A DNA stretch of 63,952 nt, counting the filler, from Basidiobolus meristosporus CBS 931.73 (lineage: Eukaryota; Fungi; Basidiobolomycota), in NCBI GenBank assembly GCA_002104905.1. It is 3 parts of 3 records of this genome, joined end to end, with 100 filler letters (N's around TTAATTAATTAA, not from the genome) between each part and the next. Parts side by side here need not be neighbours in the genome. Positions count along the whole stretch, not along the records: positions 1 to 17,003 come from MCFE01001106.1; 2 more parts are not named here. The stretch is one strand, 5' to 3'. This document shows positions 1 through 63,952 of this stretch, one piece after another. How positions within the stretch are numbered: position 1 is the stretch's first letter; each line of letters opens with the position of its first letter. A program made the translations under genes and the position numbers. Under the pieces are notes generated by a model. The model worked only from the letters and a program-made list of their open reading frames with translations, was not told the DNA's origin and ran no database searches.

Positions 1-56
1 GCCTCCGAAGAGACTGCGACCTGAACGCAGCGCTTAGACCACTCGGCCACCTCACC
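1..56 (-). tRNA. tRNA-Leu(CAG), 3' part cut off by the window edge
   Basis: Reverse complement reads GGTGAGGTGGCCGAGTGGTCTAAGCGCTGCGTTCAGGTCGCAGTCTCTTCGGAGGC: A-box TGGCCGAGTGG, anticodon stem CTGCG/CGCAG with loop TTCAGGT, long variable arm TCTC-TTCG-GAGG. One G is missing from the usual AAGGC of the D-stem. Confidence 0.85.
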
Positions 57-68
57 AGCTTGTACTTT

Positions 69-294
69 TGTTATGAAAGTCTGAATCCCAACCAGAACAG
101 GCAGCAAGTTGTTGCATATAGAGATGCGTCAACACCAAAAATCATCAAAGATGATCAAAGACTGATGGGCTAAAGTAAGACAAGTTGTATGTAAATGATC
201 AAGAAATGTATAAAAAGTAGATCCTAAGCTAAAATAAAGGTCAGACCTTGTTACACCAAACAGAAGGATGGGAACTGGCCTGGATTTCATAACA
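69..294 (+). repeat. 5' LTR of the Gypsy element
   Basis: TG...CA ends, 10-bp terminal inverted repeat, about 95% identical to 4490-4715 and 5153-5378. Confidence 0.95.
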
Positions 295-3200
295 TTTGGT
301 AGCAGCAAAACAACAAATAATCCTCCAAACTACAAGAAAATGAGTACTAGCAAGAGTACTATAGGAAGCAGCCCTGGTGAAGACATTAATGCATTGCTGC
401 AAGAGCAATTACAAGAATTGAAAGAAGAGAACCAGTGGCTAAAAGCACAGTATAGTGCACAGGAAGAGTTGCCTACTAAAGAAGATATTCTGAAGGCATA
501 TGGAAGTTTGGAATCCGGTCATGCAAAGTTAGCAAAGCCTGATACATTTGACAGGAAGTCATATGTGGATTCTTGGATTTTTCAGGTTGAAAAATACCTA
601 AAATTCACAAATGTTAGTAAGATGCAAATGGTTGATTATGCATCAAGTCTGGTCAGGGGACAGGTGCTATTGTGGTGGAGGTCTCACATGAAGAGGGTCC
701 ATGAAGGACTTGAAGTTGAAATTGAAAAGTGGAACCAGTTTAAGCAAGAATTGAAGGCAGAATTCAAGCTTGTGACAGCAACTAAACATGCTAGAGATAA
801 ACTGGCATAGCTAGTCCAGCAGGGAACAGTTAGCAGCTATACCAATGAATTCAAAAGTATCCTATTAGAAATTGATGGAATATTGGAAGATGAAATACTG
901 GATTAATATGTACATGGACTCCAAAAGTCCACTAGGAAAGAAGTGGAGCTTTGAGATCCAAGCTCATTCAAAGAGGACCACAGGATTGCAGAAAGATATG
1001 ACCAGATTATGTTTGATAATGTACACAGCACAAAAAAAGAAGCACATGAAGCTGACAAGAAGTCTACACCCAAGAAAAAAGATAAGGAGTATTGCATCAA
1101 ACATAACTTGTGCTTTAAATGCAATAAGAAAGGTCATAGATTTTTTGAGTGCCCCAACCGGAAGAAAAGTAAAGCTTCTGAACAGGATAATGAGGACACT
1201 GAAGAAACCTTGAATGAAATACAGGACCAACATATTATACACATGGTGGATCAATTTAACAAGCAAAAAGAGGAGCAGACATGACCAATTGTTCAATGGG
1301 TAGCCCAAGTAAACAACTGCCCTGTGAAGATTATCCTAGACAGTGGTGCAAGTGATAACTTCATATCCAAAAAGTTGGCAGTGCAGCTGAAGCTTATAAT
1401 GCAACCAACTAGAAAAAAGTATGTAAAGTTGGTGGCACAAAGCCCCATACAAATTGGGAGTGAAACAAACTTTCAATGGAGCATTCCAACATACAGCAAT
1501 GAAGTGGTTGCAAAGATAATTACCAATGCAAACTTTGATGTAATTTTAGGACAACCATGGCTGTACAAACAAAATCCTGTCATCAATTGGCAAATGCAAG
1601 AAGTGGCAGTATATGAGGAAGGGAGGTGGCAGGTAATCTGTAAACCAAACACAGAACTGCTAAAAGAAGAGGAGGTACTTGTAATTACAAAGTCACAACT
1701 TTCTAAAGCAGCAAGGAAAGTAGACAAAAGCAATGTTGGAATTATATACAGCATTCTAGATGAAGACACCAAACAAACCAACAACACACAGGATATCCAA
1801 AATATCTTGGATGAGTACCAAGATGTGTTCAAAGTACTCAAAGGCTTACCACCAAAAAGAAGCGTGGATCACAAGATTGATCTAGAAAACAGCTCACCAG
1901 TGTCAAAACAGCCTTACCGGATGAGTCCATTGGAGCTACAAGAATTAAAAAAACAATTAGCTGAATTGTTAGAGAAAGGTTATATAAGACCAAGTAAATC
2001 ACCATTTGGAGCACTGGTATTGTTTGTTAAGAAGAAGGATGGGTCACTTTGTTTGTGTGTGGACTATTGAGCCCTAAATTCAGCAACAATCAAAAACAAG
2101 TACCCACTCCCCCAAATTGACAAACTGTTTGACAACCTGAATGGTGCAAGGGTGTTTTCAAAGATAGATCTAAAAAGCGGCTACTACCAAATCTGAATTC
2201 AAGAAGCTGATATTGAGAAAACAGCATTCTGCACACGCTACAGTCATTACAAGTTTGTGGTAATGAGTTTTGGACTCACCAACGCACCGGCCACCTTTAT
2301 GATATTGATGAATGGCATTTTTCATCAATATCTAGATCAATTTATATTAGTATACCTAGATGATATATCAATATATAGCAAAACACTAGCAGAACATCAA
2401 GACCATCTGCAAATTGTCTTTGATATTTTACAAAGAGAAAAATTAGTAGCAAACAAGGAAAAATGTCAGTTCAATACAAAAGAAATTGAATATTTAGGAC
2501 ATGTGATTACCACAGAAAGCCTGAAAGTTGACAATAAGAAAGTAAAGATAATAGAAGAGTGGCCATACCCAAACTCAATAACCAAGCTACAATTGTTTCT
2601 AGGGTTAGCGTCATATTACCAAATGTTTATAGCAGGCTTTGCACAAATAGCAATGCCACTGACAGACTTACTAAAGCAAGAAAGGATGTGCACTTGGTCA
2701 AAAAAATGTGAAGTTGCATTCCAACAGTTGAAGGTTGCATTAGTAAACGCTCCAGTGTTGAAAAGCCTGGATTATTCAAAAACCTTATATTTAACAACCA
2801 ATGCTTCACTATGGGCCATAGGGGGAGTACTGTCACAATATCAGGACAAACAGGAGCATCCAATTGCGTTTGAAAGTAGAAAACTCTCAGCAGCAGAACA
2901 TAATTATCCAACACACAAAAAAGAGTTATTAGCAATAATTGTCTGTTTGAAAGTGTGGTGATGCTACCTAGAAGGAAAAAAGTGTATTATCCGGACAGAT
3001 CATGCAAGTCTAAGATTTGTTAATACACAAAAAACCTTATCAAGAAGAATGCTGTGTTGGACAGAATACTTGCAACAATTCAATTTTGAGATCACCTACA
3101 TAAAAGGTAGCTCAAATAAAGTAGCCAATGCACTCTCCAGAATGGAAGAGGAGACACAAGAACAGATAATAGAAAACACAATCCTCATGATAGATGCATT

Positions 3201-4489
3201 GGATTGGCCAACTCTAATACCTCAATACCTACAGGAGCAAACCTTCCCAGAAGAGATCCCTGCAGAAGTTAAAGAATTAGTAAGACAGGAAGCAGACAAG
3301 TTTTGCATAAGTGAAGAAGTTTTGTACAGAAAAATACAAGACCTAGAAATCCCGTTTTGCCCACATATATTGCGCGCAGATCTAATCTGCAAATATCATC
3401 AAGCATATGGCCATTTAGGAGTGCAAGGAGTCTTAAACTTACTGAAGCCTCAAGCCTGGTGGCCAAATATGACTCAAGATATTGCAAAAGTTATTTGGTT
3501 CTCCCCCAACTGTCAGTTAGCCATGCTGGGAAGAAAACAAGAGGCACAACTTCACCCATTACCACAAGTCCCAGCATGTAGTTGGTGGAGTTTAGACTTC
3601 ATTGGAAGGTTGCCAGAAACAAAAAGGGTAACAAATGGATACTAACTGCTATAGACCACACCACAAAGTGGCCAATTGCTAAAGCAATAAGAAGAGCTAC
3701 AGCAAAAGAGGTAGCTACGTTCCTATATGAAGAAATACTGTTACAGTTTGGTTGCCCAGAAGAAATACTTACCAACCAAGGGCAAAACTTTATTGAAGGT
3801 GTAATGGGAAGCTATGTTAGGATGCAAGGAATTAAACACTTAAAAACATTGGCATTTGACCCTAGAACTAATGGGGTGAATGAACGTTTTAATGGGTTGT
3901 TTTGTAGAATGCTAACAACCTATGTCCAAGGTGCATGCCACAAATGGGATGAATTCATGTAACAGGCACTTTTTGCGTGTTGAATACAATGCCATGTAGC
4001 TACAGGGTATTCACCCTTCTACTTAGTATATGGACAAGAGCCAAAAATCCCAGGTGACACAGTACGGCCAAACCTCTGGAATCTCAACAATGAAGACAAT
4101 AAAGCAGAATGGAGAATATGAGAATTGGAGGCGTTAGGCCACAAACAAGAGGAAGTGATAAAAAGACTTGAAAGTCAAGGTCAACAAATGAAATTGCAAT
4201 ACAATAAAAATGTAGTTGACCAAGAGCTGGAAGTTGGAACAAAGGTTCTAATACAAAAGGAGGACCACAAGAAGTTTCAACCGTACTGGATGGGCCCATT
4301 TGTTGTAAGTAGAATAATGCCATTCTCAATATATCAGCTTGTAGATATGAGTGGCCAAGTTCAGAAAACGTTAGTCCACCAAGACAGACTAAAAATAGCA
4401 TTGCAGGGCGGACCATTCCCCAAAAAGAAGGTTTGGTACCATAAAGATAAGGATTCTTCAGGAGAAGAATCAATTGAAGAAGGGGAAAA

Positions 4490-4715
4490 TGTTATGAAAG
4501 TCTGAGTCCCAACCAGAACAGGCAGCAAGTTGTCGCATATAGAGATGCATCAACACCAAAAATCATCAAAGATGATCAAAGACTGATGGGCTAAAGTAAG
4601 ACAAGTTGTATGCAAATGATTGAGAAATGTATAAAAAGTAGATCCTACGCTAAAATAAAGTACAGACCTTGCTACACCAAACAGAAGGACAGGAACTGGC
4701 CTGGATTTCATAACA
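4490..4715 (+). repeat. 3' LTR of the Gypsy element
   Basis: Direct repeat of 69-294, preceded by a polypurine tract. Confidence 0.95.
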
Positions 4716-4719
4716 CTTT

Positions 4720-5141
4720 TGTTACAGAGTAAAGAGTCACTCAATGTTAAGTGGCATCAATGCATACAAAGATGACTTAGTAGCCAGGGAAAAGCAAATC
4801 AAAGACAAATCACCAGACTCACAATAAGGTATAAATACCAAACAAGCAACTAAATAAAAGAAGAGTTTTTGGTTATAGGCAGATTTGATGGGGTAGTGTA
4901 AGAATATCTCTTTAAAAGGTTAGGGTGGTGACTTTGTAGAAATATATTCAAGCTAATATTTGTTCCTACTACGCTCTTCTGCCTATAACCAAAAACTCTT
5001 CTTTTATTTAGTTGCTTGTTTGGTATTTATACCTTATTGTGAGTCTGGTGATTTGTCTTTGATTTGCTTTTCCCTGGCTACTAAGTTGTCTTTGTATGCG
5101 TTGATGTCACTTAACATCAAGTGACTCTTTACTCTGTAACA
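4720..5141. mobile_element. 422-bp foldback/MITE-like element with 164-bp inverted arms
   Basis: 4720-4883 is the reverse complement of 4978-5141 (6 mismatches counted) around a 94-bp spacer; termini TGTTACAGAG...CTCTGTAACA; CTTT on both sides (4716-4719, 5142-5145). Confidence 0.8.
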
Positions 5142-5152
5142 CTTTGTTATGA

Positions 5153-5378
5153 TGTTATGAAAGTCTGAATCCCAACCAGAACAAGCAGCAAGTTGTCACA
5201 TATAGAGATGCGTCAACACCAAAAATCATCAAAGATGATCAAAGACTGATGGGCTAAAGTAAGACAAGTTGTATGCAAATGATCGAGAAATGTATAAAAA
5301 GTAGATCCTATGCTAAAATAAAGGACAGACCTTGTTACACCAAACAGAAGGACAGGAACTGGCCTGGATTTCATAACA
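5153..5378 (+). repeat. Solo LTR of the same Gypsy family
   Basis: Third 226-bp LTR copy with no PBS or internal sequence after it; preceded by an extra TGTTATGA. Confidence 0.9.
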
Positions 5379-8300
5379 ACTTGGACACTGCGAAAAAGTT
5401 TCCAATCAAATATTCTTGAAGTACTGCCCTCACTCGAAGCAAGCATCTTAAAGTATCTTTACCTATTGTTTTTGTTGTTCTCCATTAGTGTCTTTCCATA
5501 ATGAAGAAATGGCAATCGAATTTACGATCAATAAATACAAAATGCCGGATTTGGCAGACTAAATTCAACTGAAAATCAATGGATGTCTCAAAGACGAAGA
5601 ACACAGATCTTTTCCTAAGTAATGGTCAATAAATCAGTTGTAACCGGAGCAATTGTCTAGATGATACTGAGTAGTGAGTAATGGTCGTTCAAGACACTGT
5701 AGTCATCAATGCACAAATGTAAGAGATATGGCTTAGTAATGAATTCAACCCAAGAAAAGTGCTACTTTATACCGGATGAACTAGACTGTTTAAATCATTC
5801 CTGTGTTCTTCCCAAACGTGATTAATATTAAAGTTGTATATTGTGTGACCTACAAACCAAGAGGGTATAATAATGAATATAAAGGCCGAAGAGGAGTGTC
5901 TATTCAAGAAACACCTAATAACAAAATGCTTTTCAGAAATATCCTCTTAGCCGGTGCTTTAGTGCTCTTGGTGCAACTAATGGGGTTGACGTATTCTTTG
6001 ATGCCCTAGATCGCTTTTAGAAGACAGAAAAAGCTGGGAGAACTCAAACCTAGTCTGTGGAGTTACTAAGCAAAAAGGCGGCAAGGATATTTGCAGTTGT
6101 AACAAAGATTACTGCGGGAGAAGAGTAAGTTGACATGGAATTCCCCGTGCGGGAACAGTAACTTACAAGGAATTTAGTGGCATGGTGGAATAGGGATTAT
6201 CTCGTTTAGTACTGGACATGCCGCACAGAGTGGTGTTACATCAACAACATTCAAAGGTAGCATATAAGTATCATTCGGTAAGCTTGCACTCTTACTAACG
6301 CTTAAGTTATTTTTCAGTGGCTCCGAATATCAGACATGTACCAAGGACTCGGACTGTTGCGCCAAGAACTTCTAAGCATCACTATTCCCAACGTCGGCTT
6401 TCTCTTTTTTCGGTGTTTACTGCTAGCTTTGTAATATAAAGGACTGGCTAAGGAAGCATAGCGCTTGGTTGATATTAAATGCTAATTACTATTTCGTATA
6501 TGCACTGTCTCACTTACGAGAATCACTAGCTAGGCATAAGGTTTGGGATCATTTTTTAAGAAGTAGCACACGGCGAGGCACCCAGGTTAATTTGATCTAG
6601 CTTGCATAAAGCTAATTGAGTGGGATTGAGAAGGTGATATAAATCGGGAAAGTTCGCATGAGACCCCACCAGCCAGTCGTTCAGCTTCCTTCCTCTTGCT
6701 AGTTTCCGCCACCGCTTCACTGCAAGCAATTTCCGCTACCCCGCTCGGTGACTCCCAGGTAGCCTTCGCTAGTGAGCCATGTGTCGAACGACAAGGTGCT
6801 TGTTATCGGGACACTTCGGCCCCTAGTCAAGAATACCAGCCGTCAACTGAGGAGGGGGACGATTCAGAAATGAGTGAGCCAATGCAAAAAAGCGAGACTT
6901 CGGGTGAGCAGCCAGGATTCTCTGGGTTGCAGGGGTTCGATATTTTCAATCTTCAACCATCCCAAGCCTTGCTGGACAAAATCAATGGCCATTCCTCCAG
7001 TAAAGCCAATGCCTTGTCCAACTCCAACCAGTTGACCAAGCGCAAGTCATTGATCAAACCCTCTACAAATTATCATCACTCAGCCAGCAGCGCGTGCACT
7101 CAGAGGGGGGTACAAGAAGTATAAGAGATCTGCTCGGCGCCACTTCAAAGATACTAGGATTAGCACTAGTATGCTCCATGAAATAAAGACAAAATATAAG
7201 GTTTGGTCATGGTGAGTTCCACAAAATAATGGAAGAAAATTGAAAAAATATGAAACTATGGATATGTGTGAGAGGAATGCAGAATACTGATGGAGCCCAA
7301 ACAATCGTTAGGAGTGTGCCCGCAGGAACGTAACAGCATAGAGATAGTGTGAGTAATGACCTGATAAGTCAACGAAAGGTGAGATATGAAATATATTATA
7401 GCAATTTGTCCAGCCAAGCCTGTATACCAGCCCACAAATACGTTATTCACTCCACATGCGCTTTATTACCGTAGCAGTGATTCTAGGCCTTGCCACGAAT
7501 CAAGATGCCGTTGCTGCCCCAATCGTCTGCTCTTCTCCATGCATTCGCGAGTATAGAAGGGTTCATTATCGCAGTTAAACATGTGTACAGTATGCGAACG
7601 ATTACTACCAAAAGGTTCAAGTTTTCCCTGTCTTAACCCTAAGCCTGGACATTGCTAATGCCAGCAGCAATAAAGGCTTCAATGTCAAGTATCAAGCAGG
7701 ACCCAGTCTCGAACTGGAGGGTGGGGCCAACGCATTAGAATATGCCAAGCAAAATGGAGCGGAACACTTTGACGATAGTTCTTCCTCTTCCTATGTTCTG
7801 ATGCAGCCCACCCAAGATGTACAATACACAACCTCTGTAGCAGAGACAGAACAAAACATTCAATACACTCATTGTGCTGACAGATAAATCAACCAAAACT
7901 GAGAATATTGAGTAGGCAAAGCAAATCAACACTCTTTGTACAATCTCATGGACTATCAATCCACAGTAGACACAGTATACTAGTCTAAAAAGAATTGGCA
8001 TCAGACGATACCTCACAATCACAGACACCGAAGGAATAGGGACACTGGACATTCGGTTGGTAATAAGGATGGACTAGTGAATGGCTACATGGCCAGATAG
8101 CTTTCATCAGCGTTGTGTATCAACTACTGCATTTGGAGAACTGTTGGGCTACCACTTCGGGATATCAGTAAGCCCTTGTGAGCGCCATGTTCAATGTTTA
8201 TGTACTTACTGCATCGAACTGTAAATAGTTGTATCGATATTGGGAGTTAAATGGCCGCAAATGTGATTTTGGTTTAAGTCAACATAGAACTGTGTTATTT

Positions 8301-9156
8301 GTGAGAAGCAAAACGACTCATACTACGATTTCTCAAGCAAGGGCTTGAAGCGTGCACACAGGAATGGCACTGTTCTTACGTAGTTGGTTATTTCATAGTC
8401 AATTACTCTAGTCCGGAGTAGTATATATAATACAATATTTTTGTGTCTTCTAATATTGTGGGATTCGGCCACAAAACGAGGGAATTTTTTCACGATTTTT
8501 TTCCTATAAATAGGGTTCATCTGTAGTTCGGTATCATTATGGCTGTACTTTACAGGATTATGTATACAATACATTCCCAGTAACACTAAAGGAGGGTTTG
8601 CACATTCTGACAGCTTGTTGTTACCCAATTATCATTCGAAATCATATCGAAGTATCAATATCGCTACCATTCCGTACTCCGAGACAAAAAACGGGTAAAA
8701 TTTTGATTGCAAAATGACGTACTGTGTGCCGATTTAAATTTTAAGTGTCAGAAAACTGTAATTGTAATCAAACAACTTTGCACTTTTGAGCTGTATGGAA
8801 TATTTAAGTTGGTTCTAATGATCTTAGTTTGACTACCAACTTACTCTTTTCCTATTTTTATGCAAAGTTGGTGCTAGATGGTCTAGACAGTGTTGCTATT
8901 GTTGCAAACCATAGTATTTATACAATATACCAATAAAGCCAATAAGTAACAGCATATTGGTAGAAATATGTGATTGAACTACTAAGCCTCATCATAGCAA
9001 GTAATGTAGGTGAAGGAAATATATGATAATATTCATGTGCTAGTAAGCTTTTGCCATTCCAATTGTAAATAATACTAGAGCAGTGAATATCATAGAAAGT
9101 AATAATTTGGTAGCAGAGCTGAGGTAATTGTAGCAATGAGGATATCTTTGCCAATC

Positions 9157-10005
9157 TCACCAAAAAGTGCTATTTGGATTACCAAGATATTCTTCCCAAG
9201 TTTGATGTCCAACAATATAAGCATTCTTATCAATTGGGTCAACAGCATTATCAGTCATTGCTCTGAACATTGTGTCAGGATATTCTTCAGCTGTGGGTTC
9301 ATAGAGCTCAAGTTTTACTTTCCGACTTTGTGAATGAAGGTAGACAGCTACTGCTTCCTCCATGGAAAGGAACTGAGGGCCAACCATATCTGGTAAGAGG
9401 CCCTCGGCCTTATCATTCAAGACAAGGTCCACCATCTTGGCAGCAACCTCTTCAATGGCCAGAGGACGTATATCCACGCCTCTAGGAACTGAGACGGTGT
9501 TGATAGAAGGATCCTTTAAACCTAAGAGCTCATCCGCGATGAATTTAATAAAAGGATGCCATTGGGCCGTGCGAAGAATGGTGTAGGGCAGACCGGAAGC
9601 AATCAAGATATTCTCTACGTCCAACTTTGCCTTGAAATAAAAGTATTCTGGATTCTTGTCAACATCCACAATGGAAATGTAGATGATCCGAGGTAGGTTT
9701 TCGACCGACGAATGTTGCTTCTTGAGAGCATCTACAAGGGCAAGTGTACCGTCGATATCAATCTCCTTCAAACGAGCTCGACTGGAGGCGCAATGAACCA
9801 CAGCTCCTACGCCCTTTACAGCCTCCAATAGATTGGGATCATTGGCAACAAGGCTGCCTTGGATAGATTTCACCCCCTCTGAAGCGGGAGGTAGACTACT
9901 GTGGCCGAAAAGGACAAGCGGGACCTTTTGGGTCAGCAAGCTGGCGGTGATGAGTTTACCTAGGTTCCCGTTGGCACCAAGGATGAGAACTGGATCAGAT
10001 GGCAT
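9157..10005 (-). CDS. NAD(P)-binding atypical SDR / NmrA-like oxidoreductase, intronless
   Basis: 282 aa; Rossmann motif LILGANGNLGK, YISIVDVD, YFKAKLDVE (YxxxK-like), SGLPYTILRTAQWH. Confidence 0.85.
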   Translation of the reverse strand: MPSDPVLILGANGNLGKLITASLLTQKVPLVLFGHSSLPPASEGVKSIQGSLVANDPNLLEAVKGVGAVVHCASSRARLKEIDIDGTLALVDALKKQHSSVENLPRIIYISIVDVDKNPEYFYFKAKLDVENILIASGLPYTILRTAQWHPFIKFIADELLGLKDPSINTVSVPRGVDIRPLAIEEVAAKMVDLVLNDKAEGLLPDMVGPQFLSMEEAVAVYLHSQSRKVKLELYEPTAEEYPDTMFRAMTDNAVDPIDKNAYIVGHQTWEEYLGNPNSTFW

Positions 10006-10755
10006 GGTTGCAAATATGGATTGAATTCAATGGTTGCTTATTTTCAGACTTTTTGACTATATATCTGGTTTTATCGTAAGCCATTGCCATGGAAACTTTC
10101 CTCGTATGTATGACAAATCAAATGATTAATACTATTCATCGATGGACAAATAAGCAGCTTTGGTCAGGAGGATTATACCATGTTATTGCTGGGTTGATGC
10201 GAACCAGAACAACGAAGACCAGCAATTGTGAAGCATCCGGCATATCCCATCAGCATCAATTCTAACTCAAGGTACAAGGCATATCCCGTCAGCATCAAGT
10301 CCAACCCAAGGAGCAATTTGGCATGTGAAACCTCTGTTACCTATCAGCGTTTTACTAAAAAGCGCGAGAATAGACGAATATAAGGATATAAAGGTGTGGG
10401 AATCGATTGAAAACACACTGGAATGTACAACCACCATTGTCGTTGAAAAGCTACCCTTCACCAGTTGTGTGGATAAAGTAGAAATAAGTATATATATATC
10501 CAGAGACCCATTTTCATTCAGCGAATAATTCCATTTCAGTCCCAGAAGACGATTAATTGACTCTAGTCATGTTACACAAAGTGCCAATGTGAGATTCTGT
10601 TGAAAACTTAAATCACACAAGCTCATGTGAACATTCGAATAGATAAGATGCGTTTCAGAGTTTGGAAATCCGAAATCGAAGGACGTGGGAATCCACCGAA
10701 TAAATAGTGCCTCTGTTCAAAGTAGGATTTGCTTACTTTCGGTTCTCCACTCGCC

Positions 10756-11529
10756 ATGTCCGTAAACGAAGTAGAAAAACCTTTGCTCGAGAAAACAGAG
10801 CCTTCACCACCACCATATACAGAAACAGAAGAACCTGCCTCCAAAGAAAAGCCCAGCACCGACACTGACCAGCCTGAACCAGCAGAAACTGAAGAGGCGG
10901 AGGAGAAAAAAGTGGCGCCAGCTACGATTAACAAAGAAGAGTCTATTTTGTTCCAGATTGTATTGGAAGACAGCCAAGGAAAGAAAGTTCCGGTATATGA
11001 GTTGGCAGACAAAATTGTAGGCTTCTACTTCACCGCACAATGGGTTGGCGAGCCAGTGGAGATATTCGATCCAGTAAGGGCTTTGTCCGATACTTTTCAT
11101 GCTCAGGACTTCTTTAACAACCAGTCTTTTCTTCAATAGCAACTTGTCAAGTTCGCGGAGGAGCACAAAGACGAATTTACCGTGGTGGTAATCTCAGTGG
11201 ACAAAGACAAGGAGACTTTCAAAGCCTACATGAAGGACAAGCCATTCTTGGCCGTTCCTTACGATGAGCCCATTCGGGAGAGAATTCTCGAAGAGTGGGC
11301 CATCAAACTAATCCCCACATTAACGGTCTACCACCCGCTTCGCCATGAGATAGTGACCACCTGGGGACGTGGAGCCATTATGAAAAATGGTAAGAAATGT
11401 CTAGATGCATGGAAGGCAGGCGACTCTGGGTTATCATGGTCCCAGCTCGCAGGATTTGGGGATTGGCCAGTCATACAATATACATGTTGGGCATTGGTGT
11501 TCTTATGGATATACTACAAATTCTTTTAA
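10756..11529 (+). CDS. Nucleoredoxin/tryparedoxin-like thioredoxin-fold protein lacking CxxC, with hydrophobic C-terminus (2 exons)
   Basis: Exons 10756-11073 and 11140-11529 joined in frame across a GT-AG intron at 11074-11139; KIVGFYFTAQW, VVVISVDKDKETFKAYM, FLAVPYDE, IPTLTV, TTWGRGAI. Confidence 0.75.
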
Positions 11530-12041
11530 AAATTCATCCCATCCACTGTAACTAATTCTCCTCATAGCAATAAATCCAATCCCACATTTTATGCCCTGAA
11601 CGCATTTACCATTTAATCCTCGGCGGTGTCGAGGGTATTCTTTACAACGCATTTATTCACAATTTATTTAAAAGCACCTATGTACATGATGGTTCCGCGT
11701 AGGAACATGTCGATGATGCACTAGGCCGTATATAAATTGGAGATTGACTATTGTCAAGTCATGGGTTGGGTGCGGTTTGCTCTAAGATAGATCTTCGTAT
11801 CTTCTAATGGGGTGAAGCGCAATAACTCGTGACATATTACATTTATATTCCAACTTACAAACTGAACAAATCGACAATGGATGGGCGTGTGTTAATTCTG
11901 CCAGGGCTTGGCAAGGAACCCGACATAAGTTAATGATTTTAATTCCATAAATACATTGCTGTCGAATGGGTGGAGATGTGCTCGAGTTTACTTCCTTTAC
12001 TTGTTACAATAGATGAGTACAGTGAATGAATCATAAAACAC

Positions 12042-12425
12042 CTATTTTCGAAGCCCAAGCGGCTCCAATCTCCAAACACTGTTGGTGGCGAACTCCTTAG
12101 GAGCAATCGGCTCATGCTGTAGTGGGGATTCCGTCTGGTCAGTTGGGTATTTAGAAAGGGCAGTAGTGTCAAAGCAAATACCGTTTGGCCACGATAAGAC
12201 CCTGTAAGTCGGAAGTCGCGTTCCATCATGCGGTGTGTCCATGGATCAGGCTGAGTTCTAATAGGCTGTTTCCAGGGTTAGGAGCAGCTCTCAGCTCTAA
12301 TCAAGTCAAAACTCTACCTTTCCATCGTTGGAACTCTCCTTCAACATGCGTAAAAGGACACCAGTGACACCGAAACAACCGGAGATGATGCCTAGGGGAA
12401 TGAGGGCTTCATATGGAACAGGCAT
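12042..12425 (-). CDS. NDUFA1: Complex I subunit MWFE (3 exons)
   Basis: MPVPYEALIPLGIISGCFGVTG...GK | PIRTQPDPWTHRMMERDFRLTGSYRGQT | HEPIAPKEFATNSVWRLE; GT-AG introns with CTAAC/CTGAC branch sites. Confidence 0.9.
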
Positions 12426-12638
12426 CGTTAAATTGTGCTTTGCAAGAACAAGGTTCTGTGTGGGAGGCCACAGTAACAAAATACGAGGTTTGATAGTATT
12501 CAATCCAATTCACACATTGGGGTTCACATATTGCTGGGATCATGCTAGCAACTTATCCCCCAAAAAAAACCAGCCTGGAAATGGGGAGGATTAGCGAAAT
12601 TACGGAGAGGCCCACGAAAAAATGGGATTTTATTGAAC

Positions 12639-13064
12639 TTAGAAGATTGATTTGATGGTGATCGTGTGACCAACTTTCTCTAGCTCCTCTTTCGCACGAT
12701 CAACAGTGCTTTGTTTAACCAACAAATAGTCGGTGTCGTAGGTGCTGATTGCGAAGATCGATATCTTGGCCTGAGCCAGAGTGGTGCTTAAGTTAGACAG
12801 GATACCGATCAGCGAAAAATCCAGAGGTCCTTGAACCTTCATGCACCTCCAGTCATTCTCATACGCAACCATCCCGTCCTTTTCGAGTAGCTCTTGCATC
12901 ACCTCGCTGCTAGGCTGGAGAGTGACAATGGAAAGCTCCTCTGGGGTGCGCGTGATGGAGTAGAAGGGAAGGTCATCAATCAGCTTGGGGACCTTCGCGC
13001 CAGAGGCGAACTTGAGAACACTGAATTGTTCTGTGTAAAGGAGTAAATCAAGTTGGTGAGACAT
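12639..13064 (-). CDS. Small ACT-domain protein (CASTOR/ACT_7-like, COG3603 type), intronless
   Basis: 141 aa; FYSITRTPEELSIV, WRCMKVQGPLDFSLIGILSNLSTTLAQAKISIFAISTYDTDYLLVK. Confidence 0.85.
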   Translation of the reverse strand: MSHQLDLLLYTEQFSVLKFASGAKVPKLIDDLPFYSITRTPEELSIVTLQPSSEVMQELLEKDGMVAYENDWRCMKVQGPLDFSLIGILSNLSTTLAQAKISIFAISTYDTDYLLVKQSTVDRAKEELEKVGHTITIKSIF

Positions 13065-13257
13065 GGTTGGAAATCACCGGCACCGGTCGCTCCAAGATCT
13101 TTTATATCCAGTCATGATTGCGGAAACCATCCCGGGTGAGAAGAAACAAAAAATATACAGACATTTATTAAATAGGATTGGATATAGAAGCCGGATAAGT
13201 ATATGCAAAAGGAAGATGCCGTACACTGACACACAGGTGCTTGTTTCTATGAAGGGG

Positions 13258-14883
13258 CTAGTCGAAAATGATCTTGGTGGGCTTGACGTTGGGGTCAATC
13301 TCCTTGAAGAAGGCGCCATAGGACTTGTGTTCCTTCTTCTTCACAGTGGTTCCGAACTTGAACAGACTGTCAGGAACAGGCTGGTTGGCCGATTTCAGCA
13401 CGTTGATGAGGGAGCCAGAGTGGGCCTTGTCGTGGGGAGTAAACAAGGTGTGCGCAGTCCCCTTCTTGCCTGCTCTGCCAGTACGGCCAATACGATGAAC
13501 GTACTCATCGATGGTGAGAGGGAAAGTGACATTGATGACGTATTCTACGTTAGGGATATCCAACCCACGGGCTGCGACATCGGTGGCAATCAAAAGTGGA
13601 TAGGAGCCATCCTTGAAAGCACTGATTGCCTCGGTACGTTGGCTCTGGTTTTTGTCCCCGTGGATACCAGTCACCTTCCAACCCTGTCTCATCAAGTAGT
13701 TTTCAACTCGTTCCGCTTCCTTCTTGTACAAAACAAACACGAGCACACGGTTCTTGCGACTCTTGTGGTATTTCTGCAACAGCTCATGAAGTCTACGCTC
13801 CTTTTGGCGAGGATCATCGATCACCTCTACGATTTGGGTTACGTTGTGGCTCACAGCGAGATCGTCCGAACCGATAGTGACCTTGACTGGTTTTACGAGG
13901 AAGTCGTTGGCCAACTTGCGAATGGTTTCGGGCCAAGTAGCACTGAACATCACAGTTTGGCGATGAGGGTTGGTCTTGGAGATGATGGAGCGGATGGCTT
14001 GCTCAAATCCAAAATCAAGCATTCTGTCAGCCTCATCAAGCACCAGGAAGGACACGTTGCTCAAGTCACAAGCTCCCTCTTCAACCAAATCCAAAAGTCT
14101 ACCTGGGGTGGCGACAACAAACTGGGCGCCGGATTTAAGGGCTCTCTTCTGCTGATCCTTGGGCACACCACCGTAAATGCAAACACTGGAAATGTTGCAA
14201 GCGGCACCGACCTCCTCCGCAGTTTCTTGACTTTGCATGACAAGCTCACGGGTGGGGGCGAGAACAAGTACAGTGGGTCTGCAAGACTGCTTGGTTCCAA
14301 AACCAGGCTGTCCCTTGATATGGGTGACAGCTGGAAGAGTGAAAGCAAGGGTTTTTCCTGAGCCTGTTTCGGCAATACCGATCACATCACGTCCAGAGAG
14401 GACAATGGGCCAACAGCTGGACTGGATAGGAGTGGGTGTGGTGAACTTTTTACAGAAGTTCATGATATCCTCGGAGTATCCGGTTTGGTAGAAGTGTTGA
14501 AGAGGTCTGTACTCCTGATCAGTAGTCATGGTGATACCATGCTTCTCGTAGTAAGCTTGGATGTCGCTCTGTGGCAAAGCTTCAACTTCAGGATGTGGCT
14601 GATAGAAGCATTTTCTGATACCGCCCTCCAAAGGAGCCTCAGCAACAACAACAGGCTCAGCTTCAGGCTCGGCCTTCTTCGATTTCTTGGCCTTCTTCTT
14701 ATCAGTGGCTTCCTCTCTATCTCTTTTTTTGTCTTTTTTCTCTTTCTTCTCCTTCTTGTCCTTCTTTTCTTTCTTCACCTTTTCGCCGGATTTCTCGGAC
14801 TTCTTTTCTTTCTTAGCCTTCTTCAACTCCTTGTCAACAGCATTGACTTGAGCCTTGCTGGATTCTTCGGTGATGGCGGGCAT
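13258..14883 (-). CDS. DBP3: DEAD-box rRNA-processing helicase Dbp3
   Basis: Lys-rich N-terminus, PTPIQ, AETGSGKT, DEAD, SAT, HRIGRTGRAG, C-terminal GTTVKKKEHKSYGAFFK...KIIFD; start taken at MPAITEE (14883). Confidence 0.93.
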   Translation of the reverse strand: MPAITEESSKAQVNAVDKELKKAKKEKKSEKSGEKVKKEKKDKKEKKEKKDKKRDREEATDKKKAKKSKKAEPEAEPVVVAEAPLEGGIRKCFYQPHPEVEALPQSDIQAYYEKHGITMTTDQEYRPLQHFYQTGYSEDIMNFCKKFTTPTPIQSSCWPIVLSGRDVIGIAETGSGKTLAFTLPAVTHIKGQPGFGTKQSCRPTVLVLAPTRELVMQSQETAEEVGAACNISSVCIYGGVPKDQQKRALKSGAQFVVATPGRLLDLVEEGACDLSNVSFLVLDEADRMLDFGFEQAIRSIISKTNPHRQTVMFSATWPETIRKLANDFLVKPVKVTIGSDDLAVSHNVTQIVEVIDDPRQKERRLHELLQKYHKSRKNRVLVFVLYKKEAERVENYLMRQGWKVTGIHGDKNQSQRTEAISAFKDGSYPLLIATDVAARGLDIPNVEYVINVTFPLTIDEYVHRIGRTGRAGKKGTAHTLFTPHDKAHSGSLINVLKSANQPVPDSLFKFGTTVKKKEHKSYGAFFKEIDPNVKPTKIIFD

Positions 14884-15255
14884 GTTGCTGATATACACGT
14901 CCGTTAGAAAGAAATGTATGGGACAAGAACAGTGGAGAAAGGGCGCCAGTGTAGAGTCACTTCATTATGTATTTCGATTTTTTTTCACAACATCTGAAGA
15001 AAAAAATTCCTTTCCTATCGAGATTCCTTATTTGGCCTGGTTCCAAGTCCCATAAAGTAGTCACAATTCTATAGGCCACCAGCGCGCCCCATGAAGCCCA
15101 ATGAGATGACGATCCCGGTTAAATTAGATTTATTTAAGTAAGCTAACACTAAGTAAGAAGGCTATGGTCTAGGAAGTGAACGGATTTCTACTAAAATACG
15201 GTCGTGTCCACGGAAGATAGGAAGGGGTGGTCACAGGCGATGCGTTTTGCGCTTT

Positions 15256-16744
15256 TTACATGTCCATCATATCAACCTCCCGAATCTCTCCACGGCATGT
15301 TGAGTTCGAGATTTCACGTCGGATCTCGGCTGTGATGGAGTGATGTGTCTTGTGGCGGAGAACGTCGAGTAGAGCATCCTTCTGTTCAGGTGTGAGATCG
15401 GACTTGTATCTTTGTGCGAAGACCAAGAAGGATTGATGCCAGAGGACTGGCATCTCACGTGGGTCTTGCTTGAATCGGATGAAGTGGAACACCAAAGCAT
15501 CGATTACCTTGAAGGGTAACGCATACTTCTTGTCAAGGAGAACTCGAATGAACAAACTGTTCGGGCCGGTGTAGTCCATCTCAGCCAAGCGAAGAAGGGC
15601 GGCACTAGAGTGCAACACCGGCACACTGACTTTGGTCAACACACTGCCAAAGATGGCCGCTTCTTTCAAAGTGCAACTTCCAGACTCGCACAATGGGAAG
15701 AGAATTCCCTTGAAGAAAGCCGCTGGCTTGTACAAGGCTTTCTTGAGAGACATGTACAGATGGTGGTTTAATTTCTTGTTCTCGCGGATATCGTCACGGA
15801 CGTAATCGAGCAAGATCAGGTTGAAGAACTTCTGTGACTGCTTGGCCTTGAGGTTAGAGACGAAAATACGGGTAGCCTCGTAAACGGCGTTGGGTGTCCA
15901 CTCCATAGGCTGTGTGATGTAGAGAATGTCCTCCCAGTTACTTAATGATGGAATGATCTTGAATGCCTTGGGGAGTTTGCCGGACTTGTAGCGACCCAAA
16001 AGCTCACCAACCCTGCGGGCAAAAGTAGTTAGCGCCTGAAGGAATACAGAGTATGGAGCATCCACACATACTTGGTGTACACCTCGACAATCTTGGGGTT
16101 GATGCCAGGGGGGGCAGCAAGCTCCTCCTGTTCCTCAGCCCCTCCGTTGTTCTGGGATTCAATCTTGGCCATAATAATATCGGCCAATGTTTGGCGGGCT
16201 CTAGGGGCGTTGGGAAGGAATTTGTCCAATAATGCTTGATCAGCTTCATCAACCTCCAATTCCTCATACTCGACATCCTCCTCCTCCTCGGAACCCTGAG
16301 CCTCGTCGTCACTATCGTTAAGGGCGGCTGAAAGAGTAGCCTTGTCAACAGGTTGGCCGCTTTGATAAAATCATGTCAGACACAAAAGTGATCTTCACGA
16401 ATGCGCAACAGGCATAAACTTACTATTCCTCATCCTCGTCCTCATTGTCGTCTGAGTATTCGTCCTTCTCAATCTCATTCTGTTGCTCACGAGCAATTTT
16501 CAAAATTTTCCGGGAAAGCTTGGGGTCGATGTACTCCTGAAAAGATAGGATGTGTTAAACAAAACGCACCGGCGCCCGAGCATATAGACTGGCATACCTC
16601 ATTCTCCTCTCTTTGCTTTCTATTTTCCCTATCAGCAAACTTCTTTTTTCCAGCCTTAACTTTGACGGTTGAATTGGCGTCCTCAGTGAGTTCGACATGA
16701 AGAGGATCATGGCGTTGCTTTCTTTGTACTCTTTCCTTTCCCAT
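15256..16744 (-). CDS. ENP1: Bystin / Enp1 pre-rRNA processing factor (multi-exon)
   Basis: MGK...[70 protein letters not shown]-like [17 protein letters not shown]. Confidence 0.92.
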
Positions 16745-17003
16745 GGTATGTTATTTCAAATGTGATAGGGAATATGCTAATGAGAAGCAACCTAGGTTAC
16801 AGCAGGTTGGGTGGTTAAAAAAAATTGACCAACCGAAAAAAATGCTGACCTTCGAGCGAACGAGCCGGATGAGGATGCACGGAAAAAAAAATAAAAAAAA
16901 TGGACAATTTACACACGCTTGCCCACTTTGGCGTTTAGTTTCCTGCGTAAACTAATCAGGCCAACTGGTACCCACCACCCCATGGAATCAGGGTATTTTT
17001 TCG

Positions 17004-17103
17004 NNNNNNNNNNNNNNNNNNNNNNNNNNNNNNNNNNNNNNNNNNNNTTAATTAATTAANNNNNNNNNNNNNNNNNNNNNNNNNNNNNNNNNNNNNNNNN
17101 NNN
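17004..17103. other. Assembly gap with TTAATTAATTAA linker
   Basis: 100-nt N-run with a 12-mer at 17048-17059 that gives stops in all six frames. Confidence 0.97.
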
Positions 17104-17319
17104 TACAATGAGATATTTAATCATTTCAGAGTGAGGGTAGAGCACACATTTGGATATCTGAAGAGACTCAGCATATTGGCAGGTAAATACAGAGGAAAGT
17201 CATATATAGGAGAAAACAGCAGAATAGGTAAAATAGTTAAGATACTTATTAATGCACAGTATGTTCATACAAGAAGACATCCACTGAGAGAAATGTGTCT
17301 GGAGCATTCTGAAGAGTAA
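17104..17319 (+). mobile_element. C-terminal fragment of a PIF/Harbinger/ISL2EU-type (DDE_Tnp_4) transposase
   Basis: YNEIFNHFRVRVEHTFGYLKRLSILAGKYR matches the R-x-x-VE-x-x-FG-x-LK motif; 5' part lies in the gap. Confidence 0.6.
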
Positions 17320-17523
17320 ATAAAGCAAGGAAAGCACTATTCTGAGCAACATAAGTAAGATTGAGTAAAATTACCAGTAACTGTATCATACCACTGGCAT
17401 CATGGTAGAAATTATAGTGCCAGATAGTGCTGTAGAGTGCCAGATCAATCCGGCACCATAAACAGGCTTGCACTATGTGGCACTATCCATCGGAACAAGT
17501 CTATTATGTACTAACCCTGAAAC

Positions 17524-20217
17524 TGTTACAGAATGCTCCTGAATATTGAGAAACCCTCCCTACTTAGTGTTACAGCTGTATTACTTCTACAAAGGTATAA
17601 ATACTGAGCTTCTTTATGAATAAATAACAGTTCAACTATTATCACTATTTCTTGATAAGTTCCTTATATCCAAATCACTTCTTAAATTGCAACAGGTTAT
17701 AAGCCCTGATTGCCTTAATCTATTCCAAAGATGACTTCTACCAGCAAACAAAGCAATACCAACATCTTCCCTTTTAAGGAGAGGTTTGATGGGAAGAATT
17801 ACAGACTTTGGAAAATCAAGATGCAGATCCACCTTGAGGAAAGAAAGCTTTGGAACATAGTAACAGGAAAGGAAGTTGAGCCCAAAGGAACAGCAGAAGA
17901 TGTGGAGAAGTTTCAAGTGAAGGAGAGAAAGGCCTTCAATGCCATATGCATCAATGTGCAAGACTCCTTCATTGGACAAATACATGCCTCAAATACTGCC
18001 AAAGCAGCATGGGAATCCTTAGAGAAGATCTTTAGAGCAAAGTCAGTATCAAGCAAGCTTTATTTGAAACAAAAGTTCTTCAGCATAAGGAAGAAACCAG
18101 ATGATGACATGCTACAACTCATTACCAGAATGGAGACACTTGCAGAAGAACTTTACAGTATTAATGCTGGTGTAGATGATGAAGAAAAGATACTCTGTCT
18201 GCTTTGCAGCCTACCAGACAAGTATGAGCCACTCATACTTTCTTTTGAAAGCAGAGAAGACAACTTGACTTTAGACTATGTCAAAGGAAGACTTCTCCAT
18301 GAAGAACTCAGACGTAATGATCAAGCAGATAAAACTGAAGATAATGCTTTATTCAGTTCAGAAAGGCACACAGAAAAGAAGGGAAAGCAACAAAACCAAA
18401 GAAAACCTGGCTGCTGTGACTACTGTAAAAAGCCAGGACACTGGGCAAGAGAATGCAAGAAGAAACAAGCAGACAAAAAACAGAAACTAGAGCAAGCAAA
18501 CCATATAACTACTGATGAACAGTTATTTGTAACTGTACAAGAGAGTGCAAGTAACTGAAGTAATGAATGGTATATTGACTCTGGAGCATCACAGCATATT
18601 TGTGGTATAAAGGATTGGTTCAGCAACTTAAAGACTATTCCCGTAAGAAAGGTTTATTGGGGAGATAACTCTGCATTGGAAGCTACTGCCAGTGGGTCTA
18701 TACAACCAAATATGAGTGATAACTCAGGGGCAACAACAGCAAAACTGACTGACATACTCTATGTACCTGGAATAGCTAAGAACCGACTCTCAGTCAGTAA
18801 AGCAACTACTCAGGGACTGAAATTTGTTTTTACTAAGCTGAGCTGCTCAATATTGAGTGAAAATGGACAAAAATTAGCTTCAGGAATCAGAGATCCAAAT
18901 ACATACAAGTTACAATGCAAGATCATTGTACCTGAGTATGTCAACATTGCTGAAACTGATGAAACCAACTGGGAAATGTGGCATAGGAGGCCAGGACACA
19001 TTGGGGAACAGAAAATGAGCCAATTGGTTGAAAATTAGCTTGTTTTGGGCCTGAAATACTCAATTCCAATCAAATTGAATGTTTGTAAGAGATGTTCATA
19101 TGGCAAATAAGCTAGGCAATGTTTCAAGAGCTCAGAAGGCATCAATACCACCAAAATATTGGCTATTGTACACTCAGACATATGTGGCCCCATGAGAACA
19201 CTGTCCTTTGGAGCCATGAGATAATTTATGACGTTTATTGATGACAAGACAAGATATACATGGGTGTACTTCCTCAAAACCAAGGATGAAGCTTTAGAGA
19301 CGTTTATGCACTTCAAGAACATAGCGGAAACACAAACAGGATGTAAATTGAAGGTACTACAAAGTGACAATGGAGGAGAATACTGCTCAAAGGAGTTTGC
19401 AAAATACTGCTTGTCTACTGGTATGCTTCAACAGACCACAGTTCCTCATACTACACAGCAAAATGGAGTAGCAGAATGTGCAAATAGAACAATAGTAGAG
19501 ATGGGAAGTTCTTTGCTACATGATAAGGGAATGGACTACAGGTTTTGGGCTGAATCTATTGCTACCACTGTATACATCAAGAACAGATGCCCAACAACAG
19601 CACTACATGATTCTACACCCTTTGAAGCATATACAGGCAAAAAACCAGATCTCCAGCACCTCAAGATCTTTGGCAGTGATATTTTTTATCACATCCCTGA
19701 CAAAAAACGCTCAAAGTTGGAACCAAAGAGTAGGAAAGAGATCTTTCTTGGGTATTGTGAAGATACTAAAGGGTATAGAGTGTATAATGGCAAAATTCAG
19801 AAGCTGATTAACAGCAGGGACGTTGTATTTGAGGAGAATTCAGATCAGAAAGCCACAGAAATTATTGGTCAGCTGCCTGATGATGCATTCAACACTAATG
19901 AAGAAGATACGTCCCAAATCCAGCCTGATATGGAAGATACTTCTACCAGTTCCAGATCAGAACAGATTATCCCAGTTAGGAGATCTACCAGAATAAGAAA
20001 TGCCCCTGGATCCTGGTGGCAGACATACAATGATCATGAAGAAGATTATCATACCTTATGTGCCAAACCTCGGAATCTGGAACAGGCAATGCAAAGTCCA
20101 AATGCTACTAAGTGGCAACAAGCCATGCAGGAGGAGTGCCAATCACTGATCAAGGCAAAAACGTGGGAACTGGTAGATTTACCAAATGGGAGAAAGCCAA
20201 TAGGATGTAGATGGGTC
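17524..20217 (+). mobile_element. Ty1/Copia element, 3'-truncated at the start of RT
   Basis: LTR 17524-17695 (TGTTACA...GCAACA), PBS GGTTATAAGCCC, gag (FDGKNYRLWK, CDYCKKPGHWAREC), protease WYIDSGAS, integrase (HSDICGP, SDNGGEY, QQNGVAE), RT begins KPIGCRWV then stops. Confidence 0.92.
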
Positions 20218-22365
20218 ACCAATCCCCACAAATTAGAACATTGTTATTGCCAACTTGACAACTTTAGTTCTCTCTTCAAACCTTCTGTAAAAACTTTCAA
20301 TTGTCTCTTAACTAATATTGCCGACCTTGAACAACTTCATCGCCAACTTTTATTAGAAGTTCTAACTTTACCCAAACTTTCTTGACTCTATACCTCTTAC
20401 AAAGCTATCCTTGATCTTTGCAATCTTCTTATTCCTGCCTTCTCCTCCCCTAATACTACTTCTTCCTCTCATGATCTTCCCAACCTACAAACTTTTTTGC
20501 TTGATGATCCTCCTAATATACGCTCCTCTTCATCTGATGAGCCTCCCAATATACGTTCCTCTTCATCCAATGAGCCTCCCAATAGACGCTCCTCTTTGTT
20601 TGATGATCCTCCCAATAGACGTTCCTTTTCATCCAATGAGCCTCCCAATAGACACTCCTCTTCATCTGATGATCTTCCTAACCCACAAACTTTACCTCCC
20701 AAATCTTCTTTACAACATATTCTCTTGTCTCAACACAAAATTTCCCTTCTTAACAAATTTGTTAACAACATCTCTTGTATCTTTGTTATCGATAATATCC
20801 CCACCACTGGCACCCTTGACCCCTCCATCTTTTGCAAAGGTATCTTCCCCAATCGCAACTCCCTCTCCAACCCTTGAACTTCTGAACTTGACAAATTAGA
20901 AGATATTGCCTTTGCTCTCTCTTCTCACGCCCTCTCTTATCTTTCTTCTACCTCACGCAAATCTGTTGACAAAAAACTTATCCCCATTAAAGTCAACTAT
21001 TCTCCCCGCTCTGGATACTATCTTTCTGTCACCAATTCTTTTGCCACCAAACTTAAATCTTTCTTAACCAAATCTTTCATCTCTAACAATAACATTACCT
21101 TTAAATCTGACAAATTAAACACCAAAATCTCCTCCAACAGCCTAACCCACATTAGCAATCATATTCTCTCCCTAGATGACCAAATTAACAAACAACTTAA
21201 ATCTCTCTTCCTTAGCAGCCTCAAACACTTATCTTCTTACAAAAATATCTTTTGTTGCATCAAACTCTTTGTCGCCAAATTTGACGTTATTAAATCTAAC
21301 TACAAAATTAGTCGCCTCTACAACTTCTGCCACCCTGTTGTCAAACTCTCCAACAAAAGTTATTTTAAAGCCACTGATCTCCGTCACCCCCTCATCAAAC
21401 GCCTCCACACTAATCTAGAATGTGTCCCTAATGATATCACCATTGGTACCAACAACCATGACAGTATCATCTTATACTCCATGAACTCCTGTGGCAAAAC
21501 CAGCCTCCTCAAAGCCTGCGGCCTCTCCATCATCCTTGCCCAAATGGGCTCCTTTGTCCCCGCTTCTTCTTTCAAATTCTCTTCCTACAAATCTCTCATG
21601 ACTTGCATCCTTAGCAAAGATAATATTCTCAAAGGCCAATCCTCCTTTGTCGCCAAAATGTCTGACCTTAGAAATATCCTCAAACATGCCAACCCCTACA
21701 CTTTAGTTCTTGCCAACAAAATTACCCACGGCACAGAACACATCACTGGATCTGCTATCTTTGCCTCCAGCATCATGACTCTCGCCAAACAAAATATCAG
21801 CTTTATGTTCACCACCCATTTACACAACATTTACAAATTTATTAAAGATATTCCCAACGTTAAAGTTTTTCATCTTTCTGTTAATTTCAAACATATTAAT
21901 TCTAAAAATGTTATCATCTTCAAATGCAAAATTAAAGAAGGCCCCTGTGACTCCATATATGGCCTCAAAGTCTGCAAATTCCTTAACATGGACTCTAACT
22001 TCCTGCAAAAAGCTTACCAAATCCGTGCCAACATTTTGTCCCGTGAAGATAAAGCTTGTCCCACTATTGCCAATGGTCTTCTAAACCAATACTCCAAATA
22101 TAGCCATTACAACAAACTTGTTTACAAATGTCAAATCTGCAACTACGTCCCTACCCAAACTACCAGCCTCCCTATCAATGTCCACCATATCCAACATCAA
22201 CACACTTCTGGCAACAATGGTATGATCAACCATCGCCACAAAAATTCTAAATCTAATCTTGTTGCTCTTTGCAAAAACTGTCACATTAAAACCCACCAAA
22301 ATAAACTCCAGATTAACGGCTATGCTAGCACCATCAAAGGTCTTATCTTAAACTTTGCACAATAA
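20218..22365 (+). pseudogene. 5'-truncated MutS7-type gene (MutS domains III-V plus C-terminal HNH), probable giant-virus origin
   Basis: One frame with a few stops: LTNIADLEQLHR, SIFCKGIFP, FKATDLRHPLIKR, VPNDI, MNSCGKTSLLKACGLSIILAQMGSFVPA, GQSSFVAKM, FMFTTHLH, SIYGLKVC, then CQIC...VHHI...KNSKSNLVALCKNCHIKTH. Strongly C/T-rich and intronless. Confidence 0.85.
20503..20690 (+). repeat. 33-bp coding minisatellite (5 units plus a partial) inside the MutS7 frame
   Basis: Units like GATGAGCCTCCCAATATACGTTCCTCTTCATCC encoding (D/N)(D/E)PPN(I/R)RSSSS. Confidence 0.9.
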
Positions 22366-22499
22366 CCATTCTAACCCAACGTTTATCCCTTTTTAAAACT
22401 CCTTTCAAACCTAACTCCCACCCCCTAATAAAACTTTTTTTATAAACCCTAATCTTTCTCTAACAACTTTTCCCAAAGTCTAACCGTCAAACTCCAATT

Positions 22500-22930
22500 A
22501 ACATCTTTTTCAAGATCCAAACCTTATTGTCATGAAAACTTTTTAAAAAACTTTTTTAAACATCAAGATTAAAACTTTGTCATCCTAAAAAACTTTTACA
22601 CAATTCAAACTTTGTCATCCTAAAAAACTTTCTCAACCAAACTTAATCTTTCTACTCCCAAACTCTCTTGACCCAAACCTTTTTCAAGATCTAAACTTTG
22701 TCATCCCGCAAAACTTTCTCAACCAAACTTTTTTCAAGGTTTTAGTTTAGTCTTCCCGCCAAACTTTTTTTAAGATCTAAACTTTGTCATCACGCAAAAC
22801 TCTTTTTAAAAAAATTTGTCATCACGCAACCTTTTTTTGACTAAACTTTTTCAAGATTTTAGTTTAGTCTTCCTGCCAAACTCTTTTCAAGATCTTAACT
22901 TTGTCATCACGCAAGACTTTTTTGACTAAA
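22500..22930. repeat. AT-rich array of about 7 copies of (CAAGATCT)AAACTTTGTCATC
   Basis: Motif at about 22572, 22607, 22693, 22779, 22811 and 22897, a degenerate copy near 22510, interleaved with TTAGTTTAGTCTTCC..CCAAAC units. Confidence 0.8.
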
Positions 22931-23639
22931 CTTTGACAAATAAAAAAGTTTTCTCCAGACTTTTAGTCCAGATTTTTTTTAATCTATGTTTTTATTCTAA
23001 TGTCTATTTGGTTTATTTTTTTTTAACCAGTTTTAAATCATAATGCCAATTAACATTATTAACATTATAAACAACCCGTTTATAGTTATTTTAGAACTGC
23101 TTGACCCAATTGGAAATACACAACGGTTTGGTTGGGAAGCAGACAACTTTGCTTTATTTTTTGCTGGCATATATATGGAAGTAAGTCAATCCAAAGGAGA
23201 AATGGTGTTACATATACGTGTGTATGTGGTGCCACAACTTTATTAAACATACTTACTATGGCAGGTCATCATTGAATCTTACATTCATGTAGCTGAAATG
23301 TCTCATATTCAAGACTGTTTTAAATTCACATGAGTATTGGCAAAATAGTGATATAATAATGTTACATTGTTGTATGTCAGACTGTTTGCCCCATGGACAA
23401 GGCCATTTCAATTTAATACCATAAGAGAAGAGAAAAAAGACCATGTGGCTATTGTAGCAAGCCTCTCAGCCATCAAGCACGCAGGCAGCATAAGAAGTAT
23501 TACAAGGATCATGGCCAGTGTTTTGACACACAAGTCATATCTGACCACTCACTAGTCACTACTGTACCAACAATATCTTGCCTGCCACTTGATACTTCTA
23601 TAACAGCCTTTAGGCTCACCCCAGCCTTCTGAATAAGGC

Positions 23640-24975
23640 ATGCACAGTGATAGCTCTGAAGAAGCAGGCTCACTGATGAATTATGAGCCTATCTTTCCTG
23701 AAAACCATACTCTGCATGAGCCTGGCAAAATCCCATTGTGTAAAGAGACAACACCTGTGGAAAAAAATGCCAAGGATACTTTATGGAGTCAAGTGAGCCC
23801 AGTAATCAATCTACTGGTGAATGATGTAATGTTATGGCTAGAGAAGTGGCACATTTCCACCAATATCAGTAATGGGGGCTATGAGGATATACTACTACTT
23901 TTTGCCAAAATCATCCTGGGATGCAACTTACCATGTGCATGTTATAAATGGATAACAATCATGTGGCTGGCAACATATGACCCAGAGACCATCCTGATAC
24001 CAGCATGTGCTTACAGTTGTGTGGTATTCACATCAGAGAATGCCACCATTGCAAAGTGTCCAACTTGTCAGGAATCCACTACCATTGGGGGAAAACATGG
24101 TTCACATTCTGGATATTTTCCAGTAATACCCTGGATAAAGAAGCTCATGCAGACCAACAAATATTGTGAAGCTATAAAGTTCCACACTTAGTATCAATCA
24201 AGCACAAACATATCAGATTTATTTGATGGTAAACATTACAAACAGCTAAGAAGCAAGGGCTACTTCTCAAGTATGTATCACCATGCCTTTGCCTTGACAC
24301 TTGATGGAGTCTCATTAAACAAGCACTCTACCAGCATATCCTGCTGGCCACTGATTCTCATCAATGTGAATCTGCCTTCTGCCTTACAGTATCAGAGCAG
24401 AAATCTGATGGTAGTCTCACTGGTACCTGGGACTATATCACCATCCAGCCTGAATACCTACCTGTATCCATTACTGGATCTATTTTGTATACTTTCCAGC
24501 AGGTTTACTCTAAATGGTCATGATGTAAAAGTGCAAAGCATTATTTGTATTGGAGGAACCCCAGCCATTAGCAAGATAGCCAGCTTTTCTGGGCATAATG
24601 GATGGTATTGCTGTTGAATGTGTGAATCCAGGGGACTTACTCCATTACTCACACACACTATTTTTACCCAAACACCAACACTACAAACATCATCTTTCCA
24701 CAGAGCAAACATACAGAAGTCAGCAGGCAATTGCCGCAAAGTAGGCAAGCTATAAGTCACAGGTTGGAATATGGAATTAATTAGAGACCAAAGATACTTA
24801 ATAAAGAGGGAATCTGCAGGAGCAAAAGCTTTCCAATGGGAGCAATGCATTTTCTTTTCAACAATATCCCTACACTGATGACCAAGTTGTACATGGTACT
24901 TTTCAAGCTAAATGAGCCCTTTGAGATTCTGGAGAAATTTGAAAGAATTGGCAAGATATAACAGAATAGTTTTTT
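23640..24975 (+). mobile_element. Degenerate CACTA/EnSpm (Tnp2) transposase, N-terminal to central part
   Basis: AKCPTCQE; ALTLDGVSL..SISCWPLILINVNLP..QSRNLMVVSLVPG...LNTYLYPLLD; FSGHNGWYCC; multiple stops. Confidence 0.75.
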
Positions 24976-25425
24976 TTTATCCAAACTTTATGTGGAATAC
25001 CCAATGTAGTAGTGGGTAAGCAAATAAAGAGGGGTGAATCCACAGTGGAATAAGTGAACCATCAGTGGCTTGCAAATGGCTGTCTAAACACCGTCATGTT
25101 TTTGCCATATAAGGCAATTGGATATACTAGTTAATTAGATCCACTCAAATAGTTGTAATGTCCACTAATACCACAAGAATGCCATGCCATCCTATGCAAA
25201 ACAAGTGCAAACTCCATTATATTTTTTCAACTGTATATGGCTGTAAATTAGCAAAATGCTGTTGTGATCTTGTCACCAGATTGTGTAGATAGTTACCAAT
25301 TCTAAGCTGCTGGTATTATAGTGGTCTCCTGATGGGATCTTAACAGCTGATCTGGATTAGATCCATCTGCAGGACCAACATATTTTTCATAGGGAAGGTC
25401 TATCTGGTGGTGGATCTTATGTCAT

Positions 25426-28400
25426 CTAAATTTTGTCCTCAATTAGCAATAGAGTATCCCACAAGACCCTATTCTGAGTCCTTATAGTGTATCTTAAGCA
25501 GATAGCAACAGTCTCTTTTAGGTATCTAAAAATCTGCTCAACTGCTGCAATGTATTTAGATCCATAGTTCTGATTATGCTGGCTGACAACTCCTGCTGGA
25601 TATGAGATAACCAGATGAGTTCTGTGCATGATAGATATCAGACTGCAGATCACAGTTTGATAAGGAAAGTTATGGCTTTCAGATGGCACCAAGCTCTCTG
25701 GATTTGGTTGAGTTTTGACAAAGATAAGGTTTGTCTCCATTGAGGTGGCTGATGGTTTTTGGTCCTCCATTTGGTACTTCCTTTGTATATCTTGAACATA
25801 CTTGGGTTGGCCTAGAGTGATATTCTGGGTACTTCTGTCTATGGAGAACTTTAATCCTAAGTAGTAACTGAGTTCTCCCAGATTGGACATCTTGAACTCC
25901 TTAGATAGGCTGGATTTAGTCTCTTTCAATGGTTCTAGGTTATTGGTGGCTATAATAAGCTCATCCACATATAGAGCCAATAGGCCTGGATTTGCCCTAT
26001 TTGATTTAGAGTATATGCAATAGTCAGCAATACTCCTTAGGAAACTCAAAGATTTTAAATAAGTATCTATCTTACAATTCCAGGCTCTTGTTGATTGTTT
26101 GAGTTGATGTAGAGAGTTTTTAAGCTTGCCAACCCAAATTGGGGTCATCTTGATCAGCAAACTCATTGGGCTGGTCCATATACATGTCCTTAAGTAGTGA
26201 CTGAGCTCTCCTAGATTGGACATCTTGAACTCCTTAGATAGGCTGGACTTAGTTTCTTCTAATGTTTCTGGGTTATTGGCGGCTATAATAAGATCATCCA
26301 CATAAAGAGCTAATAGAACTGGATTTGCTCTATCTGGCTTATAGTATATACTATAGTCAGCATTACTTCTTTTGAAACTCAAAGATTCCAAATAGGCATC
26401 TATCCTGCAATTCCAGGCTCTTGGTGATTGTTTGAGACCATACTGTGGCTTTTTAAGCTTGCAGACCAAATGGGGGTTGTCTTGGTCAAAAAACCCATCA
26501 GGCTGGTTCATATACATGTTTGCATCAAATTCTCCATTCAAAAATGCAGTTTTTGCATCCATTTGATGAATAAAGAACGTATATTTAGCAGCAATAGCCA
26601 GTATTAATCTTATGGCATTGAACTTGGCTACTGGTGCAAAGGTCTCAGTATAGTCAAGTCTTTTTGTTTGAGAGTATCCTTTGGCTACAAGTCTTGCTTT
26701 GTATCTTTCAATTGTACTATCAGCCCTGTATTCTGTCTTGAAGACCTATCTGCATCCAATTGATTTATGGTTGATTGGTAATTTGACAAAGTCCCAAGTT
26801 TGATTTTCCATCAGGGCCTGATATTCCTCAGTCATTGCAGATCTTCAAAACTTCATCTGCAGGCTATTTAGGGCCTCTTTCACAGTCTGGGGCTCATCAA
26901 TGTGGACTGAATAGGCATAGGCTAAGTTTGTACCCTCATTAATATAGTAATTTGGGCTACCTCTTGTCCAATTGGATCTCCAGGCATATGATACTGGAAT
27001 GATCACTTCTGAGATATTGCTGGGCACTGATTCTGGCTGAACCACAGTTGTAGAGTGCTCTGGAGTGAAAAAATTTATATTGTTTTGCTCTGGTTCAAGG
27101 CTTATAATTGGTGGACTTGAGATCAGATTTTTGTCATCATCTGATGTCATATTTTGTGAAAATTTTGAATTTTTATCAAGCAGCACATCCCTGCACATGA
27201 TTAGCTTCTTTTCTGCAGTATTGTGGAGTCAGTATGCTTTAATCTCAATGCAATAACCCAAAAATATGCATTTTACACTTTTTAGCTCAAATTTTGACTG
27301 ATTTCTGGGCAGTTTCTTGGCATATACTCTACACCCAAATATTCTTAGATGATCTGCACTTGATCTGTACCCATGCCATGCTTCAAATGGAGTAGAATCA
27401 CAAAGTATTCTTTTACAATTCCTATATTTAATGTGTACAGCAGTGGCTTCTGATTCTGCCTAAAATTCATAGGATAATTTTGTTGTAAGAGTCTTGGACA
27501 TATTGTAAGTGATTAGGAGAACAAGTATATCATGAGGTTTTCACTTAAAGATTTATTGAATGTAAAAGTAGTGTTTATACTTTTACCTGGTCTTGGCATA
27601 ACAAACACATAGAATAGGGTAAGGAAGGTCCCAAGAACATATGTGCAGAGTTTGGGGCTGTTTAGACAACTTTGAGAATTTTCATGTTCTGGGTACCAGG
27701 TATTTTGGTGAAAATATTCTAAGTAAATCCTGACAAGGAATTTGGTCAGTATTTACTATAATCTGCAGGGAATGATCTAAGTGACTAAGTTAGGTGAATA
27801 TATAGGTGGAAATACAAATCTTACAACAAATTCTTGATCATGGATCATAGATCTTGCCATATCAATTATTAACCTGTTAGCACATTCTGCTACTCTATTT
27901 TACTGTGGGGAGTATGGTACAGTAGTCTCTTGCTTTATCCCATGAATTTTGCAGAAGTGGATGAAGAGTTTTGAGGTATATTCTCCGCCATTGTCAGAAC
28001 GTAGTTTCTTGATTTTTTCATCAGTTTCTCTCTTGACCATAGCTTTAAGCACTCTGAGCTTAGACAGAGCTTCTTCCTTTCTCTCCATGAAGTAGACCCA
28101 TGTGTATCTTGTATAATCATCAATAAAAGTGATCAAGTACTTCATCCCGTCTAAGGATAAATTTTGCATAGGTCCACACTGATCTGAGTGAATTAGATCT
28201 AATTTTTTCTTAGTTTTGACTAACCCAGAGCTCTTGAACAATTGTCTGGCTTGCTTTCCATATATGCAGGCTTCACAGTGCTCCAAATTAGCTGGGGGAT
28301 CAATTTTTACTCTGGAAATTAGCTGATCTTTGATCATTTTGCGCAAGTAATCATGCTCCAGAGTCAATATACCATGTTTGAGAATCATTGTCTGTAGTCA

Positions 28401-29586
28401 TACTTAGTGCAGATATGAATAGTCTATCTTCAGTTGTTGCAGCATTTCCATATTCAGGCTTTTTCTGCTGACAATATTTCTTTTTGAAGCATCAGTTGGA
28501 TGTGTGTCCTCTCTTTTTGCAATAGTTACAAAACAGGTTGTTGTTGCCATTGTAGGGTCTTGGGTGCCTCCTTTGTTGGCTATCATTGCTTATTAAAGCA
28601 CTTTCTTCTTCCTTCTTATTGGTGCTTGATTTTCTTAATTCTTCATCCAGGAGCCTTCCATATACATAATTTAAGGTCAATTCTTCAGTTCTGGACTCTA
28701 GGGCTGATACAAGGCCCTGAAGCTTGTCTATCAAGCTATTCAGGATGGTAACTATCACATCCTCATCAGTAGTTGGTGTGCCCACAGATTCCATTTCATC
28801 TACCAGCAGGGTAATTCTGTCAAGTAGATTTCTCATTTCTTCTCCTGGCAGCATCTTTGTAGTAAAGAATTCTTGTCTCAGATACATGCTCTTAGCAGCT
28901 GAACATGACTGGTAGTTTTTTTTCTAATGTCTTACAGGCATTCTTTGCTGTTTTTGCTCTTGATCATCAAATTAGCAATTTGTCCTTATCATTAAGGCAA
29001 AGGCAGTTAAAGGCACTTTGTTCTTTCTTCTGTAACTTTAAGGCTTCCTCTCCCACATTTTTAGGAGGACATTCCTCTCCCATGACAATATCCCAAAGGC
29101 CTCTTTCTTGTAGCAGCATCTTCATCTTCACCTTCCACACTTGGTAGTTAGATCCATCAAACTTTTCAACAGAGGGAAAAATTCTAGTAATAGCAGTGGT
29201 AGACATTGCAAAGTGTGACAGCTTGGGGCTCATAACCTGTTGTAAGAGTCTTTAGAGTTATTGGAAGTGATTGGGAGAACAAGTAGATTATGTGGTTTTC
29301 ACCTAAGGATTTGATGAATGTAAAAGTGGTATTTATACTTGTACATAGTCTTGGCATATCAAACATGAAGAACAGGTTAAGGAAGATCCCAAGAATATGT
29401 GTGCAAAGTTTGGGGCTGTTTGGACAACTTTGAGAATTTTCATGTTTGGATACCTGGTATGTTGGTGAAAGTATTTCAAGTAAATCCTGACAAAGAATTT
29501 GGTCAGTATTCACTTGGATTTGAAGGTAATGATCTAAGTGACTAAGTTAGGTGAATATTTAGGTGGGATTATGAGTTTTCACCACA
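25426..29586 (-). mobile_element. Ty1/Copia element, degenerate, 3'-truncated, with an internal deletion and a nested solo LTR
   Basis: 5' LTR 29238-29586, PBS GGTTATGAGCCCC, gag, integrase, RT (MDAKTAFLNG, LYVDD); no RNase H end or 3' LTR. Confidence 0.88.
27481..27828 (-). repeat. Solo Copia LTR inserted into the integrase of its own family
   Basis: 348 bp, TGTTGTAAGA...CTTACAACA; flanks AATTT/AATTC; removing the LTR and one flank restores the integrase sequence seen at about 33115-33140. Confidence 0.9.
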
Positions 29587-31311
29587 ATTGGGCTATTTCT
29601 GGTCCTTTTGGATCTCCAGGCTTGTGCTACTGGAACAATCACTTCTGGGATATCCCTGAGCACTGATTCAGGCTAAACCACAGCTGTAGAGTCCTCTGGA
29701 TTGAAATAATTTTCATTGTTTTGCTCTGATTCAATCCTGACAATTGGTGGACTTGAGATCAAAATTTTGTCATCATCTGATGTCATTTTTTGTGAAAATC
29801 TTGAATTACATCAAACAACACATCCCTGGACTTGATCAGGTTCTTTGCTTTGGCATTGTAGGGTATATATGCCTTACTCTCATTGCAGTAGCCCAAAAAT
29901 ATGCATTCAATACTTTCTAGCTCAAATATTGACTGATTTCCAGGCGGTTTCTTGGCATATGCTGTACACCCATATATTGTTAGATGTTCTGCACTAAATC
30001 TGTATCCACGCCATGCTTTAAATGGAGTAGAATCACAAAGTATGCTGTTATAACTCTTATTTCTAAGGTATACAGCTGTGGCAACTGAATCTGCCCAAAA
30101 ATCATAGGATAATTTTTGATGATGGAGCATATATCTTGCCATATCAGTAATTGATCTATGTTAACATTGTGCTACTCCATTTTTCTGTGGGGAGTATGGT
30201 AAAGTGGTCTCTTGCTTTATTGCATGAGTTTTGCTCCCTGGGCCTAGACAGAGCTTCTTTATTTCCTTCCATAATGTAGACCCTATATATCTTTTATAAT
30301 CATCAACAAAAGTGATTAAATACTTCATCCCACCTAAGGATAAATTTTGTATAGGTTTGCACAGATCTGGGTGAGTTAGATTCCATTTTTTCTTGGTTTG
30401 ATTAGCCCAGAGCTCTTGAACAGTTGTCTGTCTGATTTCCCATTTATGAAGGCTTCACAGTGCTTCAAATTAGCAGGGGATCAATGATTACTCTGGAAAC
30501 TTGCTGATCTTTTATCATTTGCTCAAATTATCAAAGCTTAGAGTTAAATCTTCAGTTCTGGACTCTAGGGCTTATACAAGGCCCTGAAGCTCATCTGTCA
30601 GGCCATTCAGGGTAGTTACTAACAAATCCTCATCAGTCATTGGTACACTCACAGATTCCATCTCATCTCCCAGCGGGGTAATTCTGTTAAGTAGATTTTT
30701 CATTTCTTCTCCTGGCAGCATCTTGGCAGTAAAGAGTTTTTGTCTAAACTACATTCTCTTGGCTGCTGTGCATGATTGATAGGTGTCTTCTAATACCTTC
30801 CAAGTATTTGTTGCTGTTTTTGCTCTTGAACACTGAATTGTTTCTAACATTAGGGCAAATGCAGTTGAAGGCACTTTGCTCTTTCTTCTAGTACTTTAAG
30901 GCTTCCTCTTCAATGCTTTTAGGAGGGCATTCTTGTTCCATGTCAATATCTCAAATGCCTCTTTGTTGTAGCAGCATTTTCATCTTCACCTTCCACACTT
31001 GGTAGTTAGATCCATCCAACTTATCAGCAGAGGGGAAAATTCCAGTAATAGTGGTGGTAGCCATTGCAGAGAGTGACAGCTTGGGGCACAAAGCCTGTTG
31101 TAAGAGTCTTTGGAGATATTGGAAGTAATTGGGAGAACAAGCTGATAATGTGGTGTTCACTTAATGATATATTGAATGTAAAAGTAGTATTTATACTTTT
31201 ACATTATCTTTGGTGGAACAAGCATGTAGAATAAACTTGGGAAGGTCCCAAGAGAATGTGTGCAAAGTTTGGGGCTGTTTGGGCAACCTTGAGAACATTT
31301 GAGTTCTGGGT
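29587..31311 (-). mobile_element. Second minus-strand Copia remnant (partial 5' LTR, gag, integrase)
   Basis: Partial LTR 31096 to about 31311, degenerate PBS, gag start ADKLDGSNYQVWK, integrase ADSVATAVYLRNKS; interrupted at 29586 by the previous element. Confidence 0.8.
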
Positions 31312-31313
31312 GC

Positions 31314-34300
31314 TGAAAAGTTGGATGGATCTAACTACCAAGTGTGGAAAGTGAAAATGAAGATGCTGCTACAAGAAAGAGGCCTTTGGGATATTGTCAT
31401 GGGAGAAGAATGCCCTCCTAAAAGCGTGGGAGAGGAAGCCTTAAAGTAACATAAGAAAGAACAAAGTGCCTTTAACTGCCTTTGCCTTAATGATAAATAC
31501 AAATTGCTAATTCAGTGCTCAAGTGCAAAAACAGCAACAAATGCTTGAAAGGTATGACAAATTGCCAATTCAATGCTCAAGAGCGAAAATGGCAAAGAAT
31601 GCCTGGAAGGCATTAGAAAAAAACTACCAGTCATGTTCAGCTGCTAAGAGCATGTATCTGAGACAAGAATTCTTTACTACAAAGATGCTGCCTGGAGAAG
31701 AAATGAAAAATCTAATTAACAGAATTACCCTGCTGGTAGATGAGATGGAATCTGTGAGCATACCAACTACTGATGAGGATGTGATAGTTACCATCCTGAA
31801 TAGCCTGACAGACAAGCTTCAGGGCCTTGTATCAGCCCTAGAGTCCAGAACTGAAGAATTGACCTTAAATTATGTATATGGAAGGCTCCTGGATGAAGGA
31901 TTAAGAGAATCAAGCACCAATAAGAAGGAAGAAGAAAATGCTTTAATAAGCAATGATAGCCAACAAAGGAGGTACCCAAGACCCTACAAAGGCAACAGCA
32001 ACCAGTTTTGCAACTACAGCAAAAGGAAAGGACACACATCGGACCAGAGTTGCAAAAAGAGAGATTATCAGCAAAAGAAGCCTGAATATGGAAATGCTGC
32101 AACAACTGAAGATAGACTATCCATATCTGCACTAAATATGACCACAAAGAAGGATTCTCAGACGTGGTATATTGACTCTGGAGCTTCTCAACACTTTACA
32201 CACCAAAAAGAACTTTTTACCAAATATAAAGAAATTCCAATTGAGGAGGTTTTCATGGGTGACAATAGAGCACTTGATGCAGTGGGAAAAAGAACTATCC
32301 AAGTAAGCCTTAGAAGCAGTGAAGGAAGCCATACACTGACCTTCAAAGAAGTACTCTATGTACTAGAAATAGCCAAGAACCTACTATATGTAAGCAAGGC
32401 CACAGCAGAAGGACTCAGTTTCAGTTTGGACAATTCTGGATGCAGGATCACTGATCAAAATGGTGCCCATATTGCTTTGGGCATCAGAGACCAGAATCTA
32501 TACAAGTTGGCTCATAATCCATCATATTTAGAAGCCAATATAAGTAACTTAAATGAATATACACTAATGCTTTGGCATAGGAGATTTGGACGTCTCAATC
32601 TTGATTATTTGCATAAAATGATCAAAGATCAGCTAATTTCTGGAGTGAAAATTGATCCCCCAGCTAATTTGGAGCACTGTGAGGCCTGCATATATGGGAA
32701 ACAAGCCAGACAACCGTTCAAGAGCTCTGAGTTAGTCAAAACTAAGAAAAAATTAGATCTAATTCACTCAGATCTGTGTGGACCTATGCAAAATTTATCC
32801 TTAGACAGGATGAAGTACTTGATCACTTTTATTGATGATTATACAAGATACACATGGGTCTACTTCATGGAGAGAAAGGAAGAAGCTCTGTCTAAGCTCA
32901 GGGAGTTTAAAGCTATGGTAGAGAGAGAAACTGATGAAAAAATCAAGAAACTACATTCTGACAATGGCGGAGAACATACCTCAAAACTCTTCATCCACTA
33001 CTGCAAAATTCATGGGATAAAGCAAGATATTACTGCACCATACACCCCACAGCAAAATGGAGTAGCAGAATGTGCTAACAGTCTAATAATTGAAATGGCA
33101 AGATCTATGATCCATGATCAAAAATTATCCTATGATTTTTGGGTGGAATCAGTTGCCACTGCTGTATACATTAAAAATAGGAGTTATAACAGAGTACTTT
33201 GTGATTCTACTCCATTTGAGGCATGGTATGGATACAGACCAAGTGCAGAACATCTAAGAATATTTGGGTGAACAGCATATGCCAAGAAACTGCCCAGAAA
33301 TCAGTCAAAATTTGAGCCAAAAAGTGTAAAATGCATATTTTTGGGCTACTGCAATGAGAGTAAGGCATACAGACTCTACAATACCAAAGCAAAGAAGCTG
33401 ATCAAGTCCAGGGATGTATTGTTTGATGAAAATTCAAAATTTTCACAAAAATGACATCAGATGATGACAAAATTTTGTTCTCTAGTCCACCAATTGTCAG
33501 GATTGTATCAGAGCAAAACAATGAAAATTATTTCAATCCAGAGGACTTTACAACCGTGGTTCAGCCAGAATCAGTGCCCAGGAATATCCCAGAAGTGATC
33601 ATTCCAGTATCAAATGCCTGGAGATCCAATTGGACAGGAAATAGCCCAAATTACTATATCAATGAGGGTACAAACTTAGCCTATGCCTATTCAGTCCATA
33701 TTGATGAGCCCCAGCCTGTAAAAGAGGCCCTAAATGGCCCTCAGACAAAGTTTTGGAGATCGGCAATGACTGAGGAATATCCGGCCCTGATGGAAAAGCA
33801 AACTTGGGACTTAGTCAAATTACCAATCAACCAAAAATCAATTGGATGCAGATGGGTCTTCAAGACAAAATACAAGGCTGATGGTACAATTGAAAGATAC
33901 AAAGCAAGACTTGTAGCCAAAGGATACTCTCAAACAAAAGGACTTGACTATACTGAGACCTTTGCACTGGTAGCCAAGTTTAATTCCATCAGATTAATAT
34001 TTGCTATTGCAGCCAAGTATAAGTTTTTAATTCATCAAATGGATGTAAAACTGCATTTTTGAATGGAGAACTTGATGAGAATGTGTATATGGACCAGCCT
34101 GATGGGTTTGCTGACCAAGATAGCTCCCATTTGGTCTGCAAGCTTAAAAAGTCACTATATGGTCTCAACCAATCACCAAGAGCCTGGAACTGCAAGATAG
34201 ATTCTTATTTGGAATCTTTGAGTTTCAAAAGGAGTAATGCTGACTATAGTATACACTATAAGCCAGACAGAGCAAATCCAGTTCTATTAGATCTATATGT

Positions 34301-35634
34301 GGATGATCTTATTATAGCTGCCAATGACCTAAAAACATTGGAAGAGACTAAATCCTGCCTATCTAAGGAGTTCAAGATGTCCGATCTAGGAGAACTTAGT
34401 TACTATGTAGGGATTAAGTTCTCCATAGACAGAAGTACCCAGACTATCACCCTAAGTCAGTCCAAGTATATTCAAGATATACTAAAGAAGTACAAAATGG
34501 AAGACTGTAAACCAGCAGCTACCCCAATGGAGACAAACCTTAACTTGGTCAAAGCTCAACCAAATCAAGGGAGCTTGGTGCCATCTGAAAGCCCTGACTT
34601 TCCTTATCAATCTATGTTTGGCAGTCTGATGTATATCATGCTTGGAACACGTCCAGATATCTCATATTCAGTGGGAGTTGTCAGCCAACATAATCAGAAC
34701 TATGGATCTGATCATATTGCAGCAGTTATTGGATTTTTAGATACCTAAAAGGAACTGCTGATATCTGCTCAAGATACACTTATAAGGATTCAGAACAGGA
34801 TCTTGTGGGATACTCTGATGCTGATTGGGGACAAAATTTAGAAGTCAGAAGATCCACCACAAAATACCCCTTTCTTTACTGTCTAGGAGCAATTTCATGG
34901 AATTCAAGAAAGCAACCAACTGTAGCACTTTCTACCACAGAGGCAGAGTACATGGCAGCCTGTGAAGCTACAAAAGAAGCAATGTGGCTAAGAAAGCTGT
35001 TTACAGATTTAGGCCAATGTCAAAAAACGCCTATTACTTTATTTCAAGATAATCAAGGATGTATACAATTAGGTAGAAATCCAATTTTTCATGCTAGAAC
35101 CAAGCACATAGATATTAGACATCATTTCATACATGAAGCTATAGAGAATAACTTAGTTAGCTTAGTTTACTGTCCTACTGATGAAATGATTGCAGACATA
35201 TTTACCAAACCATTAGCTAGAGACAAGTTTGAATATCTTAGGTCAAAATTAGGACTAGTCAGTATGAACATTTAGCTGAGTGGGAGTGTTGTAAAATTTG
35301 TATTTCCACCTAAATATTCACCTAACTTAGTCACTTAGATCATTACCTTCAGATCCTAGAGAATACTGACCAAATTTGTTGTTGGGATTTACTTAGAATA
35401 TTTTCACCAAAATACCAGGTACCCAGAACATGAAAATTAGATAAGTTGTCCAAACAGCCCCAAACCTTGCACATATGTTCTTTGGACCTTTCTTAGTCTA
35501 TTTTACATGTTTGTCATGCCAAGATCATGTAAAAGTATAAATACTACTTTTATATTCAATAAATCATCAAGTGAAAACCACATAATCTACTTGTTCTCCC
35601 AATCACTTCCAATAACTCTACGACTCTTACAACA
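31314..35634 (+). mobile_element. Ty1/Copia element lacking its 5' LTR; gag-pol with frameshifts and stops
   Basis: gag, WYIDSGAS, HSDLCGP, SDNGGE, RT (YKARLVAKGYSQ, LYVDD), RNase H (GYSDADW, EAEYMA, TKHIDIRHHF); PPT AGCTGAGTGGGAG; 3' LTR 35287-35634. Confidence 0.93.
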
Positions 35635-35639
35635 ATAAC

Positions 35640-36250
35640 ATGGAGGACATTGGACCTTGATACACCTTTTGGGAGTCTCTTACAGAGCAGATCTGTGGAG
35701 AGATAAAAAGAGTAGTCAAGTTGCAAGTACTACCATATTACAATCTCATTAAGAATATTACCTTTTGGTCCATCCTGGATATGATGAGTTGGCATATGGA
35801 AGACAGGCTAGAAGTGTTCAAAGATATGCAGTACAGATCTGCCCATGGAGACACCTATGCCTTTGGCATTAAGAAGCTAAGCAGCCCCAATGTGTGGGTA
35901 CTCAGTTAAGTAATGCAAAGTTGGGTTGGACACAGTAAGCAACAAATCATTAATAGGTCAACTGTACCAAAGTACACTAGACATCTCCTGGGCACAAGCC
36001 AATTTTACACCTTTCAATACAGAATCTCCACAAATAAGTGCCAGAGCACACCTACAAGGTGGACTAGAATCCAGCAGGGAGAAGGACTACACTGGCCAAG
36101 TACCAAGAACTATTTTGTAGATATTCAAGTGGTATACATGGCAAAAGTGGTTGCAACTAAGCATATGTTTGAAAGATATATATGCTACCAGCAATACAAG
36201 GTATATGGCACCTTTGCAAGTATCACACTGAAATGCCTTGAGTTCAGGTG
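35640..36250 (+). mobile_element. Degenerate C-terminal CACTA transposase remnant
   Basis: WESLTEQICGEIKRVVKLQVLPYYNL resembles the W-x-x-x-x-ER-x-CG...PY-x-NL segment of Tnp2 transposases. Confidence 0.5.
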
Positions 36251-38318
36251 ATAGAAGTGTGTCAATTGTGGCAGGTATGCACATATATAAAGGTTAGTAA
36301 GCAGGAGGCCATAGTTTTGGTTGATTTAAACTATATGGGGAATACCTATGGTAGTAGTGTGTAAGCAAATTTATTGGTGTGACTCTACAGTGGAACATAT
36401 GAATTGTGTAAGGGGAGGTAGAAAATGGAATATCATTGGTAAGCTGGTTTGGTAGAATTATACAGGACTAGCTGTAGGTCACTGTACTGCTGTGAAAATG
36501 CCAACTGAGGTCTGTATTGAGGCTGTCAAAGCATCATCATGTTTCTGCCATATAAGGCAATTGCATATATTGGCCAGTAAGGTCTGCTCAGATAAGTGTA
36601 GACCACATTTAGACCATCTGGATGCCATGCAAGTCCCACTTAAAGACAGTTAAAACGCCATCAAGTTTATTACTTAATTTGGCAGTAAAAACTGCAAAAC
36701 ACTGTCACAATCCCACCATTAGATTGTGGAGAAGGTCAAGAATTCCAAGCTGCTGGCATTATAACAGCCTTGTTGTGGGATTCAGATGGCTTATCTGGAT
36801 CAGATCCACCTGTGGGACTGAATTAGTATTCATAGAAGGATAGGTTGATGGGAGCCCCAGAAAGTGTTTCCCTATGTCTGATTGGGGGCAACATCTCAGC
36901 AACATGAAAAGAGAATAGTGCTTTCATGAAATCCATGATCCCAATGTAGGTACCAGATGAGGTTCCTCAATGGATTCCAAGATATCAGCCTGAGTGAAGC
37001 ATGTAAACCTTATGTACAATTGATTGGGCAAAACTGACCTTGAGTTTGCCCTGAGTGAATCAGGTCTTACCACCTGGTCAGGCTTAGCAAACCTGCCAAC
37101 AGCTAGATTCTCAGGTCTCACTGCCACCACAAATTAGCACCAGTGGACCCTTCACATGCTAATTCATTGAGTCAGTTTTGGCCATTCACTCCCGAAACGG
37201 AACTGTTTACACCTGGGGAGTGGAGGCGATTGAAGGAGAGCCACCCAAAAGTGGTGATATGGTGTGTTGGAGGGTTTGAGATGAGGTCAAACCCATTCTT
37301 TCCTGAATTGAACGGCACCTAACAACCCCGGAACCTGCCATGAAACCACAAGCGCAGTCCCCGAGTGGTGTATCCTGAGGACATTCCAAGGAGGCGGGAG
37401 ATAGGAGTCAGACTGAAACAATCCATGGTGATTGCATCCGCCGGCTGGCATGCCCCTCTGGAGTCACCACTAGGACGTTCAGGAGTCGCTGGTATTCAGT
37501 TCTCCATTAGACCAAGGATGCAGAATGATTGAGACACCTGACTCAACCAGCTAGGGGGATCCGGAGGATCACCAGTCGGGACCTGAAGGTATTGCCAAGG
37601 CCGGACGCTCCCCAATTGATGACCCGAAACCGGGCCGGGCGTTTCGACCTCAGGGACATTCACTGGGCATCAAGCCTCCGACCCAGGAACCGAGCCAGGC
37701 ATGAAACAAGGTGGGCTGAGATTTGGAACCTTGCAGGCGGGAAACTGAGGAATCAGGTGAGGAGCAACTGAACCCATTCGTTGCCTCCTCAGATCCAGTA
37801 ACTATGAACCCCACCCTAGGTTGGTAGGCAGGCCAATTCCGGGAGAATCATGGTTGGTGCGCGGTGGAACCTATAGAACCCTGGGCATAGAAGAATACGT
37901 AATCAGGTTCCCGAAGAAGATGGGGGTGTATGTACAACCGTCCAGAGGATATCCTCGGGTGACCAGCCTCCTCCCATATAGTCAAAACTCGGATGACTTT
38001 GGCTGTTTATTTACTGGTGGGAAACAAAACGACCTTGCCGACTCATTCATTAAAGTGGGGGGGGGGGGGGTGTCCCACTGGCAGGAAAGGCGCCAACCGC
38101 AATGGAACGATGCCACGGTGACGATGATAGGGATAGCTTGGGATGAAAATCAGAGGGAAAGGTCTGTGAGGGGGGGGGGGGGGGTTGGGGAGTTTTTTAC
38201 TTCACCATCTCGGTTCTACTGCGTAAAAAAGGGGGAGGTAGCTAGATGGCTGGATATGAAAAGGAGAGGCTGGCGGGGATGGCGGTAGAAACGTGCGTTT
38301 TTGACGAGCCCTCCGGGA

Positions 38319-39822
38319 TTAACTTAGAGACTTGAGATTGAGCGGATACTCTGCGACGTACAAGGTCGGCATTAAACGATTTGCGATGGGGTACGTGAAT
38401 GCTGGTGGGGACTTACTTGTGCCTGATCCTCCGCTAGGATACACTTTCCGTCCGGAACTGCTGAACGGCTTGGGGTCCGGGAACTCGGTATGAGAGTGGA
38501 AGGTCCAGCGTCCTTCGGTGGTAGGAGGGTGCTTCTTGACTACAAAGGTTGTAAACAAAGGATTAAACGATCGAACTTGTGCGGCGATTCCATAGTGAGT
38601 TACCTTGGTGGGTAGGTTGGGAGGGTGCCTTTGCAATTCCGATGGCAGGTAACGTGTTCACTGGCGAAGGTGCCTTAGTAACAGGTGGTGGTGGTGGGGG
38701 CCCAAGTGCTTTGGGTGCAGCTGATGGAGGTGGTGGTGGGGGCGGTAGTGTCGTGGGTGATACGTGAGCCTTGGGTGCAGTATGTGTAAGTTGAGAAGGA
38801 CCTCTAGATACAGGAGGTGGTGGTGGTGGGGGTGAGACCGGAGTGCTACGCAATGGATTTGGTGCTCTGTTTGGGGGAGGGGGTGGAGGAGCAGTACTAC
38901 GGCTAGGTGGTGGCGGTGGTGGACCTGGTCGACGAGCAGGTGGTGGTGGTGGCTTTCTTCCCCCAGGAGGGGGTGGTACACTTCTACGTGATGGTGGTGG
39001 TGGAGCAGGGCCTCTGGCCGGAGGGGGTGGTGCCGGGCCTCTTCTAGGAGGAGGTGGAGCAGCACCTCTTGGCGGTGGAGGTGGGGCAGCATTTCTCGGG
39101 GGTGGTGGTGGAATGGCACTTCTCTGAGGAGGTGGAGCAACCGATCTGTTGGGTGGTGGGGAAGCTACGTTTCTTTGAGGCAGTGGCGGATTAAATGTAC
39201 TAGTTTTGTTAACAGGTGGTGGAGGTGGGGGAATATTATTCACAGGCTTGCTTGGGAGACTCGAGCCGTTAAAGCGGCCAGCGGGCGGTGGGGGTAAAGC
39301 TGAAACAGCGGGTTTTGGAGCTGAAAAGCCATTCCCTTTATAGACATGGGGTGAGTACGGCATGGCCTAAAACCAACTGTAGGTGAATGGCTATGAAATA
39401 AAGCACATTACCTTCATCTTTACCCGTATCTATTCCTCCGCGAGATTTAAGTTTAGGCATCCCACCGGCAAATAATCCGCCTAACCCAGGTGGACCGCCC
39501 ATCCCAGTCGGGGCACTACTCCCGCCAGCACTTGCCGATCCACCACTGAAACCGGTAGATGCACTTGGGCCAGACGTTTTTCCTGTTTTGCGTAGCGAGA
39601 AGCAGTGAGTATTTTCCGGTCGAGGCGTTTGAAGGCCAGATGAAGATGGAGTTGTATGTGCAACCAGGTACCTGAAAGTTGTGGACCGGATCTGTCGTTG
39701 GTAACCGTTTTCTTCAGTCTAGTGCCAGTTTGGATTTGGCTTAGCAAGGCGGAACGATTAGGTGCCGCTGGCGGGGGACCCCCTGAGGCAGGCGGTGGGG
39801 GTGGTGGTGGGGGGCCAGGCAT
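38319..39822 (-). CDS. VRP1: Verprolin / WIP actin regulator (multi-exon)
   Basis: MPGPPPPPPP start, WH2 motif RSALLSQIQTGTRLKKTVTNDRS, long poly-Pro body, C-terminal WASP-binding-like GRWTFHSHTEFPDPKPF...KVYPSG. Confidence 0.85.
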
Positions 39823-40239
39823 CTTGTTTGAAAAGAAGAAACTACTGTATAAAGGAGAATTTACTGTAGAAGAGAATAAGCTACTTTGTGGAAACTGGAA
39901 GTTAAAGTTGGTCAAATGACACCCAAACCCGAACTCGTATTTCCGATTCGCAAAACATCGGGAAAGTCAAATAACCACCGGCAGAAATCATGGAAATCCG
40001 GGGAGTCAAACATCGATCATTGATGACGAGTATGGTGGAGCTTAGACAAGATTGATTGGCCAGTTGGCAAAGCTCTGACCGCGCATATCCCAAGATTTCA
40101 AAACGCCATAGTTTGGAAACGCGAGAAGGACGACCCTCATTTATTTTTGGTTCGGTGATCACAAAATACAAAATACTCCCTGGATCGATAATTATAACTA
40201 CATTCTCTATGCTATGTAAGGTGCGGGGCAGGCTGGGAA

Positions 40240-41485
40240 TTACATCCACTCCAAAGCCAGGATCTCTCTTCTGACCCGTTCTTCCACGGTGTATACAGTG
40301 GTTACCTTGAATTGAGCCTCACGTTCAACGAGTTGTCGGAAAAGGAGAACGCTTCCATTACACCCAAAGTACATGGATTTGGCCGCAACATAGGCAACAC
40401 CGCCACGCTTCAGCAACGCCTTGATAAGATTGTAGAGTTTCAAGTGGGACTCGACAGAGTAGATGGTCTCGGAGGTAAGCAAGACGTCGTACTTGTCCTC
40501 TTCGCTGAGATTCAACAAGGCCTAATCGAACGTGATTAATGAAGGGACCACAAGTTAAGCAAGCCATTGGAGCACTCTACCGGTAGGGACTCCCAATCTC
40601 CGGAAAAGAAGCGGGTTCGTTTGGAAAGCTCCTGCAAGACTTGCTTCTCGTCAGCATCTTCGATATCCTGCTCGATCAAGCCATTGACTAGATCCGAGTC
40701 TGGTTGGGGGCGTGTCACAGTGTTGACCATAACGTTAGGGATGGTGATCAATCTAAGGACCTGCTCATTATAATCCTGCATATGGACAGCACATGTTTGA
40801 TGCTGTACAAGGCAGTAGAGCGAGGGTAGCGAGGATCCACACCCTATCTAAATCCAGCCACGATTCAGCAAAGGCCCTAGGATGGATCGAGGAAACCTAC
40901 TCACCTCGAACACCTTCTTGTCATCGAAAAAGTTTTTTGGAAGTTGGGTGGACATGAAGCGAACCAGATCGACGGAGCATTCCCAGGTCTTGAAGCCACC
41001 TGTACATATCACATAAGTTAACCAAAGCTGCGGGTCGTTCTCGGGCCACCAGCTTGACGCTAACCTTCATAAACACCGGCCACCAGATCGGAATTGTCTT
41101 CCAAACCAACAATGTTCTTTTGCTCGCCGTTCTCGATCTGATCCTCTTGGGCAAGTTGGAATTTGACGTCAGATAAATGACGTTTGTAGATGGGCTGGAG
41201 GTCTTGAGCGAACAAAATGGGTTCAACAACTATGTTCGTGGGCTACAACAATGTCAGCACCATTTCTGAGAAACCCCTTCAGAGAAAAGTGACCGCTCTC
41301 TTACCAAAGGGAGTATGACCTCCGGAGAGACTTCGCGGCTGGACTCGTAAGAAATAGAAACCTCAGGGTTTACTTGATCGACGCTATCATCGTCATCCTA
41401 GGGTGCAGGGAAGTTGAGCCAGAGCGCCTTTTGTGAAGCATGTCGGGGACAAAGTGCCACTTACCACAAAGTCGAAGCGAAACAT
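40240..41485 (-). CDS. HPM1: Histidine protein methyltransferase 1 (METTL18 family, multi-exon)
   Basis: MFRFDFV start, SDLVAGVYEG|GFKTWECSVDL, QDYNEQVL, FFSGDW, YDVLLTSETIYS, VAAKSMYFGCNGS. Confidence 0.85.
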
Positions 41486-41878
41486 TGTACTAAGGTCGAA
41501 TAGGCGAACCCAGAAGCCTCGAAAACCCCATTTCAATATGGAATATAACCCGATGGTTTTTTTTATCCGGTTTGACGAAAGGCTGTTTAATCTGATTGCC
41601 TGCTCACATCTGTGATTAGTTTCACGACGAAGTAGGCAAGATCCATTTTTCTTTTGAACCAAATCCGGATTTTTCTTCACCGATACCATGCAAATCTGCT
41701 AGGATGCAAATTGAGGCTATATTGCACACTATGCAGTCCGAGGATTCTTCTATCGTCCGTAAACGCTCCATTATCAGCGAGATCGGTTGTGTTTGTTGGT
41801 AAATGAGGAATGGAATTATTTATTCAATCAAAAAGTATATGTATATGAAAGTTGTTGGGGCGAATTATTACACTGCGC

Positions 41879-43180
41879 TTATGAGGCTTCTTCCATCTTG
41901 GTATCGGTATCATTGCATGTCTCCTTGACATTTTTCGCAATGAGATAGGTGAAGGGAAGGGACACGGTGAACAGTGCCCACGACACGATCAGCTGGATCA
42001 AGAAGCTGGTGTTGACTGCGTCGATTCTCCAGGCAATGGCTGCTCCGGCAGATTGCATTCCCTTGTAGTAGCCGGCATATCTGGCCAAGATGGTCGAGTC
42101 GTTGGACATGGCTCCCATGATCCAGTAGGCGTAGGTCTGGAGGGCAGCATCGCAGATACCATAGCAGACATACAGCACCCACTTGGGCCAGAAGGCTCCG
42201 GCATCATTGATGAAGTCGATATCCTTGGGGTGATCCTCGCGGGTGTATTGAAGCTGCAGAGCAAGACCTCCACCCCAGGTGGCGGTGAACAGGATCCCGA
42301 CGCCAGCAAGTCCGTACAAAGCTCTGGTTCTTCTGCCGAAGCGGGGGGTATCAAGGAACGCACCCAAGATGTATGCTCCGGCCATCTGCGAGCCCCAGTA
42401 GAAGGCGTTGTTGAATGATCTGCTACGGAGGTTGAACAGCACTCCGTTCACTGCTCCGAATTGGTACGAGTAGAACCAGTTGGACGCGAGGCAGAGTGGG
42501 GTCAGCAGGAGCATGTTCTTGTCGGTGAACATCTTCAAGATTCCGATGATCTCATTGCCAATGTTGCTGAACTTCTCCACATGCACGCGAGACCCATCGT
42601 CACGGACGACCTTGGCGGGTGGGAGGATGGCAAGTCCAGCAATAGCGCCAATGATCATGATCACCAGGAAGGCCAGGTAGGTAGAGTTGCTGACAGCCCC
42701 GCTGTCTGAGTGGAAGTTGAGGCCGAATGGAATGAACGCGCCCATGACACCGCCAAGGTTGAAGATGATCCAGAAGAGACCGACACAGCGACCCTTCTGA
42801 TCTTCAGCGGGGTAGGCCATCATGATCACACCCTGAGTGGTCCAGAGAATACCAGCACCAATACCCAACACTGCGCTGGAAGCAATGACAAAGGCGGCGT
42901 TCTTGTTGACGTTGTAGTTGAGAAGAGAGCCGGAGTATAGGGCATAGGAGAGCCCACCGAGCAGCATACACAAGCGGCCACCAAGGACATTGTAGAAGCC
43001 ACCACCGAGACAACCGAATACAGCGAAGCAGGCGTAAAGGGCGACGTTTCCGTTCTTGGCGGTGTTATCGTCCATCTGGCCACCGGCACCCATGCCGTTG
43101 ATGACATTGAACATGCCAGGGCAGCAGAAGCAAACAAGACCTACCAGGAGGACTTGTGTGAGAGGACTGTTGTATCTCAT
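41879..43180 (-). CDS. UNC-93-like MFS transporter, copy 1
   Basis: 433 aa, multi-TM, YNSPLTQV...FCCPGMFN...GAGG, LWTTQGVIMMAYP, RYAGYYKGMQSAGAAIAW; intronless. Confidence 0.88.
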   Translation of the reverse strand: MRYNSPLTQVLLVGLVCFCCPGMFNVINGMGAGGQMDDNTAKNGNVALYACFAVFGCLGGGFYNVLGGRLCMLLGGLSYALYSGSLLNYNVNKNAAFVIASSAVLGIGAGILWTTQGVIMMAYPAEDQKGRCVGLFWIIFNLGGVMGAFIPFGLNFHSDSGAVSNSTYLAFLVIMIIGAIAGLAILPPAKVVRDDGSRVHVEKFSNIGNEIIGILKMFTDKNMLLLTPLCLASNWFYSYQFGAVNGVLFNLRSRSFNNAFYWGSQMAGAYILGAFLDTPRFGRRTRALYGLAGVGILFTATWGGGLALQLQYTREDHPKDIDFINDAGAFWPKWVLYVCYGICDAALQTYAYWIMGAMSNDSTILARYAGYYKGMQSAGAAIAWRIDAVNTSFLIQLIVSWALFTVSLPFTYLIAKNVKETCNDTDTKMEEAS

Positions 43181-44225
43181 GATAATGAATTTGATGTGAA
43201 CTGATGTGATAGTAGCAACATTTCACAGCTTTTATAACCTCGTAAAATTGGCGCATATTCGTCTCCAACGATAACGTGCTTCATATGGCAGGCATTCGTG
43301 GAGCCGAGAACCAGATCATACTCCCATATAATATATATGGAATGATCCTTAGTACAAAGTCTGGGCTGTCAAGCAAACTGTTTGGTAGTAACTCAGTAGA
43401 ATTCAAATGGGGGTAAATGTAACAAACCTGGGTAGGTAAATACCCCCAAGAAACTACCCTGTATATATCTATACATAGTCTACTTATCGGAGCAAACCTC
43501 AAGGTTCTATTCAATAAGCTAATTAATTAATCTTAATATGGGATTTCTTGGAGCTGAAGAAGTTCGACTTTCTGATGATTGTGGCTTCCTCGCATAGTTA
43601 CTGTTATGCTGGCCAATCAGGGAGTCCCAATTAGTGTTTTCCATATTCTACCATGGATGATGAGATGCCTATTTTGGAATGCCATCTGTGGAGAACCTAT
43701 CTCCATCGCTCAACTGACTTGTACCAACCTGGTCGGAGAAGACGAATTAGGAATCACCGCTGCCACGACAGTTGAGCAACCCAACCAAGGATCCCCGTTG
43801 CAGTACGGTACACGAGTATGGCCACACCTGCCATAAAAAGGAATTCCAATCATTATGGTCTAGTTACGTAGTTTCAAAATGACAATATCTCCAGGACAAA
43901 ACTAGACTTATTGCCACACAAACACAAACTTGAAGTCAAGAATGGGCTTAAATTCCATTGCAAGTCGAGATCGAATGATTCCTTTCGCCGGTCACGTTTT
44001 ATCGTTCGCGATGCTGTGAATGGCAAAATGATTCTACTTATTTCGATTCCCTGTGATCGTTGGACAATTTTGGTGGAGTATCCGTACTGCTTAAACTACC
44101 ATTTTAGCATGAACACAACACAAAGCAAACCACATAGCACAGAGCATGAAACTATAAAAGCAGGGCTTGATTTCCTCCTTTCTCAGTAAAACCAATCATA
44201 CATTTTATTTGAATAAAATATTCAA

Positions 44226-45527
44226 ATGCGCTACAACAGTCCTCTCACACAAGTCCTCCTGGTAGGTCTTGTTTGCTTCTGCTGCCCTGGCATGTTCAAT
44301 GTCATCAACGGCATGGGTGCCGGTGGCCAGATGGACGATAACACCGCCAAGAACGGAAACGTCGCCCTTTACGCCTGCTTCGCTGTATTCGGTTGTCTCG
44401 GTGGTGGCTTCTACAATGTCCTTGGTGGCCGCTTGTGCATGCTGCTCGGTGGGCTCTCCTATGCCCTCTACTCTGGCTCTCTTCTCAACTACAACGTCAA
44501 CAAGAACGCCGCCTTTGTCATTGCTTCCAGCGCAGTGTTGGGTATTGGTGCTGGTATTCTCTGGACCACTCAGGGTGTGATCATGATGGCCTACCCCGCT
44601 GAAGATCAGAAGGGTCGCTGTGTCGGTCTCTTCTGGATCATCTTCAACCTTGGCGGTGTCATGGGCGCGTTCATTCCATTCGGCCTCAACTTCCACTCAG
44701 ACAGCGGGGCTGTCAGCAACTCCACCTACCTGGCCTTCCTGGTGATCATGATCATTGGCGCTATTGCTGGACTTGCCATCCTCCCACCCGCCAAGGTCGT
44801 CCGTGACGATGGGTCTCGCGTGCATGTGGAGAAGTTCAGCAACATTGGCAATGAGATCATCGGAATCTTGAAGATGTTCACCGACAAGAACATGCTCCTG
44901 CTGACCCCACTCTGCCTCGCGTCCAACTGGTTCTACTCGTACCAATTCGGAGCAGTGAACGGAGTGCTGTTCAACCTCCGTAGCAGATCATTCAACAACG
45001 CCTTCTACTGGGGCTCGCAGATGGCCGGAGCATACATCTTGGGTGCGTTCCTTGATACCCCCCGCTTCGGCAGAAGAACCAGAGCTTTGTACGGACTTGC
45101 TGGCGTCGGGATCCTGTTCACCGCCACCTGGGGTGGAGGTCTTGCTCTGCAGCTTCAATACACCCGCGAGGATCACCCCAAGGATATCGACTTCATCAAT
45201 GATGCCGGAGCCTTCTGGCCCAAGTGGGTGCTGTATGTCTGCTATGGTATCTGCGATGCTGCCCTCCAGACCTACGCCTACTGGATCATGGGAGCCATGT
45301 CCAACGACTCGACCATCTTGGCCAGATATGCCGGCTACTACAAGGGAATGCAATCTGCCGGAGCAGCCATTGCCTGGAGAATCGACGCAGTCAACACCAG
45401 CTTCTTGATCCAGCTGATCGTGTCGTGGGCACTGTTCACCGTGTCCCTTCCCTTCACCTATCTCATTGCGAAAAATGTCAAGGAGACATGCAATGATACC
45501 GATACCAAGATGGAAGAGGCTTCTTAA
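44226..45527 (+). CDS. UNC-93-like MFS transporter, copy 2 (identical protein, inverted)
   Basis: The two 433-aa translations in the ORF track are identical; divergently oriented with a 1045-bp spacer. Confidence 0.88.
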   Translation: MRYNSPLTQVLLVGLVCFCCPGMFNVINGMGAGGQMDDNTAKNGNVALYACFAVFGCLGGGFYNVLGGRLCMLLGGLSYALYSGSLLNYNVNKNAAFVIASSAVLGIGAGILWTTQGVIMMAYPAEDQKGRCVGLFWIIFNLGGVMGAFIPFGLNFHSDSGAVSNSTYLAFLVIMIIGAIAGLAILPPAKVVRDDGSRVHVEKFSNIGNEIIGILKMFTDKNMLLLTPLCLASNWFYSYQFGAVNGVLFNLRSRSFNNAFYWGSQMAGAYILGAFLDTPRFGRRTRALYGLAGVGILFTATWGGGLALQLQYTREDHPKDIDFINDAGAFWPKWVLYVCYGICDAALQTYAYWIMGAMSNDSTILARYAGYYKGMQSAGAAIAWRIDAVNTSFLIQLIVSWALFTVSLPFTYLIAKNVKETCNDTDTKMEEAS

Positions 45528-47206
45528 TCGCAGTGTATCTAGAATTTTGTTCGTACATATAAGTTCGTTAACCTGTAGAATTTCATAAATAAATAACTCA
45601 ATCGTTCATACAACATCTTCAGGTAAAGCCCACTTGTAGGTAGATACCTGTTGCGCGCTGGTTTTGAATATAAAGTTGGCAGATAGCGACTTTGGGCGAT
45701 ACAGGTCACCAAGGAATCTTGATCGACCGTTATTCAAGCCCTCGGATCGGGCGACATTAAGTGTAACGTTCACCGAGCGGGTAACATATGAATTAATCCT
45801 TCAACGGGATCCTTCCAAATTCAACGATGGTATTGATAGCGCCAGCAACCAAATTATATGGATCCAAGACGATCCATTTAAATTCATGCTTTTGTTAGCC
45901 ACGGCGCTGTAATACATCATACTATTAGCTATAAATTAGCTGATTATGGCCTCGTAGTCCAAATTTGGGACACCAATCCTGAGAGTACATAGGTTGTTGA
46001 AAATCCATACTGATCTGGTTGAGGAAACGTTGAATATGTCAGGCTACGTTGATTGGGTGGGGGGTGTGATCATTTGATATTAGGTTAAAAAGTTGATGGT
46101 GTGGTTAATACCTTATTTAGGAGGCATGAGATCATGGGAAATTTTGGGCTAGTTATCGAATTTCTCTTGCTTGAAAAAGAGAACTTTTTCCTGTGATGAA
46201 AGAACTTACCATTATTCCATATTCTAATATTAACCTCCTCGGGTTATTTTGGGATCCCGTCAGATGCACCATTTAATCATGAGATTGCAGGCAGAAAGTT
46301 GGGATTTCTCAAGTGATAGACTCTAAAGCAGTTACCTGATGCTTACCTGTCAGTCGCTCGATCAATTCAGCACTGCATATTAATTGTGGACGCCCTTCCC
46401 CAGGGATTTTTTTCTCGTTTGTATTCATAGTGGTCATTCCCGAATCACTATTGATGTGTGGTTTTAATCTATTCATGGATTTAAACGAACCTGTCTGGAT
46501 TCCCCACCAACTGTTAACCAGTGGATCTATTTTTATAACTAGCTGATAAGCGCTTTCCAAATTTCACGATATCAACGCAAGACCTGATTACATGCAGAGC
46601 TACAAACCATCGGTACGTGGAATGTGTTTTATCGCGATCATCAACGCCTTGACGGTTAGAGTTACGCCCACAATAACTTACAATCGGTAGGTTGCAGTAG
46701 TATGAAAGCTCCAATAACTCAACCCTCGCAGTGCCAATACCTCGTACCAATGCCAAGATTATACGGATAGTGATTCAAGGTAGTCTATTTTCCCTCCTAG
46801 AATTGTCATAGAAGTTACATCTCAACGAGTAATCACAAAGTAAAACCACTTTGTTAACTGTTAATCATTGCGGCCGCAAATACGAAATGTCGCTAGGCTG
46901 ATTGAAGTAAGTGAAACCCCTCCCACGTTTGGTATGGGCGATTGGCTTGATCGATTAAAGTAATGTGAAACCAACGACCATATTTGGCAGAGTAGAACGA
47001 TGTCAAAATCCGATAAGAAGGGTTTGTTATTTTGGGCTTACAAAAAAGTAACGACATGGTTGTTATTATGTGCGTTTCCGAAGATTGACACAACAGTGGG
47101 TATTCATAGATAAGCGCGAAAAGCGTATAAATGAGAGCGTCTTGGCGCCTTGTACAACCTAACAAATCATCTAAACTTGGTCTCACCGCATTATCTTCCA
47201 TTCTTG

Positions 47207-47886
47207 ATGCGCTACAACAGTCCGCTTGCCCAGGTTCTTCTAGTGGGTTTGATCTGCTTCTGCTGCCCTGGCATGTTCAATGTCATCAACGGCATGGGTG
47301 CCGGTGGTCAAATGGATAACAACACCGCCAAGAACGGAAACGTCGCCCTTTACGCCTGCTTCGCTGTATTCGGTTACTTGGGTGGTGGTATTTACAACGT
47401 TCTTGGTGGTCGCCTGTGCTTGTTGCTGGGAGGACTTTCCTATGCCCTCTACTCTGGCTCTCTTCTCAACTACAACGTTAACAAAAATGCTGCATTTGTC
47501 ATCGGTGCCAGTGCCGTGCTTGGTCTTGGAGCCGGTATTCTTTGGACCACTCAAGGTGTGATCATGATGTCCTACCCCGCTGAAGACCAAAAGGGTCGTT
47601 GTGTCGGCCTCTTCTGGATCATCTTCAACCTTGGTGGCGTCATGGGCGCGTTCATTCCATTCGGCCTCAACTTCCACTCAGACAAGGGTGCTGTCAGCAA
47701 CTCCACCTACCTGGCCTTCCTGGTGATCATGATCATTGGCGCTATTGCTGGACTTGCCATCCTCCCGCCCGAGAAGGTTGTCCGTGATGATGGGTCTCGT
47801 GTGCACGTGGAGAAGTTCAGCAACATCGGAAAGGAGATCCTTGAAACATTGAAGCTATTCACCGACAAGAACATGCTCCTGCTGAC
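47207..47886 (+). CDS. UNC-93-like MFS transporter, copy 3 (diverged, runs into gap)
   Basis: MRYNSPLAQVLLVGLICF...; sequence ends at the N-run starting at 47887. Confidence 0.85.
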
Positions 47887-47986
47887 NNNNNNNNNNNNNN
47901 NNNNNNNNNNNNNNNNNNNNNNNNNNNNNNTTAATTAATTAANNNNNNNNNNNNNNNNNNNNNNNNNNNNNNNNNNNNNNNNNNNN
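47887..47986. other. Assembly gap with TTAATTAATTAA linker
   Basis: 100-nt N-run with the same 12-mer at 47931-47942. Confidence 0.97.
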
Positions 47987-48007
47987 AGGTAGTCCGAGTG
48001 TTGATCT

Positions 48008-51000
48008 TGTTGCAATATTCTGAGGAGTATTGGAAGTGATGTGGAGAACTAGAAGATTTACATGTTATTCACTTGTAGATTTATTGATCAAAAGTATAGT
48101 ATTTATACTTTTGATAAAGTAGAGGAAACAAACGTGTAGAGTTTGTTAAGGAAGGTCCCAAGAATATGTGTGCAAAGTTTGGGGTCTTTTGGACGACTTT
48201 GAGAAAAATAATAATCTGGGTACCTGACAATTTGGTGAAAATATTCTAAGTAAATCCCGACAAGAAATCTAGTCAGGACAGAATGCTAATCACAGAATAA
48301 GATCTATGCGACTAAGTTAGCATGAATATTTAGGTGACAATTCAATAATTACAACACTCCCACTCAACAAAATATTCATGAGTAATAAATACATATTGTG
48401 AGTGTGCAATCTGCAATAAGCGTATAAGATTTAACTGTTTTGCATACTGGACTAATATATTATCCAAAGGTGTATGCATTTGTGTTCAACTTAATAGAAC
48501 AAGTAACTTGGAATTCAGTATGCATATCTACTTAGTAATATGCCTAAAAATCTGAATGATCTGATCATAATACTTATCATCAACTTTGATCAGTTGTACG
48601 GGCTTGAATAATAAGCTGAGTCTAATTGACAGATCGTAATAATAGTATATAGCCTCTGGGCTATTCAATGCTTCTTATTTGAGCAAAATTGACCCACTTT
48701 TGGTCAAGTTAAGGTTTTGTCATTTACAGCAGATCTGGAGTTTCCTTATTTCTGGCCAACAGTCTAATCCATTTAGACAACTTCACTGTGTGTCCATATT
48801 AGGCTCAGGGACAGTTACTTCCATCATATAGATGCTATATGAGGTAAAAAATAGTGACCTACTTTGGGTCAAGTTAAGGTTTTGTCATTTACGCCTGATC
48901 CGGATTATCCTTGTTTCCTGGCACTGTGGCACATATAACATGGCCAAAAAAAGAAGGTTTTTGCTCAACTCTGAGCTGGGATGGCCTGCTCCCACTTGAA
49001 CCACGTCTGTTTAGTGATTCAGATCCACAAATATGATCTAGAATGGTCATCTTTGTCTTCTTTAAATAGCAATAACTTTCTTTGGACTGATTACTTCATA
49101 TGCGGTAGATTCAAAGTCCATTTGCTTCTTGATTTACCCAGTTTGGTATTGGACAACACCATGGGTTGTTTGGTAGCTATTCTTAGAGTGCTTCTACTGA
49201 TTTGGATTGATACAGCTGCTTTTGTCTTATCAGAATATACTTGTAGAATAGAGATTGGCGCTTTTCCAGAAGTGAGATTCTCCTTAACAAGGGCTTTGAT
49301 TATCCTTATTCTCCTGATAGTTATTTTCAACCTTGAGCTCGGTTTCCAAGGCTAACTGATCTTCTCAGTGTCTTCAGAATCCATAAAAAAACCATCTGGT
49401 TGATCCTTGCACCTTTTTCTTTCAGCTCCATAGACAGCAGACATCAAGACTTCTGCACTAAATAATCTGTTCCAATATATACTACAATATCTAACAGATC
49501 CTGTTGAAGTTTCAAGGCTCTTCTGGGGTTTCTAGCTTGAGAACTTTGTACAAGAGGCTCCATAGAACATATCGGCATTGCCAGATAGTCCAAATATGGC
49601 CTACATAAGTTTTGGCACCATTTGGGAAGTACCCTAGTTTGCGGTAGTAGTATTTTCCATTTTTTCTTCTTTTCTTTTTCTGCTGATGACCCAGGGATAA
49701 TTCCTTTTGTGGGGTGGTTCTGGACTTCCTTGCAGGTGGGACCACGGTGTTTTTGAGCACAAGAGTCTCCATGACATCATTGTTCCATAATATCTGACTA
49801 TTTGAGAGTGAAATAATCAAAATTGGCATCCACTTAGATCATTCATAACTTTTGATAGAGTTGACCAAATTTGATCAAATAAACTGCATTTGATAGCTAG
49901 CTTCATCAATACTTTGGTATCAGACTCCAATATATCAGTATTTTGAGTTGCAGAACTTGGCGGTGACTTGATCAATCAAAATTCTTTTGATCTGATCCAG
50001 AGAAGTTAAATATCACCAAGTGTTTTCTCCCACTGTAATAAGTGATATATATATAACAAGTATAAAGTACTGTGTTATCTTCTGAGTGGCTCTTAGCTGT
50101 GTACTGACCAACTGTTGCTTGGTTGTATACTCCAATCAGGCTTGCAATTATATGCTTCACTCCTTTGGCTGGCGGTAGAATCTTCATGAGTTGATTTTGC
50201 TAAATTTGTATAATACTTTCTCCCACTGTTTTGAGACTTAAACAGAGTGATAGCACGTCTAACAGCTCCATATTTAGCTCCTGGTACACTGGTTTCAGTA
50301 TCAAAACACTTGATACAATTATAGCATTCTTCTAATGGATTGTGTAGTACATATCCGTACTCCAGGTGGATATATATGTATTATATATCATTGGGATCCT
50401 TACAATTCAGGAAGCTTGTTTCTGAGATCTTTTTCCATCAGTAGATAGTCCAGAATGGTGGCTAACAGCTCCAGTATTTGCATTCTCAGCTGTATTTTGA
50501 GTGGCAACAGATTTTTGGTAAAATCCTCCTCCGGCAATCATTAATAATGATCTAACTTTTTTTTTTTTTTTTGCAATTCAGGATAATATCCTATCCAAGA
50601 GCTCGTCTAACAGTCAATTGGGGTCATATGAATACATATTGCAGTATATTTCATTGTAGATCTGGACCCTCAATTGCTGGAATTACTCAATTTTCTTCAG
50701 TAGTGGTAGAGCACCAACATACTATATTTCTTGACACAATTACATGCCAGTTTGATTGACTCTTCTTCATAACTAACTTGGATAGTTACTGAAGGCATCT
50801 TTTGAAGGCAAGGCCTTCTTCTCCACAGCAATATCCTCATAAACATAGTCCTTTAGCAGCGGTAGTCTTCTTTAACCTAAGCAGAGCAATAGTGCGGAAA
50901 GTCTTTCTCCAGACTAGCAGAAAAGGATCCAAAGCATAGTAGACACCAAGAGGACAGCAAGCTCGGGGCTCATAACCTGTTGCAATATTCTGAGGAGTAT

Positions 51001-51326
51001 TGGAAGTGATGTGGAGAACTAGAAGATTTACATGTTATTCACTTGTAGATTTATTGATCAAAAGTATAGTATTTATACTTTTGATAAAGTAGAGGAAACA
51101 AACGTGTAGAGTTTGTTAAGGAAGGTCCCAAGAATATGTGTGCAAAGTTTGGGGTCTTTTGGACGACTTTGAGAAAAATAATAATCTGGGTACCTGACAA
51201 TTTGGTGAAAATATTCTAAGTAAATCCCGACAAGAAATCTAGTCAGGACAGAATGCTAATCACAGAATAAGATCTATGCGACTAAGTTAGCATGAATATT
51301 TAGGTGACAATTCAATAATTACAACA
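48008..51326 (-). mobile_element. Non-autonomous Copia-derived LTR element (LARD/TRIM-like), recent insertion
   Basis: 349-bp LTRs at 48008-48356 and 50978-51326 with no differences seen; 5-bp TSD GATCT; PBS GGTTATGAGCCCC and PPT GTTGAGTGGGAG intact; no intact gag or pol ORF inside. Confidence 0.9.
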
Positions 51327-51695
51327 GATCTATGCTTGGCCATTTAATGTCTAGGATACAACATATGCGTGAAAATGTTGCATCTACTGATATCTAGCAA
51401 CAGTGTCTTGTATTAGTATACCCTTCCCTAATGCCTTCATTATTAAATATGGGAGCAATACATGAATCCAAGCTCTTAGCAAGGTGGTGCTAATTAAAAA
51501 ATTAATAGGATAGTAGCAGAATTGTTAAGGAAAGACTTTGCATTTCTTATTGGAGCAAGTGCTACTGCTATATTGACAGATACAAGTGCTAAAAGCAAGT
51601 GCTTTGTGTTCTCTATATTCAGCATATTCTTGAAATGAGTAAAGGCCTTAATGCTATCATGATTTGAAAGCTTGTCCATCATCCCTCACCCTTTG

Positions 51696-51770
51696 TGTTG
51701 TGGATTTTGTAGCTACACCTAAATACGTACCTAACTTAGTCACTTGCAATATCTCCAAACTCTTACAACA
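51696..51770 (+). repeat. Internally deleted 75-bp mini Copia LTR
   Basis: Keeps the first ~50 nt (TGTTGT...CACCTAAAT...CCTAACTTAGTCACTT) and last ~15 nt (ACTCTTACAACA) of the 35287-35634 LTR. Confidence 0.6.
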
Positions 51771-53381
51771 CTAAATATCTCCTTATTGCATGAGCAATAT
51801 TGCAAGTAATTATTGATAAATAATTTGTATAGGGTATTCTAAGACTCACATCAAATAGTCTAGGCAACAAGCTAATGAAATAACTAAGTGTAATTATAGA
51901 GGTGTACAACAGTAGGTACCAGCGGCAACTAACATTAGTGTGCAAGCTTTGCCTTATATGCCAGCAGCATGTGCTTACTTCTCAAATGAGATGTTATAAA
52001 CCTACCTTCAGTTCTTCAATCATCAGCCATATACAAAGTTTCAGCAGAATTATTGTGAGATAAAGTTTACTTCAATGCAGTGAGAATAAATTCTTGCTAG
52101 AGTTATTTAGTCTACCTCTTGTATTTTCCATGTAGCAAGCCAGTTGCAAAATGATGAGTTAGTTTTTTGCAGCATAGTTTCCAATAACCACATATTGAAT
52201 TCATTGCATGGTGGGTATTTTGAGGTAGTAATTTGGAACTATCAAACAATAGCAAAAAGTTAAGTAGGCCAGAATGCATACTAAAAATATTAAATGCACT
52301 TTGTGTGTATTCAGTTTTTTCGTTGGTGGTAGATCAAATCTAGGATTTTACATGCCAACGGCTTTCTTCCCACTAGTGATCCTAGTATGGTCAACCTGAG
52401 CAAGTAGCATGGAGATACTTCAACAAGCTAAGCTATTCTGCAACTTTATTGCCCAAGAGTTGCAATTGAGCAAACTGTTGGAATATGATGCATGAAACAT
52501 TGAACATGATGTATTTACCACTGTTTTGACTTACTGGTAGTCCCGAAGAGTATGGATGTTGGCTTCGGGTTACGAAGCTGCTTCTGCTCTAACACTACAG
52601 TGTGCAAATTGTTGTTAGATCTACACCACACAATCAAGCTTTATTATGCTCCTCAGTATTGTGGTAGTTGATATATTATGTCGGATGATATAGCAAGGTC
52701 ATTGGCCGACAAACCGCCAATCAAAGAAAAAGCCAGGATTAAACTTTACCAGCCATAAGGAAAGCATCAGTAAGTTATTTCAGGTGCAGATCTCGTGATA
52801 AGATGATGGCATGAAATCATGTGAAAGCCTTGCTTCAATGCCTAGCTTTTGATCGAACACCAAGGAAAGAGTGATGCCCCAACTCCTTATCAGTAATTAG
52901 TCTCCATTTGAACATCGTATTACTTGGTTGGTATTCTGATTGGCGTCCAATGAAAGCGCAAACTTAATGATTAAATATAATCACCTTATTTCATTAAAAG
53001 TGGTACAATTTACCATGGGGTGGGGTAACCCCTCAACAGCTGTTGGTCTCGATTTTTTTTGCTTTAATCGAGGTTCTCTTGTTTTCAAGCCGTTGTTTGG
53101 TTTTGGAGGACTATCTTATATTTACTTCTTGAATAGATTCTACTTCCACGCCTCTATTCTACGTTACCAATTTCACATATCTGCTGGTGCTTTATTGTAT
53201 TCGTATAGGTAAATATATGTATTCTATGTTATGCTTGGTTGGCTTTCCTCCCTCCTCTTATGCCGAAGCTGAGGGTTGGTACTAGCACTTTGTCACCATC
53301 TCGGGCCACTTTCCTCTCTCATCTGTGTTCATTAGCTATAGTTCTTGTTGTTAACCCTTTATCGTCTTCGTCTAGAACAAG

Positions 53382-56185
53382 ATGTCTGCTATTACTGATA
53401 AAGAGCAAATCGAAAACCCCATCTCCAACCAAGATGAGGTTGTAGTCGCTGGTGTTCCAGATGTTGCCGAGGAATCCGGCAACGCATCAAAGAATAAGAA
53501 GAAGAAGAACAAGAAGAAGAAGAAGAAGAATGCTATTGACACCGCCACAACTCAAGAGGACACCTCAGCCCCCAACACCCCTACCACTGAACAACAGCCT
53601 GAAATACTCGCTGGTAAGTTTTTACTAGCGATCTTTGTCGACTGAATGGAGTAACTTAGCCTGTTGGTTGAAATCAAATAGATCAAGGTCTTGTAGAAGA
53701 TTCCAAAGTAGATCTTGAAAACGAAAAGTTCCAAACTTTAGTCGAGCCAGAGGTCGAGCCCGAACTACCTGCGGTAGAGAAGGTTCAGGAGGAAGCCAGT
53801 CAATTAGAGACTCCCAACAAAGTGGAGCAAAATGAACTTGAAGTTTTACCTCTTGTCGAGGAAACCCCTAAAGCTGAGGAAAAGAAGGAGGAAGTTGTCG
53901 CAGATGCTGCTGTGCCAGCTAAGGAGGAGACTGTCGATGTCGTAGAGCCCACAGAAGAAAAAGCTGCTGAAGTAGTTGAATCTACTAAGGAAGAGGTTGC
54001 TGAAACTGTCGAATCCGCCAAAGAAGTCCCTGAAGAAAAGGCTATCGAGACAGTAGAGACCACCAAAGAAGAAGTCGCAGTGGTTGCTGAAAACACCCAA
54101 GAAAAGGCTACTGAGATCGTTGAGGCCACAGCTGAAACTGTCGAGCCTGTCAAGGAGGAGGTCACTGAAGTTGCTGAAGCCACTGAAGAGAAGGCTGCTG
54201 AGACCGTACAGGCTGCCAAGGAGGAGGTTGTTGAAGTTGCTGAAGCTACTCAGGAGAAGGCTGCTGAAGCTACAGAGGTCGCTGCTGAGACTGTCGAGGC
54301 TGTCAAGGAAGAGGTTGCTGAAGTTACAGAGGCCACTGAGGAGAAGGCTACTGAAGCTACCGAGGTCGCTGCTGAGACTGTCGAGCCTGTCAAAGAGAAG
54401 ATCACTGAAGTTACTGAAGCTACTCAAGAAAAGGCTGCTGAAGTTGCTGAAACCACCCAAGAGAAGGCTGCTGAGGCTACAGAGGTCGCTGCCGAAACCG
54501 TTGAATCTGCCAAGGAAGAGGCTGCCGAAGTTGTTGAGGCTACTCAAGAGAAGGCTGCTGAGACTGTCGAGACTGCCAAGGAGGAGGTCGCTGAAGTTGC
54601 GGAAACCACTCAAGAGAAGGCTGCTGAGGTTGCTGAGGCTTCTGCTGAGACTGTGAAGGCAGCCAAGGAGGAGGTTGCTGAAGTTGCTGAAACCACTCAA
54701 GAGAAGGCTGCAGAGTCTGTCGAATCTGCTAAAGAACAAGTTGTTGAGGTTGCTGAAGCCACTCAAGAGAAGGCTGCTGAGACTGTCGAGGCTGCCAAGG
54801 AAGAGGTTGTTGAGGTTACTGAGGCCACACAAGAGAAGACTGCTGAAGCTGCTGAGGTCGTTGCCGAAACTGTTAAGGCTGCCAAGGAAGAGGCTGCCGA
54901 AGTTGCTGAAACCACTGAGGAGAAGGCTACCGAGACCGTTGAGGTTGCTGCTGAGACCGTCGAGGCTGCCAAGGAGGAGGTCGTCGAAGTTGCTAAAGCT
55001 ACTCAAGAAAAGGCTGCTGAAGTTGCTGAAACCACCCAAGAGAAGGCTACTGAAGCTACAGAGGTCGCTGCCGAAACCGTTGAATCTGCCAAGGAAGAAG
55101 CTGCCGAAGTTGTTGAGGCTACTCAAGAGAAGGCTGCTGAGACTGTCGAGGCTGCCAAGGAGGAGATCGTTGAAGTTGCTGAAACTGCTCAAGAGAAGGC
55201 TGCTGAAGCTACACAGGTCGCTGCCGAAACTGTTGAATCTGCCAAGGAAGAGGTTGCCGAAGTTGTTGAGGCTACTCAAGAGAAGGCTGCTGAGGCTGTT
55301 GAGGTTGCCAAGGAGGAGGCCGTTGAAGTTGCTGAAGCCACTCAAAATAAGGCTGCTGAAGTCGCTACAGCTGTCGCTGAAGTAGCTGAGGCTGCACAAG
55401 AGAAGGCTGCTGAGACTGTAGAGGCCGTGAAAGAAGTGGCTGCTGAAGTTGTTGAAACTGTTGCTGAAACTGTCGAACCTGTCAAGGAAAAGGCTGTCGA
55501 AGTTGCCGAAGCCGCTCAAGAGAAGGTTGCTGAAGCTATCGAAGCCCCTGTAGCTCCTGTTGAGCCTTCGCAAGAAATCAGTACTGCCGATGTGGAGGCA
55601 CCCAAGGAAGTTACTCCTGAAGCCCCTGTCGCCGTTGAGCAAATTACTCAGGCTGTTGACGAAATCAACCAGAAGGTCGCTGATATTGTCCAACCTTATG
55701 TGGAACAAGCCAGTGAAGCTCTCGAGCCAATTCTCAACAAGACTACCGAGGTCTCTGCACAAGCAGTTGAATCTATCCAGTCGGCTGTTGGTGAGATTGT
55801 TAGCACAGTCACTCAAAACTCTCCCGAGGAGAAGGCAGCAAGCGAAGTCACTGAGGTTCCCATCGTAGCTGTTGAGGAACCAGAGGCCAAGGGAAAGCAG
55901 CCTCTTGATGCCACTGTTTCGGAGGAGGATATTCAAGCCAAGATCGCTGAAGCCGTTGAATCCATCAAGTCCCCAGCAGAAACCGTCCCACCCAAGGCAG
56001 CCACCTTAACAGCGAAGCAACTTCGCCACCTCCAAGAGACTGACGCACAAGCCAGACCCTCTTCAATGGTTGAAACTTCCCGCAAGGATGCCAAGGAGCG
56101 CCCCTACTCCGTAGCATCTACATCGGCCCTTTCTGATCACAAGGCAACCCCCGAGAAGAAGAAGAGCATGTGCATCGTCTGCTAA
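53382..56185 (+). CDS. Large acidic Glu/Ala/Val/Thr-repeat protein with C-terminal CaaX-like motif (2 exons)
   Basis: Exon 1 MSAITDKEQ...PEILA then GTAAG intron; exon 2 open to 56185; repeats such as EVAEATQEKAA/ETVEAAKEEVV; ends KKKSMCIVC*. Confidence 0.8.
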
Positions 56186-56907
56186 GCACGCCACCATTCA
56201 ACCACAACCATTTCCCGAATCTCGTTTAATTGCTCTATTCAAACGCGTCCTCTTTATCACTTATTTTGCCAACATAATATTTATTCTGGATTCCCACCCA
56301 CAATACCATACATAAATGCAGCCATTTCCCAAGTTTATCTGTTGCGCAAAGTTGATTTCCTCCATTGTCCACCCATTGCCAGTATGCCTGTAGAATAAAG
56401 TACTTATCCACCACGCATGTGACTTCATTGGCACGGCCATATATGGCTCCAAAATAGATGGATCGCAACGAATCATCTCCATTCAGCATGACTCATTTTC
56501 TGAGCAAATGACAACATCCAGTGGCTTGGTGACAGGCTGCCTACTCCTCTTTACCTTCGATGAAATCGACGTATATGCGCCGGGCTATATGGCCGCCGTT
56601 GGTATTGCTCGCATTGTGGTTGTGCTTCCCGTTGCGGTGAAGTGAGTAGGTGCGCGAGCTATGGCGAGGTCTTGCGCTAGGAAGCATGGCGATGATCACT
56701 AATTGGCTGATTCAACTGCATCTCCGAAATAGTCCATTTCCCAATCCAAAATAGTCCATTTTCGCAACCGATCTGTACGGTTATTCGCCCGGGGATGATT
56801 CCCAAGATTATATCCTATTTCCACATTCGCCAAAGCGGTTGACCATCCTCTTATCAACGCACTTCCTTGCGCTAGTAGAGTGGCCTTTGTTTAGAACGAG
56901 ATACAGC

Positions 56908-59287
56908 ATGAAGGTTACCAGTAGAATTCAGCAGGCCCTTGAGGAAAAGCGTCCCTTCTGGTCTTTCGAATACTTCCCGCCCAAGACGGATGAGGTAAGA
57001 TTCCTGTAGCCATTTCCACCGTCATTACCACTTCACGGAGCCCAAGTCCTCACCTCCTGCACTTAGGGTGTTGAGAATCTTTTCGAACGTATTCAGCGCA
57101 TGTCGGGGTTGAATCCGGAGTTCATCGATGTCACTTGGGGCGCAGGCGGCTCGACTTCTGATAGAACCTTGGAGATTTGCACCACCGCACAGGCGTACCA
57201 GAATCTGGAAACGTGCATGCACCTAACCTGCACGAACATGACCAAGAGTAAGATAGACTTTGCTCTCAAGGTGAGGTTTGGCTTCTTCATATCCCCACAG
57301 TTCCTCGATCTAAACTCCCGCTCCACTAGGAAGCCAAAGCCGCTGGGATACAGAACATTCTGGCCTTGAGAGGAGGTAACCTACACATATGGTATGGAGG
57401 AGTCCAAGAACGACAGACTAATTCCAGCTCCAGATCCCCCTCGGAACCATGAATATGCCAACGAGTGCGAGACTCAGTTCAGATATGCCTTCGACCTGGT
57501 CAGTTACATTCGCCAGGAACATGGGGATTACTTCTGCATCGGCGTCGCTGGTAAATAGGGAAGTTTTTGGGTTTCATGTGGATGGTTATTGAGCGAGTTG
57601 GTAGGTTATCCCGAGGGGCAGCCCGAGTCCGAGAGCAAGGAAAAAGACCTCGAGTATCTAAAGCTGAAGGTGGACGCTGGAAGCGATTTTGTGATGTCCC
57701 AAATCTTTTTCGACCCGCGGCTGTTCTTGAGATTTGTCGAGGACTGTCGTGCGATCGGTAAGTGGATCGACCATGCATTGCTCCGCGCCAGATCTTCTAA
57801 TCTTCTCGCCAACAACCAGGCATCACGGTCCCGATCCTCCCCGGCATCATGCCTATCCAGACCTACACCAGCTTCCGTCGACTGACCAACCTATGTCAAA
57901 TTGAGGTGCCGACGCAAATCTTGGAGACCCTGGAGTCCATCAAGGTTTCACGCTTGCCAACTCGCCTGCATTTCTGGACAGATACTGACTAGTTGCCACT
58001 ACAGCATGACGACCAAGCAGTCAAGGAGTACGGGGTGAAGCTTTGCATAGAAATGATACAGGAGCTGCGTAAAGGCGGGGTGAACGGATTCCACTTCTGC
58101 ACTCTGAATCTGGAGAGGTCGGTCAGGTTGATTCTGGAGGGCTGCGGGTTCGTCAGCAAGCAGCTCACCAAGATAGATGGCCTACCAAAGGTATTCCGAT
58201 GCTCCCACCGAATCCGATGATCCCACCCGCTTACCGTAATTTTAGCAGGAGAACGGCCACACAGCGCCGATTCAGCCCACCGTGCTTGAGGGGATCATTA
58301 TGCAAAACGAGAGTTGGGATGAGTTCCCCAACGGTAGATGGGGAGACTCGCGTTCACCTGGTACGTTGCCTATTTCATTCGAATGCCACGCCACACGACT
58401 AATGGTATCGCGCTACGCTACTGCAGCCTATGGTGAAATGGATGGTTACGGTGCATCTCTGAAAGTCACAGTATGTTGGCTCCATTGCGTTGTGAGCGAT
58501 CCCCTGCCCAACTAATCACCTTCCTAGATGCAAGAAGCTATTGCACTCTGGGGATACCCTGTTGACAACGACGACATCTCCGCACTGTTCTCCAAATACA
58601 TCCAAGGCCAGCTAAAGGCCCTTCCCTGGTCTGACGAGCCACTATTTGCAGAAACGAACGCCATTGGCGAGAAGCTGGCTGATCTGAACTCCAAGGGATA
58701 TTGGACAGTTGGCAGTCAGCCAGCAGTCAATGGTGTGCGCAGCAATGACCCGGTGTTCGGCTGGGGTCCCAAGAACGGATACATCTATCAAAAGGTCAGT
58801 CTTCCTGCTGCTATGTTGCGCTTCAAGCACATCTGCTCACACAGCCCCTCAGGCATTCCTCGAGTTCTTCACCTCACCTGAGAAACTGGCCGAGCTTCTT
58901 GCAAAGGCGGCAAGCAACCCATTCATCACGTTCTATGCACAAAACACAAAGGTAACGAAGCTGCGGCTGCTGTGAATGCTGGTACGCAAGGCTAACACAC
59001 CACCGTAGGGCGATTTCAAGACGAACGTCGAGCTGGAAGAGCCGAATGCCGTCACCTGGGGAGTCTTCCCTAGCAGAGAGATTGCCCAGCCAACGGTGAT
59101 AGAAAGGGGCAGTTTTGAGGCATGGGCCGAGGAGGCGTTCCAGATTTGGAATGAGTGGAAAATGATCTATCCACCACAAAGCCCGTCGGCCAAGCTGATC
59201 CAAGAAATCGGCGACACCTACTACCTGGTGAATATCGTCCATAATGATTTCCAGAACGCCGATGCCATCTTCGCCCTCTTTCAGTAA
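56908..59287 (+). CDS. MET13: Methylenetetrahydrofolate reductase (multi-exon; MET12 vs MET13 not resolved)
   Basis: FWSFEYFPPKT, FIDVTWGAGGS, MHLTCTN, VGYPEG, LKVDAG, WDEFPNGRWGDSRSP, VFGWGPKNGYIYQK, NAVTWGVFP. Confidence 0.9.
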
Positions 59288-59494
59288 CGGCCTCACACAA
59301 CACGCACTACATCAAATCACCACCACCACCACAGACTCTAATGCTTCTAAATAAATCATGCATTCACTCAGCGATCACGCACAGAAGGGACAGGTTTTAT
59401 TTACGCCGACCATAGATTAGAGTGGACGCGTTGTAGTATAGGTCGGCTTGGTGGGAAAACAAAGGGCAGTTGGGGTAATATACATCGGGGTCGC

Positions 59495-61728
59495 TCAGCA
59501 GCTTGTCAATGCCTGTGACCAGAGGGATTGAGCTTTGGCAAAATCAAAGTGTTCCACACTTGGCCCCTCCAGATAGACAAGCATCTGCATGGCGATTGCT
59601 TTGACATCTGGTTTGTTTCCGCTCGCCTCGGGCCTCTGCTTTGTCTTTTTGGTACGGTTGTGATAGGCGAAGCCGACCTCACACTCCATCATCGAGGTGG
59701 GCAGTGACAGCAGCCTCTCCATCAACTTGACCGTCTCGGGGTATCTCAAGCGAAAGCTGTTCTCGGTGAGAACGTTCTTGCACATCGCGTCGAACGAAGT
59801 GTTTGCATAGGAGCATGCGATGTGTGTGCGGAAGATGAGGAACTCCCTCTTGAATTCGAACGGATCCACCACGTTCCTGTGGCTCTGCCCGGCTGCATCC
59901 AGTCGATCCTTACCGAAATATTGCACCAATATGGCGCATTCGGTGTTTCCGAAATTCTCCAAGCTGTTGATGTTTGCCGGATACGCTCGCGGATCAAGGA
60001 TGGAGAAAGCCGACCAGATCTCCGTCTCTGGAAATCGAACCTCTAGGCTCTTCACCAGCGCCGATGCGTACAGCTTCGCCATGCTCTCCATCAATACCAG
60101 CTCCTCCGCATCCCCGCCCTCTATCGAGCCTAGGAATTCGGGGAGGAACACGCCGCCAACCGAATTTCCCAGGTAGATGGAGCGAATCATGTAGATGGTG
60201 GACTGCACTTGCTGCCGGATCTCCGTCGACGAAACCGATTGGCTCATGAACACCTTGTTCAGCACCTTGACACACGACAATATATCCACCAGGAAGAACA
60301 GCGTGTACTGGAACTGAAGGCTGGACACGATGTCCAGAAGATGGCTGGCTTGGCGGTCCTCCTTGGCGCTCTCTTCCAGGCAGCTCACCACCATACTCAG
60401 TGATCGGGCCACGTTTTCTATCGCGTTCGAGGACAACAGCCAGTAGGGGCTAGATATCTCCAACACATCCGCCTCGTTCTCCGCCCCCTGCGGCTGAGAT
60501 AGCTTCAGCTCGCTCATGCGCGTAGGGAACCTAGCCAGGTAGCTGAAGAGTGCTTTCATGTCCGACTCGAACTGCTTGACTTGTGGGGCGGCTTCGGCGG
60601 CGTCCTGTGCGATCAGTGAGAGCCCATGGATGATGGAGTGCACCGAGAGCATGAAAGGAGACTGCCGCCTGAGTATCTCGGCAACTCCGGACTCCTTCAT
60701 CACCACGTGGGAGCCGTTGCTTGCTAGACCAACCAGCTTCTCGATCTCGATGTTCTTCTCTCTCAGGTAGGTCAGGATGGCCTCGGAGATTGAGTTCTCG
60801 TCCACACTGGCCACCTCGATGATGTCCAGGAACCGCGTTTCGGCCGAGCCATTGACCACGTATTTGACGTAGAGGAAGAAGTAGTTTTCAAAATCACTTG
60901 GCTGGTCCAGCAGAATGGAGAAGGTGCGGCTACTCCGTAATTTCGACAGGATCTCCTCCTCGATCACCTGTGACAGCACCCGGAGGTATCTCTTGGAATC
61001 GTTCATTTGCTCCTCGGGGATCTCAACTCGATTGCTGTTGAACAGGCTGAAGTGAAAATTTATAAACTCTCCGATATTGTTGAATTCCTGCAACGGATGG
61101 TTGTTCTTGACCAGGTGATACACTGAGCGGAGCGCGTACTCCACCCAATTGATAGACTTTTTCGGAGTCTCCTGGTGCAGCTCCGGGGAACCTAAACTGG
61201 GCGAGAGTTGTATGCTGTGCACGTTAGGTGCAATGTGTCGGGCGTTGGCGATGTTGGCGACAAATGCCTGGTCGAACGAACTGGAAACCGACGAGAGTTA
61301 GTAAGCGTGCAACACTCCTCATCCGAACCAACTTACCGCTTGGATATAGGGCTTTGAAGGTACCGGTCATCCGGCAACGATACCGCTAGGTTGGTTTGGA
61401 TCTCGCTAGAGAAATGCGTCGTTGGAGAGATGGCGGGGGCAAAATTTTGGCTGTTTGAGAGGATGGTGGGGCCGGTGGCAGCACTGTGAAACTGATCGAG
61501 CGCCGCCTTGTGGTCGTTACTTATCGCGTGCTCCTGTATGGCGCTTCTCTTCAAACGAGTGCATCCTTTGGTGAACTTGTTTCGCTTGTTACCTTGTATA
61601 CAAAGGGTGCACAGCAAAGCGCCGCCCTGGGGACTGTCGCTACGGCCTAGCCAGTTGAAGTCCTTGGACCACTTTTTGTACAGTCTATCGAACTTGTTGG
61701 CTGCATCATCGGCATCAGACTCGCTCAT
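59495..61728 (-). CDS. hAT-transposase-derived protein (TTF-type Zn finger + DUF4371-like + hAT dimerisation; ZNF862/C17orf113-like), 2 exons
   Basis: Exon 1 WSKDFNWL...LLCTLC...F.KG...KRSAIQEHAISNDH; GTAAGT-CAG intron near 61293-61337; exon 2 FSILLDQ, RFLDIIEV, LVGLASNGSHVV, FPETEIWSAFSILDP, LLSLPTSMMECEVGF. Confidence 0.8.
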
Positions 61729-62126
61729 CTCGACCTTTGTTTTTCGTCACTTGTGAGCCCTGCCTGGAGAGACGGAATTTTTTGTGAGTTGGTGTCTGAA
61801 CCGGTGGTGAAAAACCTATTCGGCATTGGTCGGCCGAATAAGATGCGCCTTAGGTCACGTTGAACTTGAACCCATGTTAAATATATGGAGCCGATTTCCA
61901 TAATTGGACCCTCGGTGACCATACGCCTGATGACTGAATCAGTTCACCGATATGTCCGCCGATTTAGTGTAGGTTTCCCGAAGACCGGACTCCATAAGAA
62001 TGACATGACGAGATAATATTTGGAAGCGTAAAGCATGTAGTCAAAGAGAAGCTCAGAAATTTATTGAATTCAAAGTCGCGAGTCTCCAAGTTCATGAAGC
62101 AGAGGGATGTCTCGACAGCTAAGCGC

Positions 62127-62456
62127 TTAATCGAAAAGACCGAAGCCCATATCGTCATCAGACTCTTCCTTGGCTTCCTCCTTGGCCTCCTCAGCAGCAG
62201 GAGCGTCGGCGGCACCACCAGCGGCGGCACCAGCGGCAGGGGCAGCAGCACCACCAGATGGAACTGAAGCGAGCTTCTCCTTACCTTCGGCAATGAGCTC
62301 TTGGACGTTCTTGCCCTCCAATTCGGAGATCAACTTGTTGAGGCGCTCAGAGTCGGCCTCGATACCGACAGAGGAGAGGAGCTTCTCGATGTCAGAAGCA
62401 GCGGGGGATTCGTTTCCACCGAGGGTGAGGAGAAGGTAGGCAGCAATATAACGCAT
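62127..62456 (-). CDS. RPP2: 60S acidic ribosomal protein P2
   Basis: [10 protein letters not shown]...; C-terminus [13 protein letters not shown]. Confidence 0.97.
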
Positions 62457-62972
62457 CTTTAAAGCTACAGAAAGGATACTGAATTAGTTACTGAACGTCA
62501 AGCACAGAGCAAATCGTTGGAAGATCGCGGTGACTCCATCCCAAAACGCCCATTCATCCATTGAATCCAGTCACGCAAGTCTCCCAACGAATGGATGCGA
62601 TGCAACGGGTCTTACCAGTTGGTGTTTCGTGAGGTCAAGAAACTTGGGGCTCGAATACGAAAGAGAAAGAAACCCCTTGGTTACTCTAGATTCTTTTGTA
62701 ATCGAGAGGCACCCCCCATCCACTATCGGGCAATAGGCACCGAAAAAAATGCTTCGTTCTCCCGGGTAAATGCCCCAGACGCAGCGAACCAGATGCGCTG
62801 AGATTCACTGACCGGAAGTCGTGATCCAGATGCGATGAGAATTCTGAGAAAATCTTTGTTTTATTGGGATTGTCATTGGGATTGGTTTGGATTAGAGAGA
62901 ATGGCAGACCAAATGCAATGCTTGAGAAGCTGTGAATCATATGCATGGGATGGGAAGTGGTGCTTGAATGCT

Positions 62973-63708
62973 CTAGAGTTCAACTTCATTCTTCACCTTC
63001 TTATGGACTTGCTCTACTTTGGGGTTGCGGTTTGAAGAGGTGGCGTTGGTCAGTTTCTCGACGATGCTCTTGCTGTGGATGTTCTTCAGCTTCCAGGTGA
63101 CGGATTTGGCGTTGGCTTCATATACGGAGCATTTGTCAGCAACCAGTCACTGAAAATAAACCTACGTGTATCTTACCAAACTCCACAATAAGGGTGGGTC
63201 GAACCTTCTTTTCCGCGGGGCGTTGGGGCCTTGGCGGGCTTTGAAGCGGCGCTCTCCGCCACCTTCTTGGCAACCTGCTCGCTGACCTCAGCCTTGGGCT
63301 GCTCGACCGCTACAGCAGTGGTTTGCTCGACCGCCTCTGTCACGGGTTTCTCGGCTTCTGCAGCAGCGTTCTGCTCCTCTCTGGGCTTTCTCTCTCTAAT
63401 GGGCTTGAACTTCACAGGGTTGTGTTTAATGATTTCAAAGGTGACACCAGGGTTGTGAAACTGCAAGCGGGGCAGGGCCTTTTGAAGGAATCTAGAAACA
63501 TAACACGAGCGGTGTGGTTAACACGCGGGGAACTTGGTAATGGCTCGACCATCGGAAGAAAGGCTTGAGGGAATTACCTAACTGTGGGGGCGGGGTCTCT
63601 GGAACGATATTCAAAAGTCAGCTTTCTAATGTCGCTGTTGATTTTGGTGGCACCCACACCAAATTTGAGTCTGTTCACAAGCTTTTGGGCGTTAGGGAGT
63701 ATCCTCAT
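62973..63708 (-). CDS. MRP49: Mitochondrial ribosomal protein, L51/S25/CI-B8 family (Mrp49-like), 3 exons with an apparent 1-nt frameshift
   Basis: MRILPNAQKLVNRLKFG...KLTFEYR | FLQKALPRLQFHNPGV ... KVRPTLIVEF | ANAKSVTWKLKNIHSKSIVEKL; frame breaks at the G4 run 63217-63220. Confidence 0.65.
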
Positions 63709-63952
63709 GGTCGATGTTCAGGAGAGCTTGTTTGACAATAGGACGGTGACCGAAATTACTTGAAGTAATCCTCGAAAATCGAGTGACAGAGGGAAAAATT
63801 TTACCTACCGCCTCATCAATCTTGGTTCCCCACTATAAATCCATCCTCATTTGGATACCCTTCCACCGGCCTGACGTCTCACCCAAGCCCATTTGGAGAG
63901 ACGGACTGACATTCCTATGTCTACCATCGCACAATACTCTATTCTGGAACGT

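Follow-up and report, generated by a model that had tools for sequence, protein, structure and literature searches.

A stack of three insertions with 4-bp target duplications beside a tRNA-Leu-like gene of Basidiobolus meristosporus and its possible origin by Pol III-directed integration

The window analysed here, a stretch of 63,952 nucleotides of DNA (filler included) from Basidiobolus meristosporus CBS 931.73, begins with a scaffold of 17,003 bp (MCFE01001106.1), the end of which cuts a tRNA-Leu(CAG)-like gene; the 3' part of the gene is lost and the 5' 56 nt are left. The Rfam tRNA model aligned to this stretch from position 56 to position 1 on the minus strand (model positions 1-52, 3' end cut), with a weak score of 13.4 bits because only 56 nt of the gene are present. 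As expected for a truncated gene, no tRNA was called by ARAGORN in the sequence. The anticodon loop UUCAGGU contains the anticodon CAG, and the A-box-like motif TGGCCGAGTGG was found, while the B box would fall beyond the scaffold end. The D stem has one C-A mismatch. On the 5' side of this gene follow a Ty3/Gypsy element, a foldback sequence and a solo LTR, which are listed in Table 1.

Table 1. Positions of the features at the tRNA-Leu-like gene, counted along the whole window.
Feature	Position	Strand	Basis
tRNA-Leu(CAG)-like gene, 5' part, mature 5' end at 56	1..56	-	Rfam tRNA model, anticodon loop
Spacer from tRNA 5' end to 5' LTR, 12 bp, holding ACTT (64-67) and CTTT (65-68)	57..68		sequence read directly
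5' LTR, 226 bp, ends TGTTATGA...TCATAACA	69..294	+	LTR comparison
Internal region	295..4489	+	Pfam hits, three-frame translation
3' LTR, 226 bp, ends TGTTATGA...TCATAACA	4490..4715	+	LTR comparison
CTTT, shared by the full element (as its right duplication) and the foldback (as its left one)	4716..4719		sequence match
Foldback, 422 bp, 164-nt inverted arms, 94-nt centre	4720..5141		arm comparison, folding
CTTT (5142-5145, right duplication of the foldback) and GTTATGA (5146-5152)	5142..5152		sequence reading
Solo LTR, same family, 226 bp, ends TGTTATGA...TCATAACA	5153..5378	+	LTR comparison

The Ty3/Gypsy element has a total length of 4,647 bp and is flanked by the 4-bp target duplication CTTT on either side. 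Its 5' and 3' LTRs are 94.7% identical, and the pairwise identities of the three LTR copies at the locus, including the solo LTR, are 94.7, 96.0 and 96.5%. The primer-binding site TGGTAGCAGC starts at position 297, 2 nt past the 5' LTR, and fits the initiator tRNA-Met, as in Ty3. A polypurine tract (4476-4489) directly precedes the 3' LTR. Three-frame translation of the internal region revealed one gag-pol frame with gag, protease, RT, RNase H and integrase, and Pfam matches were obtained for Retrotrans_gag, RVP_2, RVT_1, RT_RNaseH_2, Integrase_H2C2 and rve. The order protease - RT - RNase H - integrase along positions 1324-3962 (Pfam) is that of Ty3/Gypsy (Metaviridae). The LTRs with their target duplication, the domain order, the primer site and the polypurine tract identify the element as a Ty3/Gypsy (Metaviridae) LTR retrotransposon. 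However, the three-frame translation also showed that the gag-pol frame contains 10 in-frame stops and, near 3600-3625, one frameshift. The element is dead, old and inactive; the description as a full Gypsy element in the earlier note is right as to its length, but the copy is defective.

The arms of the foldback are 96% complementary over 164 nt, and its DNA fold has a z value of -35. At its termini, TGTTAC...GTAACA, the first five bases are those of the LTR, but beyond these local alignment of the foldback with the LTR scored no better than shuffles, and no similar sequence was found in the sequence at hand or in 80 related loci. These shuffle-level scores and the lack of other matches rule out that the arms are a diverged LTR copy. 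That a foldback whose ends resemble those of an LTR occupies the same target is curious in its own right. The third CTTT is separated from the solo LTR by the 7 nt GTTATGA (5146-5152), which, taken with the last T of this CTTT, repeats the first 8 bp of the LTR in tandem. The solo LTR is followed on its right by ACTT (5379-5382), not by CTTT.

CTTT thus occurs three times, at 65-68, 4716-4719 and 5142-5145, and the whole stack is bounded by ACTT at 64-67 and 5379-5382. From this pattern it follows that three integrations took place within 1 bp of each other, and the three insertion events at this site are shown. The earlier note had placed the tRNA 5' end at 56 and the LTR start at 69, followed by CTTT, a full Gypsy element, CTTT, a foldback, CTTT and a solo LTR, and had read this as stacked insertions at one site; the coordinates hold in the Rfam alignment and in the sequence reading, the anatomy is confirmed with the addition of GTTATGA before the solo LTR, and the stacking is well supported by the CTTT/ACTT duplications. 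The element that is now a solo LTR would have been inserted first, with ACTT (64-67) as its putative duplication at -8 to -11 from the tRNA 5' end. The second insertion would have been the 422-bp foldback with its LTR-like termini, with the duplication CTTT at -9 to -12, and the third and last that of the full-length Gypsy element at the same CTTT. Every newer insertion would have entered on the tRNA side, displacing the older ones outward, and an empty site next to the same tRNA, for instance on the paralogous or allelic scaffold of 78,916 bp with the genes for ORX89863.1 and the identical ACT-domain protein, would be expected to read ...TGTACTTGGACAC...

The target duplications are located at -8 to -12 from the mature tRNA 5' end (ACTT at -8 to -11, CTTT at -9 to -12). 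This position matches the expected Pol III start and fits Pol III-directed targeting; as with Ty3-like integrators, the insertion lies within a few bp of the predicted Pol III start, upstream of the tRNA-Leu gene. The integrase would be tethered to the Pol III initiation complex at the tRNA start, that is, to TFIIIB placed by TFIIIC, as in yeast Ty3. In our opinion, the stack beside the tRNA-Leu gene probably reflects such Pol III-directed integration, a likely but unproven reading of one locus. A second case may be the distant relative at locus L050, in which the inferred 3' LTR end lies approximately 11 nt from an intact tRNA-Gln (64.2 bits); this end can only be inferred because the 5' LTR is absent from the L050 contig. 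Only 1 of the 80 related metagenome loci had a tRNA. No adjoining tRNA or other Rfam RNA was found at L001 (duplication ATAG), which is the closest relative to retain both flanks and to show a clean duplication, nor at L069 (duplication ATTT). A literature search on tRNA-targeting elements in Pezizomycotina, Aspergillus or Basidiobolus yielded nothing relevant. The tRNA-targeting Gypsy lineage postulated in the earlier note for Basidiobolus can be retained in part: the position, the duplications, L050 and a report on Rhizopus discussed below speak for it, whereas the single locus with its truncated and mismatched tRNA, the one tRNA among 80 related loci, and L001 and L069 without a tRNA speak against it.

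An integrase that favours the outer edge of an element already in place (end- or self-targeting) or a local DNA feature, with the first insertion beside the tRNA being coincidental, predicts the same second and third insertions as a fixed distance from the tRNA and explains these two equally well. Each later insertion lies directly against the TGTTA terminus of its predecessor, L001 and L069 are relatives inserted away from tRNA genes, and in L002, where the visible side has no tRNA, a 3' LTR is followed after 4-5 bp by another LTR. However, the left flank of L002, the expected tRNA side, is missing, both later insertions at the Basidiobolus locus are tRNA-proximal, and L050 is a second tRNA-adjacent case. 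The first insertion at 8-11 bp from the tRNA 5' end is left unexplained, its chance being estimated at about 1e-4 per flank on the assumption of about 200 tRNA genes and tens of Mb. We therefore consider this explanation rather unlikely.

Recombination or a tandem array (LTR-internal-LTR-internal-LTR) with a later deletion, plus an unrelated foldback insertion, could also account for three LTRs, and the relatives L014 and L025 do show arrays sharing LTRs; moreover, the three LTRs are roughly equidistant in divergence. Since the interval from the second to the third LTR holds no internal sequence and the CTTT/ACTT pattern matches exactly what sequential 4-bp staggered integrations leave, such an origin is very unlikely. 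That the 56-nt tRNA-like stretch is no working gene but a pseudogene, the head of a tRNA-derived SINE or an assembly chimera at the scaffold end, so that a Pol III complex need not be involved, appears highly improbable, despite the 13.4 bits, the D-stem mismatch and a scaffold end inside the stretch, as the stretch stays in register with a class II tRNA through the acceptor, D and anticodon arms, through the A box and into a long variable arm, multi-copy tRNA genes are common assembly break points, and a tRNA-derived SINE is likewise transcribed by Pol III.

With regard to the integrase, the Pfam scan of the Gypsy element gave no Chromo match, and the tail past the W.GP motif comprises 68 residues as opposed to 124-129 in the chromoviral outgroups, which do score Chromo. 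The short tail and the Pfam result bear out the earlier view that no chromodomain is present at the integrase end. PF00385 is carried by none of the 120 relatives among those listed. The element lacks the chromodomain at the integrase C-terminus by which chromoviruses are recognised, and the tail is too short even for a vestigial chromodomain of the Ty3 type; therefore, any contact with TFIIIB would differ from that of Ty3. Judged by its polyprotein, the element appears to belong to a chromodomain-less clade of early-diverging fungi (Calcarisporiella, Rhizopus, Mucor, Absidia), far from Ty3. The tree was computed with FastTree on a fast alignment, so its deep branches are provisional, and it did not include Ty3, Tj1, DGLT-A and Skipper. 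Relatives such as L001 (ATAG) and L069 (ATTT) likewise have 4-bp duplications, TGTT(A/G) termini and the TGGTAGC primer site, and the primer site TGGTAGCAGC is also present in L001, L064, L026 and L069. Scans of viral contigs with P0114, the RT-RH piece and alignment A2 gave no matches.

The targeting of tRNA genes, which has been elucidated in yeasts and Dictyostelium, is a classic example of convergence on "safe-haven" integration, and the Basidiobolus stack is a plausible new example of this known strategy, in which retrotransposons home to Pol III starts. To our knowledge, tRNA targeting in zygomycete-grade fungi has so far been hinted at only on the scale of chromosome maps. A stack in Basidiobolus with base-pair precision would add a further deep branch of the fungi to the range of such targeting, and a clade without the chromodomain that Ty3 uses as a ruler would lend itself to comparing the ways in which integrases locate TFIIIB. 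A bolder proposal, which we regard as distinctly unlikely, is that this clade evolved the targeting of Pol III start sites independently of Ty3 via the short tail with a conserved W-x-x-P remnant of a lost chromodomain, and that the same integrase mobilised the 422-bp TGTTA...TAACA hairpin to the same site. If so, the hairpin with its mimic LTR ends would be a foldback element that, being non-autonomous, parasitises an LTR retrotransposon.

Ty3 of Saccharomyces cerevisiae shares with the Basidiobolus element the PR-RT-RH-IN order and the insertion upstream of a tRNA gene, within a few bp of the Pol III start, and repeated use of one tRNA site is known for Ty3 as well. However, the target duplication of Ty3 is 5 bp as opposed to 4 bp here, and the Basidiobolus element differs in having a single gag-pol frame. 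In the comparison of its RT-RH region, Ty3 obtained 141 bits, whereas scores above 250 bits were reached by more than 150 cluster representatives, and Ty3 was not among the matches of the integrase core piece at E<=0.01. In Ty3, a vestigial chromodomain contacts Brf1 (PMC8632968), for which there is no room in the tail of the Basidiobolus integrase. Going by these sequence comparisons, the element does not appear to be close kin of Ty3, and its Pol III targeting, if real, would most likely have arisen independently. The closest named protein is VTP21DRAFT_10268 (P0191) of Calcarisporiella thermophila with 50% identity over 960 aligned columns; it has the same short integrase tail and is intact, in contrast to the broken Basidiobolus copy. 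The Rhizopus elements, with a protein identity of about 45-50%, fall into the same chromodomain-less clade, as the polyprotein RO3G_09175 of R. delemar RA 99-880 does in the tree, but the host belongs to a different phylum. Ty3/gypsy-like LTR elements of Rhizopus oryzae/delemar were reported to be co-localised with tRNA genes on the scale of chromosome maps, without base-pair distances (Ma et al., 2009; PMC2699053). Other fungal Gypsy elements, namely Tj1 of Schizosaccharomyces japonicus, Tyl3/Ylt1/Tyl6 of Yarrowia and beta/Tca8 of Candida, insert 1-30 bp upstream of tRNA starts (PMC5911963); all have ascomycete yeasts as hosts and are likened to the Basidiobolus element by insertion position, not by sequence. 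DGLT-A of Dictyostelium inserts 13-33 bp upstream of the tRNA coding sequence and, likened here by description, resembles the Basidiobolus element in its single gag-pol ORF and the absence of a canonical chromodomain, although its host is an amoebozoan (PMC5911963; PMC5006619).

The scaffold of 17,003 bp stops within a tRNA-like gene (window 1-56, minus strand), which matches the Rfam tRNA model over positions 1-52 and lacks the 3' part (13.4 bits). It is in register along the acceptor strand, the D arm, the anticodon arm and the beginning of a long variable arm; the anticodon is CAG in the loop UUCAGGU, an A-box-like TGGCCGAGTGG is present, and the D stem contains one C-A mismatch. ARAGORN reported no tRNA at this stretch, which is expected because the gene is truncated. 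The arrangement described in the earlier note, with the tRNA 5' end at 56 followed by a Gypsy element, a foldback and a solo LTR separated by CTTT, was confirmed in the sequence.

Features of the stacked insertions upstream of the tRNA-Leu(CAG)-like gene
Feature	Position	Remarks
Spacer	57-68	
5' LTR	69-294	226 bp, TGTTATGA...TCATAACA
Primer-binding site TGGTAGCAGC	297	2 nt past LTR
gag-pol	295-4489	single frame
Polypurine tract	4476-4489	
3' LTR	4490-4715	
CTTT	4716-4719	
Foldback	4720-5141	422 bp
CTTT	5142-5145	
GTTATGA	5146-5152	
Solo LTR	5153-5378	followed by ACTT (5379-5382)

The Pfam domains follow the Gypsy order of gag, protease, RT, RNase H, integrase zinc domain and integrase core, and the full-length copy is dead, its coding path broken by 10 in-frame stops and, near 3600-3625, by one frameshift. 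Its two LTRs are 94.7% identical, the other two LTR pairs share 96.0% and 96.5%, and transitions make up most of the differences. The foldback has arms of 164 nt with 96% complementarity (DNA fold z = -35), in which all six differences are transitions; this bias across window 69-5378 is consistent with decay of the deamination type, as in DNA that is methylated or targeted as a repeat.

ACTT is found at 64-67 and again directly after the solo LTR, and CTTT at 65-68 as well as on both sides of the foldback. The simplest reading of these borders is a history of three insertions, in which an element since reduced to the solo LTR would have integrated first with an ACTT duplication, the foldback would have followed with a shift of one base, using CTT and the initial T of the LTR region and leaving a CTTT duplication, and the full element would finally have entered the CTTT copy on the left. 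The staggered cuts of the three events all lie at -8 to -12 relative to the tRNA 5' end, and every newer insertion is on the tRNA side. The LTR start also occurs as an 8-bp tandem copy (TGTTATGA twice) at the solo LTR (5146-5160), which this insertion model leaves unexplained. The foldback and the LTR have in common five terminal bases (TGTTA/TAACA), a 4-bp duplication and precisely the same target, and comparison of the two revealed no further similarity. The economical reading is that the same integrase inserted both.

We consider it somewhat probable that integration in the stack was directed to Pol III. The main rival, that each element targeted the end of the previous one and the tRNA is nearby by coincidence, predicts the same stack as a fixed distance from the tRNA, and therefore the first insertion alone discriminates. 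This insertion lies 8-11 bp from the tRNA, for which a rough estimate of chance is ~1e-4, and we regard end-targeting with a coincidental tRNA as unlikely. An origin of the stack by recombination appears more improbable still. Of the tRNA-targeting lineage proposed in the earlier note, the stack of three at one site is borne out, and the existence of such a lineage in this fungus is plausible as drawn from this one locus.

Elsewhere on the scaffold, the DEAD-box helicase falls in a cluster of at least 90% identity with ORX89863.1 from a 78,916-bp contig of B. meristosporus CBS 931.73, and an ACT-domain protein is identical between the two contigs, which therefore carry paralogous or allelic copies of the region. 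A 432-aa ORF (13063-14361, plus strand) has no family match, lies antisense to the helicase gene (13258-14898, minus strand) and is most likely spurious. A full-length match to the Rfam family Afu_182, an A. fumigatus sRNA (11638-11837, plus strand; 64.6 bits, with the gathering score at 65), suggests that the distribution of this RNA extends far beyond Aspergillus.

A search with the RT-RNase H piece against 1.84 billion representatives yielded no match above 53% identity, and the nearest proteins by RT are chromoviruses with SH3_Tf2-1 and Chromo domains. In the integrase comparison the proteins P0114 and P0119 were prominent. With P0114 as query, a region search found 206 relatives, of which 120 were listed; the named ones among the matches listed come from Rhizopus arrhizus, R. 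delemar, R. microsporus, Mucor, Parasitella, Absidia, Lichtheimia, Circinella, Calcarisporiella thermophila and an aphelid, and no chromodomain is recorded for any of the 120. A FastTree phylogeny of 63 polyproteins, in which every break in the element's coding sequence was bridged by an X, placed the element inside this clade, nearest to the Calcarisporiella protein P0191 (50% identity over 960 columns). In the C-terminal alignment, a basal subgroup (locus L064) keeps the chromodomain-like Y.VE.IL...YFVKWLGYP...TWEP, and the rest of the clade retains a W(Y).P remnant alone, with the polyprotein ending shortly beyond. The tail of the element studied here does the same, in agreement with the earlier remark that no chromodomain is visible at the integrase end. 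The conserved W(Y)xP at the place of TWEP looks like a remnant under selection.

Among 80 related metagenome loci gathered with the clade alignment (ARAGORN on all, Rfam on 40), a tRNA was detected in one, L050, which belongs to a different subclade (34% identity). This distant relative has an intact 1,250-aa ORF and, within L050:4727-5097, is followed by an intact tRNA-Gln(TTG) at 5026-5097 in the same orientation. Its 3' LTR begins with TGTTATGG directly after the polypurine tract and likeliest ends in ...CACAACA at 5014, about 11 nt from the tRNA; this end is inferred, since the contig does not include the 5' LTR. Most of the 80 contigs break off inside LTRs and are thus uninformative on flanks. 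The closest kin by DNA features, L001 (95-bp LTR TGTTAG...CTAACA, TT plus TGGTAGCAGCG, duplication ATAG), and L069 (duplication ATTT) have neither a tRNA nor another Rfam RNA on either flank; tRNA targeting is therefore not clade-wide, and it appears to extend to one further member at least. At L002 (4674-4980) the 3' LTR is followed by CCAT(T) (4-5 bp) and then by the same LTR again, a further stacked or tandem LTR; its left flank, the side on which a tRNA is expected, lies beyond the contig. At L014 and L025, two near-identical elements stand in tandem and share LTRs (direct repeats of 3.5-4.7 kb, 98% identity), so tandem arrays exist in the clade.

Ty3/gypsy-like LTR elements of Rhizopus oryzae are reported to lie often together with tRNA genes (PMC2699053), and a literature search on Basidiobolus elements and tRNA genes found no paper. 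The described fungal tRNA-targeting Gypsy elements are all from ascomycete yeasts (PMC5911963), and the stack, if directed to Pol III, would add another case of this known behaviour, in Basidiobolus as opposed to those yeasts. The best PDB match is Ty3, because it is the sole Gypsy polyprotein there, and the integrase core piece gave no match to Ty3 at E<=0.01. In Ty3, the C-terminal SH3 domain engages TBP and a vestigial chromodomain engages Brf1, together serving as a ruler (PMC8632968). The integrase tail of the element studied here is too short to hold such a chromodomain. Pol III targeting, if true, would probably be convergent with that of Ty3.

Follow-up and report, generated by a model that had tools for sequence, protein, structure and literature searches.

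Decayed fragment of a giant-virus-type MutS7 gene among transposons in the genome of Basidiobolus meristosporus

The window analysed here is a stretch of 63,952 nucleotides joined from three parts of the Basidiobolus meristosporus CBS 931.73 assembly, and the part from contig MCFE01000844.1 carries a virus-derived block of ca. 2.9 kb on the plus strand (20215..23123). The block consists of the 3′ part of a MutS7-type gene and ca. 0.76 kb of the 3′ flank of this gene (Table 1). Within the window the MutS fragment stands isolated between a truncated copia element and the remnant of a Tnp2 transposase. The copia element comprises gag, a beta-barrel/pre-integrase segment, integrase, an SH3-like domain and the first residues of the reverse transcriptase, inside which it is broken off at the viral junction. 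This left junction is abrupt, as the protein homology to the other copia copy stops at 20217 and the viral homology begins at 20215. The G-poor composition described below begins and ends together with the block, at the ends of which neither a target-site duplication nor any other hallmark of a defined integration mechanism was found; a search after 23123 likewise revealed no copia LTR, no other copia sequence and no poly(A). In the Tnp2 remnant, the segment 23640-24191 has no Pfam match and was assigned by eye. Further to the right follow copies of a second copia family and two intronless transporter genes in inverted orientation (41879-43180, minus strand; 44226-45527, plus strand), which, as host genes, anchor the contig in the fungal genome. 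No second virus-like ORF was found on MCFE01000844.1 outside 20200-23130, and the fragment alone thus says little on the amount of viral DNA once present there.

Table 1. Features of the virus-derived block and its surroundings (window positions)
Feature	Position	Strand	Evidence
Copia-type LTR retrotransposon, internal part	17731..20217	+	Pfam Retrotran_gag_2 (1.3e-40), rve, SH3_retrovirus (9.7e-29), start of RVT_2
MutS7-type (MutS-HNH) pseudogene fragment, 5′-truncated	20218..22365	+	Translation, Pfam, relatives, comparison with paralogue
In-frame 33-nt tandem repeat in the MutS segment that links domains III and IV	20461..20691	+	TRF period 33, 5.2 copies
MutS domain IV (clamp)	20881..21120	+	Pfam PF05190, E 1.3e-4
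MutS domain V (ABC-type ATPase)	21469..22032	+	Pfam PF00488, E 8.5e-36; alignment with PDB MSH6
C-terminal HNH nuclease domain	22129..22299	+	Pfam PF01844, 22.9 bits (last 95 aa alone)
Non-coding 3′ flank that accompanies the gene fragment	22366..23123	.	G-poor, tandem repeats
Tnp2-family (CACTA/KDZ-like) transposase remnant, right of the block	23640..24617	+	Pfam Transposase_21, 2.1e-9, for 24273-24617
Nested and inverted copia copies (second copia family), almost CpG-free	25395..35635	.	Homology, repeats, CpG counts
Host genes: inverted duplicate, 99% identical, of an intronless UNC-93-like MFS transporter	41869..45537	.	Homology, repeats

Translated through its stops in frame 1, the MutS part of the block (20221-22365) yields 715 codons with two in-frame stops, both TGA, a terminal TAA and no frameshift. 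The frame aligns colinearly with single-ORF relatives and is thus intronless, and the base composition of 20218-22365 amounts to 29.8% A, 29.7% C, 31.3% T and 9.2% G (GC skew ca. -0.5). The intronless, C/T-rich frame of about 715 codons described in the initial annotation is thereby reproduced, as is its statement that the ORF track shows only the last 294 amino acids, the longest conventional ORF being 21481-22365; an exact-protein look-up of this ORF returned no record. Over the C-terminal 495 codons, which are free of stops, Pfam MutS_V matches with 124 bits (cut-off 30.2), and AlphaFold models the domain V region with a pLDDT above 90. The MutS_IV match of the same 495 codons is weak (22.6 bits against a cut-off of 22). 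Pfam makes no MutS_III call in the window copy; judged by homology, the left end of the block falls within the part of a paralogue on another contig that matches domain III (L010 ORF 8625-10562, residues 341-492). Of the lever and ATPase domains reported earlier, the ATPase stands and the lever would be present only in part. The mismatch-binding domain I is absent from the window copy and present in the paralogue (MutS_I, 9.5e-11) and in the relatives; altogether, the window copy is devoid of domains I, II and the start of III. The in-frame repeat contains ca. 5-7 copies of a Pro/Ser-rich unit of 11 residues, and the paralogue is 99 nt longer at this site (gap runs of 66 and 33 nt).

The strength of the HNH match varies with the query. 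Within the 495-residue piece it is weak and below the cut-off (E 0.014, 15.9 bits), whereas the last 95 residues scanned alone pass the Pfam threshold (22.9 versus 21.4 bits, E 9.8e-5). The Pfam HNH profile is also matched by all seven of seven aligned relatives, and the NCBIfam IscB HNH region is recognized in the same part (E 6.5e-5). The residues of the motif CxxC..HH..N..CxxCH..H vary little or not at all among 64 relatives and are all kept in the window copy, where the Cys4 and H-H-N-H residues are complete (invariant columns C418, C421, H436, H437, N460, C465 and H469). Against PDB sequences the HNH profile gave only a weak match, to a SAVED-domain protein (E 0.82). These data bear out the C-terminal HNH of the initial annotation and its placement of a MutS7-type sequence, i.e. 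MutS plus HNH, in a fungal transposon setting. The MutS-HNH combination defines the MutS7 lineage (PMC3166940), which is described there as lacking domain IV, whereas the window copy shows the weak match to this domain. The gene family qualifies as MutS7; the fragment itself, which has the HNH part and lacks domain I, does not.

The best relatives of the fragment are MutS-HNH proteins of 930-1050 amino acids encoded on metagenome contigs, which align through to the C-terminus. The closest of them are 48-56% identical, and the best match reaches 427 bits (48% identity, E 6.5e-123). The genes near these relatives encode Rpb5, DNA ligase, D5 primase (D5_N), a helicase, PolB and dUTPase; capping enzyme, the RNAP subunits Rpb1 and Rpb2 and an SNF2 helicase are also found in related contigs, and the MutS and PolB matches appear to share metagenome contigs. 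Searches of BFVD gave fold matches with E values of 1e-33 to 1e-38 to proteins of Aureococcus anophagefferens virus (AaV), Pithovirus LCPAC404, LCPAC101 and to the TetV-1 protein named ‘MutS subfamily 7’, and of 1e-31 to 1e-38 when Moumouvirus is counted in; MutS7 of Tetraselmis virus 1 (E 1.7e-33) matched far better than MutS8 of TetV-1 (2.5e-11). Identity to named viral proteins is 24-37%. The named bacterial matches are MutS1 proteins with 25-28% identity and E values of ca. 1e-31. A grouping with MSH or MutS2, named earlier as evidence against the assignment, is not seen in the scores, as MSH6, MSH2 and MSH3 obtain 84-98 bits (MSH6 98) and MutS2 ca. 51 bits versus the 427 bits of the relatives in viral context. 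In a neighbour-joining tree the window copy and its paralogue form a pair (100/100) inside the metagenomic MutS-HNH clade (98/100), and all HNH-type sequences are set apart from bacterial MutS1 (100/100); the tree was built without named MutS7, MSH1-6, MutS2 and MutS8, and the separation from MSH, MutS2 and MutS8 relies on score gaps and fold matches. Comparison at the sequence level thus supports the giant-virus affinity claimed at the outset, with relatives encoded in a giant-virus genomic context. The MutS7 proteins of Nucleocytoviricota (TetV-1, AaV, Moumouvirus, Pithovirus LCPAC bins) share with the window copy an HNH placed C-terminally of the MutS domains; similarity in both fold and sequence extends along all 495 residues of the piece, and the HNH motif residues are kept. 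In contrast to them, the window copy is broken, lacks domain I and shows the 33-nt repeat array and an extreme C-over-G skew.

The same assembly contains a fuller copy of the gene, on contig MCFE01000822.1, with an annotated MutS-HNH product of 921 amino acids (P0344, NCBI K493DRAFT_362925), to which the window copy is 91% identical over 495 residues. Alignment of the block with this contig (L010:9792-12821; blastn, MAFFT) revealed homology that ends at 20215 and 23123, with 2787 identical, 121 mismatched and 123 gap columns, the latter mostly within tandem repeats; 2787 of the 2908 aligned bases are the same (ca. 96%). The 3′ flank of the block contains 6% G and tandem repeats with periods of 18, 32, 50 and 117 nt, and its repeat motif reappears at other intergenic spots of contig 822. 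These data establish the window fragment as a paralogue of the fuller contig-822 gene. The notion of an endogenised gene consequently holds for the viral fossil and fails for the gene, the window sequence being a 5′-truncated, mutated second copy.

Two overlapping ORFs in different frames make up the contig-822 MutS7 gene, which adjoins a family-B DNA polymerase ORF of 865 amino acids and the remnant of an SNF2 helicase (SNF2/NPHI-like). Of the hallmark genes MCP, PolB, A32 and VLTF3 named in the initial annotation, none was found on MCFE01000844.1 and, in the 22 kb of contig 822 examined, PolB only, beside the SNF2/NPHI-like remnant. Since the capsid gene (MCP) was not seen in these 22 kb, we can only infer that the source was a particle-forming virus; MCP is reported to be absent from non-zoosporic fungi except Dimargaris (PMC13533422). 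The nearest named relatives of the contig-822 PolB are genome-encoded PolBs of Mortierella, Linnemannia, Podila, Bifiguratus and Clydaea, host genera that overlap the host set of PMC7017919. The contig-822 region belongs to the NCLDV-like lineage already described in early-diverging fungi as endogenous elements (‘fundsalphavirus’, Gong et al. 2020; PMC7017919), with B. meristosporus listed among the hosts. For the NCLDV source proposed before, the lineage is this fungus-associated NCLDV-like group, which is not demonstrably Mimiviridae. The genes that study lists as shared by those elements are D5, SNF2 helicase, methyltransferase and RNAP subunits, and retrotransposons adjoin the viral DNA there too; no mention of MutS or MutS7 was found in its main text. 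The window case has the host species in common with these elements, and the contig-822 PolB has its nearest named relatives in their host genera as presented there, but the viral material of the window is a single gene fragment of 2.9 kb away from any PolB.

The differences between the two copies are highly asymmetric. Among the 121 substitutions, 44 C>T and 43 G>A changes occurred in the window copy versus 8 and 9 in the opposite direction. The 87 transitions of the window copy (versus 17 the other way) lie at CpG in 73 cases, mostly in TCG. At TCG 25 of 48 sites (52%) and at CGA 34 of 44 (77%) are converted; in the remaining CpG contexts the share is 0-20%, and away from CpG 0.6-1.8%. The TCG index of the block is 3.16. 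Both TGA stops are specific to the window copy and of the CpG-transition class, the contig-822 copy having a sense codon at either position; they represent copy-specific mutations and not another genetic code. The window copy keeps 55 of 66 family-conserved columns and the paralogue 64, nine being lost in the former and kept in the latter, and residues of the ATPase motifs are altered relative to the paralogue and the relatives. As changes of the CpG class gave rise to both stops and cost the ATPase conserved residues, the window copy is dead. The flanking transposable elements have a CpG o/e of 0.04-0.11 (0.11 in the truncated copia element) and a positive TCG index, with all CpG contexts depleted, whereas contig 822 is gene-dense with a CpG o/e of 1.16, a TCG index of ca. 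0.1 and no CpG depletion. A comparison between copia copies was uninformative on the mutation spectrum of host elements, as just 5% of the differences fall on CpG, the copia CpGs being already gone.

RIP-like repeats of Microbotryum (PMC10502011) have the TCG/CGA target and the TTG/CAA products in common with the window copy, including the preference of C>T for TCG on either strand. However, a duplication-triggered process is expected to affect repeated copies, and the changes are nearly confined to one of the two copies here, while the host transposons are depleted in every CpG context; moreover, Microbotryum is a basidiomycete and B. meristosporus a zoopagomycete. Given one affected copy (87 versus 17) and the general CpG depletion of the transposons, methylation-driven deamination in repeat-rich chromatin explains the data no less well than a process triggered by duplication. 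A more far-reaching reading, which we regard as unlikely, is that contig 822 represents very recent or still replicating DNA of an NCLDV-like element of this non-zoosporic, animal-gut-associated fungus, and that the window documents a fragment of this element which was taken up into repeat-rich chromatin, where a C-to-T process directed at TCG inactivated it as genome defence against viral DNA. This reading draws on the gene density of contig 822, its lack of CpG depletion, the intact-looking PolB and the at most one frame change in the contig-822 MutS7 gene.

A separate observation concerns the C-over-G skew, which is common to the window copy and the contig-822 copy and not seen in relatives. 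In the 8-kb HIRAN-MutS7 island third codon positions contain 41-44% C and 2-4% G, and no relative is alike. APOBEC-like G>A hypermutation was rejected as a cause, since four-fold sites are rich in C and T and not in A, the surviving G lack a GpA/GpG depletion and the skew is present in the undecayed paralogue. Adaptation to host codon usage is not supported, the host gene having 21% G at third positions versus 2% in the MutS frame. On the more far-reaching reading given above, the skew of the island could record a strand-specific mutational or replication regime of the element; its extreme extent in both copies is not accounted for by the explanation preferred below.

Based on these data, we consider the block, with a probability of roughly 0.87, to be a non-functional, 5′-truncated fragment of a giant-virus-type MutS7 gene with its 3′ flank, residing in transposon-rich nuclear DNA of B. 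meristosporus CBS 931.73. In the assembly, the block is continuous with host DNA and shows host-type decay, with transposable elements on both sides, host genes on the contig and a copy-specific CpG/TCG load. A piece of viral DNA would have been joined between the broken copia element and the DNA-transposon remnant by non-homologous end joining or a later rearrangement. The block would then have been treated like the nearby repeats, its CpG cytosines, above all those in TCG, being converted to T on both strands by deamination of 5-methylcytosine or a RIP-like process. In the source virus, the protein would be predicted, from its family, to have combined mismatch recognition and DNA nicking by itself.

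The orientation and the 5′ truncation would also be explained if the copia reverse transcriptase had switched templates and thereby taken up a MutS7 transcript. The MutS sense strand is indeed oriented as that of copia, with even a continuous reading frame, and the fragment holds 3′ gene sequence together with the flank that follows it. However, frame continuity is a one-in-three chance, neither a poly(A) at 23123 nor copia LTR or other copia sequence beyond the block is present, the carried 0.76-kb flank holds intergenic repeats found elsewhere on contig 822, and the G-poverty, shared with the genomic paralogue, is thus no mark of cDNA editing; a retro-copy is therefore quite improbable. Still less probable is an assembly chimera or contamination, in which the block would be mis-joined and its sequence in reality be confined to the contig-822 context, to a virus or to another organism present in the culture. 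The abrupt junctions, the fragmented assembly and the dense, undecayed, virus-like appearance of contig 822 would suit this view, but a mis-join of reads from one locus would give identical sequence, and the 121 differences from contig 822 count against it, their spectrum matching the CpG-free host transposons nearby; in addition, host repeats occupy both flanks and host genes the same contig.

Basidiobolus carries many bacterial genes. MutS7 also exists in Epsilonproteobacteria (PMC3166940), from which the gene might have been transferred without a virus. Against this origin, which we judge highly improbable, speak the eukaryotic-virus genes neighbouring the relatives (Rpb5, capping enzyme, RNAP subunits, PolB, D5), the viral-type PolB adjoining the paralogue and the restriction of named bacterial matches to distant MutS1. 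A mitochondrial-type, NUMT-like gene read in genetic code 4 has an analogue in octocoral mtMutS, likewise a MutS7-type gene that horizontal transfer has placed outside viruses and whose domains are ordered III - V - HNH (PMC3166940); that gene is intact, expressed and mitochondrial, whereas the window copy is nuclear, truncated and dead. Both stops being TGA and a composition of 9% G and 30% C, resembling a skewed organelle strand, would fit such an origin, but it is rejected, as the stops are copy-specific CpG-class mutations at sense codons of contig 822, the paralogue lies beside PolB and SNF2 genes and the relatives in viral contexts. A domesticated, functional host DNA-repair gene is equally negligible, for, despite the annotation of the contig-822 copy and its 64 of 66 conserved residues, even this copy is split over two overlapping ORFs of different frames, and the window copy lacks domain I and ATPase residues, carries two stops and has no start codon upstream of the MutS frame apart from the copia frame.

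Giant-virus-like DNA was known before in this species (PMC7017919), and the fragment adds a gene and not a new phenomenon; the published picture for the species, of past contact with giant-virus-like elements, is unchanged. With the present assignment, the genes known from NCLDV-like elements in early-diverging fungi come to include MutS7, which large giant viruses typically carry as a self-contained gene for mismatch repair. The locus provides a clear case of viral DNA physically flanked by host transposons, and the two copies in one genome constitute a natural before-and-after pair, in which this fungus is seen to degrade DNA that is foreign or repeated through transitions at CpG, with TCG strongly preferred. 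Only the C-over-G skew and the lack of decay in contig 822 could lead further.

The MutS7-type (MutS-HNH) sequence at 20218-22365 is a dead gene fragment, and the annotation of this genome already includes a fuller copy. The initial annotation reported a real finding and interpreted it essentially correctly, but what it described as a gene is 5'-truncated, carries two stops and keeps 55 of 66 conserved columns. Frame 1 of 20221-22365 is 715 codons long and ends with TAA; two in-frame TGA stops interrupt it, and no frameshift was found in this MutS frame. The C-terminal 495 stop-free codons match the Pfam families MutS_V (E 8.5e-36) and MutS_IV (E 1.3e-4) and, weakly, HNH (E 0.014). When the last 95 residues were scanned alone, the C-terminus scored as HNH with 22.9 bits, above the curated cut-off of 21.4, which was also passed by 7/7 aligned relatives. 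The Cys4 and H-H-N-H residues are retained and are invariant or near-invariant across a 64-sequence alignment, from which AlphaFold produced a confident model of the piece (mean pLDDT 87). The proposed MutS-HNH frame thus stands with regard to its extent, MutS_V, MutS_IV and HNH, while of the lever domain III only the distal part is present, recognised by homology alone; domains I and II are absent.

The best full-length relative, used as a search query, retrieved the paralogue P0344 (hypothetical protein K493DRAFT_362925, Basidiobolus meristosporus CBS 931.73), which shares 91% protein identity with the window piece and is encoded on contig MCFE01000822.1 (L010) of the same assembly. Judged by the DNA alignment of 20215-23123 with L010:9792-12821 (2787 bases identical, 121 different, indels almost all within tandem repeats), this block is a second, truncated copy of the L010 MutS7 region. 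On the left, copia polyprotein homology ends at 20217 and L010 homology starts at 20215; on the right, L010 homology ends at 23123 and is followed by a Tnp2-family transposase remnant and then a field of copia copies. Neither LTR, poly(A) nor target-site duplication is present at the block ends, and contig MCFE01000844.1 outside the block contains no further virus-like ORF. The continuity of the copia frame into the MutS fragment (see table) is most likely due to chance, since frames match in one case out of three and G-poor DNA allows few stops. The 3' flank motif may represent an intergenic repeat dispersed in the viral element.

Repeats, compositional segments and transporter genes in the window and on L010 (window positions unless marked L010)
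Feature	Coordinates	Remarks
Chimeric copia-MutS ORF, 385 aa	19225-20382	copia integrase/RT frame runs stop-free ~55 codons into MutS fragment
33-nt tandem repeat in MutS gene, between domains III and IV	20461-20691; L010 ~10040-10360	in frame; unit encodes 11 residues, Pro/Ser-rich; copy number differs by 99 nt between the two genes
Repeat motif of block 3' flank	22535-22938; L010 7535-7642, 13282-13433, 14781-14836, 17172-17257	on L010 same orientation, intergenic, beside genes of either strand
CpG-poor transposable elements	17104-20217; 23100-36500	TpG/CpA excess, extra TCG deficit
Genic part	36501-47886	CpG undepleted
UNC-93-like MFS transporter gene, intronless	41869-43180; 44226-45537	inverted duplicate, 99% identical, 1045-nt spacer
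Third UNC-93-like MFS transporter copy	47207-47886	86-88% identical; runs off contig end

The assignment to a giant-virus-type MutS7 is supported by the viral gene contexts of the relatives, by viral fold matches and by the score gap to MSH and MutS2. A HMMER scan of 1.84 billion representatives with the window piece gave 1878 matches below 1e-30, the best being a 942-aa protein (48% identity, E 6.5e-123). Of the best 150, nearly all align to the last query residues and therefore carry the HNH tail. Genes on the contigs of these relatives include those for Rpb5, DNA ligase, a large helicase, a primase of D5 type, dUTPase and PolB, with a recurrent order helicase-Rpb5-ligase-MutS. On the metagenome contigs of the closest relatives (L001, L008, L009), the order large helicase, small ORF, Rpb5, DNA ligase, 0-3 ORFs and MutS7 is conserved; on L008, two adjacent ORFs make up the MutS gene. 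The named proteins matched by fold are the viral MutS of AaV, two 'Pithovirus LCPAC' bins, TetV-1 ('MutS subfamily 7') and Moumouvirus (E 1e-31 to 1e-38), with TetV-1 MutS8 reaching only 2.5e-11. Solved MSH6, MSH2, MSH3 and bacterial MutS score 73-98 bits against the window piece and MutS2 about 51 bits, and the NCBIfam MutS1 and MutS2 models remain far under their cut-offs. In a neighbour-joining tree of 368 columns, calculated with the HNH part excluded and without named MSH, MutS2 or MutS8 references, the window copy pairs with P0344 (100/100), the pair is nested in a clade of metagenomic MutS-HNH proteins (98/100), and bacterial MutS1 is split from all proteins of HNH type (100/100). The search and the tree place the fragment with MutS-HNH proteins and, within the range of references that the tree compares, apart from bacterial MutS1.

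Besides MutS7, L010 carries an SNF2/NPHI-like C-terminal ORF, an 865-aa PolB ORF and a HIRAN gene; MutS7 is followed, on the minus strand, by five ORFs of 326-348 aa that are paralogous to each other and have no known domains. Over 1-22048, L010 looks like dense, little-decayed viral DNA with a CpG o/e of 1.16. Its MutS7 gene is spread over two ORFs that overlap and differ in frame, corresponding to one frame change, real or a sequencing error, which the NCBI gene model crosses by introns. Among named proteins, its PolB is closest to those encoded in the genomes of Mortierella, Linnemannia, Podila, Bifiguratus and Clydaea, and genes for SNF2 helicase, capping enzyme, Rpb1 and Rpb2 lie on the contigs closest by PolB. 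As equal contig sizes in the two match lists indicate, MutS and PolB matches apparently lie on the same metagenome contigs, which would assign both genes to one lineage. Giant-virus-like insertions in B. meristosporus are already published: the species is among the hosts of the 'fundsalphavirus' elements of Gong et al. 2020 (PMC7017919), to which L010 and its relatives correspond in gene set and host range. In the literature covered by the search, MutS7 is not mentioned for fungal elements.

Both copies share a C-over-G skew. The MutS stretch of the window copy contains 9% G and 30% C (GC skew ~ -0.5, onset ~20218, end ~23100), and the third codon positions of the MutS frame 41-44% C, 32-35% T, ~20% A and 2-4% G. 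Stops are thereby rare in all frames, so that long overlapping ORFs appear. On L010 the skew extends to the HIRAN gene and adjoining non-coding DNA at about 7000-12800; a compositional island including HIRAN, MutS7 and adjoining non-coding DNA, with a GC skew of -0.4 to -0.6 and with third codon positions rich in C and free of G, spans about 5000-13400. The skew is absent from PolB on the same strand and from the metagenomic relatives. Symmetric CpG transitions do not produce it, G>A editing was rejected since four-fold sites are pyrimidines and surviving G shows no context bias, and host codon usage does not fit.

A fungal host, as originally stated, is borne out by the host ORF of the window, which occurs verbatim on contig MCFE01000844.1 of GCA_002104905.1, and by the P0344 contig in the same fungal assembly. 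We take B. meristosporus to be placed in the Zoopagomycota.

The window copy keeps 55/66 conserved columns (>=90% in the family) and the L010 model 64/66; residues lost solely in the former include ATPase-motif positions, and both its in-frame stops are missing from the L010 copy. Transitions account for 104 of the 121 differences, with 44 C>T and 43 G>A changes in the window copy and 8 and 9 in the opposite direction. Seventy-three of its changes fall on CpG sites of the L010 copy, converted per site to 52% in TCG, 77% in CGA and 0-20% in other CpG contexts; outside CpG, conversion amounts to 1.8% for C and 0.6% for G. A single CpG shows changes on both strands. This spectrum is the best argument against an origin of the block as an assembly chimera. 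The flanking transposons are almost CpG-free (CpG o/e 0.04-0.11 vs 0.70 in a host gene), and the TCG index applied to Microbotryum (PMC10502011) is 1.05 and 1.86 for transposable elements, 3.16 for the block, -0.2 for the genic part and about 0.1 for the L010 copy. The fragment was therefore treated like host repeats and L010 was not. These data suggest that B. meristosporus repeats undergo strong mutation directed at CpG with a preference for TCG, similar to the RIP-like activity described in Microbotryum (PMC10502011). As only one copy was hit, methylation-linked deamination in repeat chromatin would fit better than the classical duplication-triggered process.
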